NCBI RefSeq assembly: GCF_000143415.4 | Contig: NW_003314271.1 | Span: 1,591,769 to 1,655,768, forward strand | Direction of reading: 5' to 3' | Source: Selaginella moellendorffii | Taxonomy: Eukaryota; Plantae; Lycopodiophyta | Length of the DNA: 64,000 nucleotides | Shown here: positions 1 through 64,000 of the stretch, in pieces | How positions within the stretch are numbered: the stretch's first letter is position 1 | How the letters are laid out: the number at the start of each line of letters is the position of its first letter | The notes under the pieces: generated by a model | The model's database searches: none | The model's input: the letters and a program-made list of their open reading frames with translations, nothing else | Told to the model about the DNA's origin: nothing | Made by a program: the position numbers and the translations under genes

Positions 1-103
1 TTCCCTTCCAACCTATAGTGCTTGATAGATGCTGGATTGGATCCAAAAGAACAATGGTTGTAGTGATCGATGTTCGTCAAAGTTTATGAATCCAAACAGA
101 TGA

Positions 104-1536
104 TTAGATGTTCTTGAGTGTGCACAGCATACCCAAGGGGAAACTGGGCTCGAAGAAGCTCCCACTCAAGATTTGCCTCGTGATGATCCGGTTTGCTGCT
201 TCGGTGTAGTGAACTCCATCCCAATTGAGAAACGCAGATGGATTCTTACAAGTCGTTGACGCCACCGTCTTCCCAGCCATCACTTTGCTCTCCCCACATT
301 GCACCGCAAAATTGTAATTGTAGTTCCCTCCAATCCCACAGCAGGCCTTGGTGGCAAACTGGAATCCTGTAAAGTCAACCATGGTCAGAGATTCGTTGAC
401 CGCTTATGTTCTTGTGGTGTTACCATTGCTCGCAGCCTTGAGGGTAAGCGAATATTTGATGTCATAAGTGTTCGTGTAGATTATAGTGCTGCCTGGGAGC
501 TGGCTACGGAGGCTGCTCAAAGCCTGCTTGAGCAAGCCATTGTAGTGCTGCGTGACTTGGTTGAATTCGATAGCGCACCCAGCTTGATCGTAGCTCACCC
601 GGAGATTTGGGAAGTTTGTGAGGAAGTATGGGATGCAGCCCTGGGGCCCAACGTCCGAGACTAGGAATGTTCGTCCTCCCTCGGCATACACGCCCTGTGT
701 AGATTCAATGCAAACACACAAAAGGTATCTTCAGCGAAATCTATATGTAAGAGTTTTTCCATGTCGTCGACCTTGACAAGCGCGATGATTCCATCCACTG
801 CCCGGAAAATGTATGCTTTGAGCTGGTCGAAGTTCATGTTTCGGTTGTATCCATAGCTAAAGTCGTTCCCGCCAATGTCGACGATGTAGAGCGCTCGAGA
901 GAAGGCATCCCTGGCGGGAAGAGCGTTGAGAGAGTTCCCTGGGAACATCATGATTGATCAAGAATGTATGAGCGGGAAATGTAGCTATCAATCTTGGAGA
1001 GAACGGAATGGAATAGATCCGGGGATTCATATCCTTGCCTGTTACAAGGACTTTTTGCTTGAACTCTCGAAACTGGTTGAGCTGGACGTTCAGCGAGAAA
1101 GGGCTGATGTAAGTCACGGCTTGGGACGTCGCTCCAGCCGTGGCGAAGTTGACGCCAGTGGTGAAGTTGGATCCCACCGCTTGGAAGAAGGAACTTAGAT
1201 ATGGAATTCCTAGAGCTTCAGCTATTGCAGTGAAACAACAAAGAAGAACTCAGTGCAATTCAAGCTTGTATAGTGAAACACTTCACTTATGAAATCGATT
1301 CCAAGGCGGCCATCGCTGTATCTCAGGAATGGCCTCCCGGGAAACGTCATGCCATAGGGTGGGAACTCGGATTGGCTGAAAGTCGGGAATGCCGTCTGGA
1401 TTCCTCCGGTATCGGAGGTGGAATCTCCAAAGTTGAAAATGGCAGGAAACACACAGGCCGAAGATGCGCCCAAGAATCCCCCAAAGATTCCACTCCCCGC
1501 CGCCAGCAGCACGAGAAAACTCGCATGGAATTCCAT
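104..1536 (-). CDS. GDSL/SGNH esterase-lipase, secreted, multi-exon
   Basis: Signal peptide followed by AIFNFGDSTSDTG (block I), GVNFATAGA (block II), IGGND (block III) and WDGVHYTEAAN (block V), spread over ORFs 1222-1536, 857-1177, 661-951, 404-721 and 104-382 and separated by short introns. Confidence 0.95.
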
Positions 1537-1660
1537 GGTGCTCCTATGTTTTGCCCCAAGTTTTTAAACCTCTCAAAAGCTGACGTGGTATGCCACGTGT
1601 GTATCATACGTGGCAGATTTAAATTCTACTCTTTGGCGGCTAGGGTTTGAAGCTCTGGCT

Positions 1661-2620
1661 ATGGCGGAGAATGTGGCTCGCGATCTTGTTCTTCCAGGCG
1701 CGACACTTCACGCGGATGGATCCTTCTCGCGCCAGGCTATCTGCCATCCTGTTTCAGCGAGATCGGATTCATCTAGTTCGATTGTTTCCAGGGATGTGAC
1801 CATCGACGATGGCCTCGGCCTGTGGGCGAGGATCTTCCTGCCCAAGCGCCTCAAAGGCGAATGCGTGGATCCAAATGCCCTAAAATCCCCAGTGCTGATG
1901 TACTTCCATGGCGGTGGCTTCGTCGCGATGAGCGCGAGCTTCTTTGGTTTTCATGACTTCTGCGAGGAGATTTCCAGGTGGCTGGGAGTGCTCGTCGTCT
2001 CCGTGGAATACCGACTAGCGCCCGAGAATCGCCTCCCAGTGGCGTACGAGGATGGATTCGCGGCGCTCAAGTGGCTGGGACAAGATCAGGGAGGGCTCAG
2101 CGACCCATGGCTCGCGGCCCATGCCGATCTCTCCAGCGTGTTCTTGGTGATAGCTCTGGTGCCAATCTCGCGCACCATTTGAGCGTCCGGGCGGCCGCTC
2201 CTGCGAGCTGGGGTGATCTGGGACCAGTGCGAATCGTGGGCCGCGTGTTGATCCAGCCCTCTTTCGCGAGCGTGGCGAGGAAGCCGTCGGAGATGCTGCG
2301 CGACGATCCAAGCAAGGTCTCGCCCAGCACGCTGATGATGGATCGGTTCTGGGAGCTGGCTCTGCCGATTGGGGCGAGCAGAGATCATCCTTTTTGCAAC
2401 ATCGCGTTGGCCAAGGGCGATCTTGCCGGGATCCTCCTGCCCCGGACGCTTGTCGTTGTGGGGGGGCTGGATGTTGTTCGCGATCACGGCGTGGAGTACT
2501 CCGGGATTCTCCGCGAGTGTGGCAAAAATGTCAAGCTTGTTGAGTTTGAGAGCTGCGATCACGCATTCTACTTGAACGGTAGTACGGAGAGCACGTCCCG
2601 TTCTTACACGACTAGATGCG
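1661..2620 (+). pseudogene. Carboxylesterase (CXE, alpha/beta-hydrolase fold-3), frameshifted
   Basis: HGGGF and YRLAPENRLP are in one frame; GDSSGANLAH, D and HAF are in another. The frame break is at ~2146 (ttcttggtgatagc) with no intron-sized gap. The 3' end is also disturbed relative to the paralogs. Confidence 0.8.
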
Positions 2621-2678
2621 TGAACTTGCAGTACGGATGCAGCTTTATTTTATGTACGGACAGATAATACTTTTAGGG

Positions 2679-3632
2679 CTAAGCGAATATACCTTGGGCG
2701 AATGTAGCTACCTTGTCGAGGAAGTGAGCCGTTTCCTGGGATTCCAGAGCGATGTAGAAGGCGTGTGCAGCGTTCTCGATCACCAGGAGCTCGAGATCCT
2801 TGCTAGAACCTCCCATTGTCTCCATGAATTCCTTTGCTCGATCGCAGAGCACGTCCTCGCCGCCCGCGACGATGAGGGTCTTGGGCAGGGGGTGATCCGG
2901 CGCTGCTACGCGGCAGTAGGGATGATCTCTGTCGGCCCCAATCGGCAACGCGAGCTCCCAGAATCGATCGCACATATCCGTGCTGATTAGTGGAGTGGGC
3001 GACCGGTGCTTGGTCTCGGATGGAACCCGAGCGACGCCGCCAAAGAAAGGCTGGATCAAGACGGTGCCCACGACCTGGATATCGCTCATGGCAGGATCCT
3101 CGGCCGCCGCAAGCATCGGGAGCATATGGTGGACGAGATTCGCGCCAGAGCTGTCACCCACGAGCAAGGTCTTGGAGAGATCGGCGTGAGCGGCAAGCCA
3201 AGGATCCTTGCGCCCTCCTTGCTCTTGAGCGAGCCACTTGAGCGCCGCGAATCCATCGTGGTACGCCGCGGGGAGCCGATTCTCGGGAGCCAGCCGATAG
3301 TTGACCGAGATCACGATCGCGCCCATTTTCTTGGCGAGGAGCTCGCAGAGGACGTGGTACTCCATGGTATCGGCGGTGAAGCACACGAATCCGCCGCCAT
3401 GGAAGTAGAACGCTACTGGAACTTGCCTGGAGTGGTGGATCACTTGATCGGCAGGGAGGAAGATCCTCGCCCAGAGGCCGCGCTCCTCGTCGATGATCAC
3501 GTCTCGCGAGGCGATTGGATGGGCGCCGGGATTTGCCTCGACGCAAAGGGATTTTGGCATGGATCTACGAGCAAAGGATCGATCAGCGAAGAACACTCCA
3601 TCCGGGAATTCCATAGCAACTTTGGGCGCCAT
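2679..3632 (-). CDS. Carboxylesterase (CXE family), intronless, 317 aa
   Basis: HGGGF, YRLAPENRLP, GDSSG nucleophile, D in GEDVL and catalytic His in HAF. Confidence 0.95.
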   Translation of the reverse strand: MAPKVAMEFPDGVFFADRSFARRSMPKSLCVEANPGAHPIASRDVIIDEERGLWARIFLPADQVIHHSRQVPVAFYFHGGGFVCFTADTMEYHVLCELLAKKMGAIVISVNYRLAPENRLPAAYHDGFAALKWLAQEQGGRKDPWLAAHADLSKTLLVGDSSGANLVHHMLPMLAAAEDPAMSDIQVVGTVLIQPFFGGVARVPSETKHRSPTPLISTDMCDRFWELALPIGADRDHPYCRVAAPDHPLPKTLIVAGGEDVLCDRAKEFMETMGGSSKDLELLVIENAAHAFYIALESQETAHFLDKVATFAQGIFA

Positions 3633-3645
3633 TGTTAAAAAATGC

Positions 3646-3723
3646 TATAGGGATACTTTGCTTTAAAGACGGCGATATCACGGACTTATAGGGATACTTT
3701 TCTTTAAAGACGGCGATACCATG
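3646..3723. repeat. Tandem direct duplication, ~41-bp unit x2
   Basis: tatagggatacttt(g/t)ctttaaagacggcgata at 3646 and 3687, immediately upstream of the CXE start at 3632. Confidence 0.9.
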
Positions 3724-3778
3724 GCGCGTGGACCTTGAGGAGATGGAATACGGTGAGATTGCTTATGCCAGCCAATTT

Positions 3779-4780
3779 CTAAACCTTGGAATTAATCTTT
3801 GGGATTAAACCATGGACGAATGCAGATATTTTCTCGAGGAGCTGGGCGGTTTTCTCGGACTCTGGAACAATGTAGAAGGCGTGACCGGCATTCTCGACGA
3901 CCAGGAGCTCAAGATCCTTTCCACACTCTCGCATCACCTCCGCGAATTCCACCACGCGATCGCACAGAACGTCCTCGCTGCCAGCGACGACCAAGGCCTT
4001 GGGCAGAGCTTCGATTTCGCGCAGCTGGGCTTTGAGATCCGGCGCAACGACATGGCAGTAGGGGTGATCCCTGCTCGCTCCGATTGGCAGCGCGAGCTCC
4101 CACAATTGATCGCTCAGATCCGTCGTGAGCGTCGAATTGGGCGGTTGGGGCTTGGTCTCGGATGGGAACCGAGCAATCCCGCCAAAGAATGGCTGGATCA
4201 AGACCTGTCCCATGATCCGCATCTCGCCCAAATCCTCCACTGCTGCTCGCACTGTGACATGGTGCGCGAGATTTCCCCCGGCGCTATCGCCCATCACCAG
4301 GATCTTGGACAGATCGGCATGGGAAGCGAGCCATGGATCTCTGCGCCCACCCTGCTCGTCCGCGAGCCACTTGAGCGCCGCGAATCCATCCTCGTATGCT
4401 GCCGGGAGCCGATTCTCGGGAGCTAGCCTGTAGTTCACGCCAATCACGAGGGCTCCCAGTTTCTCGGCGATGCTCGAGCAGAGGACATGGAAGATGAAGA
4501 AATCGGCGGACAAGGTCACGAATCCCCCGCCGTGGAAGAAAAGCACTACTGGGAGCTTGGGAGAATCGCCCTCGCCCTTACCTTGGACTTGATCGGTGGG
4601 GAGAAAGATCCTCGCCCAAATGCCGTGCTCCTCGTCGATCACCGCGTCCCTCGAGGCGATTGGACTGGCGCTGGGATTCGCTGGAACGCGCAGGAATTTG
4701 GGCATCGATTTGCGAGCAAAGGATCGATCCACGAAGAACACTCCATCGGGGAATTCCCTGGCGATCTCCGGGGACGCCAT
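3779..4780 (-). CDS. Carboxylesterase (CXE family), intronless
   Basis: ATG at 4780 (MASPEIAREF); HGGGF, GDSAGG, SEDVL and HAF motifs; close paralog of 2679-3632. Confidence 0.95.
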   Translation of the reverse strand: MASPEIAREFPDGVFFVDRSFARKSMPKFLRVPANPSASPIASRDAVIDEEHGIWARIFLPTDQVQGKGEGDSPKLPVVLFFHGGGFVTLSADFFIFHVLCSSIAEKLGALVIGVNYRLAPENRLPAAYEDGFAALKWLADEQGGRRDPWLASHADLSKILVMGDSAGGNLAHHVTVRAAVEDLGEMRIMGQVLIQPFFGGIARFPSETKPQPPNSTLTTDLSDQLWELALPIGASRDHPYCHVVAPDLKAQLREIEALPKALVVAGSEDVLCDRVVEFAEVMRECGKDLELLVVENAGHAFYIVPESEKTAQLLEKISAFVHGLIPKINSKV

Positions 4781-4830
4781 TGACAAACTTTTAATGCCTG
4801 TTGTGAGAGCAACTCCAACGATAGAGAGGG

Positions 4831-4842
4831 TGCCACGTGGCA
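4831..4842. promoter_or_regulatory. Perfect palindromic G-box TGCCACGTGGCA in the ~150-bp divergent CXE/DRP1 spacer
   Basis: Exact sequence match to the plant bZIP/bHLH G-box; function not demonstrated. Confidence 0.55.
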
Positions 4843-4929
4843 GGGGGTGTTTTTTTTTAAAAGGCTATTTTTTCCCTCGCTTTTTGAAATTTAGGGCTCA
4901 TGTGATTTTTGGGGCATTCTTGTTTGGCG

Positions 4930-7589
4930 ATGGAGAGCTTGATCGGGCTCGTGAACAAGATCCAGAGGGCTTGCACTGTGCTCGGCGATTATGGAGGCGA
5001 TCACTCCATGCCGACGCTGTGGGAATCGCTCCCGTCCGTGGCTGTTGTTGGAGGTCAGGTAAATGCCAGGGCTTCTTTTTATCTGTTTCTTCTGAATCTT
5101 GACAGCAATCAGAGCTCGGGAAAATCATCTGTGCTGGAAAGCGTCGTCGGCCGCGACTTTCTTCCCAGAGGATCAGGTAATCACAAGAAAAGGCAAAGAA
5201 CCACAAAGAATCTGGATCTTATCAGCGTTTGCTACTTAGGCATTGTTACCAGGAGGCCTTTGGTGCTCCAGCTCCACAAAACAGAGGGTGGCCAGGAGTA
5301 TGCGGAGTTTCTGCATAACCCGAAGATCAAGTTCTCGGACTTTTGTAAGTTTCCAGTCTTCCAAAGAAGCTTTTGGAAATTTATTTCCTTATTTTAGTTC
5401 CCTGGCAGCACTTGTGAGGAAGGAGATCGAGGATGAGACTGACAGAATGACTGGCCATACGAAGCAAATATCACCAGTACCTATTCATTTGAGCATCTAC
5501 TCTCCAAATGGTACTTGTCTTTCTCATCCTGTGAAGTTTTCAATGCCGTGGTTTGTTTATTCAGTTGTCAACCTGACTCTCATTGATTTGCCCGGATTGA
5601 CTAAAATTGCTGTCGGCAAGTGCATTTCTTTTTCTAAGATGATGTGCCTTCTTATACGTGTTGTTTTGCTACAGAGGGTCAACCGGATAGCATAGTGGCA
5701 GACATTGAAAATATGGTCCGATCTTATGTCGAAAAGGTATGCTAGTGTTCACTGACTTTCCAAATTGTTTACTTGAGACAGTCGTACAGCAAAACAGCAT
5801 CATTCTAGCCATCTCTCCAGCAAACCAAGACATTGCTACTTCTGATGCCATGAAACTGGCAAAAGAAGTTGATCCAACAGGTATGAGTTCATGCTCTCGT
5901 ATTTAGTTGTGAATGCCACAAATCTGTTAGACAGGCGAACGAACTTTTGGAGTGCTGACAAAACTTGACCTCATGGACAAGGGTACAAACGCTCTCGAGG
6001 TTATCGATTTTCTTTACTTGGGATAATCGGAGAATATCGTGTTTCTGCAGGTTCTCGAAGGTCGTGCGTATCGTTTACAGTTTCAGTGGGTTGGCGTTGT
6101 CAATCGTTCGCAAGCCGATATTAACAAAAGCGTGGACATGATAGCAGCGCGAAAAAAGGAACGCGAGTTTTTTGCAAGCAGCCCTGACTATGGACACTTG
6201 GCAAGCCGTATGGGATCGGAGTATTTAGCAAAAATGCTCTCCAAGGTGCGGTTTTCGTGTCATGTGCAACTGACTTCTGACATTGTTTTTACTTGTCGCA
6301 GCACCTTGAAACTGTGATCAAAACTCGTCTGCCGAGCATTCTGGCGTTGATAAACAAGAGTATTGATGAACTAGAACAGGAACTGAATCAGCTCGGGAGG
6401 CCGATTTCCCACGATGCCGGAGTATGGTTCCACCGTGTTTGCTCATGCGTAAGTTCTTACTCGGCTATTATCTCTTTCAGGCGCAACTGTACACGATTTT
6501 GGAGCTTTGCCGCGCCTTCGATCACGTTTTCAAAGCTCACTTGGATGGAGGGTAATATTATTTTTACAAAAGTCAGTTATTCTTACAGATCCTTGCAGAA
6601 GGCCTGGCGGTGAGCGCATCTATGTCGTGTTTGACAATCAACTTCCTGCCGCTCTCAAGAAACTACCAGTCGACAAGCATCTATCCATGCAAAACGTGAG
6701 AAAGATTGTAACGGAGGCCGATGGATACCAGCCACACCTGATCGCTCCGGAACAAGGATATAGACGCCTTATCGAAGGAACACTGGGCCTTTTCAGAGGG
6801 CCAGCAGAGGCGGTTGTGGATGCGGTATGCTAAAACTTCATGCTGGATCTTAACTGATAAATCTCGTGCAGGTACATTCCGTGTTGAAAGAGCTCGTAAG
6901 GAAAGCAATTGCGGAAACTCAAGTAAGTACTCTTTCAGCTCTGCATCACTGTCAGTTTTTTTATCTCAGGAACTGAAGCGTTTTCCAACGCTCCAAGCCG
7001 AGTTAGCTGCTGCCACGACCGAGGCACTAGAAAGATTCCGGGACGAGAGCCGAAAGTTTGTTCTCAGACTGGTGGACATGGAAGCCAGCTACTTGACTGT
7101 GGAGTACTTTCGCAAGCTTCCACCAGAGCTGGAAAAGGGAGGGAATCCCTCCGCCCTGACTGCTGATCGCTACACCGAAGCTCATCTCCGCAAGATTGGT
7201 AGAGTTCTCTTTGCCGTTTTCTCTGGTCTCAAAAGCTTACCAGTTCTATCTTTCCAGGGTCTCACGTAACCTCTTACATTATGATCGTATGTGAAACCTT
7301 GCGGCATTCCATTCCAAAGGCAGTAGTACACTGTCAAGTGCGTGAAGCCAAGCGCACATTGCTGGATACTTTCTATACTCAAGTTGGCAAAAAAGAGGTA
7401 ACACGTCGTGTAGATCGTTTTATTTGCCGGCCGATCGTGACACCCTCTTTAATGGCACAGGAGAAGCAGCTCCTCCAAATGCTCGACGAAGACCCCGCAT
7501 TGATGGAGCGGAGAGTCGCACTGGCAAAGCGCTTGGAGCTGTACAAAAACGCCCGAGACGACATTGACGCGGTGATGTGGGGGAAGTAG
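4930..7589 (+). CDS. DRP1: Dynamin-related protein 1 (DRP1/phragmoplastin type), ~15 exons
   Basis: [20 protein letters not shown] start, [14 protein letters not shown]-loop, [19 protein letters not shown], and a GED ending [11 protein letters not shown]...DAVMWGK. Confidence 0.96.
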
Positions 7590-7594
7590 AAAAT

Positions 7595-8685
7595 CTAGAA
7601 ACCCGGAAGCTCGTCGTTCACTCACACTGCGATACCCGAAACATCTCGAGCAGCAGCAGCAGCAGCAGTACAATCGCTCTGGCCATCTTGGAGTTAGATC
7701 ACAACAACACAATGGAGACTTGAAAGAGACTAACTTACATCTCGGCACTCGCGCTGGAGGAGCAGCAGTTTTTGGCACTGAGACTCCAACTCCAGGTGGT
7801 AAGCAGCGGACACTTGTTTGAGCTTGGATCTTCTCTTCTCAATCGCAGCAGCTGGAAAAATGGAAACTAAGAAACGTTAGAACACCAAGGAATAAAACTT
7901 TGGAGCGCTAGAACACATTGTTTACCTCTAGCAGGATTGGCAGTGCTCGTAGTAGTCACGGGAGAGAGCCGAGGACTTGGGGTGGAAGACATCCTTTGCG
8001 ACGCCCCTCCAGCCACGGACACGCTAACCGGTCCCGCAAAGCTAGCCGGCGATACCAAGAATCCTCCAGGAGCGCGAGCTCCTGGCGGAGGTGGCGGCGG
8101 TGGCGGCGGCCCTGCCATGAAATTCATACCGCCACCATTGGCAAATCTCCAATCTTCCGTCGCTGGCGCTGGAGCTCGCTTTGATCCCACTCGTCGTACC
8201 GGGCCAGCGTTTGGAGGAGGTGGCGGGGAAGCTATGGCGGCCGCGTAGCTCGTTGGCGAGAGCGCATGGAGAGGCATGGTGAGAGATACCGGGAGAGGCA
8301 TCGCAGCGGGGGCGGTGGCCCATGGAGGATTCGAGGGCGGCTCTCTGTCGTCGTGGAACTCTTCGATCCTTTTGTGGATTCGTCTTGGAACGGGAGGCTG
8401 CTGGAGATTCTGGGAGGGAATTCGATGGAGCTGCTGCTGCTGCTGCTGGATTTGGTGCTGGTAGAAGTGGTAGATCGGGGCTCCCTGAGGAGGCGCCGGC
8501 GTGAGCATCGATCGCTTGCGTTCTTGCGGCGGCGGCGGCTGGAATTGGAAGGGCTGGATCATCGGTAGCTGCTGCTGCTGCTGCGTGGATTTCACGAGAC
8601 CTACCATGGATTGCGATGGCACTGTTGGGACGAGGACCTCGGGAAGCCGCCGGGCTTTCTTGGCGCTTGGAACGCCCGCTTCCAT
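7595..8685 (-). CDS. Hypothetical Pro/Gln-rich protein with a short C-terminal coiled-coil-like exon
   Basis: ATG at 8685 (MEAGVPSAKKARR, NLS-like); long exon to a GT donor at ~7925; AG acceptor at ~7853 gives AAAIEKRRSKLKQVSAAYHLELESQCQKLLLLQRECRD. 3' end uncertain. Confidence 0.6.
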
Positions 8686-8722
8686 TCTGGAATACAAGGA
8701 AATCGAAGAGCCCTAAACCTCC

Positions 8723-9797
8723 ATGGCTAGGGTTCCTCAAGAAAATGATGGCATTGCGTGGGAAAGGCGCCAAGGGGATTCTTACCGCGTTAGCGAGGAA
8801 GAAATCGCGGCATTTCACCGCGATGGCTACGTGCATCTCCAGGTAAGAGCTCCATTCGATCGATTCGATGGATTGATCTCTCTCGGGATTAGGGAGTCTT
8901 GGCGGAGGATGAGATCGCGCAGCTCGAGCGTGAATTCATGGCGTTCCTGAGGCGTGAGATTCGCGTGGAAGGGCGGGATTTCTGCGACATGTCCGCGGAT
9001 TACTCCAAGCCAGTGGAGAGCTTCTCGATCATCAACATCATGCTTCCTTCCAAGTAAGAACTTTCGTTTATTCTTATCGATAGATGATAGATCGATGAGT
9101 GATCCATCTCCTCTTCCAGATACAATCCCTCTCTCAAAGGAAACATCTACCAGCGGAGAGCCGCCTCGATCTCACAGCAACTCCTGGGCGATGGCATGGT
9201 TTTCGACTACGATCAACTCCTCGCAAAGCCTCCAAACAAGCCGGACGCCGAATTCAAGTGGTAAGTTCGTCCAAGTTCTCCATCACTGTGCTCGTCATGG
9301 TTTCTTCCAGGCACCAAGATCTAGCCTACTGGCCGGTGACCAAGGACACCAGGACCGCCTCCTTCTGGCTCGCCATAGACGACTCCACCATCCAGAATGG
9401 CTGCTTGCAGTTCGTCCCAGGAACACACCTCGAGCACCAGCTCCGCGATCACGGCCCGGCTCACGGCGATCGCGAGAAATCCCACACTCTATTCGCTACT
9501 CTCGCGCCAGCCGACGCTCCAAAAGCCATGGAGATCCGCCGGGGCGACGTGACCGTCCACCACGAACGCTTGCTCCATGGATCCAGTGGCAATCTCAGCT
9601 CGGATAGCTGGAGGAGAGCTTGGGTGATCGCGTTTCGCAGCAAAGAGACCGTGGAGGAAGAACGTCGCATTGGCTTCACGCACTCTCACAACGATAAGCT
9701 CGAGGTGTTAAACTCGGTTGGCAGGGAAGGGGATTCGAACCGCGACGCATCTGGAATTTCCGGGAGTGGGCAGGATTCGAACCCGCGACCCAGCTAA
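8723..9797 (+). CDS. Phytanoyl-CoA dioxygenase-family (PhyH) Fe(II)/2OG dioxygenase
   Basis: FHRDGYVHL, W/HQDLAYWP (HxD), NGCLQFVPGTH, and HHERLLHGS...N...RRA (distal His and 2OG Arg); several short introns. Confidence 0.9.
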
Positions 9798-9872
9798 ACT
9801 CGGGAAGGCGATTCGAACCGCGACGCGTTTGGTGTTTTCGTGAAGGGACCGGAGTCGAGCCCGCGACGGGGG
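9710..9872 (-). repeat. Four tandem tRNA T-arm / Pol III B-box-like motifs at ~40-bp period
   Basis: Plus-strand core GATTCGAACC(C)GCGAC at ~9732, 9774 and 9810, with a degenerate copy at 9852. On the minus strand it reads GTCGCG(G)GTTCGAATC. Confidence 0.75.
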
Positions 9873-10456
9873 TGACACGTCACACGTCCGCGTCAGCTTT
9901 AACCACCCAGAGGGTTAACCCATCGCCAAAACCACACAGTCGTGGTAAAACCATTCGCCTTGGATGTAAAGAACATAAAATTGCAAACCCGCCTCTCCAT
10001 TGGGCGACGTGTTCATTGTTGTGGTTTTGGTTTAGGTATTTCAAAACGGGAGAGACGCAAGGATCAGTGACGAGCGCGACAAACCGAGTATCGCTCGCGG
10101 CGCGGGGGCGCGCTTGATGCGGTCTTGGAGCTTGGAGCTAAATCCGCGGCGCGCGGCTGTCACAGGTCTGGCCAGATTTCTGGTGTTGGGAAATTTCCTC
10201 CTTGGCCCTCGCTGAGCCCCGGCTGCCAGGGCATAGCTTCGGCTCGAAAGGCGCGGGGAGATCCTGGATTGGGCGCTCCTTTTCTTGCATCTGGCCGATT
10301 TGATTCCGGTGATTGCAGTGGCAGCGCTCCCTTCATTGTGGCTGTGTTTCGACCCGCGCAATCGATCAATTTTGGCATTCTGGTTCTCGGGGCTGGGGGG
10401 CGCCAGCTCCCTAAGCATGCGCAAGCACAGGCATTGTCACTAGGAAGGTATCAAGC

Positions 10457-13400
10457 ATGAAGCGTGGTAGGGAAGATAGTACATCCGGGCCACAGCTCAA
10501 GCGCACGGCTGGTGAATCGTAAGTGCCGCTCCCCTTTTCTTGTTTCAGATTTGGGTGTTCTTCATGGATGTTTTTTTTTACTTTTTTTCCCTGTTCTTCT
10601 CAGGTCGGAGCAGCCACGCCTCACAACCGAGGATGCCATGCTCTATCTCAAGGCGGTCAAGGAGAAGTTTAAAGATGACAATGGGAAGTATGCCGAGTTT
10701 CTTGAGGTCATGAAAGACTTCAAGGCGCAAAGGTTGGTTTCTCGGCGGATTTATGGGTTTTGGGACGCGATCTGATGTTTGTGGTTCTTTGATTGTGAAG
10801 GATCGATACGTCTGGTGTTATCGCCAAGGTGAAAGACCTGTTTAAGGGTCACAACAAGCTCATTCTTGGCTTCAACACGTTCTTGCCTAAGAATTATCAA
10901 ATAGTACTTCCCGAGGAAAAGAAGCAGCCTGTGGAGTTCGATCAGGCTATTAATTTTGTCAACAAAATCAAGGTATTGTTCTCTTTTTTTTTTGGCCCAT
11001 GTGTTTTAAGCTCGTTCGCTGCTGTGGCGCAGAACCGCTTCAACGACAATGAACATGTGTACAAAGCTTTTTTGGAAATTTTGAATAAGTACCGCAAGGG
11101 CACGAAATCGATCAATGAAGTATATGACGAGGTAAAGCTTGTTCATTCCATCTCTTGCAATGTGATAAATTGCAATGTGTAGGTTGCTTCATTATTTCGT
11201 GACCATCCGGATTTGCTGGACGAGTTCACTCGGTTTCTTCCGGACACAGGAAACGCTGTTCAGACGTCCTTTAGGCAAGGAACATCCAACCAACGGAAAG
11301 AGGAAAAGGGTCCTTCAGGCCGATCATCTCAGTATCCTGTGATTAAGGTGAAACTCGCTTGTGTGCTTTCGTTCTTTCTGAAAATTTCTCTGTTCAGAAG
11401 GAGACAGAACGTTCATCTCTTAAAGCTGAGAAGGAGCACCGAAGAAAACTTGAGAGAGAGAGAGATCGGAATGATGAGCACGAGAGAGACAGGGACAAAG
11501 AGGATTTGGATCGGGACGATTTAGATGGACAACGTTTGCCGCACAAACGAAAATCAGCTCGGAGAGCCGATGAACTTATCCGAAAGCAATCTCAAACCGC
11601 GGAAGGTAAGAAACTTGCGATTTGTTTTGCCAGTAATTCACTCTCTATTCAGGTACAAGCACACAGATAGATTATGCGTTTTTTGAAAAGGTTAAAGGAA
11701 GGCTGCGAAATCGTGATTCGTACAAAGAGCTGATTAAGATTCTTAATCTGTATACCGAGCAGATTATCAATCGTGGAGAGTTGCATTCATTTGTAAGTTA
11801 CTTTATACCATCATACAAATTTGCCTAACCTGGTGTTGTGCTTGTATTGTATAGGCTACAGACATTTTAGGAAAGCATCCTGATCTTCTGGAAGGCTTCA
11901 ACAACTTTCTTCAATGTGAAAACGCCGGTAAGTATTTGTTGGCTTTCCCGGTTGTTTTTGTTTTTGTTTTTCTTTTTTTTTTTCTTCTGTTTTGTTTGTG
12001 TGTCTTGCACAATCACTCAGTTTTTTTTTTTTCCGTCTCTCTTTCAGAGGGGTGCTTGGGTGGTGTTTTCGCTCGAAGTTAGCTGCATTTGTACAGACAG
12101 TGTCATTCTAATCTGTGTACTTTGACAGGATTGGAGTCGGAAGGTGTAGCCTCGAAAGGCCGAGATAAAGATCATGACAGAGAAAAAGACTGGGAGAAGG
12201 ATAGAGACAAGGATAAGGAGCGGTATGCGTCCGATAAGACTGGCCAGAAAATGTCTCTACTGCCTAGCAAAGACAAGTTTACGAACAAACCAATATCCGA
12301 ACTTGATCTTTCCAATTGCGAGACATGCACTCCAAGCTATCGTCTGCTACCAAAGAATGTAAGTCTTGTATTTGCCTGTTGCCTTTTTGTGCTTAACGCA
12401 ACATTTCAGTACCCTCGTCTACCATCGAACCATCGTAACGAGCTAGCGAATTCTGTTTTAAACGACTCTTGGGTGTCTGTAACTTCTGGAAGCGAGGATT
12501 CTTCTTTCAAACACATGCGACGGAACCAATACGAAGAGAGTCTCTTTCGTTGCGAAGACGATCGGTATGGCATGCTACAGATGCTTTTGAACTTCTCTAA
12601 TACTGATATTCAGGTTTGAGCTCGATATGCTCCTGGAATCAACCGCCCTGACCGCAAAACGTGTTGGAGAGCTGGTTGAGAAGTTAGATTCCGGGCAATT
12701 AGACCCTTCGATTCGTATTGACGATTACCTGTCAGGTACAAATTTTTAAATTTAATTTCAGAAAGCTTACAACATTTATGGTACAGCGATCAACTTACGT
12801 TGTATCGAGAGAATATATGGCGATCATGGGCTTGATATAATCGACTTGATGAGAAAGAACGCTTCTTCAGTACTTGCTGTTGTCCATTGTCGTCTCAGAC
12901 AAAAGGAGGAGGAATGGGCCAAGTGTCGAGCCGACATGAACAAAGTATGGGCAGAAGTATATACTAAAAATTATCACAAGTCTCTAGATCATCGAAGTTT
13001 CTACTTCAAGCAGCAAGACAAAAAGAGCTTGAGCTCTAAAGGTATTCTTTTTATTGCTTGCTTCGTTTTTTCTCATAGCATGCTGCGGTTGGTTTCAGGA
13101 CTTCTTGCCGAAATCAAGGATGTGCACGAGAAGAAGAGGAAAGAAGACGAGTCTGTGCTTCATTTGATAATGGGAAACAAGAGGCTGCCTACTCCCGATA
13201 TGAAGTTCGGCTATCCCGACTCGTCTATTCACGAAGATTTGTTCCAAATCATGAAGTACTCTGCGGACGAAGTATGCAACACCATGGAGCAGTCCGATAA
13301 AATAATGCGTGTATGGACCATGTCCCTGGAGCTTTTATTTGGTGTGCCACCTCGACCTCGTGGCACCGACGATACAGAGGAGGCGGTGAGGGCGAATTGT

Positions 13401-15449
13401 GTCTCCAAAGAGGAACAGTCGAGCTCCGGTGAAAGTGCTGCAAGTGGTGGAACAGGGAGCCCAGCGAACGAGGGAAAGAATACTCAGGAAGAATGCGCAA
13501 CGGCTTCTAGTCGGCCCGTAGCAAACTCAGTTGTGCACGACTCCAGAAGAAAACGTAAAGGTGAGGAAGGAAGACATGGTGACAACGCTGCCATGCAACG
13601 AGAAGCCAGTCTTGAAAGGAAAGACGGCTTAGATGGTAAATTTTAGCTTTTATTGTTAAGTTCCGTTCCTAAGGCTGTCTTGTTTTTTCTTTCTTTTTTG
13701 GCAGCTACAGAGGCTAAAAGCTCTTCGAGGCACGAGGTCTGCGGATAAATTAGTTTTTTTCTTCTTTATTTGACATTATTATTTTGCAGCATGAGTTGGA
13801 GACAACGAGGAATGCAACATCTTCTCATAGAACCAGTGCTCATGGAAAGGGTGAGAGAGAGGAAGGGGAGCTATCACCTGAGACGAACGAGGGAAAGAAT
13901 GTTCTGAGGAAAGACGGTTCAGGTGATGCAGACGCTGATGTAGATCACAATGGAGATGGCGGTGACGAGGGGGAAGAAAGTGGACAAAAGTCTAGCGATG
14001 ATAGTGAAAATGAGAACGCTTCAGAGGCAGGTGAAGAAGTCTCTGGCAGTGATGCTGGTGATCCCGATGGTTCACGGGATGACCATGACGAGGATGAAGA
14101 AGAGGACGCAGATGAAGAACACGAACAAAAGGTTGAGAGCGAATGTGAAGGCATGGCGGATGCAGATAACACCGACGGCGACGGCATCTCTTCTCCCGAC
14201 CGGTTTTCCGTGTTTTGCAAGCCGCTTGCATCTCATGCAGGCTCTCTGGACGCTCAGAAAGACAGCACAGTCTTTTATGGGAACGACATGTTCTACATTC
14301 TCTTCAGGCTTCATCAGGTAAAGACTCTGATATAGTCTTGCTTGTGCTAATACAGAGCCGCAGACCTTTTACGAGCGCATGCACTCCGCGAAGACAAATT
14401 CTCTTGCGGCGGAGCAAAAGTGGAAGTCCCTGAAGGACAACACACCTCCAAACTTGTATGCAAAGTAAGTAACCTTTCCTTCTAATTGTCATGCATTAAT
14501 TCATGATAAACACTCCAGGTTTGTGCGTGTCCTTTATGATCTCCTTGATGGGACGGCCGACAACGCGAAGTTTGAGGACGAGTGCAGGTCAATAATTGGA
14601 ACACAATCATATGTTCTATTCACGCTGGATAAGTTGATATACAAGCTTGTAAAACAGGTAATCTGCTGATTGGATGCCATCCGATCCTTACTCTGGATTT
14701 TGCAGCTGCAAGCCGTCGCGGCGGATGAAACCGCAACTAAGCTCCTTGCGCTGTATGCGTACGAGAAGTCTCGTGGTCCTGGTGGATTCTATGATCCCGT
14801 GTACCATGCTAATACGTGCGTTCTCCTCCACGACGAGAGTATCTACCGCTTCGAACTTGTAAGCTGTTTTCACTCTGGAGTCCGCATTGTCGCGTCTAAC
14901 TCCTTCACGTAACAGGACCCGAACTCAACAGAGCTATCGATTCAGCTGATGAGCGGCGCTTCTGAAAAGCTCGAAGTGCCGGCAAGCGCAATGGAGTTTT
15001 CATTCTCAAACTACTTGAACGGGTTCCTACTAACGGTTCCGGATGCGAAAGCCGCCAAAGGCGTATTTCTAAAGAGGTAAGCCATGCCTTTAGATGTTTT
15101 TCTTTCGCTTACGCTCGTCCTTCTAGGAACAAGCGAAGCTCACCATTTAACGAGGACCCTCAAGACGTGACCACCGCCATGGAGGGCGTGCGAGTGCTGA
15201 ACGGCCTGGAATACAAAATCTCCTGCAAAACCTCGAAGGTAAATCATAGTAGTTTCGAGTCGGGAACTAAATAATCTATGAATGTAGGTGTCTTACGTAC
15301 TCGACACAGAGGATTTGTTCCATCGCACCAACAGTGTCCCTGCCAGACGAAAGATCCCTTCATCTTGCTCGATAGCTTCGAGACGCGGCCGAGCGCAAAG
15401 ATTTCGCAACTGGATCGATCACCGAGCCAAGAGTGTATCAAACAGCTAA
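10457..15449 (+). CDS. SIN3-like paired amphipathic helix transcriptional corepressor (SNL family), ~20 exons
   Basis: PAH1 ([13 protein letters not shown]...FLEVMKDFK), PAH2 ([14 protein letters not shown]), PAH3, HDAC-interaction domain ([54 protein letters not shown]) and C-terminal FYGND...FRLHQ and [10 protein letters not shown]. Confidence 0.95.
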
Positions 15450-15639
15450 AGGGAAGGCGAGAGAAAAGAACGTAAGGAAGAAGAGATCATCGAGATCTCC
15501 AAGAACGCAGTTAATGGGAAACGCATTTTGTCAAGGATATTGTTTTAAGTGTAGCATATTCTCGGCATATTATTTCCGCCAATTTTTACCGTTGAAAGCA
15601 AGCTCCATCGATCGCTCTTTCTTCCACCGAGTCTAGGGC

Positions 15640-16185
15640 ATGGAGATCGCCAGCGCCAGCGCCATCGCCAGCGAGGTCAAGGCAATGGATGTGGCAATGG
15701 AAGAAGCGGCGCCGCTGGAGCAAAATCAGCAGCTGCCAGCGGCTCCGGCGATCGAAATCGCGATTTCCTGCTCTCAGTCCGTGCTCCAGGAGAGGAACAA
15801 GCGCTTCGACGATCTTGACAGCGTGGAGGCATCCAAGAAGGTGGCGGCGGCGAAGCCAGTCGTGAGGGTTCCTCCTAGGATGATGTTTGGCTCCCATCCA
15901 GAGAGGTAAGAGGGATCGATTCTTCTGGTTCCGAGTGAGATGGAGAGATTTCTTCTTAGGTACTTGAGCCCCACGGACTCGCTCGTCTCGCCCATCTCGA
16001 GGGGATTGCTGTGGAGGAACCATCGGCGGCCGGTGAGAAAGCTCATTCCTCCAGTTGCGCCCAAGGTTAGTTCGCGATTCCCCTTGCTCGCTCTCCATTT
16101 GGTTGATCGATTGCTCCTTTGGTGGTTCTTCCAGGCACTGGAGAGCGCCTTCCTCTGTGCCAATGACGAGAATTCTCGCAAGTGA
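15640..16185 (+). CDS. Small hypothetical protein (3 exons) with an SPTDSLVSPIS motif
   Basis: ATG at 15640; GT-AG introns at ~15906-15959 and ~16067-16135 join the frames into ...HPERYLSPTDSLVSPISRGLL...PKALESAFLCANDENSRK*. Confidence 0.7.
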
Positions 16186-16281
16186 GAGGCCAGTGATTGT
16201 TTGTAAATACGAAGTAAACTATCAATGCAAGCAACAAGCAAATATTTGGTTCCAAAGGTTAGGGTTTATAGGGGTTTGGCT

Positions 16282-18115
16282 ATGGCGCCCGGGCGCGGGA
16301 GGAATGCGCGTCGATCGGCGGAGCCAGGACTGCTAACTGGTGAGATGTTCCTGAAATTCGCGTGGTTTCTGATCGCCCGGGCGTTGATCAGAGGCGCGCA
16401 GGCTTAAGCAACAGGCGGAGAGGAAATCGGGCATCGCCAGAGAGCCGTTGCTGGCGCGTAGCGCAGAGATTTTTGAGTCAGCTCTTGGACAGCAGGCCTT
16501 GCAACAGGATCGCGATGAGTGCCTGTTTGACCTGGTACTGTTCTTATTTGGATAGATCACTGTCTCTTTTTCGCACTTTCTCCTTTCTAGTCGTTGTTCT
16601 TGACTGCGTTGCTTGCGTAACAGGGGGACACTTGTTTTCTGTGGGCCAAGTCCATCGCTACGGCTGTTCCATCGCTCGCAACTCCTCTAACTGGTGATAC
16701 CAAGAAGGCGAGAGCAGAAGTACTGAAATTGGAGGCATTTGCTCGCGCTGCTCCACTTTTCACGTATGTTTTTCTTTTTATCTTTGTTTGTTTGTTTTTA
16801 CTTAGCAGCTCAATCTCTGTTCATTCTTTTTGCAGGAAGAGCTTTGAGATTTTCGATAAGATAGAGCTTAGCGAGCTCAAGGCTGAAGCTCTTACGAATA
16901 GTGGGAGCGTTCTATGCGAGCTAGCGGAAGTGTTGGTTGAGCTTCCAGAGACTCAAGGTGGAGGCTTGGGTGTTGCAATGAAGCTGTGCTCCGACGCTTA
17001 TGAACGGTGTGTTATATCCATTTCTTTCTCTATGGCTTACACTCAATGTGCTGTTGCAGTATAGGTATTCTGCGGCTCTTTCAGCGTCACCAGACGATTT
17101 AGATGTTCATGCGAACATGGCTGACTGTTGCATCAGGCAGGCAGAACTGTTAGCGCAAGGGCCTTCTTCGTGGGAGTCGTGGGATCGAGCGAAGTTGCTC
17201 TACGACCGGGCACTCGAAGTTTATGAATATGTTTGCTCTGTGGCTGATACCAAGAAGGGTGACGATTTGTCCACGCTCTTGGAAAACTGGGCTGCATGTT
17301 TAGTTTCTAAAGCCGAGGTATTTATTTATTTATTTTCATTTCCTGGCAATTATTCACGTATGAAACTTCCAGCATGTACCTGACTACTTGGAAGCATTGG
17401 AGCTGTATGGAATTGCTTGTGAGAAGCTGTGTGCGGCCACAAAGCTAAGCCCAACTCGTATAGCTCTTTTCACTGCGTTGGGAGATTCCTACATTGCTGA
17501 GTTCGAGAGGCTACCTGAGGAGCCACCATTTTTCGAAAAGGTAACTTGTTTTGCGTTGAGTTCTTATCTGTATCCGTCTTGTGTTTAATCCCACAGCGAT
17601 ACAGCACCATGCTGTCTGCAGTCGAGAGCTTTACAACCGCTCTACGAATTAATTCATCTAACATTGATGCGCTTCTTGGTATTGCCGAAGCTCATCGCCT
17701 GGCATCGAGATCGTCAAGGCTTCTCGGGAACAGTCGAGGCTCACATGATCACTCCGATCAGAGTACGACCTACCACATGAGATGCATCGAACTTTTGAAA
17801 TCAGGTGGGTCACAAAGAGCTCCTTACTTTATGTCTCACTCTGTGTTTTCCTGATGCGAGTCGCTTCTCTTAACTGTAGGCGAGCATGATATAGACTTTT
17901 CGCGGCAGTGTGACGTACTCTACAACCTCGCCTGTGTCGCGGTGCAATGCGGACGCGAACAAGACGCCACAGCGGCCCTCAAACTTTTGGGTCAAGCCGA
18001 GGCGGTAACTGCGGCAGAGCTTGTCGACGATCCAGACTTTGAAAGTTCCAAGTCAAGCGCTTGGTTCTGGTCGCTTGTGAACAGTTTCCCAGGAGGTAAA
18101 GTCGAATCCAACTAG
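16282..18115 (+). CDS. TPR-like alpha-helical repeat protein, multi-exon
   Basis: Helical repeats (ALTNSGSVLCELAE, VHANMADCC, LFTALGDSYIAE, ALLGIAEAH) and a C-terminal YNLAC...DDPDF TPR-capping motif; telo-box (TTAGGGTTT) just upstream. Confidence 0.75.
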
Positions 18116-20477
18116 GCGAGTCGGGGGTGCCATCCCGAGTGATTTAGATACGCACACAGGTACGCGTCTTCTGTTTTGATTTTATCTAGATACAAATTTA
18201 AGTGGGACAAGCTTGTGCAGACCCGGCTTAGACGAAACTACCTGGAAGACTTGGTAATCTGGCGTATCCTTTTGTCCGGATGCACCACAGTTTGAGATTC
18301 ATCCAGTTGGAGGATAGAATCCGCGACTTTTTCCTCACAAGATAACAATTTCAACTTTTCTTGTTCTTTTTTTCTCCTTATTTATTTCATCTCAGGGACT
18401 GCTGGGAGAAGGCTCCATACGGCATAATATGTTTGTCTCTATGCTCCTTGTCTTACGAGGGGATAACGCGTGTTAGGTACTTTGCGTGTTTTTTCTTTTC
18501 TTTTTTATTTTCCTCTCAGTTCCAGACATAGAACCATTCTAACTATGTAGATTGATGGGTCCCTTCAAACTGTTTTTCGTTTCGCGTTTTCTATCTTTTG
18601 CAGTGAGCGGCTCCCTTTGGCTGTGGGGACCAAACGCAACGAGGGACAAGCTACATGTTGGAGCGACCCTGTTTTTTAAGCTGTTTGAAGTGCTCCCAGG
18701 AACCTCCAAGTACGTAGCCCAGAAATTCTCAATCGCTGCCAATGCTCACTCGCTTTCGTTTGTATCAGTGTCACTGTTGCTAGGCGGAGGAGGCTGCTTT
18801 GTCTCACTTTAAAAAAAGGGACCAAAATCTCTGCGGTGAGTGGAACTAAACCATCAAGTCCTTTTGTTTTTTCTCTTGGCTTGTGTCCTGGATTCATCAT
18901 GGGTGGCAACACTGGCTTGTGAAGTAGAATCATGCCTTGCAACATCCTTGAAACCAGTGATCTAATAATTTTCTCTCTTGTTAAGACAGGATTATGAGCT
19001 CTCTTTATATTGGATTCGCAGTGATTGGGGGGTGATGGATGGCATGGCCCAGTTCGATCAAAGCGAATCAGTGATATATTCCCAGATGGGAAAAACAATA
19101 GAGGTGAGCATGAGTAGAAATGATTCTTGACAACAAAAGGAGACAAATCCAGAAGAAAATGCTTGCAGGATCCCGGTAACTCTTCCACACGGCAACACTG
19201 GAATTCTTTTGCGTGCGTGGTTTGGCTTGACTGGGGATATAAACAAAGAGGTAAATGTTTGCCACCTCCAAAAAATCGATCGCCACATCGCGCTGGGTGG
19301 AAGATTATTTTGTCTGTAGATATGAACTTGGTGGCCCCCTTGTTCCCAATCCAAGACAAAACAGATGAATCACCCATAGATTAATATCATAAACGCTCCG
19401 TTTGACGACAGACATGCCCCTAAAAGCTTCCATGGTGCGTGTAAAGGAGCTTAGTTTTTTACTTTGCTTCATAGATCGTACCAAAGCACCATAGCAATAG
19501 TTGATCGATCCGGATCGAGTCTTTTAAGGGTGGAGAGCTTGGCTTTTGCACAACGTCACGCTGATGCTGGCTTCCGCTGCTGGGTATAAATCTTGGGCTC
19601 TTTGTCTCTAGTGGCCATACATGAACACTCTCTAAATTTGACAAGTTCTCTCCTCCAAGTTTTGGGAAGATTCAACAGTCTCGAGGGAAAGTTTTACTTC
19701 CCTGAATTTGCAAGATTGTTTATGCTTGGGAGACTGTGCATTTAGTGATGGTGCTGTGATGTTGTTCGTATTCTATACAGCCATAGCTTCTTTGTTCCAG
19801 TTTTTACCCCTCAGGATATGTTTTGCCCCAGCTTGGCATTTTACCAAGTCACAAGTTTGGGGATGGAGTGAATTCCCCGCGCCCCAAGTTGGCATAACCC
19901 AATGATGCCTGTGGTTTTAAACAAGGACAAATATATGCGAGGAAGGACACTGGAGAAAACATGGCTTTGGGAATGATGGGGGCAAGCAGAGCACCAAATG
20001 CCACCATCCTAAAAGCACACAACTAAAGTTCTCCAAGAAAATAAACCACCTCTTCAAAGAGAGAAAGTTCTCTTTCTCATAAACAAGTTCTCCCTCGTAT
20101 GATGAACTCAGACCAATGTCTTGGAGCTCCCTCCAAAGGATTGCAGAACTAAAGCTCAAGAAAAGACAAAGAGGGCTTCAAACTTTTCTTTTTTTTTCTA
20201 CCACCTTTTTCTTTTATGCATAGAAAGGATGAGATGAAAATATTTGTAAAATATTGATGTGTTGTTCTAAGGTCGAGCACTAGAAAGGCCCACTGCACGT
20301 GTTGCTCATCATAAACAATATCAGAGCCCCCACATTTCATCAGCAAAAGGAGAGGATATGTAATCAATTAATTTTTTGATGTGTAAATTTGTATTCTATG
20401 AACAACAGGCAGCATTTTGGGCCTTTGAACCTCCAGAAAGTTGACGCACCTTTGAAAACTTCCATTTTCCTCTTTTT

Positions 20478-23125
20478 TTATAAACTAGTAGTAGCAGCAG
20501 TCAGAGACTCGACTTGACCAGTCGAAGCATTTGAATTTGAGTTTGAATCCGAGTTTGAAGTTGTGCCCGACTGCGAACCAGAGTCTCTGTTCTTGTTGTT
20601 GCTGTTACTGTTGTTGTTGATTGTTACACTGGTCGCATAATTGGATTCTTCGTGGCTCTGGGCTGCCATGATGTTCTTCCCAAATACTGCTGCTTGTCTT
20701 TGCTGGGCAACTGGATGATCATCGCTGCTCTCGCCCACCTGATCGCCATTTACAGCCTGTCCAACGATCTGATACTTGCCGTGGAGATGATCAGAGGAAT
20801 GATCGGTACCATGACCTCGAGACGCGAGACTGGAAGCAGCAGTGGAATCGCTTGTCGAGAGACGCAGCTGCGTCCGGGCCTCGTGTCTGAGCTGCTCCAG
20901 TTTCAAATCCGACAGATGTCTCTTGCTCCTCTCCTCGTGCTCCATCTGATCGTGTTGGTATCGCTGCTGCTGCTGCTGGATAGACGATCCCGCACGGTGC
21001 AGCAGGCTATCATTCACCCTCAACATCATCATGCCACCCCCTGGAGCAGGAAAACACACACCACCACCACCACCGCCACCGCCACCCTGCGGCACCTGCG
21101 GAATGGATCTTTCTTGTGACCAAAGATGCATCTCTGCAGCAGCAGCGGCTGCTCGCTGCCTGGTGGTGGCATCCAGGTGGTGGCGGTGATCATGGTGGTG
21201 ATTGTGCAGCAGCATTCCGTTGTATAAGTAGAAACCGGCGCTGTTGCTCGTCGTGTGTATGCTAGTGTTGTCCTTGTTGCCTCTCATTGCGGCGCTCTCT
21301 AATTGCACAAGCCTGTTGAGCTCGTTGGCGCCAAACATTAATCCTCCTCCCCTGGCTTGCCGTTCCAAGAGAATCTGCTTCCCCCGATCTGCGAACTCGG
21401 CCATGAGCGGGGAGGACAATCGCAAATCTGTCCCGACAGTGGCTGCTGCATTCATGGCACCATGCCCGGCTCCCAAGGACGGGTGATGATGTTGCTGGTG
21501 GTGGAGTAGCCTCTCCTCCCGCCATGGGCTCCTCGGCTTGGCCTCGTAGACGTCGACTGGATCGTCGCTCGACGTCGAGAGCCCGATCGATAGCTGCAGC
21601 CTCGACTCCTCTCCTGGTGATGCTCGATCACCATCATGGTACTTCCTTCCCGGGACCATCATCGTGCTGTTCTTGAGACAGTCATCGAGCACGGACGAGG
21701 GTCTTGAGACGAACCGGTAGACGTTTGAAATGGGTTGCAAACTCGCGTTCTTGTTGGCGAGCATGGTATTATAGCTGGTCGGCAGCGTAAAAGCTCGTCC
21801 AGGATCGCTGTTTGTTGGCATGAGCTGGAGCTCGTGGCGTTGTTCTGGACAGCGGTGGCTGGGAGGCGGAGGCGGACTACGGCTACTGCTCGATGGCTCG
21901 AAGAGAGATCTGGTGCTCATCACGCTAGCGCTGCCTGGATGGTGAAGATCTGGCGAGCTGGGCGTGAAGGTGGGAGGAGGATAGTGGCCACCGCCGCGAG
22001 TGGTGGCGGTGGTAACACCGCTGCTACCGGTGCTCTGGCCGCCCAGGAGCAGGAAATGCAAATTGCTTGACGGACTCGCGCTCACATCGCTGTCACCCAG
22101 CGACGCTTTTTCTTTGGCCACCGTGCAAGTGTCCTGATGCTCTATGAAGCTCTCGACCCTGCAAGATCAAAAATTAAGCTCGTCAGCCACAGATCATCGA
22201 GCATCAATTCCAAAAAACTCTCAGAGGACTCGATCAAGAGAGAGAAAGATGAAAGCTTGCGGATGATCTGGATGTGATCTTTACCTCGAGAAAACACGCC
22301 CACAGGCGCAGCAGTGGCCTCTCGTCCCGCACGTCTTGAGGTGGGCTTTGTAGTCGGACTGGACGGCGTAGCCTTTGGAGCACTTGTCGCACTTCCACTG
22401 CTTCTCGGTGCTGTGCTTGCGGCGAAAGTGTTTCTTGATGCCGACCAGGTCGCCCAGCGCATGGCAGGGATCGTGGTGGAGGCACGACGGTTCCGGGCAA
22501 ACGTAGACGCGCTTGCGCACCTCCGGAGTGGCGCGCTTGAGGAGTTTCCATGGAACTTTGTGGCGCCGGCGGTGCATTTGCAGGTTCTGGTCGCGCTGGA
22601 AGCCTTGGTTGCAGATCTCGCATATGTAGCGGTCGGATTCCATGAGCGTCTTGGGTGACAAGGAGACGACCTCGGCATCGGGATCTGGAAACAGAAGAAC
22701 AAAACAAAACGAGGAAAAGGAAAAAACGATAAGAACTTCTTTCGAATCAGCGCGAAAACAAGCCATACAGCTCACAACAACGCGGCGCAGCATCAAGGGA
22801 ATTTGACCGGAGAAGCCAATGCAAAAGAACAAGGCAGGAAGTTTTGAAGGGAATTCATGGATCATCCAGTATAGCAAGAAGAAAATTTTGATTGCTCCGG
22901 TAGCAAAGAAACCATGAAGAAGGAGAAAGAAACCGTGAAGAAGAAGAAAGAAATCATGAAGAAGAAGATGCCATCCAAGAAAGAAGAAGCAAACTTACCG
23001 GGAGTTCCAGCAGGACGTCGTTTCCTCTTGTTACTGGGGCCGCTAGACGGGGATCCATGCTGCGAGTGAGAACTAGCAGCCATGAAACCAGGAGGCGAGG
23101 CCGAGGATACTTCCATAGCTGCCAT
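20478..23125 (-). CDS. INDETERMINATE DOMAIN C2H2 zinc-finger transcription factor, IDD14/15/16 (SGR5) clade, 3 exons
   Basis: KRKRRPAGTP/DPDAEVVSLSPKTLMESDRYICEICNQGFQRDQNLQMHRRRHKVPWKLLKR...ALGDLVGIKKHFRRKH...YAVQSDYKAHLKTCGTRGH, then VESFIEHQDTC; long low-complexity C-terminus. Confidence 0.93.
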
Positions 23126-23850
23126 TCGAATCGATCGAGCTAGTAGCCGATCTCTTTCTCCTTCTCCTTCTACTGCTCTGGAAATTCGTGGAGTTTTTTT
23201 TGCGCTTCCAATCACGAATTTTCCAGCTCTTGGCCACTGTTGCGAATTGCCGCCCTTGTGGACATCCTCCTCTCCAAACTATATATTCTTTTGAGGGAGA
23301 GATCGCAGCATAGATTAAAAAGATCAGCGCTCTCGTAGCAGTCCTGTCCTTGCTAAGAAAGACATGAAATCCTCTCTTTAAAGACTCGTCAATTAAAATG
23401 AAAACCTGGGATGGAAGAAAAAGAGAAGGAAGAACAAGACGAGGGGAATGGATCTCCGAGTTAATTGTTGTTAATGCCAACGTTACTTAGCGCTAATAAG
23501 GAACAGTGATAATGGAATGAATGTGACCCATCTTTAGCCGCCACCACACAAAACCAAACAGTTGGGCACAGCTAACAAACAAGATTTGGCTCCTTGTTTG
23601 GTAGTGCCCATCTACTTGTGCTTATGAATCACATTGCCACAACCATACAAATTGTTAAATCTTTAATCCTATAATATGTGTGTAAGCTCTCGCCTATCTT
23701 CCCTAAGCTAAACTAAGACGCGGAATCCTCTACCTAAGAAGAAAGAGGGCATAGAATCCACGACAAAGAAACAAATCCGCCACCTTATTCCTCACTCGTG
23801 TGCTTACGAAAACTTGTCACGGATCGAGCAAGTATTTTAAAGATTTGAGA

Positions 23851-23878
23851 AGAGAGAGAGAGAGAGAGAGTGAGAGAG
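23851..23878. repeat. (GA)n microsatellite upstream of the IDD gene
   Basis: agagagagagagagagagagtgagagag. Confidence 0.85.
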
Positions 23879-25161
23879 ATGGAGTTGGGGCTTGAAACTT
23901 ATGCGTGTGTTGTCACCACAGTTGGGTAAGATTTCCATAGATACGGCTACACTTTGTGACAATACAGCTTGTTTTTTCCTTGATCATAATAGTGATAATA
24001 TTAATAATAATACAAATAGAAAACATATTTTATTTTCTATCAAGTCAATAATTAGATAGCTTAGAAACAGTGTAAGGTGAAAGAAAAAAAAAGTAAAACA
24101 ACAGCCTCTCTTTCTTTGGTTAATGTGTTTTTAGTGGGGGGTCTGGATGAATGAGACCGGGCATATGTCTCCCAGAATTCCCCACCACCCAGAAACTTGT
24201 TAGGTGAGAATAATAGGAGGAAACATCCTTGGTGATCTGCTAAGATCTGTTTTAAAGAACACACATGCATTCAATTTAGGGCATTCTACAAGGTGGCCAA
24301 TTGAATGATGTCACAACCACACCCTCCAAAAGCAAAGCAAAACAATCACCATCTAAATATTTATCACACATACTCACACACTTAAACAGATTTCTTTGTG
24401 GTGGTGTTGTTGCTGCTGCATGCATGCAGAGATACAAGAGGATCTCTCTGAAAAATGCAGCTCTTCTGAAGTTCCCTTCGAAACTCCGCTGTCAAATTTT
24501 TCTCACTTTTTTTTTGTTACCGCTCCAGATTTACCGCCGGTGGCGAGATAGAAACAGTGGGTCACATTCTTTCACCATACAGTCGGAGGAGAGGAGAGAA
24601 AAAAATGGCCAAGCACCTAATCCCCAGCCTTAAACACCTCCCTAGACGATAGAGTCGCCATCGCCATCGCCAACTTTTCTTCCTCCTTTTGTTCGCTCTT
24701 TCCCCGCCAAACGCTGCGTGCTTTCAACTCTTCAAGAGCGAACAAACTCCGTCGAGACAAACTCTCATACATCTGTGCTTTGTTTTGCTTGTGCTTTCTT
24801 CTCTCTTTGTTAACTCTTCTCAACACACGGCGTGATGGATTGTTAGGCGACCTGCCGTTACAAAGAGCAAAAAGCCAGAGTGACAAACGAAGAAGAAAGC
24901 AAAACTTTCATTTGTTCTAAACGAAATTACTTACCGTGTCCCCGCAATGTTCTCGCCAGTTGCAAGCAACTTAGTGGCTGATTGCGATGGCTCTAGGCAC
25001 TTACTTATGCACTCTGACATCAGATGCTTAATACTTTTGAGTATGAAGGACGCCGACACTTGCAGCACCTTCGAACATTCTCAACCTTTTAAATGTCCCG
25101 CAGTTAGAAACACGAAAAAACAGTATGACATACCGAGCTATTTACACCAAACCGTCGCAGT

Positions 25162-28100
25162 TTAGCAGCCGGCAGCCTTGAGAAAATTGTCGTAGGGGCT
25201 CGCGGGTGGGAGCTTTACCAGCGGCCATGTCTCGTCAGCCGATGGTGTTAACCACGGAGGGCTAAAGACGGGGCTCTCGTTCAAGCTCTTGCTCCTGGAG
25301 CCGATAGCCTGCGTCCACTTTCCCTTGGCCTTTTGGAAACAAGGGAGCGTAAGCGATTGATAAAAACTCAAAAGCCTTGCGAAAACTTACGTCCGCTGAT
25401 GGCGTGCTCGGTTTCAGATTGCTATCAAGCCTCATCACGATTGACATGTTCTTCCTCGTTCCCGCAACGAAGGCCTCGCACTGGCTTGCAAGAGCATGAT
25501 AAGAAACCGGAGAGTTCGGGGTTGTGATGCTGGCGACTTGGCCGGCAGCTTCCAGTGCCTGTAAAAACATTTCCTTTGCTTGAGCACGCAGGAAAGTGAG
25601 CGTCTTACCGATTCTAGAAGCTGATTTACGCCCATAGCAGCTGGGGGAGGAACCGGGACATCAGCCAGTAGTGGAGGAAGACCAATAGAAGCCATTGGAC
25701 TCAAAGCATCCTCATCAGCCGAGGGTACAACCTACACAGCGAAAAGTAAGACATTGAATACAAACTACTTGTTTTATCCTCACATCGTCAAAAGACATAG
25801 ACTCCATGCCCATGTGACCGTTGAAAGCTTCCAAGTGTATCTTCGAGCCCAAAACAAGTGTGTCGTCTGGAGTAAACTTTTGGAGCAACTGCTCAGGTCC
25901 ACTCATCTAGTTGTAGTACGTGGAGTCAAAAGCCAGAAGGAAAAATCGTTACATGCAGAAAAAAATGTACCTCTAGGTGTGGTGGTGCGAGCTTAACTAT
26001 CATGGAAGCAATGGTCTCGTTTGAAGCATCGGGCGGAATGGAAATCTGTGACATGGCAGCTGCAGCCGATCTTTCTTCATCTATAGAGCCGTAGTTCTTA
26101 AAATTCGCACCGGAACAAAGCTTAAGCTTGTTGTCCTCCGTAACTTCCAGGAACGGATCCCTCTGGAAAAATGCGTCAACAATGTAAAGCAGCCAACGTC
26201 AACAATACCGTTTCAGCTGTAAGGTTAGCCTTGACAAGGGGTATGATATGGGGAACATCGTAAATTGTGGCAGCAACGATAAGCATGACAGTCGAAAGTG
26301 TGAACAGCGACCGGCGCTGGCACGAGCTTTTCACAGCTGTAAAGAAAGATAAGTACATTGCAAGTAATCCCGACGTTATGACATACCGCTGGGATCTAAA
26401 GCAAGAGTTCGCAGAGTCAGAGCAAGCTGAAAAGCTCGTATGCAAGTGTTATTGCTGGAAGTCTGAAAACCATAAGATGAGAAACAAAGACCTTCTGCAC
26501 GATCAAGAATTTACCTTGGGTCGAGAAAAAAGCAGCGTTAAGCTAAAAGTATGGCCAAGCGCCTCAAAGATGACGGGCACATTGTCGGCCATTGTAGCCT
26601 GAATTAATAAGCTCGAAAGAAGTAGCGATGCTTGATATCCGCTTAACCTGGCTGGCGTCATCTCCTGCAAATAAGATTGTAAGTCCAATCATCACAGCTT
26701 GAAGAACATACATACAACTTCTTTGACGGATGTGTCCTTCACGGCGAGAGATTCTTCAGCGTCCTTGAACTCGTCAATGTTTTCGACGCTCTTTTGCTTG
26801 TCTTTCATAACTTTCTCAAATAGAGAAGATGCTGCACTAGAAGGTGTCCGGAATAGAACTTTCACGTCACTCTTAACGAGAACCGCATCTCCCCCTGAAG
26901 GAGGTATCAACAAAACAAAGAAAATATGGTGGCAACCCAAACGAGTTTCGACGTCGGGGTGTACCATTGCTCGCAAAAGCTGGTAAAGCAACGCCTCTGG
27001 AAATGCCTGCAATTACAACATGAAATTCCTGGCCTTTTAGGTGCAAACATGGTACCTTTATGTGCAGATCTTCATTTGGAAGTGATACAACAATATGTGC
27101 AAGGACGGCCACTGCTTCGATAGTCGTTCTGGCAACTGTATTCTTGGACGAAAGCTTTTCCAGAATAACGGCCATTTGTTCCAGGATAGGAGTTGCTTCG
27201 CCAATCTAATCACACGACGTTAAACATCAGCTGAAATAGAGCACTTAAAATTTACCCTCCGTGCTAGCTCTATCAAACATCGCTCGATCGCTTGAAGACA
27301 GTCGTTCAAGTGCTCCATGTTGACACCACTAGACATTTCCAAAGAGAGTTGCAAACTTCTACGAAGATGGCGTGACAGATCGTTGATGATACCGACTTCC
27401 GAATGCTTGCTCTTGGGTTTCGAATGCCGTGCTAGGACTGTTGTGACCCTGACAATCTCGGTCTTCACTGGCAGCTCATTCGCAACATTTTTATGGTCTA
27501 GGTGTCTCACTAGCGCGCCAAGAACAAGATGATCGTTACCTGCAAAGAGGGCTCAAGCATAAGATACCTTTTCTTTGATGCTGAAAAAGATTTCACCTGT
27601 TTTCTCCATTAGAAACACCATATCGCGAAGAACGGGGAGAGCGATTCCAGATTCTAGCGACCATGATTTCTCTGAGTCGAAATAGTTGAAGGCAGCGTCC
27701 AAAACGCAGCGTATAGTTGTTGTCTCCTTGCCTAAGCATGCCATATTCTGGACGCAGATCTGCGACCACACCTTAGGCGTTTCAGATTCTTCTCTGGCAT
27801 AACAGACAAAAGATGATCAGAAACAACCTCAAGAACGATCGATACATACTTGGTGAGGTTTCTGGGATACTTGATGCGAATACTTTCCATGTTGAAGGAC
27901 ATTCGCGCCAGTGCATCACGCATAACACTTCCTTTCAGGAACCCCTTCACAAGATTTTGTGCCGGCTCCCTTTCGCCGCCTTCGGTTTCTACTGCGGTCA
28001 CAGTCGCTTCATAGTTCATCAAAACAGCACGCACGATCTGCACGTTTGACGTTAAAACACAAGATCTTAACGCACAAAATAGACCTCACCTCATCAAAAT

Positions 28101-28981
28101 CGGAGGGCATGTGAGAAAACTCCCCCATAAACCATAACTGGAAGTAGACAAGAAATAAATCATAGGACACAGGACAGACCACAACCAGAAATCTCTTACC
28201 ATCGCGGAAAGAGCTTGCAGTCCTGCAGCTCGTAAGATACTTCGCTTCGGCTCGGGTCCAGTCTCTCGGGCAAGAGCGCAAAACTTCGGTATAAAACTAT
28301 CCAGGTTGTGCATGTACGTGGTATCAACCTGTTCCAAGCCTTTAAGAACGCCATCAAAACGAAAAGATCTGCTACCTGTTGGTAAATAAATTCCACGACT
28401 GTGACGCATCCAAGAACACGCATTTCATCATTTTGTTGCTCCAGTAGCACATGAATCATGTTTAAGGCACTGACGGCCAGTAGAGGCCTGCGCATCTGAC
28501 ATGTTAGTAGCTGACACAAAGAACTCTCTCGCTGCTCACATTTGATCTTTGCAAGTCGAGAAGAGCTTAAAAAATGTGCGCATGATAACTCTGACCGATC
28601 CATAGTGCTCGTGTCGCAGCTCCTTGTAGCCTCGAAGCTCCAAGTTCTTGGCAATCTATTCGCAAAGGAAATTGAGCTACAGATAAAAGAGAAAAATTCC
28701 CCCAAACCTTTGGTATCCGGAAGGGATTTTTCACAGCGTAGTCCGTTAGCTTCGAGATCTTCCTATCATTCGGTTGCTCGGCCTGTGAGCGAAAGAAAAA
28801 GAAAATTCTATCACCAGAGCTGGGAAATCCAGAAGAAGAAACTCACCTGGGACTTGGGAAAGAGATCAGAGAGGAGCTTCTTGTAGCGCTTGACCGGCTG
28901 CCGCGATCTAGCCCTCAAACCGGGGCAGCACACGCACAAATGCCCACACAGCGGCAGCACGCGCCTCGAGATGATTCCCAT
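25162..28981 (-). CDS. EFR3-like ARM-repeat protein (SEMI-ROLLED LEAF 2-like), ~20 exons
   Basis: N-terminus MGIISRRVLPLCGHLCVCCPGLRARSRQPVKRYKKLL; internal AFPEALLYQLL...HPDVETR; C-terminus KLPPASPYDNFLKAAGC. Confidence 0.92.
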
Positions 28982-29151
28982 TCCGCGCGTCGGCTATCTA
29001 TCCCCCGCTCATCGATCGATCGATCCCTAAAATCTCCCGAGCTGCCGGCCTTGTCCCGGCTCCCGGCTCCACAGCCAGCTGGGGGCAAATTTTTCTCTTT
29101 TTCTATTTTTTAGGGCTCTTGATCACATTTTAGGGTTCTAGCGTTGGAGCA

Positions 29152-29551
29152 ATGGACACATCGTCGCCGTGCCCCATGGTGAATGGCGAGCTGCTGAGGC
29201 GCTACCCTGGGCGGCGAGTGCGCTGCGTGATCAGGGTATCGAGGATGGAAGCTGGGGGCAGTGTGATCGTCGGGCAGACGGCGGACAATGTCCAGGTGAC
29301 TGTCAAGCAAATGGGGGCGCCTCCTGTGGGAGCGCTCACCGAGTTCGTGGAGGTGATCGGCGTTGCGGAGGGCGATAGGAGCATCCGGGCGGAGACGTGC
29401 ACGAGCTTTGGAGGCGGCTTTGGTACCCACATTTCTTTCTCTTTGCGGATTTCTCATTCGATTCTTTTTGTCTTCTCTTTTGCTAGATATGTCGATCTAC
29501 AACCAGCTCTGTCAGATGGCAAATGGGGACTTCCAAGAGCTCTTTGTGTGA
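29152..29551 (+). CDS. RPA3: Replication protein A 14-kDa subunit, 2 exons
   Basis: MDTSSPCPMVNGELL...GRRVR...FVEVIGVA...FGGGF/DMSIYNQLCQMANGDFQELFV. Confidence 0.92.
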
Positions 29552-29883
29552 CCTTGTTTCGGCATTGACAAGATGATCGAGTCGATTTTAAACGTGGAGA
29601 AAGTATGGTAGGGAACTTTTTTTTCTTGTTTATATAGTCTATACTGATCAAGATAGAGTTTACGGGTTCTCATTCTTGTTTGCTCGGTTTTTCTAGATAT
29701 CAGGCTAGCAAATGTTCCTCCGAAGCATCCGGAAAGCGTGCAAGTCTGGTAGGAAACTTTTGCTTGATTCGTTTGCTTGACACCACTGATTGTTCTCAAC
29801 TTGTACTGAGTCCCTGTTTTCCCTTGCTTCACATCAGTCATTGTTTTCTGAAAGTCTTCTGGCGTAACTCATGCTTACAACAT

Positions 29884-30067
29884 TGATTCTTATAGTTGCA
29901 CCTAGCTACAGTCAGTCGGTCTTGTGGCTGATTTAATATGATTTTCTAATTTAAAGACTTTTTGTGAAGCTGATACCCATAAAATGATTCTTATAGTTCG
30001 GTCTTGTGGCTGATTTAATATGATTTTCTAATTTAAATACGTTTTGTGAAGCTGATAACCATAAAAA
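29884..30067. repeat. Tandem direct duplication (~100 bp plus ~83 bp) in the peroxidase promoter
   Basis: tgattcttatagtt...cggtcttgtggctgatttaatatgattttctaatttaaa...tttgtgaagctgata.ccataaaa starts at 29884 and again at 29985. Confidence 0.9.
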
Positions 30068-30085
30068 TCAAGTAGTTTGCCACAA

Positions 30086-31227
30086 ATGAAGTATGGCTGT
30101 TTGGTTTTAGTGTTCTTCCTGGCGTTTAGTTTTAGACGTTTCTTTTCGGAAGACACTCTTCCGGCGGGTATGGCGTACAACTATTACTCCAAGAGCTGTC
30201 CGCTAGCCGAGCAAGTTATCTATCAAACCATGGTTATTGCTAAGCAGCTGCATGCCGGTATCACCTCGGACGTTACTCGATTGGCTTTCCACGACGCTTT
30301 TGTAGAGGTAATTCATTCAAGTCGGGTTTGACAGTGATTGTGAATTCTTTTATTGACAGGGATGCGATGCTTCGGCTTTGATAAAGTCCACGCCGGGAAA
30401 TCTAGCCGAGATGAATGCCTCCGTGAATAAGTTTCTGGAGGGCTTTGAGTTGATAGACGCTGCAAAGTTTCAGCTCGAGATCTTGTGCCCAAACACAGTC
30501 TCGTGTGCTGATATCATCCAGTTTGCAGCTCGCGATGGAGTCCGGCTGGTAAGAATAAATTTAAATCACTCCAAAGTTTACTTTTCTTGTTTGTGCTAGG
30601 ATGGAGGGCCTTTTTATGCTCTCCCAGGCGGACGACTAGACGGTCGAGTCTCTAAAGCTTCGAGAGCTACACAATTTTTGCCCTTGCCAACAATGAACGT
30701 CAGCGAGCTTAAGGCCAACTTTGCAGCCAAGAACTTCACTCTCGAAGAGCTCGCAACTCTCTCAGGTAAAGCTTGTCACGAAAACTCTGACTAACTCTTG
30801 AGAAAAAACTTCTTTTGTAGGAGCTCACACCATTGGAGAAGCGCATTGCTCCTCGTTCAAGGATCGCTTGTACAACTTCACGGGAAATGGTGACCAGGAT
30901 CCATCACTGGATCCAACATATGCGAGAGAGCTCAAGGCAAAATGCCCCCAGTCAGCCACAAGCGATGACACGGTTCCCATGGAGTCGGAGCCTTCCACTT
31001 CCAAGGTGAACACAGTCTACTACAGGGACATCCTTCGAAGCAAAAGTATATTTACATCGGACCAGACGCTGGTGAATGATCCCATCACGAGAGCTACTGT
31101 TGTCCAGTTCGCTAACAGCACAGAGATCTTCTTCCAGAAGTTTGCAGCCGCGATGCTCAAGATGAGCCTGCTGGAAGTGAACAAACCTGGAGGAGAGATC
31201 CGATATCACTGTGGCTCCATTAACTAG
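30086..31227 (+). CDS. Class III secretory peroxidase, 4 exons
   Basis: Signal peptide, YYSKSCP, RLAFHDAFVEGCDAS, CPNTVSCADII, GRLDG, LSGAHTIG (proximal His) and GEIRYHC; classic 3-intron layout. Confidence 0.95.
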
Positions 31228-31332
31228 CCAAGAATAAAGAAAGTAGAGAAAAGAAAGATCACGCGAGCGAAGGTCAATGAATTCTAGCAGGAAAGCAAAA
31301 CACTCCTTTCATCCAGGCCGACACGCTAGCTT

Positions 31333-33171
31333 TTATCGAGCTCCATCCGAGGATCGAAAGTTGAGACGATCTCTTCCTGAGACCGAGATGGAGAATTGCC
31401 CCGAGCTCGCCAGGAGTGGAGAAGACTGTGCAGCGGGTCTCTCCAGCTGAGGGAATGCCAACACATCCATGGCACCCTCGAGCATCTTCACCACCACAGA
31501 CATCGTTGGCCGCTGCAAGGGATCCTCCTGCGTACACCATAACCCGATCCGGAGGATGTTCTCAAAGCCAGTCAAGGAGAAAGCACCACCATCCTCGGCT
31601 TTGAGCAGCCGGTCGTCCACCAAGTCCATCGAGTTTCCACTGTCCAGCTTGTTGAAAGCGGTTTGTCCGAGGAACACGACGTCCATCTGTGAGCCCGAGC
31701 CCGAGGAACACTCCACGGCCTTCATGCCGCAAACGAGCTCGAGAAGGACGACCCCAAAGCTATAGACGTCAGTCTTGTCCGTGACTCGAGAGTGGAGCCA
31801 CTCGGGAGCCATGTATCCCACCGTGCCTCGCATGACCGTCACGACGTGACTCTCGTCCTTGTCGATGAGCTTGGAGAACCCAAAGTCGGCGATCTTGGCG
31901 CCCATCTTCTCGTCCAGGAGGATGTTCTGGGGCTTGATGTCCAGATGGAGTATCTTCTCGCGGCATCCTTCGTGGAGATAGGCGAGCCCCCGGGCAACGT
32001 CGAGCGCGATGGAGAGCCTGGATGCCCAAGGCAGGGAGCTGTCCTTGGCGAAGATCCAGCTATCCAGCGAGCCATTGGGGAGGAACTCGTAGACGAGCAA
32101 ATTCTGTGGAGAGTGGAGGCAAAATCCAACCATCTTGACGAGATTGAGGTGGTGAATGCTGCCGATCGACATCACCTCCGCCTTGAATTGCTTGTCCCTC
32201 TGCCGCACTCCACCTCCGATCCTCTTGACTGCCACAATCTCCCCGCCCGGCAACGTTCCCTTGAACACACTCGCAAATCCTCCTTGTCCCACCTTGCTCT
32301 GGAATCCCTTGGTCGCTCGATACACCTCCTGGTACCTGAATTGCCGCGGCAAATCCGCGAGATTGCCGAGATCGAGCGGCCGCTCCCTGACGGCAGCATC
32401 GGAAGAGCGTCGCAAGAACTTCCACCACACTAGCCCTAGGAGCGCCAGGACGACGATCGCTCCACTGGAAACCACGGCAATGGCGATATTGCGATCTCTC
32501 GTGCTGGAATCCTCGCGCTTCCAGCTCCAAGTGACCGCCAACACATTATCAAAGTAGGTTTGCCCCAGCGCTTCCCACACGGCTCTCGTCCCTCCCAGCG
32601 ATCTGGGCGAGCACGGCCCATAGAATCCAGTGTCTGCGGTACACCCGATGTTCGATCCACACTGGTCGATCACTGTCGCCGTCACGCTCAGCCCATTCTC
32701 CGCCGTGATCACGATCTCTCTGTGGCACGACGATCCATTGGCGAACCACCCCGTGGACATGGACGCCAGGAGCTCCGAATTCCTTGGCGGCGTCGAGCGA
32801 TTGCAACTCGTAGGGGACTCCTCCAGCTCGATGAAGTAGAATGCCGCGAAATTGCGAGGCTGTTCTTGCGGCGAGCAATTGAAGAACTGGTAGGTGGTGT
32901 TGTCGAAGCAAAGTGCTGGGTTGTGGGCGGTGGCATTCGAGTAGACGAAGGTCTGGGCGGGCTCGCAGCCGGGAATGGGGCAGGAAAGAGTGCTAGCTGA
33001 TGGATCGCCATCGCAGGTCTTACTAATAGGATTGCAAACGAGGCCGCCAGAACAATCGCGCGTAGACTCGCATGTCATGCCGCAGGAGGAGGAGAATTGT
33101 TGCGCGGTGGCCCCGGCGAGTGAAGAGATCAAGATCATCGCGAGCGCGAAGAAAGTGGTGCGATGCTCCAT
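31333..33171 (-). CDS. Receptor-like kinase type A1: signal peptide + kissper-like + kiwellin ectodomain + TM + non-RD Ser/Thr kinase; intronless
   Basis: ATG at 33171 (MEHRTTFF). Kissper-like CGMTCESTRDCSGGLVCNPISKTCDGDP...C; kiwellin motifs YQFFNCSP, MSTGWFANGSSC, NGLSVTATVIDQC, GPC...RAVWEALG, VTWS; TM IAIAVVSSGAIVVLALLGLVWW; kinase [36 protein letters not shown]. Confidence 0.92.
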   Translation of the reverse strand: MEHRTTFFALAMILISSLAGATAQQFSSSCGMTCESTRDCSGGLVCNPISKTCDGDPSASTLSCPIPGCEPAQTFVYSNATAHNPALCFDNTTYQFFNCSPQEQPRNFAAFYFIELEESPTSCNRSTPPRNSELLASMSTGWFANGSSCHREIVITAENGLSVTATVIDQCGSNIGCTADTGFYGPCSPRSLGGTRAVWEALGQTYFDNVLAVTWSWKREDSSTRDRNIAIAVVSSGAIVVLALLGLVWWKFLRRSSDAAVRERPLDLGNLADLPRQFRYQEVYRATKGFQSKVGQGGFASVFKGTLPGGEIVAVKRIGGGVRQRDKQFKAEVMSIGSIHHLNLVKMVGFCLHSPQNLLVYEFLPNGSLDSWIFAKDSSLPWASRLSIALDVARGLAYLHEGCREKILHLDIKPQNILLDEKMGAKIADFGFSKLIDKDESHVVTVMRGTVGYMAPEWLHSRVTDKTDVYSFGVVLLELVCGMKAVECSSGSGSQMDVVFLGQTAFNKLDSGNSMDLVDDRLLKAEDGGAFSLTGFENILRIGLWCTQEDPLQRPTMSVVVKMLEGAMDVLAFPQLERPAAQSSPLLASSGQFSISVSGRDRLNFRSSDGAR

Positions 33172-33462
33172 GGCTGGAGCTTGAGATGCAAGACCTGGAC
33201 CTGAAGATGCCAACTCTCGCGGGTAAGTTAGTTTAAAAGCTCTATCTAAAAGTCAATGAAAAGCTTTAAGAATTGGAACTGCTATATGAACCTTCCAGGT
33301 ATTCTTGTTTGACTTTTCTTGCTTGCCATCAGGATACTGCCAAGCTTCACACTAAACATGACCATAGAAAAAGCACTGATGCGACTTCTCTGATCTCTTT
33401 TATTTGATGTTTTGATCATATAATTCCATGGTCGTCGCTATGAACAGTGGTCGTCTGCAGCT
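33172..33462. promoter_or_regulatory. 291-bp divergent (bidirectional) promoter between RLK A1 and B1, with two W-boxes
   Basis: Start codons point outward; AGTCAA at 33251 and TTGACT at 33309; TATA-like CTATATG at ~33282. Confidence 0.6.
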
Positions 33463-35403
33463 ATGGAGGTACTCCTGTGCTTCATCATCGTCCTAGCGTG
33501 TAGCGCAAAGAGCTTCCACTACTCGCAAGCCCAACAACAGGTATGTTCTTCGTCGACCGATTGCCCAAATGGATCCCTTTGTTTCCCGGAGCCCATGCTC
33601 GGCGGCAACCGTTCACTCCAAAACTCGTCCTGCTACCAATCGAGCAATCGATCCGAGCCATACCTTAGCGATTCCGACGTTTGCCAGCCCAGTTCCAGCT
33701 TTGTTTTCAATGACACCATCGCTCCAGACTGCCCGAATTGCTGCGTCCCAGGCCTGGCTTACAGGACTTTCACTTGCTCTCCAATTTTTCAAGAGACCAA
33801 CAATGCCGTCCTATATGTCACAAGATTCAATCTCTCAAGTCCGGGTTCTCTCAGGTCGTGCACGTCCTTCGGGTGGGATTTTGATCTCATGGCGGCGGTG
33901 GCCACTGGGTGGTATAACCAAGACCGAAGCTTGTGCTCCACGAATATCCAAGTTTTAGCTCCAAATGGACGAACTGTGGTGGCCAGGGTCGTGGCTCAAT
34001 GCTACTCCGGGGGAGGGTGTCTCAGCGATTTTTCGTTCACGGAGCCCTGTGCTCCAAATGCCGTGGCAGCGAACGAGCAAGTGTGGAGGCAGCTTGGGTA
34101 TGATCCAGGCATTGGAATCGTAAAAAATATCACCTGGAGTATCACTACTAACAGTAATCCTCCACAGTCACCGTCTCCAAGACGCATGAACCGCAACTTG
34201 GGGTTAATTGCTGGCATAGTGAGTGCTGTGGTGGTGGTGTTGGTTAGTGTCGCAGCCTTCATAGCAACCAGGCGATGGAGGAGATCTCTTGAGAGACGAA
34301 GAAAAGATGAGCAAGCGCTCATGGATGGAATGAGGCTCGATAAGTTACTTCCACACCAGTTTAGCTATCACGACTTGAGAGCAGCGACTGGAAGCTTTGC
34401 TCCACAGTTCATGCTCGGAGCTGGTGGATTTGGATCCGTCTTTAAGGGGGAGCTTGCAGATGGAAGCCTGGTTGCTGTCAAGAAAATGGATGTAGAGATC
34501 GAAGGCTCTACACAAGGACAGTCACAGTTTAAGGCCGAGGTGATGTCCATTGGAAGCATCCATCACTTCAACTTGGTAAGGCTCCGGGGATTTTGCATCC
34601 AGGGACCAGCTGCATTGCTTGTCTACGAGTTTATGCCCAATGGCTCATTGGACAAGTGGATCTTCACCAAATACGATGATGGCAAAGCTGGCGGAATCCT
34701 GCTGGACTGGAACCAGAGACACTCAATCGCGATAGATGTTGCTCGAGGACTCACGTATCTCCACGAGGGATGCCGGGAGCAAGTTCTTCACCTGGACATC
34801 AAGCCGCAAAACATCCTCCTGGACGAGAACTTGCGAGCCAGGATCTCCGACTTTGGCCTGAGCAAGCTCGCCGAGCGAGGAAAGAGTCAGGTGGTGACTG
34901 TCATGCGAGGAACTCCCGGATACATGGCACCCGAGTGGCTCCATACCAAAGTCACGGACAAGACCGACGTCTACAGCTTTGGAATTGTGCTGCTTGAGCT
35001 CGTAAGCTCCAAGCGGGCCTTGGAATTTCATCCTTTGACATCCTCCTCCTCCTCCTCCTCCTCACAACCGACAGTGCACTTCCTGGGTACAGCCGCATTG
35101 AGCATGTTTTACAGTGGCAAAGTTGTGGAGCTCATTGACGACAAGCTCTTTGTCAATAATCTAAACGACGATATCGCCAGCAGCAGTGGCTTGGATTTCA
35201 AGGATGCCGAGAGATACCTGAAGATTGGATTGTGGTGTATCCAAGCCGAACCAGCAATGCGACCCTCTATGAGAAACGTATTGGATATGCTTGACGGTAG
35301 CGTAGATGTTCTTGAGTTGCCACCACCTTCAAGTGATGGTAGTTCGAGAAACTTTAGCTTGCGACCACCTGAATCCTCTAACTTCAGCTCCACCAGTTTG
35401 TAA
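33463..35403 (+). CDS. Receptor-like kinase type B1: kiwellin ectodomain + TM + non-RD Ser/Thr kinase; intronless, 646 aa
   Basis: Signal peptide; kiwellin pattern CQPS...DCPNCCVPGLAYRTFTCSP, AVATGWY...C, NGRTVVARVVAQC, EPCAPNAVAANEQVWRQLG, ITWS; TM; kinase [27 protein letters not shown]. Confidence 0.93.
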   Translation: MEVLLCFIIVLACSAKSFHYSQAQQQVCSSSTDCPNGSLCFPEPMLGGNRSLQNSSCYQSSNRSEPYLSDSDVCQPSSSFVFNDTIAPDCPNCCVPGLAYRTFTCSPIFQETNNAVLYVTRFNLSSPGSLRSCTSFGWDFDLMAAVATGWYNQDRSLCSTNIQVLAPNGRTVVARVVAQCYSGGGCLSDFSFTEPCAPNAVAANEQVWRQLGYDPGIGIVKNITWSITTNSNPPQSPSPRRMNRNLGLIAGIVSAVVVVLVSVAAFIATRRWRRSLERRRKDEQALMDGMRLDKLLPHQFSYHDLRAATGSFAPQFMLGAGGFGSVFKGELADGSLVAVKKMDVEIEGSTQGQSQFKAEVMSIGSIHHFNLVRLRGFCIQGPAALLVYEFMPNGSLDKWIFTKYDDGKAGGILLDWNQRHSIAIDVARGLTYLHEGCREQVLHLDIKPQNILLDENLRARISDFGLSKLAERGKSQVVTVMRGTPGYMAPEWLHTKVTDKTDVYSFGIVLLELVSSKRALEFHPLTSSSSSSSSQPTVHFLGTAALSMFYSGKVVELIDDKLFVNNLNDDIASSSGLDFKDAERYLKIGLWCIQAEPAMRPSMRNVLDMLDGSVDVLELPPPSSDGSSRNFSLRPPESSNFSSTSL

Positions 35404-35553
35404 TGTTACACCACTATATTGAAACTCTGAAACGTCCCACAAGAAATATCTCTGGAAAAGCAATCAGCTTCATTGTAAATTAGTTGTGAAAACCAACTTA
35501 GTGTCACAGTCTGGGTGGTGTAGTTGGTCATCACGCTAGTCTCACACACTAGA

Positions 35554-35630
35554 AGTCAACCCGGGCACGAGCATTTTTCGATATGGTGCCGTGTCGAAGC
35601 CAAATCCGCGTAGTCAAAAAGACGTTGACT
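35554..35630. promoter_or_regulatory. Cluster of three W-boxes upstream of the BSP/PR-17 gene
   Basis: AGTCAA at 35554 and 35612 and TTGACT at 35625, 80-160 bp upstream of ATG 35712. Confidence 0.6.
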
Positions 35631-35711
35631 TCGTAGCCATAACCGCGTACAAACACTTCATAAACCCCTTCACGAGCCTTCTTCAGACGATATTGATTTT
35701 TGCGATCAACA

Positions 35712-36428
35712 ATGACGCAAACTTGTCTGAGAGTTTCCACTGCACGTCTTTTGAGCTGCTTGTCCCTTGTTCTCGTTATCACGTCCCGTGTCCATGCAGA
35801 CATTGTCCTGGTCGGAGCAAACAATGCCGAGGACACCGACGGTGGCAAGCGCTTCAACTCGGTGATGGGGATCTCCGGGGCCTTCAAAGTCCTGGGCGAT
35901 GCAATCAACTTCATCCCGCCGCTGTTGCACTATGGTCTCGACGGTGTTCCCACAAAACTAGTGACCAAGGTTGTCTTCACGGTCGAGAAGCAGCTCCAGC
36001 AGGGTGCGGTTGCGATCACATTTGGGACGGGCAGTCCCGGCGAGTTCCAGATCCAGTTTAATGCTCCATCTGCCGATAACTACGAGGGGATCAAAGGGGT
36101 AATATACCACGAGATGGCTCACGTTTGGCAGTACTTTGGGCAAGGAACTCCCAGTGGAGTGACTGAAGGAGTGGCTGATTATGTCCGGCTCAAAGCCGGG
36201 CTCGCTCCATCTCACTGGGTGAAGCCGGGCGGTGGTGATCGCTGGGACCAGGGCTACGATGTTACTGCCTATTTCTTTGATTACTGCAATAGCCTCCGTG
36301 GAGATTTTGTGTGGCAGATGAATGCGAGGCTTGCAAATGGTGCGTGGAGTGAGTCTGTGTTCAGTGATTTGCTTGGAAAGAGCGTACAGGATTTGTGGAC
36401 TGACTACAAGAACAAATACGGTGGGTAA
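35712..36428 (+). CDS. Plant basic secretory protein (BSP / PR-17 family), intronless
   Basis: Signal peptide; GVIYHEMAHVWQ (HExxH), EGVADYVRLKAG, HWVKPGGGDRWDQGYDVTAYF and LGKSVQDLWTDYK. Confidence 0.95.
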   Translation: MTQTCLRVSTARLLSCLSLVLVITSRVHADIVLVGANNAEDTDGGKRFNSVMGISGAFKVLGDAINFIPPLLHYGLDGVPTKLVTKVVFTVEKQLQQGAVAITFGTGSPGEFQIQFNAPSADNYEGIKGVIYHEMAHVWQYFGQGTPSGVTEGVADYVRLKAGLAPSHWVKPGGGDRWDQGYDVTAYFFDYCNSLRGDFVWQMNARLANGAWSESVFSDLLGKSVQDLWTDYKNKYGG

Positions 36429-36629
36429 TTAAAACAGTATTTGGTTAGAAACAAATTCTCTTATGCTTTACTAAAAAGAAAATAAGTATTTTTTATCTTG
36501 CACAAGCATTTCTACCACCTCCAAGAGTTGGCTATGGAATAAATTCTTCTTGCAAAGTTTCCTTGTTTGTAAAAGCGCCTTCTTAGCGAGCCAAGTCTGA
36601 GATACAGATTTATACTCCTGAATTTGCAC

Positions 36630-37300
36630 TGCTGCTCATGAGGAGGGACGAAGCCTGTGCAGCAGGTCTCTCCAGCAGGTCTCTCCAGCTGAGGGAACGC
36701 CACATGGCACCCTCGAGAATCTTCATCACAACTGGTCGCTGCAAGGGATCCTCCTCATCATAGCCCGATCCGGACGGTACTCGAAAGCCACTCAGAAAGA
36801 AACCATCCTCGGCTTTGAGCAGTTGGTCGTAGACTACGGAGTTTCCATTGTGGAGCTTGTTGAAAGCGGTCTTCCATCTGCGAGTCCGAGTCCAAGGAAC
36901 ACTCCACGGCCTTTATGCTGCAAACACCAGGAGGACGATTCCAAAGCTATAGCATCGTGGAGTGCCGCTTGTCGCGAATCCCAGCACACTTCAGGTTGGA
37001 ACCAAAGATTCCACCATACCCCACGGGTTTTGGAACACGTCGGTCTCGTCCGTGACACGAGAATGGAGCCACTCGGAGCCATGTATCCCACCGTCACAAC
37101 GTGAGTCTTGTCCTTGTCGATGAGCTTCGAGAATCCAAAGTCGGCGGGCGCCCATGTGGTGCCCATCTTCTTATCCAGCAGGACGTTCTGGGGCTTGATG
37201 TCTAGATGGAGTTGGCATCCTTCGTGAAGATATGTGAGCCAACGTCGAGCGCGATGAAGAGCCTGGATTCCCAAGCCAGGCACTTGTCCTTAGCGAATCC
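36630..37300 (-). pseudogene. Decayed kinase half of a type A RLK
   Basis: [46 protein letters not shown]; nucleotide similarity to 39850-40470 with many deletions and frameshifts. Confidence 0.88.
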
Positions 37301-38019
37301 AGCGAGTACTTCCAATAGAGCACACCCTTTCAAAAAGGTCTTTAAAATTTTATTATGCAGCTTAAATGACTTTGCTAATCAAATTTTAAACACTCTTCTT
37401 CCTTTTCTCCAGTTGTTGTGCTTAAATCGATTGATGCTCCTTTAGTTGCTACCATTCTCGCTATTGTTGCTCTTAATGCTGCCTTGTTATTTACATTTCT
37501 GCTTTTTCATACTAAACTCTTTTCTTTTCCCTTTAGACTCCATTTCAAAACCTTTAAACCCTATTTGTGAAATATTTTGTAAGTCAATAAAAACTTTCAA
37601 GGCTTTGAACTCAGTCGTAATGTATAACAGTTTTAATTGAAGTAAAAAAATTTGATTTAACAATCACTCACTTCCATAGCATTATGAAAGATATATTCTT
37701 CTTCTTTATCACTTTGGGCCATCACTTTAGCGGGAGAGGGGGGTTCTGAGAGCTCAATCTTTCTGTAGGTGAGGGGAATCTGCCCATCAAGAAGGCTACA
37801 TAGATCTCTTCCTTAATAAATTTTTTATCAAGCCCCCACCCACCCCAAAATTCCTACTGCTCACGACATAGAAGAAGACTGTGTTCATCTCTCTACCCCT
37901 CTTTTTCTCTTTCTAGTTCCTTCTAACCTTAAGAAGGATGGGATTTGTTGTGACACTTTATCATTGTGTTGCTCTTCCTCCTCTTCTTTATCCCCATACT
38001 GGCACTAGAATGTTGTATG

Positions 38020-38876
38020 TAGTCGACAAGCATGAAACCGCAGGGAAAATGGATTTAGCAAGCTCGAGCTAAAGCCAGACCACAAGAAGAGACCACTCTG
38101 GGTTGGACCTGATGGCCATATCTTTCTCAAGACGTTTTCTCCGCTACACAAGCAAGCATACGGCTTTCTCATTGTGACTGCCGAGCCTGTGTGTTAGTAA
38201 GCTTCAGGTCTTGCTGATATGGAGAAGTTTTTACACTCAAGTATTTTCTTTGAAACGTTGTTCCAGGCCAGAACATATGCATGAGTACAATCTCACACCA
38301 CATCCTTTGTATCCGGCTGTCTCCGTTGGTCTTGAGACTCAGATAGTCATTACGGTGATGGAATGGCTGTCGAAAGCAAGGCTCCTGCAGAAGATTGTGA
38401 ATTTCATCAAAGAGTCGACTCTGAACTATGGCAAAGTAAAACTAGTTCTGAAAAAGAATCGTTATTTTGTAGAATCTTCTTATCCAGAGGTATGGTGCAA
38501 CTTTGATTGGTGAAACTTACTCTCTGTCATGCAGATTCTGGAGAGGGTTTTAAAGGATAATGTCATCTCTCGAGCCAGAATTTTATGGGAGGCATTTGAA
38601 AGTTTTTCTTTCAAATCCTGTCTAGCTTTCTCACTGCAAAATCTTCTAGGCAAGTGCAGAGCACGGTTTTATGATCAACAAGTCATTGTCCAATAGAACA
38701 AGACTTGCTTGCCGGGGATGAAGTCACTGCTGAGGATGTGATGTGTTTTGAAGTAACTATTCATGTATTGGTTAAGTACACATGAACTTTTCAGGTAGAA
38801 CATGTGAAGCAGAGGTGCCTGCCAAGTGCTTTAAACTATCTGATGTTTGAGGAATGCGACTTTAGAAATGATTCGG
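38020..38876 (+). pseudogene. 5' fragment of a TFIIH helicase XPB gene, introns retained
   Basis: [15 protein letters not shown]...[65 protein letters not shown] and VEHVKQRCLPSALNY..FRNDS; in-frame stop at ~38195; no helicase core follows. Confidence 0.85.
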
Positions 38877-39820
38877 TAATTTCATAATATTTGTTACCTT
38901 TTTCCTAAGCATTGAATTGAGTAGTGCCTCCAGAGCCATGTGAAAAAGAGCGGAAGATAGGTGATTTTTAGCCATGAATTTGAATGCAGCACTGCTGGCT
39001 GTAGAATTCTTCCATGACCTAGCTTTTACAGGAGCCATGCTTGCCGTGGACGCGGAAAGAACTAGCATACCTGCGAGCCCGCCCGCGCGACAGCGCGCTG
39101 AGAATCCCGTCCGCCATCCTTGGCGCCCGAGTCCAAACCCAAACAAGACAACACTACTCAAAACACACTCAGCCAATATTCTTCCTCAATAGTCTAGGAT
39201 CCACTTTCTCTTCTGATAAAGGTTGTTTGTCATTATTGTTTTTTGTGTTTTATATATAAATGAAAGTTAGATAGATAAATAACTGTTGGGGACCACAAAG
39301 GTATCTCCTGCACAAATATGCTCCGGTCAATACATTTATTTTGGAGCCGAGGTAATAGATTGCGTCTGATAGCATGTGATTTCCCAGCTTGTGGGAGGTG
39401 AATTAAATAGTCATTCCTAGCGAGCCAAGTCCGAGACTAAGGCTGCTGCTCACCAGGAGTGATAGAAAACCATTCAGCACCAAATGGTTTTCACACAAAA
39501 CCAAGCATGGGCGGATACAAGCTCCTCCGGCATCACCATTGCGTGCAATAGCAGCACTGCATTCAATTCACGGCTAAAAGTCACCAATCTCCTGTGCTCT
39601 TTTTCGCTTGCATGGTTCTGGGATTCTCAGTATGGATTTGGCCAGCCGAATGGTTTTTAGATTGAAATCCATGGAGCTTGGTTGCATGTAATAGTGGATA
39701 AACACAATGAGTGTTTTGATACTTATACAGCTATATAAAATGGTATATTTGTCAATTTTGCAAAAAATAGTGAACATCAAACCTTTTGATTTCTCATTGA
39801 AAATATATGTAAACGAAAGT

Positions 39821-41587
39821 TTATCCCTCGCTACTGCTCACCAGGAGCGACGAATCCTGTGCACCGGTTCTCTCCAGCTGAGGCAACGCCAACACATCCA
39901 TGGCACCCTCGAGCATCTTCACCACCACAGACATCGTTGGTCGCTGCAAGGGATCCTCCTGCGCACACCATAGCCCGATCCGAACGATGTTCTCGAAGCC
40001 ACTCAAGGAGAAACCACCACCGTCCTCGGCTTTGACCAGCCGATCGTCCACCAAGTCCATGGCATTTCCACTGTGGAGCTTGTTAAAAGCAGTCTGGGTG
40101 AGGAACGCGACGTCCATCTGCGAGTCCGAGTCCAAGGAACACTCCACGGCCTTTATGCTGCAAACAAGCTCCAGGAGGACGATTCCAAAGCTATAGACGT
40201 CCGTCTTGTCCGTGACACGAGAGTGGAGCCACTCGGGAGCCATGTATCCCACCGTGCCCCTCACGACGGTCACTACGTGAGTCTTCTCCTTGTCGATGAG
40301 CTTGGAGAATCCAAAATCGGCGATCTTGGCCCCCATCTTCTCGTCCAAGAGGATGTTCTGGGGCTTGATGTCTAGATGGAGTACCTTCTCGCGGCATCCT
40401 TCGTGGAGATATGTGAGCCCCCGGGCAACGTCGAGCGCGATGGAGAGCCTGGATCCCCAGGACAGGCATTTCTCCTTGGCAAAAATCCATCCATCTAGCG
40501 AGCCATTCGGGAGGAACTCGTAGACGAGCAAGTTGTGTGGAGAATGCAGGCAAAATCCAACCATCTTGACGAGATTGAGGTGATGGATGCTGCCAATCGA
40601 CATCACCTCCGCCTTGAATTGCTTGTCTCTCTGCCGCACTCCACCTCCGATCCTCTTGACTGCCACAATCTCCCCGCCCGGCAACGTTCCCTTGAACACA
40701 CTCGCAAATCCTCCCTGTCCCACCTTGCTCTGGAATCCCCTGGTCGCTCGATACACCTCCTGGTACCTGAATTGCCGCGGCAAATCCGCGAGATTGCCGA
40801 GATCGAGCGGCCGTTCCCTGACGGCAGCATTGGAAGATCGTCGCAAGAACTTCCACCACACTAGCCCTATGAGCGCCAGGACGACGATCGCTCCACTGGA
40901 AACCACGGGAATGATGATATTGCGATCTCTCGCGTTGGAATCCTCGCCCTTCCAGCTCCAAGTGACCGCCAACACATTATCAAAGTAGGTCTGCCCCAGC
41001 GCTTCCCACACGGCTCTCGTCCCTCCCAGCGATCTGGGTGAGCACGGCACATAGAATCCAGTGTCTGCGGTACACCCGATCATCGAGTTGCATTCTCCCG
41101 CGACCGTCGCCGTCACGCTCAGCCCATTCTCCGCGGTGATTACAATCTCTTTGAAGCACGACGATCCATTGGCAAACCATCCGGTCGCCATGTTTGCCAG
41201 GAGCTCCGAGTTCTTGTAAGGCCTGGATCGATTGCATGCCGTGGGGATTCCCTCCAGCTCGATGAAGTATAAAGCCGCGAAGTTGAGAGGCTGCTCTCTG
41301 GGCGAGCAATTGAAGAACTGGTAGGTGTTGTTCCCGACGCAATACTCGGGATCGTGGGCGGTGGTATTCGAGTAGACGAAGGTCTGGGCGGGCTTGCAGC
41401 CTGAAATTGGGCAGGAAAGGGTGCTCGCTGATGGATCGCCATCGCAGGTCTTGCTAACAGGATTGCAAACGAGCCCGCCAGAACACCCGGAATCGCATCT
41501 CCTGCCGCAAGAGGAGGAAAATTGCTGCGCGGTGGCGCTGGCGAGTGAAGAGATCAAGATCATCAAGAGAGTGCTGCCACGATCCAT
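39821..41587 (-). CDS. Receptor-like kinase type A2: kissper-like + kiwellin ectodomain + TM + non-RD kinase; intronless, 588 aa
   Basis: Close paralog of 31333-33171 with all domains intact and a shorter C-tail. Confidence 0.92.
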   Translation of the reverse strand: MDRGSTLLMILISSLASATAQQFSSSCGRRCDSGCSGGLVCNPVSKTCDGDPSASTLSCPISGCKPAQTFVYSNTTAHDPEYCVGNNTYQFFNCSPREQPLNFAALYFIELEGIPTACNRSRPYKNSELLANMATGWFANGSSCFKEIVITAENGLSVTATVAGECNSMIGCTADTGFYVPCSPRSLGGTRAVWEALGQTYFDNVLAVTWSWKGEDSNARDRNIIIPVVSSGAIVVLALIGLVWWKFLRRSSNAAVRERPLDLGNLADLPRQFRYQEVYRATRGFQSKVGQGGFASVFKGTLPGGEIVAVKRIGGGVRQRDKQFKAEVMSIGSIHHLNLVKMVGFCLHSPHNLLVYEFLPNGSLDGWIFAKEKCLSWGSRLSIALDVARGLTYLHEGCREKVLHLDIKPQNILLDEKMGAKIADFGFSKLIDKEKTHVVTVVRGTVGYMAPEWLHSRVTDKTDVYSFGIVLLELVCSIKAVECSLDSDSQMDVAFLTQTAFNKLHSGNAMDLVDDRLVKAEDGGGFSLSGFENIVRIGLWCAQEDPLQRPTMSVVVKMLEGAMDVLALPQLERTGAQDSSLLVSSSEG

Positions 41588-42554
41588 GGCTGGAATTGGA
41601 GATGCAAAACACCGGTGGTAAATTGGTTTAAAAGCTCTAGAAAAAGTTGACCTCGTGCATGCCGAGTTAGACTTTTCAAGATCGAACTCAGAAAGATTTT
41701 ATCTTTGAGAAATAAAAAATTAAGTTATGTGAGTTTATTAATCCAGTCAAAAACTATGTTGTCTTCAGGTCCCCCCTTCAAGCTGGCCCGATCCTTCCTT
41801 GATGGTTACAGTTGGTTGTTTCCACATTACACACACTCCCCGTCTTCATTCTCTACTTATATCACCATCGTCACAAGGACTTGCCCAAGATGGATTCCTT
41901 TGTTGACAAAGCATCCCTGCTTGGAAAATTACCAAGCCAAGAAATAACAGCATTGAAAGATCAGGATTGTAGCTTGAATTGAGATGTTGCCATGTTATTA
42001 AGCTTGTGAGTGCTCAGTACCAGGAGAGTCGACACTTCCATAACCATTAAAAATGTTCTAATCTGAATACATTATAGTCAAGTATCTTCAAGAATGGTAC
42101 CACCAAGAAGAAGAGTGTGAAGGCATATGCCAATATAAACACTTTGTATTATCACTCTGGTATTTTTGTATGTAGTGACATTTTTGTGGTCCCTTGAAAA
42201 ACTTCTTTAGAAGGACCCTAAGCGACAAAGCAGACGTAAGATGCCACGTGGCGGAGAGAGAGAAGAGAGAGAGAGAGAGAGTTGCAAGGGACCAACAATG
42301 CCGTCCTTTATGTCACAAGCTTCAACTTCTCAAATCCAGGCCGTGCACATCCTCACAATGGAATATGAAACCCATGGCAGCGAGATGGTATAGCCAAGAC
42401 CGAATCTTGTGCTCGACAAACATCCAAGTTTTAGCTCCAAACAGACGGATGCGGTGGTCAGAATGGTGGCTGACTGCTACTCCCCAGACGGGTGATCATT
42501 CGTTCACGGAGCCCTGTGCTCCAAATGCGAACGAGCAAGTGTGGAGGCAGCTTG

Positions 42555-42770
42555 TGTTAGGATGTGAATCCAATCAAAAAAGATGTGATCCATTAATGAG
42601 TGATTCACATGAGAAACAAGAGAGGAGAAAAGGCACAAGGCCTGGAAGAAGAAGAAGAGAACAACAAAACCTAGCCTCCCCCTTTGCGCCAGTCGGTCCA
42701 TATATGTTTCGTACAGATCCCCTGTCGTCCCGCATCCGTACTAGTTATGAGCCAAGAATAGCTCATAACA
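42555..42770 (-). repeat. 3' LTR (216 bp)
   Basis: Direct repeat of 46238-46434; preceded on the minus strand by the PPT ...agtggggggtaa. Confidence 0.95.
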
Positions 42771-45700
42771 TTACCCCCCACTTTGAAAAGCTCTATCCTC
42801 AGAGCTGGCTGGTAACACAGGATCCCACTAAAACAGGTGCACCAGACGATCGAACTCCTGTTGAGAAAGCCAGGTATCTGCATCCCCCCCAGTGTTCATC
42901 CAGCAAACCAGATAACGCTTAATCATCCATCAACGCAGCTGGCGAGTCTCCACATCAATCACCTTATTTGGCACAACCAGATGCTAGTCCCCCAACGATC
43001 GGACTGGAACTTCCACTGTCGGCAAGGGAGTAGGACCATAATGCAACTTGAGCTCGGAAACGTGGAACACATCATGGAGCTTGCACCCTTGCGGAAGAGC
43101 CAGCCGAAATGCCACCTCATTGATCCTTTCAACCACCTGAAAAGGACCGAAGTAGCGTTGAGTCAGCTTGGATCGAGAGCCCACTCGGCGGCCTAGAGTG
43201 TGAAGAACTTGATGTACACCAGGTCGCCAATAACGAATGTTCGAAAACTCCGATGCTTGTCAACTTGAAGCTTCATGGTTGCACAAGCTGCCTCCAACCT
43301 GCTATGAACTTGTTGATGCAACTCTCGAATGGTCTCCAGATGTCCAGAAACTGTCACCTCTGGGACCGGAAGTGCGGGAGCTGGCCAATGTAGGATTCGA
43401 CGCCCATAGAGAATCTCCAAAGGAGCAAACCTTGTAGCAGAATGACAGGCCGAATTATATGCGAATTCCGCATATGGGAGCCAGTGCAGCCATGATGTAG
43501 GATGATCCAGTGTGTATCCCCTGAGAAATACCTCTATTGTCTGGTTGGTTTGTTCTGCTTGCCCATCCGATTGGGGGTGATATGCTGAACTGAAGCTGAG
43601 CTTGGTCCCAAGAGCTGAAAAAAGGTGACGCCAGAATGAGCTGAGGAACTTCGGATCCCGGTCAGAAACAATCTCCCGAGGCAGGCCATGGAGACAAATC
43701 ACTTCTCGAGAAAATAACTCGGCTATCCTTGCTGCAGACACCGAAATTGTTGTAGGTAGAAACTGAGCTGTCTTGCTGAAACGGTCAACCACCACCATTA
43801 TCATGTCTTTTCTCTGGCAACGAGGTAGACCCCCCACAAAGTCCATTGAAATGCTAGTAAAGGGACCATCTGCAACTGGTAATGGCTAGAGAAGACCTGG
43901 AGAAGCCACTGTCTCTGTCTTTACCACCTGACATACTGGACATTCTCGAATCCACGCCTTCACTTCTCGCTGCATGCCTTTCCAAACAAAGCGAAGCTTG
44001 ATTGCTGCCAATGTTGCTGCCACCCCTGGATGTCCAGCGAGAATTCCCTGATGACACTCATGGAAAATTTCTTGCTGCAATGGATGCTTGTTGTTGAGAA
44101 ACACCCGTCCCTTTGACCAGAGAATGCCATCAATGAGGACCAGCTTGGGATGCTGCTCCCCATTCTGAAGCTGTTCTAGAATCTGTTGAAGGGCCACATC
44201 TTGCGCGTACCCCTCCCGAATTTGCTCTATGTACTCTGGTTGAAGGCAAGAAATCCCATAGAGAGCTGATTCCTCGGTGCATGCAAACTTCTGTGAGAGA
44301 GCATCTGGAAGCACATTGGAAGCACCTAGTCGATACTCGATAGTGAAGTCGAAGGCTTGAAGTTCTTCCACCCAACGCATCTGCTTCTTGTTGAGGTGGG
44401 GTTGAGTGAGCAAAAAGCTTCAGCTGTGATAAACTCCGCCAACCGCCGATTCACAAATGTGTGTGAAGCGCCAGAGTCAACCAGTCCGAATGCCACTCTG
44501 CCATTAATTGTTCCTTGCACCCGGAAACACTGCGGACCAGTCTTTCCAAAATATGCTGAGCAGGAGATAAATGCCTTGCCACCTGAACTGTCAGGGTCCT
44601 CCAAGCCCGGGCTGTTGTTCCCTGATTCCCAAACAAAGATCTCCTCACTCTCATCAACCATGTCCATGTCGACTGGAACAAATTCCCCAGAAGCAGCCTT
44701 GCGAAAATGTAGCATCGCCACCTTTGCCTTGGGAACTGTAGCACCCTTCTGAGATGGACAAAACAAATGGTGGCCTCGTGTCCATTTCTGCCCACAATCA
44801 AAGCATTTGCCTAGCTTCAAATCCTTTGAGCGTTTGGCCCGTTCCTGAGTGGATAAATCTCGCCAAGGCTTGCGTTCCTTATCACTGTTCACTGTCGGCA
44901 ACACTGTCGGCATAGGGGTCGGTGATGCAGCTGGGAAATCCTGACAATGAAGCCTGCTTATATAAGGACGACGCAATTGAGACTCCCATTCACGAAACCG
45001 CTGGTCTGCATTCAATGCTGCCACCATTGCCTAACGCACAGAAACTGGTTTGGTTTGAGCGACATCACCTGCCATTGATGAAGGCAGCGCTGCTACGTAA
45101 CGCTGGGCCAAAATCTCGTCTGAAACTCCCACTACCTCATATCTGGCCCATAACTATGCTGTATTGAATGCCTGGAGAGTTTGATGTTGCCAGTCATAGC
45201 GAAGGTCGCACAACTTGTTGAAGGGCAGCTCCAAAACTGGGGTCAAGATGAAAGTGTCTGTGATCAAGACTTTGAACTATTCCCAGTCTGGGAATATGCG
45301 AGCTCGTTCCAAGTTATGAAACCACTCAGATGCCAGATCCTTCAAGAAGATTGATGCAAAAGGGAACCTTATCCACCCCCTTGGTATCTCGCCACACAAA
45401 ACACCACTCCAGCTTGTGGAGCCAATCTTGAAGTCTTAGTTGATCATTTGAGCCATCGTACTCCAGTATATTGAGCTTCTCCCGATCCTGCCACCGTGAT
45501 CCCATCCCTGGACCCCTCCCGAGTATCCCCTTGGTCCCTCCTTCCGGAACTGGTGACTTCATCTTCTCCAGCAAGTCATCATACCAAGGTCGATCACCTG
45601 TTGGGGGTAATTCAGGGCTCGAATCTTGGAACCAATCTTCGTCAGAAAACCGGTGCACGATATCTTTCAAATTAGGGTCTCCTCGATCCTTGACCCTAGA

Positions 45701-46237
45701 CCCCATTTGTTCTTGCTTCTCTGCCAAAACCCACTGCTGCTCTCCCAACTCCTCTATCTTGCCACCCATAGTAGCCTGATTGTGCTCGATGATGGCCAAG
45801 GTACGCTGCAATTGTTGGAACCTCTCTAAGTCCTACTGATGATTCGTCACATAGCACTGCATGAAAGACTGCAACACCTCCCTCAACTCACCAACCAGCT
45901 CAGGCACTACCTGTGGAGAATTCACTAGATCGACCACCTCAACATTGCTGGATTCTCCATCGGCTGAAGGGGAAGATTTCACCTCTTTTCTTCCCTTGTT
46001 CCATGGTGGCATTGCTTCTTTCCGGTGCCTCACTCTTGCCCAAGCCCAGATCACCCACGACAGCCTAGGGTAAATGATCGCCGCCGCAATCACCTCCCGT
46101 CGGATACCCTGCTGAGACAGCTGTACCCTAGATTGGGCGAATGCCGTGGTGCTAAGGATGTGGACCAATCCTCTCTCCCACGATGCAATATCCCAAATGA
46201 TCTTTGCCAAGGTCCTGATCAATGCTCCAATACCAAA

Positions 46238-46434
46238 TGTTAGGATGTGAATCCAATCAAAAAAGATGTGATCTTAATGAGTGAAACAAGAGAGGAGAAA
46301 AGGCACAAGGCCAAGAAGAAGAGAACAACAAAACCTAGCCTCCCCCTTTGCGCCAGTCGGTCCATATATGTCTCGTACGGATCCCCCGTCGTCCCGCATC
46401 CGTACTAGTTATGAGCCAAGAATAGCTCATAACA
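46238..46434 (-). repeat. 5' LTR (197 bp)
   Basis: Differs from the other LTR by 3 transitions and indels of 2, 11 and 6 bp; followed on the minus strand by the PBS. Confidence 0.95.
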
Positions 46435-47696
46435 GCCAGGCATTGGAATCTTACCTGGAATGTCACTGATAGTAATCTTCCACAGTCAATTCGAAGCAAA
46501 AAAAATTATCTGGGAGTGATCGCTGGGGTAGCAAGCGCTGTGGCGGGGGTGGAGAAGCAACCAGGAAGTGGAGAAGATCTAATGGAAAAGCAAGCGCTCA
46601 TCGAAGGAATGAAGCTCGATGAGATACTTCCGCACCAGTTTAGCTATGACGACTTGAAGATGGCAACTAGAAATCCCGAGCTCATGCTTGGAGCTTGAGG
46701 ATTTGGATCCGTCTTCAAAGGAGAGCTTGCGGACGTTGCTGTGAAGAAGATGGACGTAGAGATCCAAGGCTCGTCGAAAGGACACTCGCAGTTCAAGGCC
46801 GAGGTGATGCACTTCAACCTGGTAAAGCTCCGGGGCTTTTGCATCCAGGGACCAGCCGCATTGCTTGTCTACGAGTTCATGCTCAATGGATCACTGGACA
46901 AGTTGAGGCTTGACATCCAAGTGATCCCGGCAATCCTTCGTGGAGGTATGTGAGTCCTCGAGCAACATCTATCGCAGCAGATTTGCTGATCCGCCACCTT
47001 TGTTATCATCGTTCTCGGTGAAGATCCACCTGGACGAGAACTACTTTGGCCTGAGCAAGCTCAAGCCAGGTGGTGACTGTCATGCGAGGAACTCCCGGAT
47101 ACATGGCACCCGAGTGGCTCCACACCAAAGTCACGGACAAGACCGACGCCTACAGCTTTGGAATCGTGCTGCTCGATCCAAGCGCACCGTCCAGTTCCAT
47201 CCTCAATCATCCTCTTCCTCCTCATCCCCCTCACCCGCGGTTCCTGGGCGAAACCGCGCTGAGCATGTTTCACAGTGGTAACGTCGTCGAGCTCATTGAC
47301 GATCTCGCCAGCATAGCAGTGGCTTGGAGCTCAAGGACGCCGAGAGGTACGTGAAAATCGGACTGTGGTGCATCCGAGCCGAGGCTGCAATCCGCCCCTC
47401 TATGAGAAACGATATGCTCGGAAGTAGCGTCGACGTTCTAGACTTGCACCTTCAAGTGAGTAGCTCCAGAAGCTTCAGCTTGCGACTACCTGGATCCTAC
47501 TTCAGCTCCACTAGTCTGTGATGTTACCCTCTAGATACCGCCATGATCATCAAGACCGAGATAGAGTCTCGCAAGTGTTGACGTTATATTGGCAGAGGAG
47601 AGTCACTCCCTTCTTCCGATCTTCGAAGTATTTCTCTCTACTTCTAGCCAGCGGGAACGAGGAAGCATACCCGGAGACGATATATATTTCAAAGAA

Positions 47697-50541
47697 TCAA
47701 GGGTCTTCGTCCGCACCACCATCAGCCTCACAAAATCTGAAGTTGGGCTCTACGTTCATTGCCCACGCGAATTTGGCCAGCAATGACTTATTAAAAACCT
47801 GTGATCCAAATCTCCTGCCTCAGTAAGAGAAATAAAAGAAATGAAAGTAAGAAGTGCCTGGTTACCTTCTCAATGGGAATTTCGTGACGCTTGCACCAAG
47901 CGACCGTTATTCGAGGATCCATGTAGTTGATCTTTGACGTTCCCAGCGCCACGGTTTTGAGATCTTCTTTAACGGACAGATCCAAGGTCATCTTCGCTAT
48001 CCTTGCATCAGTTTGAGCCAACTTCTTTTCCAACCTGGATTTTACATGAATAGTCAGTATCATAAAAGTAGAAACATAAAAATCATCTACTTACTGTTCT
48101 GCGGTTGGAGGCCTTTTAGCCGTGCTGTGGACTGGGGGTTTGCCCTTTTTAACTTTCCCCAAGTCTGTTGCAAGTTCCTCACGCAATGTCTGCCAATAGC
48201 AAAGCGTCAGCCTCAAACAAACCATAAAGAAAAACAGACCTTTAACTCTGCAATCTTTGCCTCCAATCTTTCCATCTGAGCACTATGGCCCTTGGATACT
48301 GTCCGTTGATGATTACATAGAATCGCGACCTGTCAACAAGATTCATAAGTGCTAACCAAACAGAATGTTCTCTTACCTCCTTATTTGCTCGGGAGTATTC
48401 TGCAGTTTTCTCGTTAAGAGTCGCACCAAGCGTCTCCTTCAACTGTAACAAGTAATGCGTCGGATCATTTTGGCCTTGACAAAGCAAAAGTCGCAAACCT
48501 GGGTCTCCAAAGTATATGACGCATTATACGTTCGAAACACCTTCGCTGTTAGACCTTGCATGTACTTCTTCAGATGGGCATTAAGCTTAGAAGTATCTAA
48601 CCTATCAAAGAGGTCAACCCCTTCCTTTTTCCCTGTGTAACAAACAGCTCATCTCAACGAGGACAACACAAGTCACAACATACCTTTCTTGAAATCGTGT
48701 ATAGCGTCGTATACCTCTTCGTTTACAACCACAGAGTTTTGGTACCTGATGGAGTCTTTACCCAGAAAATCGAACTGTAAATATGCGAACCATAGATCAC
48801 AAAACAACAGTCTCAAGTCCTCAACAAAGCACCTCAAGCGAGTTCGGAGGGGAAAGAGAGACGTGCTCCACTTTCAACGAGCAGCAGCCAACCGTATCAG
48901 CTTCATCGTCATCCTGAAATCAAAATGTCAATTCACAGGCACGAAAACGACACACTTTCCACCTTTTCGTTTCCTGCTCTCAGAGCAAGCCTATCAATAA
49001 GATACGTGGCCACCGCAATCTGCCGTGCTTCCACATCCTTCTCTTTAAAATCCTTTGTGTAAGATTCCCGTATGCTATCAATCTGACAAGAAATGAAGAT
49101 TAGAAAAGAAACGAAAACGCCTGCTTACTTTTGACGTAAGCTTCCTAGCCTTATCGTATTTCTCCTCATCGCTCTTGCCCTTCAAACTACTACTTTGATG
49201 CAAAAACACGTACTTAAACTCCTTCACATTGATCGGGTCGTTCCAAAACGCAAGCCAGGTAACGGTGTTATCGTGTCTGACTTCCTTCCACCTGCGGTAA
49301 GCAAAGTTAAGTTAGCCTAACAAGATAAGAATCATGTAATGAACACTTACTTGTGACCAGGAAGTGGACACTCTGGAACTGGTGCTTCTTTTCCAATGTT
49401 GAGTACAATGTCTTCAGGAAAAATGCGCCGTTTCAGCTTTCCCATCTAAACGACCATGGTGTGAAGCTTACAAACAAACTGAAGCTTAAGTACCTTGGGA
49501 TGCTCGCCGCGGCCCCGGAAAAGGCCAGGAGGCTCCACTCTAAAATTTCCAACCTGTTGGCACGAGTTACAGTAAGAAAACTGCCATGAGGTGGAAAGAA
49601 AAGAAGTAACCCCGCCTTCTCTTTGACACCATCGATCAGAACCCATGCATAACGTTCTTCTGCTTTCGCCTTCTCCTCTTTCAGTTGCTTTTTCTCCTGC
49701 AGAAAGAAGTGAGACAAACACATAATCCACGGACGAACACACCTCTGCACTCATTTGCTTCTTCTTCTCTTTCTCCGCGGCATGCCAGTCGAAAATAGGA
49801 GTGAAGTCGCACAGCTCAAGCTTCTGGATGACGTGCTTTGGACCAAGAACTTTCTTCCAGTCCTCCCAAAAGTTCTTGACAAAGACGGGCTTGGTTGCGT
49901 AGTCAGTGTCTTTCATCACGGCAAACATCGTCGCGATCTGCAAGACCAGCTACAATTAAACGAAGAAAGCGAAACAAAGAGCTAAAAACCTCCTCTTCTT
50001 CTGGTGTAAGATCGATTGGCCGACCATTGTAGAGCATCTTCACTCCATGCGGGCTATACGGCGGGGGAAAGAGCACGCCATTGTGCTCCAGCGTCGTCCA
50101 TTTTGGCTCAGCAACACTCCCCTTTCTGGGTTTCTTGCTCCTAGCCTTCCCCTTCGTCACTCCCTTCTTCCCTGGCTTCGCACTATCGCCCCCAAAACGC
50201 TTCCCAATGGGAACGTCCTCGTCCTCGTCTTCGTCATCCTCCTCCTCACTCTCCTCATCGCTGGAGCTCACCTCGACTTTGGATTTCTTGGAAATGCCAT
50301 TGGCGGACGCTGGCGCGGGCCTCTTCCTCCCGCTGGCGTTGGAATCGGCGGAAGCCGGCGCCGCCGCCACCGATCCATCCTTGGAGGAGCTGGCGTGCTG
50401 CTCCGCTCCGGGATTGCGCGCTCTCGCGGAAAAGATGCGCCGGGCGAGGGGGACGTCGTCCTCGTCGTCCGAATCCTTGGCTGGATTGGCCTTCTTGAAG
50501 CGCGCCGCGAGCGGCACGTCGTCCTCGGAGGAGGAATCCAT
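47697..50541 (-). CDS. TOP1: DNA topoisomerase I (type IB), multi-exon
   Basis: [66 protein letters not shown], catalytic [13 protein letters not shown]; last exon [14 protein letters not shown]. Confidence 0.96.
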
Positions 50542-50696
50542 AGCGAGAGCCCTAACCCTATTCCGAGGGAAAATTTGCTTCCAAGGATGAAATTATATGC
50601 TCCCTCCTCACAGACTCCACACACATTGACAAACTGCCTATAGCGGTAAAACTACGAGGAAACTTACAGTGACGAGCGAATTTTTACTGGAGATTT

Positions 50697-53101
50697 CTAC
50701 ACAGCGTCGGGCCTTTCACCTTCCACCACCGGAGGAGGAGGAGCTTTTTGTGCGTGAGGAGGAGAAATTCCAAGAGGGCGATTGTGACCCCAGCTCGTTT
50801 TAGCTCCTTGACCAGCAAATCCTTGGAGAAAAAATCCTCACAAAACCTTCAAGGCAAAAAAAGAATTTTTGGTGTCATACCGTAGTACTTGTAGAACATG
50901 TATTTCCTCGTCTCTGGAACTCGATTCTGGATGGATCTCCGCCTCACTCTCCGCTGCTCGGGAACTAGATCATTCACATCGCATCGGTGAGCAGCAAACT
51001 TCTTCTTTTTCCTGGAGGATAGAACAAGAAAAGAGCAAGCTTTAGATCATGGAAGAGGCAGACGAAAATGGAAGAGAACCTCTTAAGTCGGAGAGCGTTG
51101 TCACCACTTTTCGTCCGGCTTCTCTTCTCGGTGTCGAGCGTCCTCGTCTCGCTACCGTAGAGCAAATGCCCGACTGTGACGTGCTCCGACGTCCGGCTCT
51201 CGGACACCTTGTACTGAGTCGCGTCTTCGATGACATAAATGTTGCTAGAGCCCTCGACGAGCTTGGCTTCCGGCAGCCTGGCTGAGTGATCAAGCATTCT
51301 GTATGAGCCTCCCGCCGGCATCTTGTAAGTGTAAATTCCACCTCCAGGGAGTTTGCTGGGACTGCTGTTTGCGTTTCGGGTGTGAGTCGAAGAGCTAGCG
51401 GCGGGGTGTTGTTGATCGGATACTTCATTCCTAGTAGCATTTGTCGTCGTCGTGGGAGTAGTAGTTGTCGCAGGAGTGATGGTAGCAGTAGTAGTAGTAG
51501 TAGTGGTCATGGTAGCAGCACTGGGAAAATCTGGATCCGACCTGTGAGGAGGAGAAACTCCACCTTGGACGATGCCATATCGCAATGCATGAGCTCCCGG
51601 TATCCTGTCCGAGTAAGTCTGAGTGCCTTCGTCCTGGTAAGAGACTCCATGCTCGAGTTTGTAAGGCAAACCGTTGTCGAAAGAAACTTCTTTCGTGGAC
51701 GGAGTGCCGGGAACACGATCCAAACCCCTCCCAGAGCTGCTGGTGACGGCATCACTGGATGTGGTTCTCGGCTGCTGCAGTCCAACCTGTGAGCTAGTGT
51801 CCAGAGTTCTTGAGCTTGTGTCAAAAGCTCTCGACAAAGATGTTGTCGTCGTCGTGGTTCTACTCGATGAGGAAAACAAAGCCTGGTGTCGATGCTGGAG
51901 ATCGCTACTTGCTGGCATCCCTGCGGTGGACGAAGAAGTCGTCGTCGACGTCCGAGGTTCGGTTGTGACACCTGAAAGGACGTTGCTGCCGTCCATGGTT
52001 TTCGTCGGGGACGAGTACCGCGACTGCAAAGTCGAAAGTTCCGACGCTCTCGCCGTGCGTCTGTTCAAAGACTCAAACACCGCTGTCCGAGTCGACTGAT
52101 CGCTGCTGCTGCCGCTCGAGAACCGCGTCGGGAGATCGTATCTCGAACCAGCAGCTCTCGTCTCTTGCGGCGTCAAAAACCGGGACACTTCCGAGACGAC
52201 TTCCGAGCCGCTCGTTGCCATGACCCTCGCAAACGTAGGATGATCCAGCTGAACTTGCCGGTGAGGTGGTGGCGGCTGACGATACACAGAACTGTCCACA
52301 ACGTTTTCGTTCAATCGTTGCCCTGCTGCTTTGCGATACTTGAAGGGACTCCCCTCGGAGATTCTGTAAGGACTTCCCTGGCTCGGCCTCTCCGGATTTG
52401 AGTCCGGAGACCTGTATCTTATGAGAACCGGAGACCTGTTCTTGCCATTCTCTCGCTCCGGGTTTCGAGAAGTCTCGGCCCCTCTATGATGAGATCCTTC
52501 CGGAGATTTCTTTCGGCCCTGCTCTGGCTTTGGAGTCTTGGCCCGTATCCGAGCGCTTGCATGGTCGGAGCTCTCGTAGCCCGACATGGAGGACGACTCG
52601 GACATGATGTGGTTTGGATTCACCGTGCTCTCTCTTCGGAAAATAGCCGGAGGAGACGAGTCCCACACTGGCAGAAGAAGAAGAGACGAAGAACAGGATC
52701 AAACCAGGCTGAGTTCCAAGAACTTTAGAGAGTGGAAGGAGGATCTTCTTACCCGATGGGAACCTCAGCTGTCGCATGGAGCAGCGGTACGCTTGAGGAT
52801 ATCTAGAATCGCCATACTTTTTGCTCCGGATGTGGTCGAAGTAGAGGCGCTGGATGTAAGGATTGAAGCTCACGTACTCCTTGAGCAGCACGTTGCACTG
52901 CTTCATCGCGTGCGTTCTCATCTTGCCCTGGGCCGCCTTGAGCTTGTCCACCTGGGGGAAAACCGACGGAGAAGAAGCGATCGAGGAGAAGAAAACGATC
53001 CATGTTTTGCAGAGCTCAATCGCAATGCAGGCAATCCACAGCATACCTCCGACTTGAGAAACGTGTAGAAGCCTCCAATCTCCTTGGACTCGGCTCGCCA
53101 T
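50697..53101 (-). CDS. Hypothetical protein with a long Ser/Thr-rich disordered middle, ~5 exons
   Basis: ATG at 53101 downstream of a telo-box (AAACCCTAA, 53175); GT-AG introns join the ORF 52484-53167 segment, the 564-aa ORF 50974-52668 and short 3' exons; no recognised domain. Confidence 0.65.
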
Positions 53102-53452
53102 CGCACCGGCGGTGCCGGAGCTACCGCCGCCATCAAGCGAACGGCAGTTAGGGCCGAGCCGGACCAAAAACCTTAAACCCTAATTAGATTTTTTTTCGCG
53201 CGGCTCGGAGATTTTTTAAATCCACGTGAGATGAGAAGACATGAAATGAAACGTGTGACAAGAGCGAAAAATTCTCCTATTGATCTTTAGCTGGAGTAAT
53301 CCTGGTTTTCCCAGGTTTGAGCTTTATGAGTCTGGGCTTCCTTCTTTTTCTGGAGCAGGGGCTGGAGGAAAGCGCATCAGAGAAGAATGACAGCAGCAGA
53401 AAAAAACTTACATGATCTACTTCCATAGGGGCCGGCATAACCCCTGCTAAAG

Positions 53453-53570
53453 TGATCACAGGAGAAGCTGGAGCTAGAACTGGATCTCTTGCTGGAGATG
53501 GAGCTGGAATTGGATCTCTTGCTGGAGCTGGAACTGGATCTCTTGCTGGAGCTCCAATATCTGCTGGAAC
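53453..53570. repeat. Minisatellite (ctggatctcttgctggagctgga-type units), translating as PARDPVPA repeats on the minus strand
   Basis: 3-4 visible imperfect tandem copies. Confidence 0.75.
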
Positions 53571-53854
53571 TCCCGCTGTTGGAGTCCCGGATGACTCCAT
53601 TGGCGCAGCAACCCAAGCGTCGCCGCGGGCTTTGACACAAAACTCCACTCGTGGGGGACGAATATGCTCTGACTGTTATTTCGAATATCTAGATTGTTCT
53701 CTAAACCTCCTGGCCATAGCAAAAACCATCGGTCTTTCTCGAAATTAAAATAGGTCTGGTCCTCGTCCCTCCCTCTTGCTCATAGAAACCAGTCGCTGGG
53801 CTACAGATGAAGCAGAAAGCCACCTGATAGGGGATCGTGGGTGGTAGACGAAGG

Positions 53855-54600
53855 AAATCCTGGATCGCCATCACAAGTATTGCCATCACAATCTAGAGAA
53901 GGCGGATCAGCAAGTCTGGACATCAAGCCGCTCCAGGACGAGAACTCCCGGATACGTGGCCGAGTGGCTCCACACAAGTCACGGACAAGACCGTCAGCTC
54001 CAAGCGCACTGTCGAGTTTCATCCTCCATCTTCCTCGTACGACGATCTCGCAGCGCTAACAGTGGCTTGGAGTGAGAGGTACGTGAAAATCGGACTGTGG
54101 TGCATCCAGCCTGAGGCAGCAATCCGACTCTCCATGAGAAACGTCCAGGAATTCTTGATCAATTGATCACTTCAATGTTGTCGCAAGCTGAAGGTTTGGA
54201 GATACCATCATGATGCTAGCTCCAAAACCTTCAGCTTGCAACTACCTGGAAGCTCCAGCTCTCACAGTGAGATCATGGATCATCGAGACCGAGATAGGAG
54301 TCTCACAAGTGTTGACATTATATAGGCACGGAGACGGTATATATTTCAAAGAATCAACGGTCATTGTCCGCCTCACAATATCTGACTCTATGTTCATTCC
54401 CAACGCGAATTTGGCCAGCAATGACTTAGTGAAAACCTGTGATCCAAGCCTCAGTCCTTTTCAATGGTAGCTTGCACCAAGCGACAATTAATCAAGGATC
54501 CATGTAGTTGACTTTTTACGCCAAGACACCCCAACCACAAAGTTTCTTAAATTAAAAAACTGTCTCAAGTCCTCAGGAAAGAGAGATGTGCTCCACACTC
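53855..54600 (+). pseudogene. Heavily deleted relic of a type B RLK 3' end plus TOP1 3' end (copy of the ~46900-48900 region)
   Basis: ctggacatcaagccg, gagtggctccacac..gtcacggacaagaccg and gagaggtacgtgaaaatcggactgtggtgcatcc, then the RLK-TOP1 spacer and TOP1 pieces (cgcgaatttggccagcaatgactta, ggatccatgtagttga) in the same order. Confidence 0.85.
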
Positions 54601-56533
54601 CAGCCAACTAGGAAGGCATCTTAGGAATTTTACTGGGCACTTTTAGGGTACCTTTTACCTCAACATTTAATTACTTCAATGGCACGTCTTTACTTTATTA
54701 TCTGACACTTGATGTTGAATTTCTAGCAAAATGATACCTAAGAGTTCAACTTTGTCCTTTCGCTCAAATGACCCAAAGTGTAGTCATGATTGAAGGAGTT
54801 GGAAACCATGATTTCCAACACTCATAGAACCTCACAAAGTTGTTGGCACTTGACCATCTGATAATCAACTTGAGCAGAATTCCCCTTGAACAAAGGAGTT
54901 CCCAGTTTTGCATCACATGTGACATGGGAACTTATGTCATCTCAAGGGAGTTTGCTACCACACACACAGCTATCACCTCTATAAGATGTCATTTTTAGTT
55001 TTCCTTGTGTCATAATATTTCAGATGTTTACATCACACATGGTTTTGTATCCACAATCTTAGTTATGAGTTAGGTGGCTAGTATTATTGTGCTGGTAAGT
55101 TTGACTTTCAGTTATAAAATAAAAGTCTTGGTTTTGCAATGTACCACCTCTAGAAGCTGCACAATGACCTTCTCTTGCTTTGAGACACTCGGTCATGTCA
55201 AGGTACTCTTTGATTTGTAACTATAGTAGATATTACTTGCTTTGCATACTTACCTGAGCCACTTTTCTTGTCAAGATGCTCTTATATGTAAGTTTGTATT
55301 TATGTTATGTTCTTGTGAATAATTACCTTATCATATCTTTCATCTATGACTTTGCATGGTAACCTAGGTGTTACTGTTTTGTCAAAATCCATGAAAGCAA
55401 GACTGACGAGTTTAGACTTTTTAGCTGGAAAGACACCAGTATTTCGCTCAAGAATGCCATAAAATTTCTTGAGCTTCTTTTTTGGAGTTTTGGCCTTGAA
55501 TGTTTGCTGGGACTTGCTTTATTTGCTTCAGTGTCTTATGATATGTTGGGATTCAATCTAGAAGATGGAGAAGGATTGGAGTGGACGAATATGCCAAGAA
55601 TATTGGGTTTGTGAGTCTATTTACGCATTTCCCTTTTATTTGTGCTCTCCCTGTCCTCGAAACCATAATCCCTGGCTATTTTGGATTTAGACCTCAGCTT
55701 GAGTGAGCTGGACAATATATAAAATCATATGATCAAGATATAAGGGTCATCAACAGTATGATCAGGTAAACTTTCCATGACCCTTGCCAGACTGATGCGA
55801 GATTGGCCAGTGCGGAGCTGGAGAAGCTATGGTTAGAGGAGCTCCAATGATGACTCCATCTGATCCGCTCCACTAGGCCTGAGAAATCTACTTCCTCTCT
55901 TTGCCATTGGAAAGTTGGCAATGGAGTAAGAAATCTCTGGATTTTTTCCTCTTTTTTCCAAATAGGAGAGAAGGGCTTTAGTAAGCCAAGCTTGGGGGAG
56001 CTCAACCAAGCTTGAGCTTGAGCTCCTCTCAGGCTCCTTGGAGAGAGCTCTTCTTTTAAACCCCTTCTTTCAACCCAGGGCCTACAACCCAAGGGTCGCG
56101 GCAGTGGGATCGACCTAGAACCCAAGCGTCACAGGTTTTGGAATCCCAAGATGCAAATCGCTCTCGATTCCAACGCTTGGTTGGGTTGTAGATGTGAAAT
56201 AATTTGGGCGAATATGCTCCAACAGTTATTAATGCTGTTCTTCGACTTTGTTCTTTAGAAGATTTTCAACAAACTCTTAACGTTTGTGCCAAATCTTTGG
56301 AACTCATGGCTATGGGTTTGTTGGAAAACGAAGCTATTCTCCTTATTATCAATCACAATTAATAAAGAAAGAGATGAGTTTGTTCGTCACACTGATTTCT
56401 TTTGAATGGAAATTAAATAGTCCTACCATCATCTAAGATGATCTCTCTCCCTTCTCCTCTTTCTTTTCTTCTTCTTCTTCTTCTGCCTCTTCCCCGCGTC
56501 GCCATAGCCAGCGCAAACAAGCCCCAAGAGCTT

Positions 56534-57577
56534 TCACGAATTTCCCCCATCATCATCCTTGGTGTTAGCGTGCTCCACCAAAACCATGCCCTGCTCCTCG
56601 TCGTCCCGCTCCTCCTGCTGCGACTTCTTCAATCCCTCCTTGGCCTTCATCGTCTGGAGCTTGGCGTGGTTGTAGTAGCACACCCCCAGGAACGCCAGCC
56701 CATATCCCACCAGATTGAGCGTCGTCACCCTGTCCATGATCACCGACCAGGAGAAGGCGATGAGCAGCCAATCCTTCACCACCCCCGCCACGTTCATCGT
56801 CAGCGCGGACGTCTTCCCGATGAGCAAGAACACCGCCAGGTTGAGCGCAAACGCGCAGCCCGAGTTGAGCCCAAAGGTTGGCAGATCGAAGCTGAAGCTG
56901 GAGCTCTCGCGCAGAACCGGCAGCTCCACGAACACCCACGGCACGCACAGGAAGACGAAGCAGCAGGGAGCCACGTAGTAGAGCGCGGTGATGGAGTTGA
57001 GCGTGATCCCCTTGGAGCTGAGGAGGATCTGGATCATCACCAGCCTCGTCGCCTCAAACGCCACGGCCGCGAGCTGGAGGATCACTCCAAAGGTGTTGAA
57101 CTTGGCCTCGCCGTAGGCCGCGATGCCCACGCCGATGGAGATGAGCACCATGTTTCCCATCGTCTCGGGCTTGTAGATCTCCTTCTTGAGCAGCACGCCG
57201 ATGGAGTAGACCGCCACCGGCATGAGCGCCTTGAGCATCTGGATGAAGGAGACGGAGAGATAGATGTAGGCCGAGTTGGAAAACCAGAGGCTCAAGGAGT
57301 AGAGCGCGCCGATGGGGACGATCGACGACATGTAAATCTCGCGCGTCATGCCCAGCGGCTCCACGACCTTGGCCACGCGCACCAGGAGGAAGGCCAGCGT
57401 CGAGCAAAAGGCCATATGGATCATGGTGAGGCTGATCGGGAAGGGCCAATTGTACATCTTCTTGTCGAGGATGTACTTGTTGTAGATGATGACCGTGAAG
57501 CTCAGGAAGATCCAGATCGCGACGTAGATGTAGCTCAGCACGACCTTTCTTACCAGATTGGCGTCGCTGCCCGCCAT
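56534..57577 (-). CDS. Nucleotide-sugar / sugar-phosphate translocator (TPT/DMT family), intronless, 347 aa
   Basis: ~10 TM segments; [37 protein letters not shown] and [14 protein letters not shown]. Confidence 0.95.
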
Positions 57578-57839
57578 TGCGATGGATTTCCGCCCCCACG
57601 CCGCCGCGCTAATCCCTCAGGCCGCTACCCCTGGAATCCCTCGGACTGGCGCCGGAGCTCCCAGATCAGACGCGCGCCGCGGAGAATCGGTCGCGGCTCC
57701 CCATCCCGGCGCTAGATCTAGCCCTAATCACTGGTAGGCTATGGCGGAGAAAAAGTCCAGCCCTTTCGTATTTTAACAGCATCGCAAATCGTGGCCGTCC
57801 ATCACATCTGGCCGTTGATCTAACGGCTCCCAGGGAGTT

Positions 57840-60665
<2,826 letters not shown>

Positions 60666-61009
60666 TGTAACAACCCTAAAATTTATTAGGGCAACTACCT
60701 TTAACCCCTTAAAAACATTAAAGTTTTCGGACGATAAGAAAGTTTACAAGAATTATTTGACTTTTATTCTTGACTTTGCAAATCCTCTAGCGTGCCAAAT
60801 CTGAGACTGAGATGGAACACTCGAGACTTCTACTCACTACCAGTGAGAAAACCCATGAAGGTGGTCTCTCCAGGAAACATAACAAAATCTATGGTGCCCT
60901 TTGAGCAGGTTTCACTCTTGTTATGTTTAATGTAATTTATAAAATATAGATGAAAAATTAAAATTTAGTTTGCCCTGAGAGAAATGACAACCATTTTCAC
61001 CATCATAGC

Positions 61010-61260
61010 CATTGTTAGCCACTCCAAAGGATCCTCCTGGGCCATGATAGGCCAATCCAAATGATCTTCTCAAACCCACACAAGGAGAAACTATCTAATC
61101 CAGCTATCCAGCCCTTGGGGAGGAACTCGTAGACAAACAAGCTGAGTGGTGAATGGAGGCAAAATCCCAACAGCTTGATGAAATTGAGGTGATGGATACT
61201 GCCAATGGACATCACCTTGTCCCCCTGCCCCGCCAATCCTCTTGACCGCCACAAGCTCTC
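61010..61260 (-). pseudogene. Short decayed relic of a type A RLK kinase domain
   Basis: VMSIGSIHHLN.IKLLGFCLHSP...VYEFLP fused directly to FSLCGFEKIIWIGL (large internal deletion). Confidence 0.8.
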
Positions 61261-62554
61261 CTGAGCCAGCATCACTTGAAAAAAGGCAGGAACATTGACA
61301 ATGTCCAGGTTTTCATGGAAGGTCAAAGCACTTGCTCGGTTTGAATGCACCTGGATGACGAGTTTGCCTGGAGGTGATGAGTTGGAAACTCACGATAACA
61401 AAACAATTATGGCTTTTCATCGCTTTTAGCTCCAGTTTTGAGCTATTGAGTTCCAACGAGAAACCATTGCATATAAATCATGTGATTACCATCTCTGTCT
61501 TGGTGAAGAATCCAGTGACAGAAGCATAAGAAGCTTAAGGATTTCTGTGAAGGCATTGTCAAGTACAAGCAGCTGTGTTCTTCACTTCCATTGCTGAAAA
61601 GGTGAGGTAGGCAAAGGTCAGCGCGTTCGAGAGTTCAAGCCTCTCTCATCTTTCAAGCTTTTGAAATAAATCCATTTTGGGATTTTCCACGCTTGGCTAT
61701 GGCTTCTATCTCTCAGCTGAGGCTTGAACAGAAGAGAGAAGTTTTGGTTGAGGACAATGACCATCTTTTTCCCTCAAAGAAGGTACTGCATTTTCTTGGC
61801 TCAGAAACTTGCAAATGTGAAGAAAAAGCTTGTATCTTGCATGTAGATTTATGGATTGGCAGTGGCTGCAGGAAGTGATCACGCAACTACTACTATACTC
61901 AATCTTCACGGCAGGTAATTTTTCTATCAAGTATATAGCATAAGAGCGTGATGGGACCATTGCATCACTAAAGGTATATTGCAAAACAGCACTTGTGTCC
62001 AATACAAACATGTCAAAATAAACCTCCCAGCTTGTACTATTGTTTGCAGCCTCTTAGCCTCTTCATTGAGATCATGGATATATTGAAACAACTCTGGCAC
62101 AACATTTTAAACCTTTAGAATGTTTAGGAGAGAGTTGTAAGATTACAAACCTTGATAGCTGCATTTCAATTTAGAGCTCAAGACTTTTGAATACCAGCCT
62201 TGTTTCCAGATCATGAAATAAGTCAAAGATACTGGAAAAAAATGAACTTTCCCTCTGAAGCTTCTTTCCCCCTTTTGCAACATATGATACTTTGCCATGA
62301 GTTGTGAGACATAAATCCCTAAGCCCCAAAGTGGAACAAATAGGGTGCCACATGATAGTGGTTGAAATAGAAGTCCAACAAGTGTAACATATTTAGGCTT
62401 AAAACTTTGACTTGGAAAATTGAGAGTGGGAGTGGAATTCTGAATGAAGTGCTCAAGGGATGATCATGAAGCAATCAATGAATGAGTTTTTAAAAAGGGG
62501 CATAAGAAGGATTGACATATGGCAAGTATGGTGACATATGAAAGTGTCAAAAAT

Positions 62555-62945
62555 GAGTTTGAGATGGACCTAAGATGAAGTCTACGATGGACCCCAGATG
62601 GAGTCTAAGATGGACCCGAAATAGAGTTTGAGATGGACTTGAAATGGAGTCTGAGATGGACTCGAGATAGAATTCGAGATGGAGTCTAAGATGGACCCAA
62701 GATAGAATTCGAGGTCGAGTCCGAGATGGACCCAAGATGGAGTCCAAGATAGAGTTTAAGATGGACCTGAAATGGAGTTTAAGGTTGAGTTTGAGATAGA
62801 CCTGAGATGAAGTTTGAGATGGACCCAAGATGGAGTCTGAGGTCAAGTCCAAGATGGACCCGAGATGGAGTCCAAAGTCAAGACCGAGAATGAGTTTGAG
62901 ACCAAGTCTAACACTAAGTCCAAGTACAAGTTCGAGTCTAAGGGT
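62555..62945. repeat. Degenerate minisatellite array (gagatggacccaagatggagtct-like units), probably TE-associated
   Basis: More than 25 imperfect ~10-12-bp subunits with abundant transition variants. Confidence 0.8.
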
Positions 62946-64000
62946 AAAAGCCCAAAGCAATCGTTTCCTAGACTCTAGGGGGTTTGGTGAGCTCCAAAAG
63001 TATAGAAGGGGGAGGACTCTAGTGGAGCCAATTTCGTTATAAAAGGCCAATGTGACCAAGGAAAATTATACTCATGTGTTAAATGATGATATAATTATTG
63101 AGGAGTCTGGAATATGAATAGACAAGTGAGGTAATTTGATGAAGTGTTTAAGAGCCAGCTCTATCTCCCCTAGAAGATTGAATGACTAATGCTCTCAGTC
63201 CAAGTGTAGATAGCACTACCTACTTAGATACCTAGTATGGCTCATCGGAACCTCACTCTAGCCCTATGGCTAAGGCACCCAAAGGTAGAAGGTGGAGAGT
63301 ACTCACGAGGCTCGCATAAAGCCACGGTGATCCAAAATATCATCATAAAGTCCTAGATTGTGAAAAGGAAGAAGAGCAATCATTTGATGTAATGAGTAAA
63401 GATACAATCATATGATAAAGAATTCCTAGAGGACAATGAGACTTAGTGGTCAGGCTTTTAGGCCTTGGCCCAATAGCAATATTGGCGAGCACAACCGTGG
63501 ATAAAGAAGGACTTGGTGGAGATGGAAGAAGGGACATTGGGAAGGGTGTTCCCTATATCTTGAAGCATCTTAAGAGTGCTAAGGGGTGGTCAAGGGATGA
63601 CCACTCATACACGGATGACTTAGTCTTTGAGAAACAAGACTGTAATATAGGTGGTTTTGGACTACCATTATAATAAAGGTGAATGAACATTAAACTCTCC
63701 TTCACGATTTGAAGCTTTTGATGAGGCCTCCAATGTTTTAAGTACTTGTGTATTTTCCAAGCTAGCTAGCAATCTTACAACTTTGTTAGGTTGCCATCTC
63801 ATATTGTCATCCTGCTATACATGTAGAATTTACACGTATGAAGGTTAGTCTTTTCTTTGCATTATAACAAAGAAAGAAAGAAAGAAACATTGAAGGGAGA
63901 CTTGCCTTCAATTCTGCAAATTCTTGCTCCTTGTTTGACAAATGGATCAACATGGCAGTTTCCTTGTGCCTAGATGATGCGAGCTGTAAAATGGCAAAGA

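Follow-up and report, generated by a model that had tools for sequence, protein, structure and literature searches.

Kiwellins are known as small secreted proteins of roughly 150–200 aa, and the locus described here raises the question of whether such a protein has become the ectodomain of a receptor-like kinase (RLK) in Selaginella moellendorffii and, if so, what that receptor might perceive. In the window, the 64,000-nucleotide stretch of contig NW_003314271.1 analyzed here, which a 100% identical match assigns to S. moellendorffii, three open reading frames (ORFs) were found uninterrupted at 31333–33171 (minus strand), 33463–35403 (plus strand), and 39821–41587 (minus strand), as a first-pass annotation of the DNA had claimed. 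The layout it had assigned to them, namely signal peptide, Cys-rich glycosylated ectodomain, single transmembrane (TM) helix, and kinase, was confirmed in 3/3 by Pfam, hydrophobicity, and counts of sequons and Cys residues. ORF1 is an intronless type A kiwellin receptor kinase of 612 aa from the ATG, with the signal peptide at 33100–33171, the kissper and kiwellin ectodomain at 32488–33099, the TM at 32422–32487, and the kinase at 31489–32301 (all minus strand); its mechanical reading frame extends past the ATG to a TTG at 33213. ORF2, a type B kiwellin receptor kinase of 646 aa that is also intronless, has its signal peptide at 33463–33531, ectodomain at 33532–34197, TM at 34198–34266, and kinase at 34414–35283 (all plus strand). 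ORF3, likewise intronless, encodes another type A kiwellin receptor kinase (588 aa; ectodomain 40919–41530, TM 40853–40918, and kinase 39920–40732, minus strand), which in the part that aligns by BLAST is 86% identical to ORF1. Each protein carries a single strong hydrophobic span C-terminal to the ectodomain (aa 229–250 in ORF1, 246–268 in ORF2, and 224–245 in ORF3), with 5, 7, and 5 N-glycosylation sequons and 14, 16, and 14 N-terminal Cys residues, respectively, two of those in ORF2 lying inside the signal peptide. The three proteins fall outside the small soluble secreted kiwellins, as the TM helix and a kinase of 270–290 aa stand in the same ORF and the kiwellin is tethered through the TM to the kinase. 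It is confirmed that kiwellin, TM, and kinase form single intact reading frames at this locus and that the architecture is real.

RNA-run contigs from four studies cover ORF1 and ORF2, with no splice joints reported. The supposition that ectodomain and kinase share one contiguous transcript was borne out for ORF1 by a contig (32295–32955) spanning the ectodomain, TM, juxtamembrane region, and start of the kinase; for ORF2 it stood only in part, as the contigs 33397–34166 and 34223–35363, likewise without joints, leave 34167–34222 unbridged among the RNA contigs listed. Loose contig ends at 31926, 32099, and 34936 were read as contigs of paralogous kinases with shared conserved words rather than as splice sites; no joints were reported. 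Between the divergent ORF1 and ORF2 lies a 291-bp spacer (33172–33462). In four runs, RNA contigs covered both sides of it but had zero depth at 33192–33382; this spacer is presumed to be a shared bidirectional promoter of the two genes. Expression of the kiwellin-RLK genes was seen across many unrelated RNA data sets (at least 8 studies), which suggests that it is constitutive.

The ectodomain had been proposed to be a kiwellin with a double-psi beta-barrel (DPBB), and profile and fold comparisons upheld this. Pfam KWL1 (PF24300) matched at 71.6 (ORF1), 76.2 (ORF2), and 72.2 bits (ORF3) against a cutoff of 27 bits. The ectodomain profile matched the solved kiwellins 6FPG, 6TI2, 4PMK, and 4X9U at E 2e-33 to 2e-28, the former value placing the match far above chance, and sequence matches to solved kiwellins overall ranged from E 1e-21 to 1e-33. 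The ORF1 ectodomain aligned end to end with residues 2–187 of kiwifruit kiwellin 4PMK, kissper region included. The motif series listed in the first-pass annotation, CSP, TGW...C, NG.(S/T)V.A.V...C, PC...VW..LG, and (V/I)TWS, was present in the alignments and, together with the Cys framework, retained at near-invariant columns of 50-sequence kiwellin alignments. The AlphaFold models of ORF1 (pLDDT 84.2) and ORF2 (pLDDT 81.8) both had 6FPG as the top PDB match (target TM-score 0.86–0.87 for ORF1; E 3e-15 and 0.85 for ORF2). In Foldseek, 6FPG, 4PMK, 4X9U, and 6TI2 ranked first for both models (E 1e-12 to 3e-15), with target TM-scores mostly of 0.79–0.90 (lower for the full-length 4X9U chain A) and rmsd of 1.7–3.9 Å; expansins followed (E 1e-4 to 1e-5, target TM-score about 0.4), and further relatives below the kiwellins were loosenin, cerato-platanin-like, and barwin-like proteins. 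The ectodomains are 30–37% identical to canonical kiwellins and form a long branch in the kiwellin tree; type B, a diverged kiwellin, has a longer Cys-rich stretch at its N-terminus, which has also diverged further. Profile, sequence, and predicted fold support the ectodomains as true kiwellins. They belong to the same KWL1 family as the soluble maize KWL1 and KWL1-b (6FPG, 6TI2) and kiwifruit Act d 5 (4PMK, 4X9U), sharing with them the predicted DPBB (target TM-score 0.85–0.90) and the Cys, CSP, TGW, and TWS motifs, and the N-terminal kissper module occurs both in kiwifruit kiwellin and in type A ectodomains.

On the cytoplasmic side, Pkinase was matched in 3/3 proteins (Pfam, E 1e-43 to 3e-44), and the Gly loop, VAVK, alphaC Glu, HLD catalytic loop, DFG, and APE (APEW) motifs are complete in all three. 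The kinases nest in a clade (100/99*) with MpRLK-Pelle_SD-2b4, SD2-5-like, and At5g20050-like kinases, with CRK and other outgroups outside it. Within it, the kiwellin-RLKs of Selaginella form a clade whose closest neighbors are B-lectin RLKs, likewise from Selaginella (96/94*). These are shown to be catalytically complete predicted kinases of the RLK/Pelle SD-2b subfamily. They are 47–50% identical to the kinases of SD-2b RLKs (Arabidopsis SD2-5 type G-lectin, MpRLK-Pelle_SD-2b4, and At5g20050-like) and have the HLD(I/V)KPQN loop in common with them. In contrast, SD-2b RLKs have a B-lectin/S-domain ectodomain that kiwellin replaces in the Selaginella proteins; B_lectin, S_locus_glycop, and PAN had zero Pfam matches in the three proteins, with KWL1 in their stead. 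The catalytic loop of all three kinases reads HLD rather than HRD and is of the non-RD kind, as in the whole SD-2b set examined. Because it is inherited from the entire SD-2b family, it is weak evidence of an immune receptor.

Types A and B stand head-to-head at no fewer than five genomic places, two near-identical scaffolds being counted once: two sites in the window, plus L002, L003/L004, and L007. The A' and B' kinases of L002 take basal positions in the kinase tree, each in its own type, so the A/B pair predates its duplications, and the head-to-head pairs were shown to have been duplicated as units. Five further kiwellin-RLKs from other loci translate as single frames, and the trees of both domains place the architecture among deeply diverged paralogues. 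Head-to-head with ORF3 lies a degenerate type B copy on the plus strand. Its 5' part is a kiwellin fragment at 42285–42553 (57–79% identity to ORF2 aa 110–211 in two frames by tblastn, with decayed kiwellin motifs), and its 3' part comprises TM and kinase fragments at 46447–47446 (59–76% identity to ORF2 aa 222–619 in several frames by tblastn), where the ORF at 47070–47354 resembles the C-terminus of NCBI model P0001. Between the two parts are retroelement ORFs on the minus strand (43193–45811), recognized by the Pfam domains rve and Integrase_H2C2 on 43193–43846 and 43886–44413 and, beyond 44413 up to 45811, assigned by position only; the ORF at 44326–45027 had no Pfam match. A frame-broken type A-like kinase fragment at 36655–37357 (minus strand; tblastn, 42–72% identity in three frames) is a further pseudogene remnant. 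Signs of turnover in the family are tandem and segmental duplication, pseudogenes, the copy disrupted by a retroelement, and a tract of probable gene conversion. The model P0016 (“ripening-related protein grip22”, 154 aa) was considered as an RLK-derived soluble paralogue, and this was rejected: in L007, where it stands head-to-head with P0002, a 388-aa kinase model follows directly downstream on the same strand, so P0016 makes up the N-terminal half of a type A gene, or gene model, that is split. Public annotation truncates, splits, or mis-models several relatives (P0001, P0004–P0006, and P0016), and several genes of the family are mis-spliced in it.

Both domains were shown to be under purifying selection, with the ectodomain evolving 2–3 times faster than the kinase. 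Pairwise Nei-Gojobori dN/dS (omega) was 0.31–0.58 for the ectodomain and 0.12–0.19 for the kinase in six close comparisons, and 0.31–0.32 and 0.18, respectively, for ORF3 against ORF1. Positive selection was rejected at the whole-domain level, where pairwise omega was always <1; values >1 were confined to short windows adjoining the TM, and an arms-race signature is therefore not supported.

Among 1.84 billion representative proteins, the kiwellin and kinase architecture was confined to Selaginella and one angiosperm group (saguaro cactus and Cuscuta). As a distinct architecture it is rare, but it extends beyond this locus and beyond this species, given the at least five S. moellendorffii pairs and the cactus and Cuscuta genes. 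In the ESM Atlas, no large KWL1-plus-Pkinase cluster was found, only soluble kiwellin or DPBB clusters with low scores. The angiosperm members come from Carnegiea gigantea (L006, 8034–9776), Cuscuta campestris (P0189), and Logan and JGI contigs (P0172, P0190, P0197, and P0035). Like the Selaginella proteins, they have a signal peptide, kiwellin, TM, and SD-2b kinase with the HLD loop. Their kinases, however, nest in an angiosperm SD2-5-like clade (100/99*), whereas the Selaginella kinases group with Selaginella SD-2b; their kiwellins nest with Carnegiea kiwellins, adjoining a Silene kiwellin, and match Pfam KWL1 at 168 bits, against about 75 bits in Selaginella, with no long divergence from canonical kiwellins. 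The trees of the two domains led to the rejection of a single origin of all kiwellin-RLKs, and an AU test, run after the tree had been seen, likewise rejected a single clade (lnL difference 47.3, p 0.00056). These phylogenies indicate that kiwellin was fused onto an SD-2b kinase at least twice, independently in a lycophyte and an angiosperm, and this recurrence speaks for the usefulness of the combination. Rhynchospora P0022 came out as sister to the ectodomains of Selaginella, which was treated as a long-branch effect, and the only soluble Selaginella kiwellin identified (P0023/P0315) lies elsewhere in the kiwellin tree than the RLK ectodomains.

The class had been put forward as undescribed, and no description of a kiwellin-RLK was found in the literature searched, including the kiwellin-family paper and RLK reviews; this part of the claim is qualified by an 80-species domain survey whose table has the entry “Barwin-RLK: 2”, with proteins and species not named and no comment, which might be the same proteins. 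The thaumatin-like PR5K is a recognized RLK class (review PMC10868138). As in the kiwellin-RLKs, a pathogenesis-related secreted protein has been recruited as its ectodomain. CHRK1, an RLK with a chitinase-like ectodomain, follows the same design principle; the ectodomain folds of PR5K and CHRK1 differ from kiwellin, and the PR5K kinase belongs to the LRK10L-2 subfamily, which differs from that of the kiwellin-RLK kinase.

Considering these results, we propose, with a probability of roughly 0.45, that in the kiwellin-RLKs, intact SD-2b single-pass receptor kinases with kiwellin in place of the B-lectin, an apoplastic ligand, such as an effector, may trigger defence via the A/B pair. Like other members of its family, the kiwellin module would bind secreted foreign proteins, much as maize KWL1 binds and inhibits the Ustilago effector Cmu1; the complex of the two is named in a PDB title (6FPG). 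Once a ligand is bound in the apoplast, the non-RD kinase would be activated, and A and B, probably a co-expressed heteromeric pair, would start a defence response, in a role at the cell surface comparable to that of PR5K or an integrated decoy. We infer effector binding and an immune role only by analogy with maize KWL1–Cmu1 and PR5K. To our knowledge, Cmu1 binding is known solely for maize kiwellins, which counts against an effector sensor, as do the 30–37% identity, the long branch, and the lack of an arms-race signature noted above. A bolder version, doubtful though possible, is that kiwellin-RLKs are “integrated decoy” receptors, in which an effector trap would have become the ligand module of a bidirectionally transcribed A/B complex so that pathogen effectors directed against kiwellins raise the alarm, a state that may have been reached independently in lycophytes and angiosperms (the cactus lineage, perhaps with transfer to the parasite Cuscuta).

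The next structural relatives of the ectodomain (expansins, loosenin, cerato-platanin, and barwin) bind glycans, which also counts against an effector sensor and leads to a rather unlikely second reading: the DPBB might bind a poly- or oligosaccharide, from the plant wall (integrity) or a microbe, with the kinase reporting the binding. An expansin–cellopentaose complex among the Foldseek matches, the lectin ectodomains of the parental SD-2b receptors, whose replaced B-lectin would bind sugars, and the purifying ectodomain selection (omega 0.3–0.6) are consistent with such a sensor. However, in both fold and sequence, kiwellins are by far the nearer match (E 1e-15, target TM-score 0.85–0.9, against E 1e-5 and about 0.4 for expansins), the kissper module is kiwellin-specific, as are the additional loops rich in disulfides, and we know of no report of glycan binding by kiwellins. 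Distinctly less probable is a receptor for an endogenous signal in development, reproduction, or abiotic stress, with kiwellin as a convenient Cys-rich scaffold, as in many lineage-specific RLKs; the broad expression and the purifying selection on both domains agree with it, but the turnover of the family resembles that of immune receptors, and kiwellins are otherwise linked to defence. That the genes are artefacts or in decay, through chance read-through of a kiwellin into a neighboring kinase gene or loss of function, is very improbable and largely refuted: the faulty public models and the pseudogene fragments in the window could suggest it, but the uninterrupted frames here and at other loci, omega well <1 in both domains, intact catalytic motifs, joint-free RNA contigs from ectodomain through TM to kinase start, and an architecture shared by deeply diverged paralogues stand against it.

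Plant receptor kinases are classed by ectodomain, each new class meaning a new set of ligands, and kiwellins are among the few apoplastic defence proteins having a structurally defined effector target. If the preferred reading of kiwellin-RLKs as defence receptors is true, effector traps would be convertible into surface sensors, an extracellular counterpart of the integrated decoys of NLRs. An expressed and constrained family with kept A/B head-to-head pairs, fused twice onto the same kinase subfamily, goes beyond a gene-model oddity and offers a concrete, testable system. The public names of kiwellin-RLK genes are misleading, being “G-type lectin”, “L-type lectin”, or “PERK10”, or given after SD2-5/At5g20050.

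All three genes read as kiwellin receptor kinases in the first-pass annotation were recovered as uninterrupted ORFs: ORF1 (31333-33171, minus strand, 612 aa from the ATG), ORF2 (33463-35403, plus strand, 646 aa) and ORF3 (39821-41587, minus strand, 588 aa). The proposed layout was borne out in each, with Kiwellin-1 (PF24300; 71.6, 76.2 and 72.2 bits, respectively, cutoff 27) followed C-terminally by Pkinase (E about 1e-44) in Pfam, and one strong hydrophobic span per protein between the two domains in a scripted scan; the same scan placed 5-7 N-glycosylation sequons and 14-16 cysteines in the N-terminal part of each. The full active-kinase motif set (Gly loop, VAVK, alphaC Glu, HLD catalytic loop, DFG, APE) was present in all three proteins. 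ORF1 and ORF3, the kissper-kiwellin form (type A), shared 86% identity in a BLAST alignment, and ORF2, the diverged-kiwellin form (type B), was far from them at about 41%. A public protein with 100% identity identifies the window as Selaginella moellendorffii.

The ectodomain is a genuine kiwellin by profile, end-to-end alignment and predicted fold, which bears out its earlier identification from motifs. A profile of six Selaginella ectodomains, run against solved structures, matched the only solved kiwellins (E 2e-33 to 2e-28), namely maize KWL1 (6FPG) and KWL1-b (6TI2) and kiwifruit kiwellin (4PMK, 4X9U), and the ORF1 ectodomain alone aligned with residues 2-187 of the 189 of kiwifruit kiwellin, including the N-terminal kissper peptide. 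Kiwellin chains were the top structural matches of the AlphaFold models of the ORF1 ectodomain (pLDDT 84.2, pTM 0.81) and the ORF2 ectodomain (pLDDT 81.8, pTM 0.79), with rmsd of 1.7-3.9 A, E of 1e-12 to 3e-15 and a target TM that was mostly 0.79-0.90. About ten orders of magnitude separated them from the next matches, which were expansins, loosenin and cerato-platanin-like proteins.

RNA-type runs numbering at least 18, drawn from several studies, each contained 27-82% of the sampled words of ORF1 plus ORF2. When RNA contigs from four of the runs, each of a different study, were mapped onto 30900-36600 (5,701 bases), both genes were covered, and 33192-33382, within the 291-bp spacer, had zero depth in all four, so the signal was not genomic DNA. 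No splice joints were reported in these contigs, and both genes are therefore without introns. Transcripts contiguous from ectodomain to kinase were found for ORF1, in which contigs 32295-32955 and 32405-33073 each connect the kiwellin core, across the TM and the juxtamembrane region, with the first kinase residues; for ORF2, the contigs listed (33397-34166 and 34223-35363) leave 56 bases around the TM unbridged. P0001, a 570-aa NCBI model under the name 'L-type lectin-domain containing receptor kinase S.7', fuses the N-terminal ~500 residues of ORF2 to an exon of a pseudogene that lies 12 kb downstream (47070-47354), skipping the opposite-strand ORF3, and looks chimeric because the RNA contigs traverse ORF2 without such a joint.

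The closest non-kiwellin relatives of the kinases were SD-2b receptor kinases (47-50% identity), comprising SD2-5-like G-lectin RLKs, MpRLK-Pelle_SD-2b4 and short At5g20050-like proteins. In a maximum-likelihood tree, eight Selaginella kiwellin-RLK kinases formed one clade (87/62), joined by two Selaginella B-lectin SD-2b kinases in an all-Selaginella clade (96/94*), which fits the replacement of a B-lectin ectodomain by a kiwellin in the lineage leading to Selaginella, a direction of swap that we infer. As the HLD (non-RD) loop is common to almost the whole SD-2b set, it is inherited and no specific evidence for immunity. In six close paralogue comparisons, omega was 0.31-0.58 in the ectodomain vs 0.12-0.19 in the kinase, and ectodomain dN was 2-3 times kinase dN, with no signal of positive selection in the omega comparisons. 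Single open frames were also found in five more family members translated from other loci. The selection pattern supports function. Between ORF1 and ORF3, synonymous divergence fell to 0.03-0.07 across 32212-32631 (ORF1 aa 181-320; kiwellin domain end, TM and kinase start), with 0.25-0.9 in both flanks, which suggests a recent gene-conversion tract.

Types A and B occur as head-to-head pairs. ORF1 and ORF2 are separated by 291 bp, and head-to-head with ORF3 lies a degenerate type B copy, whose kiwellin piece (42285-42553) and TM-kinase piece (46447-47446) have retroelement integrase ORFs between them. On other S. moellendorffii scaffolds, P0015 (A, minus strand) and P0007 (B, plus strand) are 387 bp apart at locus L002; P0161 (A, plus strand) faces P0003 (B, 566 aa, minus strand) across 1,149 bp at L003 and a 618-aa type B protein (minus strand) across 222 bp at L004, the two loci, with identical P0161, probably being haplotypes of one; and at L007 a split type A gene (minus strand) lies about 290 bp from P0002 (B, plus strand). 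Public annotation divides that type A partner (L007 5795-7710) into two genes, one for a 154-aa kiwellin piece called 'ripening-related protein grip22' and one for a 388-aa kinase. Either the gene is broken or the models are wrong, and a name that implies a 'soluble kiwellin' misleads. P0015 was basal to type A and P0007 to type B in the kinase tree, so the pair is older than its own duplications, and on this basis we propose a joint action of A and B.

The architecture is rare among plants but extends beyond this locus and species. When 1.84 billion representative proteins were searched exhaustively by HMM, the ectodomain profile matched only 354 at E <=1e-3; a Pfam check of ten longer proteins among the 150 matches listed found kiwellin plus kinase in Selaginella P0001, P0005, P0012 and P0015 (earlier-known ones counted in) and in P0035, from a metagenome contig. 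A search with P0035 led to a small angiosperm group of Cuscuta campestris P0189 and three groups of Logan contigs. In the saguaro cactus (Carnegiea gigantea, JAKOGI010000032.1, L006), an uninterrupted frame at 8034-9776 matched all 579 residues of P0172 at 95.5% identity; the public model P0010 mis-splices this gene to another kiwellin gene at a distance of 5 kb. The Cuscuta gene (OOIL02002078.1, L005 6001-8030) has one intron and is flanked by ordinary nuclear genes. The kinase of this group fell within an angiosperm SD2-5-like clade (100/99*) and its kiwellin with Carnegiea kiwellins, beside a Silene kiwellin, and a single clade of all kiwellin-RLK kinases was rejected (AU test, p 0.00056); the trees thus indicate that the fusion arose at least twice, each time on an SD-2b kinase. 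The saguaro and Cuscuta copies cluster in both domain trees, and the plants are distant. Since defence-biased gene transfer from Caryophyllales hosts has been reported for the Cuscuta genome (PMC6023873), this grouping makes horizontal transfer of the Cuscuta copy a possibility. The annotated Diphasiastrum, fern, moss and liverwort proteomes among the sources of SD-2b hits gave no kiwellin-kinase protein, and the ESM Atlas held no large cluster with this architecture.

Neither kiwellin nor DPBB was mentioned in the RLK reviews and surveys consulted or in a paper on S-domain RLK evolution, in agreement with the earlier impression that this class was undescribed. An 80-species ectodomain census tabulated 'Barwin-RLK 2' without comment, which may or may not be the kiwellin receptor kinases, and public gene names follow lectin RLKs, PERK10 or At5g20050. 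Both the architecture and its apparent lack of prior description are supported. A defence-protein ectodomain recruited to a receptor kinase is a known design, as in the thaumatin-ectodomain receptor PR5K, whereas the kiwellin version is apparently undescribed; its convergent origin and conserved head-to-head pairing add to its interest.

The sequences place a kiwellin, membrane-anchored on the apoplast side, on an apparently active SD-2b kinase that is expressed, constrained and arranged in A/B pairs. The main rival to an effector sensor, also drawn by analogy, is that these receptors sense a glycan or the cell wall, as the likeness to other DPBB proteins and the displacement of a lectin ectodomain would favour. 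In the main reading, that of an effector sensor, a secreted microbial protein, by analogy with maize KWL1 bound to the Ustilago effector Cmu1 and with PR5K-type receptors, would bind the kiwellin module and switch on the kinase, and the A/B pair may act as a heteromer.

Just downstream of ORF2, an intact 242-aa 'basic secretory protein' peptidase gene (35700-36428, plus strand; BSP PF04450, E 8e-51), covered by RNA contigs in three of the four runs, adds a further apoplastic, defence-associated family to the cluster. An RBOH-type NADPH oxidase gene (L002 9933-13717, minus strand; NADPH_Ox, Ferric_reduct, FAD_binding_8, NAD_binding_6) lies 187 bp downstream of the P0015/P0007 pair, which may reflect chance or a neighbourhood linked to defence. 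At L003 (14262-14505) and L007 (10045-12884), Pfam identifies topoisomerase I genes or fragments next to the pairs, and a short window ORF (47791-48063, minus strand) is topoisomerase I-like by eye, which hints that pairs spread by segmental duplication carrying this neighbour. Short diverged kinase fragments of the family at 53972-54259 (plus strand) and 61090-61369 (minus strand), with 34-70% identity in tblastn, suggest older decayed copies along the scaffold. The window also holds tandem carboxylesterase-type genes at 2679-3632 and 3779-4786, both on the minus strand (Abhydrolase_3, E 1e-54 to 1e-57 in Pfam).

Follow-up and report, generated by a model that had tools for sequence, protein, structure and literature searches.

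Results

The window, the whole 64,000-nucleotide stretch of Selaginella moellendorffii DNA that was analysed, contains two intact receptor-kinase genes in back-to-back orientation, A1 and B1 (unit U1):

31333..33171, minus strand: A1, intact intronless type-A receptor kinase with a kiwellin ectodomain, 612 aa (open reading frame and translation; Pfam KWL1 and Pkinase)
33172..33462, no strand: divergent spacer from the A1 ATG to the B1 ATG, exactly 291 bp (spacer alignment)
33463..35403, plus strand: B1, intact intronless type-B receptor kinase with a kiwellin ectodomain, 646 aa (open reading frame and translation; Pfam KWL1 and Pkinase; ATG at 33463)

A1 runs on the minus strand from an ATG at 33171 to a stop codon at 31333-31335 and is identical to a protein on record (P0001). 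The A1 and B1 proteins share 41-42% identity. The first-pass annotation had described two strongly diverged genes lying back to back and 291 bp apart, which holds: both reading frames are intact and positions 33172-33462 separate their start codons. RefSeq model P0025 erroneously fuses B1 with the 3′ piece of a second, decayed type-B gene (B2, see below). No transcript contigs with exact B1, or with exact sequence of the second type-A gene (A2), were on record.

The A-proximal side of the U1 spacer carries a block, GGTAA.T..GTTTAAAAGCTCTA, that the spacer alignment found conserved in all young units, and TTTAAA occurs at a distance of 27-61 nt from the start codon of A in U1, in the second unit (U2) and at three other loci (L001, L002 and L007). 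W-box counts were uninformative (0-2 per spacer, with a background of 0.86 per kb). A spacer this short may act as a bidirectional promoter, and A and B would hence tend toward co-expression.

Protein architecture

KWL1 (PF24300) matched A1, B1 and A2 with 71.6, 76.2 and 72.2 bits, all exceeding the 27-bit gathering score, with E-values of 1e-20 to 1e-21 for the ectodomains of A and B; the corresponding Pkinase E-values were 3e-44, 3e-43 and 1e-43. K316, E332, H409-L-D411, D429-F-G431 and A455-P-E457 were invariant in a nine-sequence alignment, and the catalytic core (VAVK Lys, alpha-C Glu, HxD, DFG, APE) is complete in both types, which the catalytic loop marks as non-RD kinases. As read from the translations, the N-terminus is hydrophobic in all three proteins, and a single hydrophobic stretch precedes the kinase. 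A and B are alike in predicted architecture: a putative signal peptide, a kiwellin ectodomain, a putative transmembrane helix and a non-RD, SD-2b-like kinase. A domain search of the A and B proteins gave KWL1 and kinase domains only, with neither NB-ARC nor LRR.

The closest kinase domains belong to angiosperm and Selaginella G-type lectin SD2-5 kinases (45-52% identity). The six-cysteine, kissper-like N-terminus is kept in A and partly missing in B. Ectodomains evolve faster than kinases, at similar dN/dS in the two types (0.34-0.45 in A, 0.38-0.42 in B).

The second unit

Downstream of B1 lie a second unit, U2, and a further type-A fragment:

36579..37297, minus strand: A3, type-A 3′ fragment (kinase C-lobe and tail), nearest to A2 (tblastn/blastn; 88% identical to A2 over 576 nt)
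39821..41587, minus strand: A2, intact type-A gene, 588 aa (open reading frame only; ATG at 41587, stop at 39821)
40613..41094, minus strand: gene-conversion tract in A2 (A2 nt 494-975, ~480 bp), source A1, 95-98% identical to A1
41588..41686, no strand: A2-proximal spacer, homologous to other units, with the conserved A promoter block kept (spacer alignment)
41687..42281, no strand: unrelated 0.6 kb where the promoter side of B and its first ~108 codons would be expected (similarity search)
42282..42557, plus strand: B2 pseudogene, piece 1 (B codons ~109-212; sequence matches)
42555..46434, minus strand: defective LTR retroelement, 3.9 kb, inside B2 (LTRs at 42555-~42772 and 46238-46434)
46436..46906, plus strand: B2 pseudogene, piece 2 (sequence matches)
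46907..47042, minus strand: B2 segment of ~130 bp, in opposite orientation to all other B copies (matches B1 and the L001 B on the minus strand)
47043..47536, plus strand: B2 pseudogene, piece 3 (sequence matches)

The facing arrangement previously noted here, A2 on the minus strand with its ATG at 41587 opposite a decayed B2 on the plus strand, was confirmed: the A2 reading frame is intact, and B2 is truncated, split by the LTR element and partly inverted. The remnant had been placed from ~42340 to 47520; its end was about right, and its start lies about 60 bp earlier, at 42282. We found no full-length annotated protein for A2.

A2 is 89% identical to A1 at nucleotide level and about 85% at protein level. 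Its conversion tract runs from the end of the ectodomain through the transmembrane helix and juxtamembrane region into the beginning of the kinase; informative sites divide 74 vs 6 inside the tract and 46 vs 103 outside it, and none of 500 permutations reached the observed maximum chi-square of 79.3.

The retroelement in B2 has LTRs with TG..CA ends that are about 90% alike, and protease and integrase reading frames on the minus strand; no reverse transcriptase was found in it. U1 and U2 are homologous in the two genes and in the roughly 100 bp of spacer nearest A; the 0.6 kb at 41687..42281 resembles none of the other units or loci compared. With its pieces joined at nucleotide level only, B2 shares 93-94% identity with young B copies and 83% with B1.

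The collinear scaffold

From 47043 onward, the window is 94% identical to scaffold GL377594.1 (L001) for more than 10 kb. Decay there is opposite to that in U2: the A copy is dead, with five or more frameshifts, and the B copy is intact. The same scaffold bears allele-like copies of A1 and B1 (A1′ and B1′; 96.0% and 97.4% identical, compared as proteins only), the latter being P0267. Intact genes number one A and two B on the collinear scaffold, vs two A and one B in the window. The S. moellendorffii assembly is presumably a mix of two haplotypes, which we take to be roughly 98% identical; the GL377594.1 flanks are lower, at 94%. By these comparisons, GL377594.1 would be either the other haplotype or a large duplicate.

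Copies at other loci

A divergent A/B unit, whole or decayed, was present at four of the five other loci examined, the fifth having lost A. The head-to-head layout with a short spacer is conserved in the window and at these four loci, with ATG-to-ATG gaps of 259-1,149 bp: 290 bp at L001, 387 bp at L004/L005, 259 bp at L007 and 1,149 bp at L002, whose spacer contains a duplicated part. B is kept and A lost at L007; A is kept and B truncated at L002. The old units, U1 and the pair on GL377634.1, have both genes intact, on two scaffolds each. Dispersed copies end at a common point near window position 48802-48811, inside a topoisomerase I gene. We rejected L001, L002, L003 and L007 as plain alleles of one another because their mutual identity is 83-97%.

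All copies are common by descent, and repeats of the head-to-head layout are therefore not independent, amounting to one or two independent observations. According to the gene tables of the other loci, unrelated neighbouring genes likewise lie 137-467 bp apart; spacing of a few hundred bp is nothing unusual around A/B genes.

Phylogeny and selection

A and B fell into separate clades, the A clade including P0007 (support 97/94) and the B clade including P0016 (support 100/99). As judged from this tree, they are two old paralogous Selaginella receptor-kinase lineages. The A/B split precedes the split of the window locus from the distant pair on GL377634.1; the unit is therefore ancient and was copied whole. 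Reconstructed in this way, segmental duplication has since copied the whole unit at least three times. The A and B trees are congruent in the deep node and in the division of U1 from the young clade, with a single discordance, the position of A2 near A1, which arises because of the conversion tract. B2 groups with the younger dispersed B clade (179 vs 29 informative sites). Synonymous divergence (dS) was 0.385 between A1 and the L002 A, and 0.42-0.45 between B1 and the B copies of L001 and L007, similar divergence for the two genes and consistent with the tree.

The duplication of the pair as a unit, proposed in the first-pass annotation, thus stands and extends more widely and further back in time, to four of five other loci and to an A/B split that predates the locus split. 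Its reading of U2 as a duplicate of U1 needs amending, as U2 is no plain tandem copy: B2 belongs to the younger clade and A2 is a mosaic.

On the branch leading to A2 alone, synonymous and non-synonymous changes number 18 each (ratio approximately 0.16). The counts are 26 and 22 for the L001 B, whose neighbour is dead, and 7 and 23 for the truncated L002 B. By these branch counts, genes with a dead neighbour (A2 and the L001 B) are still under purifying selection, and such persistence of lone partners argues against a strict need for a cis neighbour.

Discussion

To judge from the loci compared, the two-gene A/B unit is real and of old origin, and whole copies of it have arisen several times, often followed by the loss of one partner. 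We hold the following structural and evolutionary account with good confidence. A divergent two-gene unit with a spacer of 260-390 bp is older than the split between the window and GL377634.1 loci. The window combines an old complete unit, A1/B1, with a member of a younger dispersed set, A2/B2, that carries part of the adjacent topoisomerase I gene along with it and undergoes birth-and-death evolution. B2 was destroyed in the window by loss of its 5′ end, LTR insertion and inversion; A2 remained intact, and gene conversion brought about 480 bp of A1 sequence into it. The counterpart A on the collinear scaffold is frameshifted, and the B there is intact. It is very improbable that U2 is an assembly or annotation artefact, such as haplotypes collapsed into a false tandem. 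The assumed mixture of haplotypes in the assembly and the misjoined model P0025 would fit such an error, but divergence is 11% between A1 and A2 and 17% between B1 and B2, well beyond that of alleles; U2 has flanks of its own, collinear with GL377594.1 at 94%; and the allele-like A1 and B1 copies are located on another scaffold.

Chances seem evenly balanced that adjacency has no functional meaning, one ancient inverted duplication having made A and B as independent receptors, each acting as a homodimer or with unrelated co-receptors; every later duplication would then take both genes because the spacer is so short. The frequent loss of one partner with the survivor under purifying selection, the equally close spacing of unrelated neighbours and the common architecture with complete kinase motifs all fit, as does a kiwellin receptor kinase of apparently separate origin, found in an angiosperm assembly, which has no head-to-head partner within 10 kb. 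Such independence accords less well with the intact old units and with the retention of both lineages since the split that left 41-42% identity. A functional A-B receptor complex is possible, if somewhat doubtful: the two proteins may cooperate at the membrane, in which case the partner need not be the cis neighbour. It is unlikely that they form a heteromeric cell-surface receptor as the receptor-kinase counterpart of paired NLRs, with the second pair kept only in trans. If true, the trans pair would join A2 from the window chromosome with the intact B from the collinear scaffold and, if those two scaffolds are haplotypes, would make a complementary, heterozygote-dependent receptor pair.

An NLR-style sensor/executor pair, as first proposed, is not supported by what the genes encode. 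Such a division of labour, with A as variable sensor and B as conserved executor, would let one B serve several A and make B2 dispensable; the divergent orientation, the short shared spacer, the two intact A and one intact B of the window and the N-terminal cysteines kept more fully in A are in its favour. Nevertheless, we consider it improbable: A and B are receptor kinases of the same architecture with all catalytic motifs in both, neither is a pseudokinase, and their ectodomain dN/dS values are alike, leaving no sensor/helper asymmetry in these respects. The suggestion that one B serves two A sensors is likewise not supported, as the collinear scaffold has the reverse count; L007 has kept B and lost A, the opposite of L002.

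Genetically paired immune receptors are well documented among intracellular NLRs. Like A/B, the head-to-head pairs RRS1/RPS4, RGA4/RGA5, Pik-1/Pik-2 and CHS3/CSA1 are diverged paralogues in divergent orientation, with a spacer of a few hundred bp, inherited as a unit. In contrast, A and B are cell-surface receptor kinases without NB-ARC, neither has an integrated domain absent from the other, motifs and evolutionary rates lack sensor/helper asymmetry, and single partners are lost while the one that remains shows no decay. Our literature search found no paper on a conserved head-to-head receptor-kinase pair or on any kiwellin-ectodomain kinase. If A and B do cooperate, this lycophyte family would show paired-gene architecture arising independently in cell-surface immunity, and the half-dead units (A only, B only, both) would offer natural material on partner dependence. 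If they do not, the locus would still be a clean case of a two-gene unit spread by descent, with dated decay and gene conversion.

Kiwellins (PF24300 KWL1) share the ectodomain type of A/B but are small secreted proteins, whereas in A/B the domain is fused to a transmembrane helix and a kinase; the word ‘kinase’ is absent throughout a review of the kiwellin family (PMC9813671). Outside S. moellendorffii, a profile search of 1.84 billion representatives added only two full-length kiwellin kinases: L008, on a 1.8-kb metagenome contig, and L009, a singleton from assembly GCA_029747015.1. These two and L006 resemble angiosperm SD2-5 kinases and look separate in origin, and are therefore uninformative on conservation of the A/B pair. 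SD-2b/SD2-5-type receptor kinases have a similar kinase, with a B-lectin/S-domain ectodomain where A/B have kiwellin.

Heteromeric LysM receptor kinases (NFR1/NFR5, CERK1/LYK5) resemble A/B in being paralogous kinases with the same ectodomain type that possibly join in one complex. One partner of each LysM pair is a pseudokinase and the genes form no conserved head-to-head unit; in A/B, by contrast, both kinases appear competent.

Tandem receptor-like-kinase clusters (such as Xa21, CRK, lectin-RLK) evolve by birth and death and gene conversion. The A/B locus is like them in having been duplicated both locally and to dispersed sites, in its pseudogenes and inserted retroelements, in a conversion tract between adjacent paralogues and in ectodomains that change faster than kinases. 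These clusters are same-strand arrays of one lineage, whereas the A/B unit joins two old lineages in a fixed divergent arrangement.

The A/B pair of the window

The type-A and type-B genes encode receptor kinases with a kiwellin ectodomain, and three of them are intact and intronless:

31333–33171, minus strand: A1, ORF of 612 aa (ATG 33171, stop 31333)
33463–35403, plus strand: B1, ORF of 646 aa
39821–41587, minus strand: A2, intact ORF of 588 aa (ATG 41587)

As the first-pass annotation had described, A1 and B1 stand head to head, with exactly 291 bp between their start codons. A1 is identical to an annotated protein in S. moellendorffii assembly GCA_000143415.2, and every close relative is from the same species. 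In A1, B1 and A2, a match to kiwellin profile PF24300 (72–76 bits; cut-off 27 bits) precedes a protein kinase domain, and A1 and B1 share merely 41–42% protein identity. In a nine-sequence alignment, both types retained the catalytic lysine, the alpha-C glutamate, a non-RD HLD loop, DFG and APE, and neither looks like a pseudokinase.

RefSeq model XP_024528844.1 (P0025, 570 aa) is identical to B1 through residue 502, then runs on into the B2 pseudogene's 3′ piece, 12 kb off (33463–~34968 joined to 47046–47351), and looks like a chimeric gene model. About 300 bp 3′ of B1 lies a gene for a BSP-family peptidase/basic secretory protein (35700–36428, plus strand; PF04450, E 8e-51), another family commonly annotated as defence-related.

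Decay of B2

42282–42557, plus strand: B2 piece, similar to B genes
42555–~42772 and 46238–46434: retroelement LTRs, TG..CA ends, ~90% alike
46436–46906, plus strand: B2 piece, similar to B genes
46907–47042: ~130 bp of B2, in opposite orientation to all other B copies
47043–47536, plus strand: B2 piece, similar to B genes

A defective LTR retroelement fills the 3.9 kb between pieces one and two. It has protease and integrase ORFs on the minus strand; a search of it for reverse transcriptase found none, and it has no clean target-site duplication. The promoter side of B2 and its first ~108 codons would be expected at 41687–42281, where no similarity to other units was found. Homology to other units persists in the ~100 bp adjoining the A2 start codon, and this A2-proximal spacer retains a conserved block with a TTTAAA motif.

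Copies of the unit elsewhere in the genome

Five further loci, reached via their annotated proteins, were compared.

Further A/B loci of S. moellendorffii (A gene; B gene; ATG-to-ATG gap)
L001, GL377594.1: at least five indels that shift the frame, earliest stop at codon 155; intact, 635 aa; 290 bp
L002, GL377719.1: intact, 598 aa; truncated, constraint relaxed, second dead B nearby; 1,149 bp
L003, GL377627.1: lost by clean deletion; two dead copies, a different insertion interrupting one of them; none
L007, GL377585.1: earliest stop at codon 223; intact, 639 aa; 259 bp
L004/L005, GL377634.1: A-like P0007, intact; B-like P0016, intact; 387 bp

The L002 gap is wide because the A start region and spacer are tandemly duplicated (L002 8822–9150 and 9700–10090). 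The L004/L005 pair is distant (39–52% identity to A1 and B1) and is present a second time on a different scaffold (97.4% and 95.9% identity). The 3′ end of its B-like gene is 187 bp from the end of an RBOH-type NADPH oxidase gene (L004 3897–7681, plus strand; domains NADPH_Ox, Ferric_reduct, FAD-binding and NAD-binding).

From 47043 onwards the window matches L001 at 94% identity for >10 kb, and GL377594.1 also encodes, as compared at the protein level, a 612-aa protein (A1′, 96.0% to A1) and a 644-aa protein (B1′, 97.4% to B1) with accession numbers consecutive with that of the L001 B gene. GL377594.1 is therefore the window's counterpart, being the second haplotype or else a large duplicate of recent origin. 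In the second unit of GL377594.1 the decay is the other way round (A dead, B intact).

Age and ancestry of the units

The head-to-head arrangement and its duplication as a unit, proposed from the window, both hold and extend further than the window's two copies, to the other loci and to a deep node of the tree. In a maximum-likelihood tree (LG+C20, 647 columns), P0007 joined the A genes (support 97/94) and P0016 the B genes (100/99). A and B therefore diverged before the two loci did, and at this deep node the divergent pair was duplicated whole. One level below it, the two types agree in synonymous divergence (dS 0.385 for A1 versus the L002 A gene; 0.42–0.45 for B1 versus the L001 and L007 B genes), which likewise fits copying of the whole unit.

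Common to the young units are a segment downstream of A and, downstream of B, part of the topoisomerase I gene that adjoins B2 (47600–50541, minus strand), and the dispersed copies have a common end point near 48802–48811. The full topoisomerase gene occurs only in the window and L001, so the dispersed copies probably derive from the window locus.

The A2/B2 unit had been read as a recurrence of A1/B1. A2 (minus strand) does face the B2 remnants (plus strand), but in gapped alignment B2 is 93–94% identical to young B copies and only 83% to B1; at informative sites it sides with the young clade 179 to 29, and it shows no trace of mosaicism. A2 looks nearest overall to A1 (89%), but is a mosaic: nucleotides 494–975 (window 40613–41094) are 95–98% identical to A1 and 74–86% to young A copies, and the flanks group with the young A copies. 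Informative sites split 74 versus 6 in the tract and 46 versus 103 outside, giving a maximum chi-square of 79.3 that 0/500 permutations reached. Because A1 is far from the young copies within the tract, the transfer went from A1 (donor) to A2 (acceptor). The A2/B2 unit is thus no plain copy of A1/B1.

Do A and B work together?

That A and B function as a pair is an inference favoured by retention of both lineages since their ancient split, by the completeness of both old units on two scaffolds each and by the short spacer. Against a strict cis pair, and against the proposed analogy with sensor/executor NLR pairs, one partner is easily lost and the remaining one is kept under constraint. The A2 branch carries 18 synonymous and 18 non-synonymous changes (approximate ratio 0.16) and the L001 B branch 26 and 22 (0.22), in contrast to the truncated L002 B gene (7 and 23; 0.82), which indicates persisting constraint in A2 and L001 B despite a dead neighbour. 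Unrelated neighbouring genes likewise lie just 137–467 bp apart, and all copies are related by descent, so their recurrence is not independent evidence.

Symmetry and gene counts speak against the same two readings. A and B are alike in architecture and in evolutionary rate: in either type the ectodomain changes faster than the kinase domain (dN/dS 0.34–0.45 versus 0.14–0.19 in A; 0.38–0.42 versus 0.11–0.12 in B), and the types lack the asymmetry expected of a variable sensor and a conserved helper. The window's 2:1 A:B count, behind the suggestion that one B serves two A genes, is reversed on GL377594.1 (1:2).

Other features of the window

2682–4786, minus strand: two tandem alpha/beta-hydrolase genes (Abhydrolase_3, carboxylesterase-like)
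20481–22121 (minus), 50977–52668 (minus) and 56438–57712 (plus): long ORFs of 425–564 aa, no Pfam match
53972–54259, plus strand: short, weak kinase fragment, 34% to the B1 C-lobe
59141–60665, minus strand: AAA ATPase with nucleolin-binding domain, beyond the topoisomerase I gene
61090–61369, minus strand: short A-like kinase fragment, 66–70% aa identity

Kiwellin kinases outside Selaginella

A review of the kiwellin family never mentions kinases (PMC9813671), and a literature search on receptor kinases with a kiwellin domain, or on receptor-kinase genes paired head to head, brought up NLR papers only. Searching 1.84 billion representatives with a profile yielded just two more full-length kiwellin kinases beyond those of Selaginella, one on a short metagenome contig and one a singleton in assembly GCA_029747015.1 (L009); in the tree, a related contig that resembles a transcript clusters with SD2-5 kinases of angiosperms. 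These kinases look like a separate origin. At the fetched L009 locus the intronless receptor kinase (10142–11725) has no head-to-head partner. A separate kiwellin domain lies 5 kb downstream on the same strand (16355–16777), an arrangement that could represent the raw material of an independent fusion.
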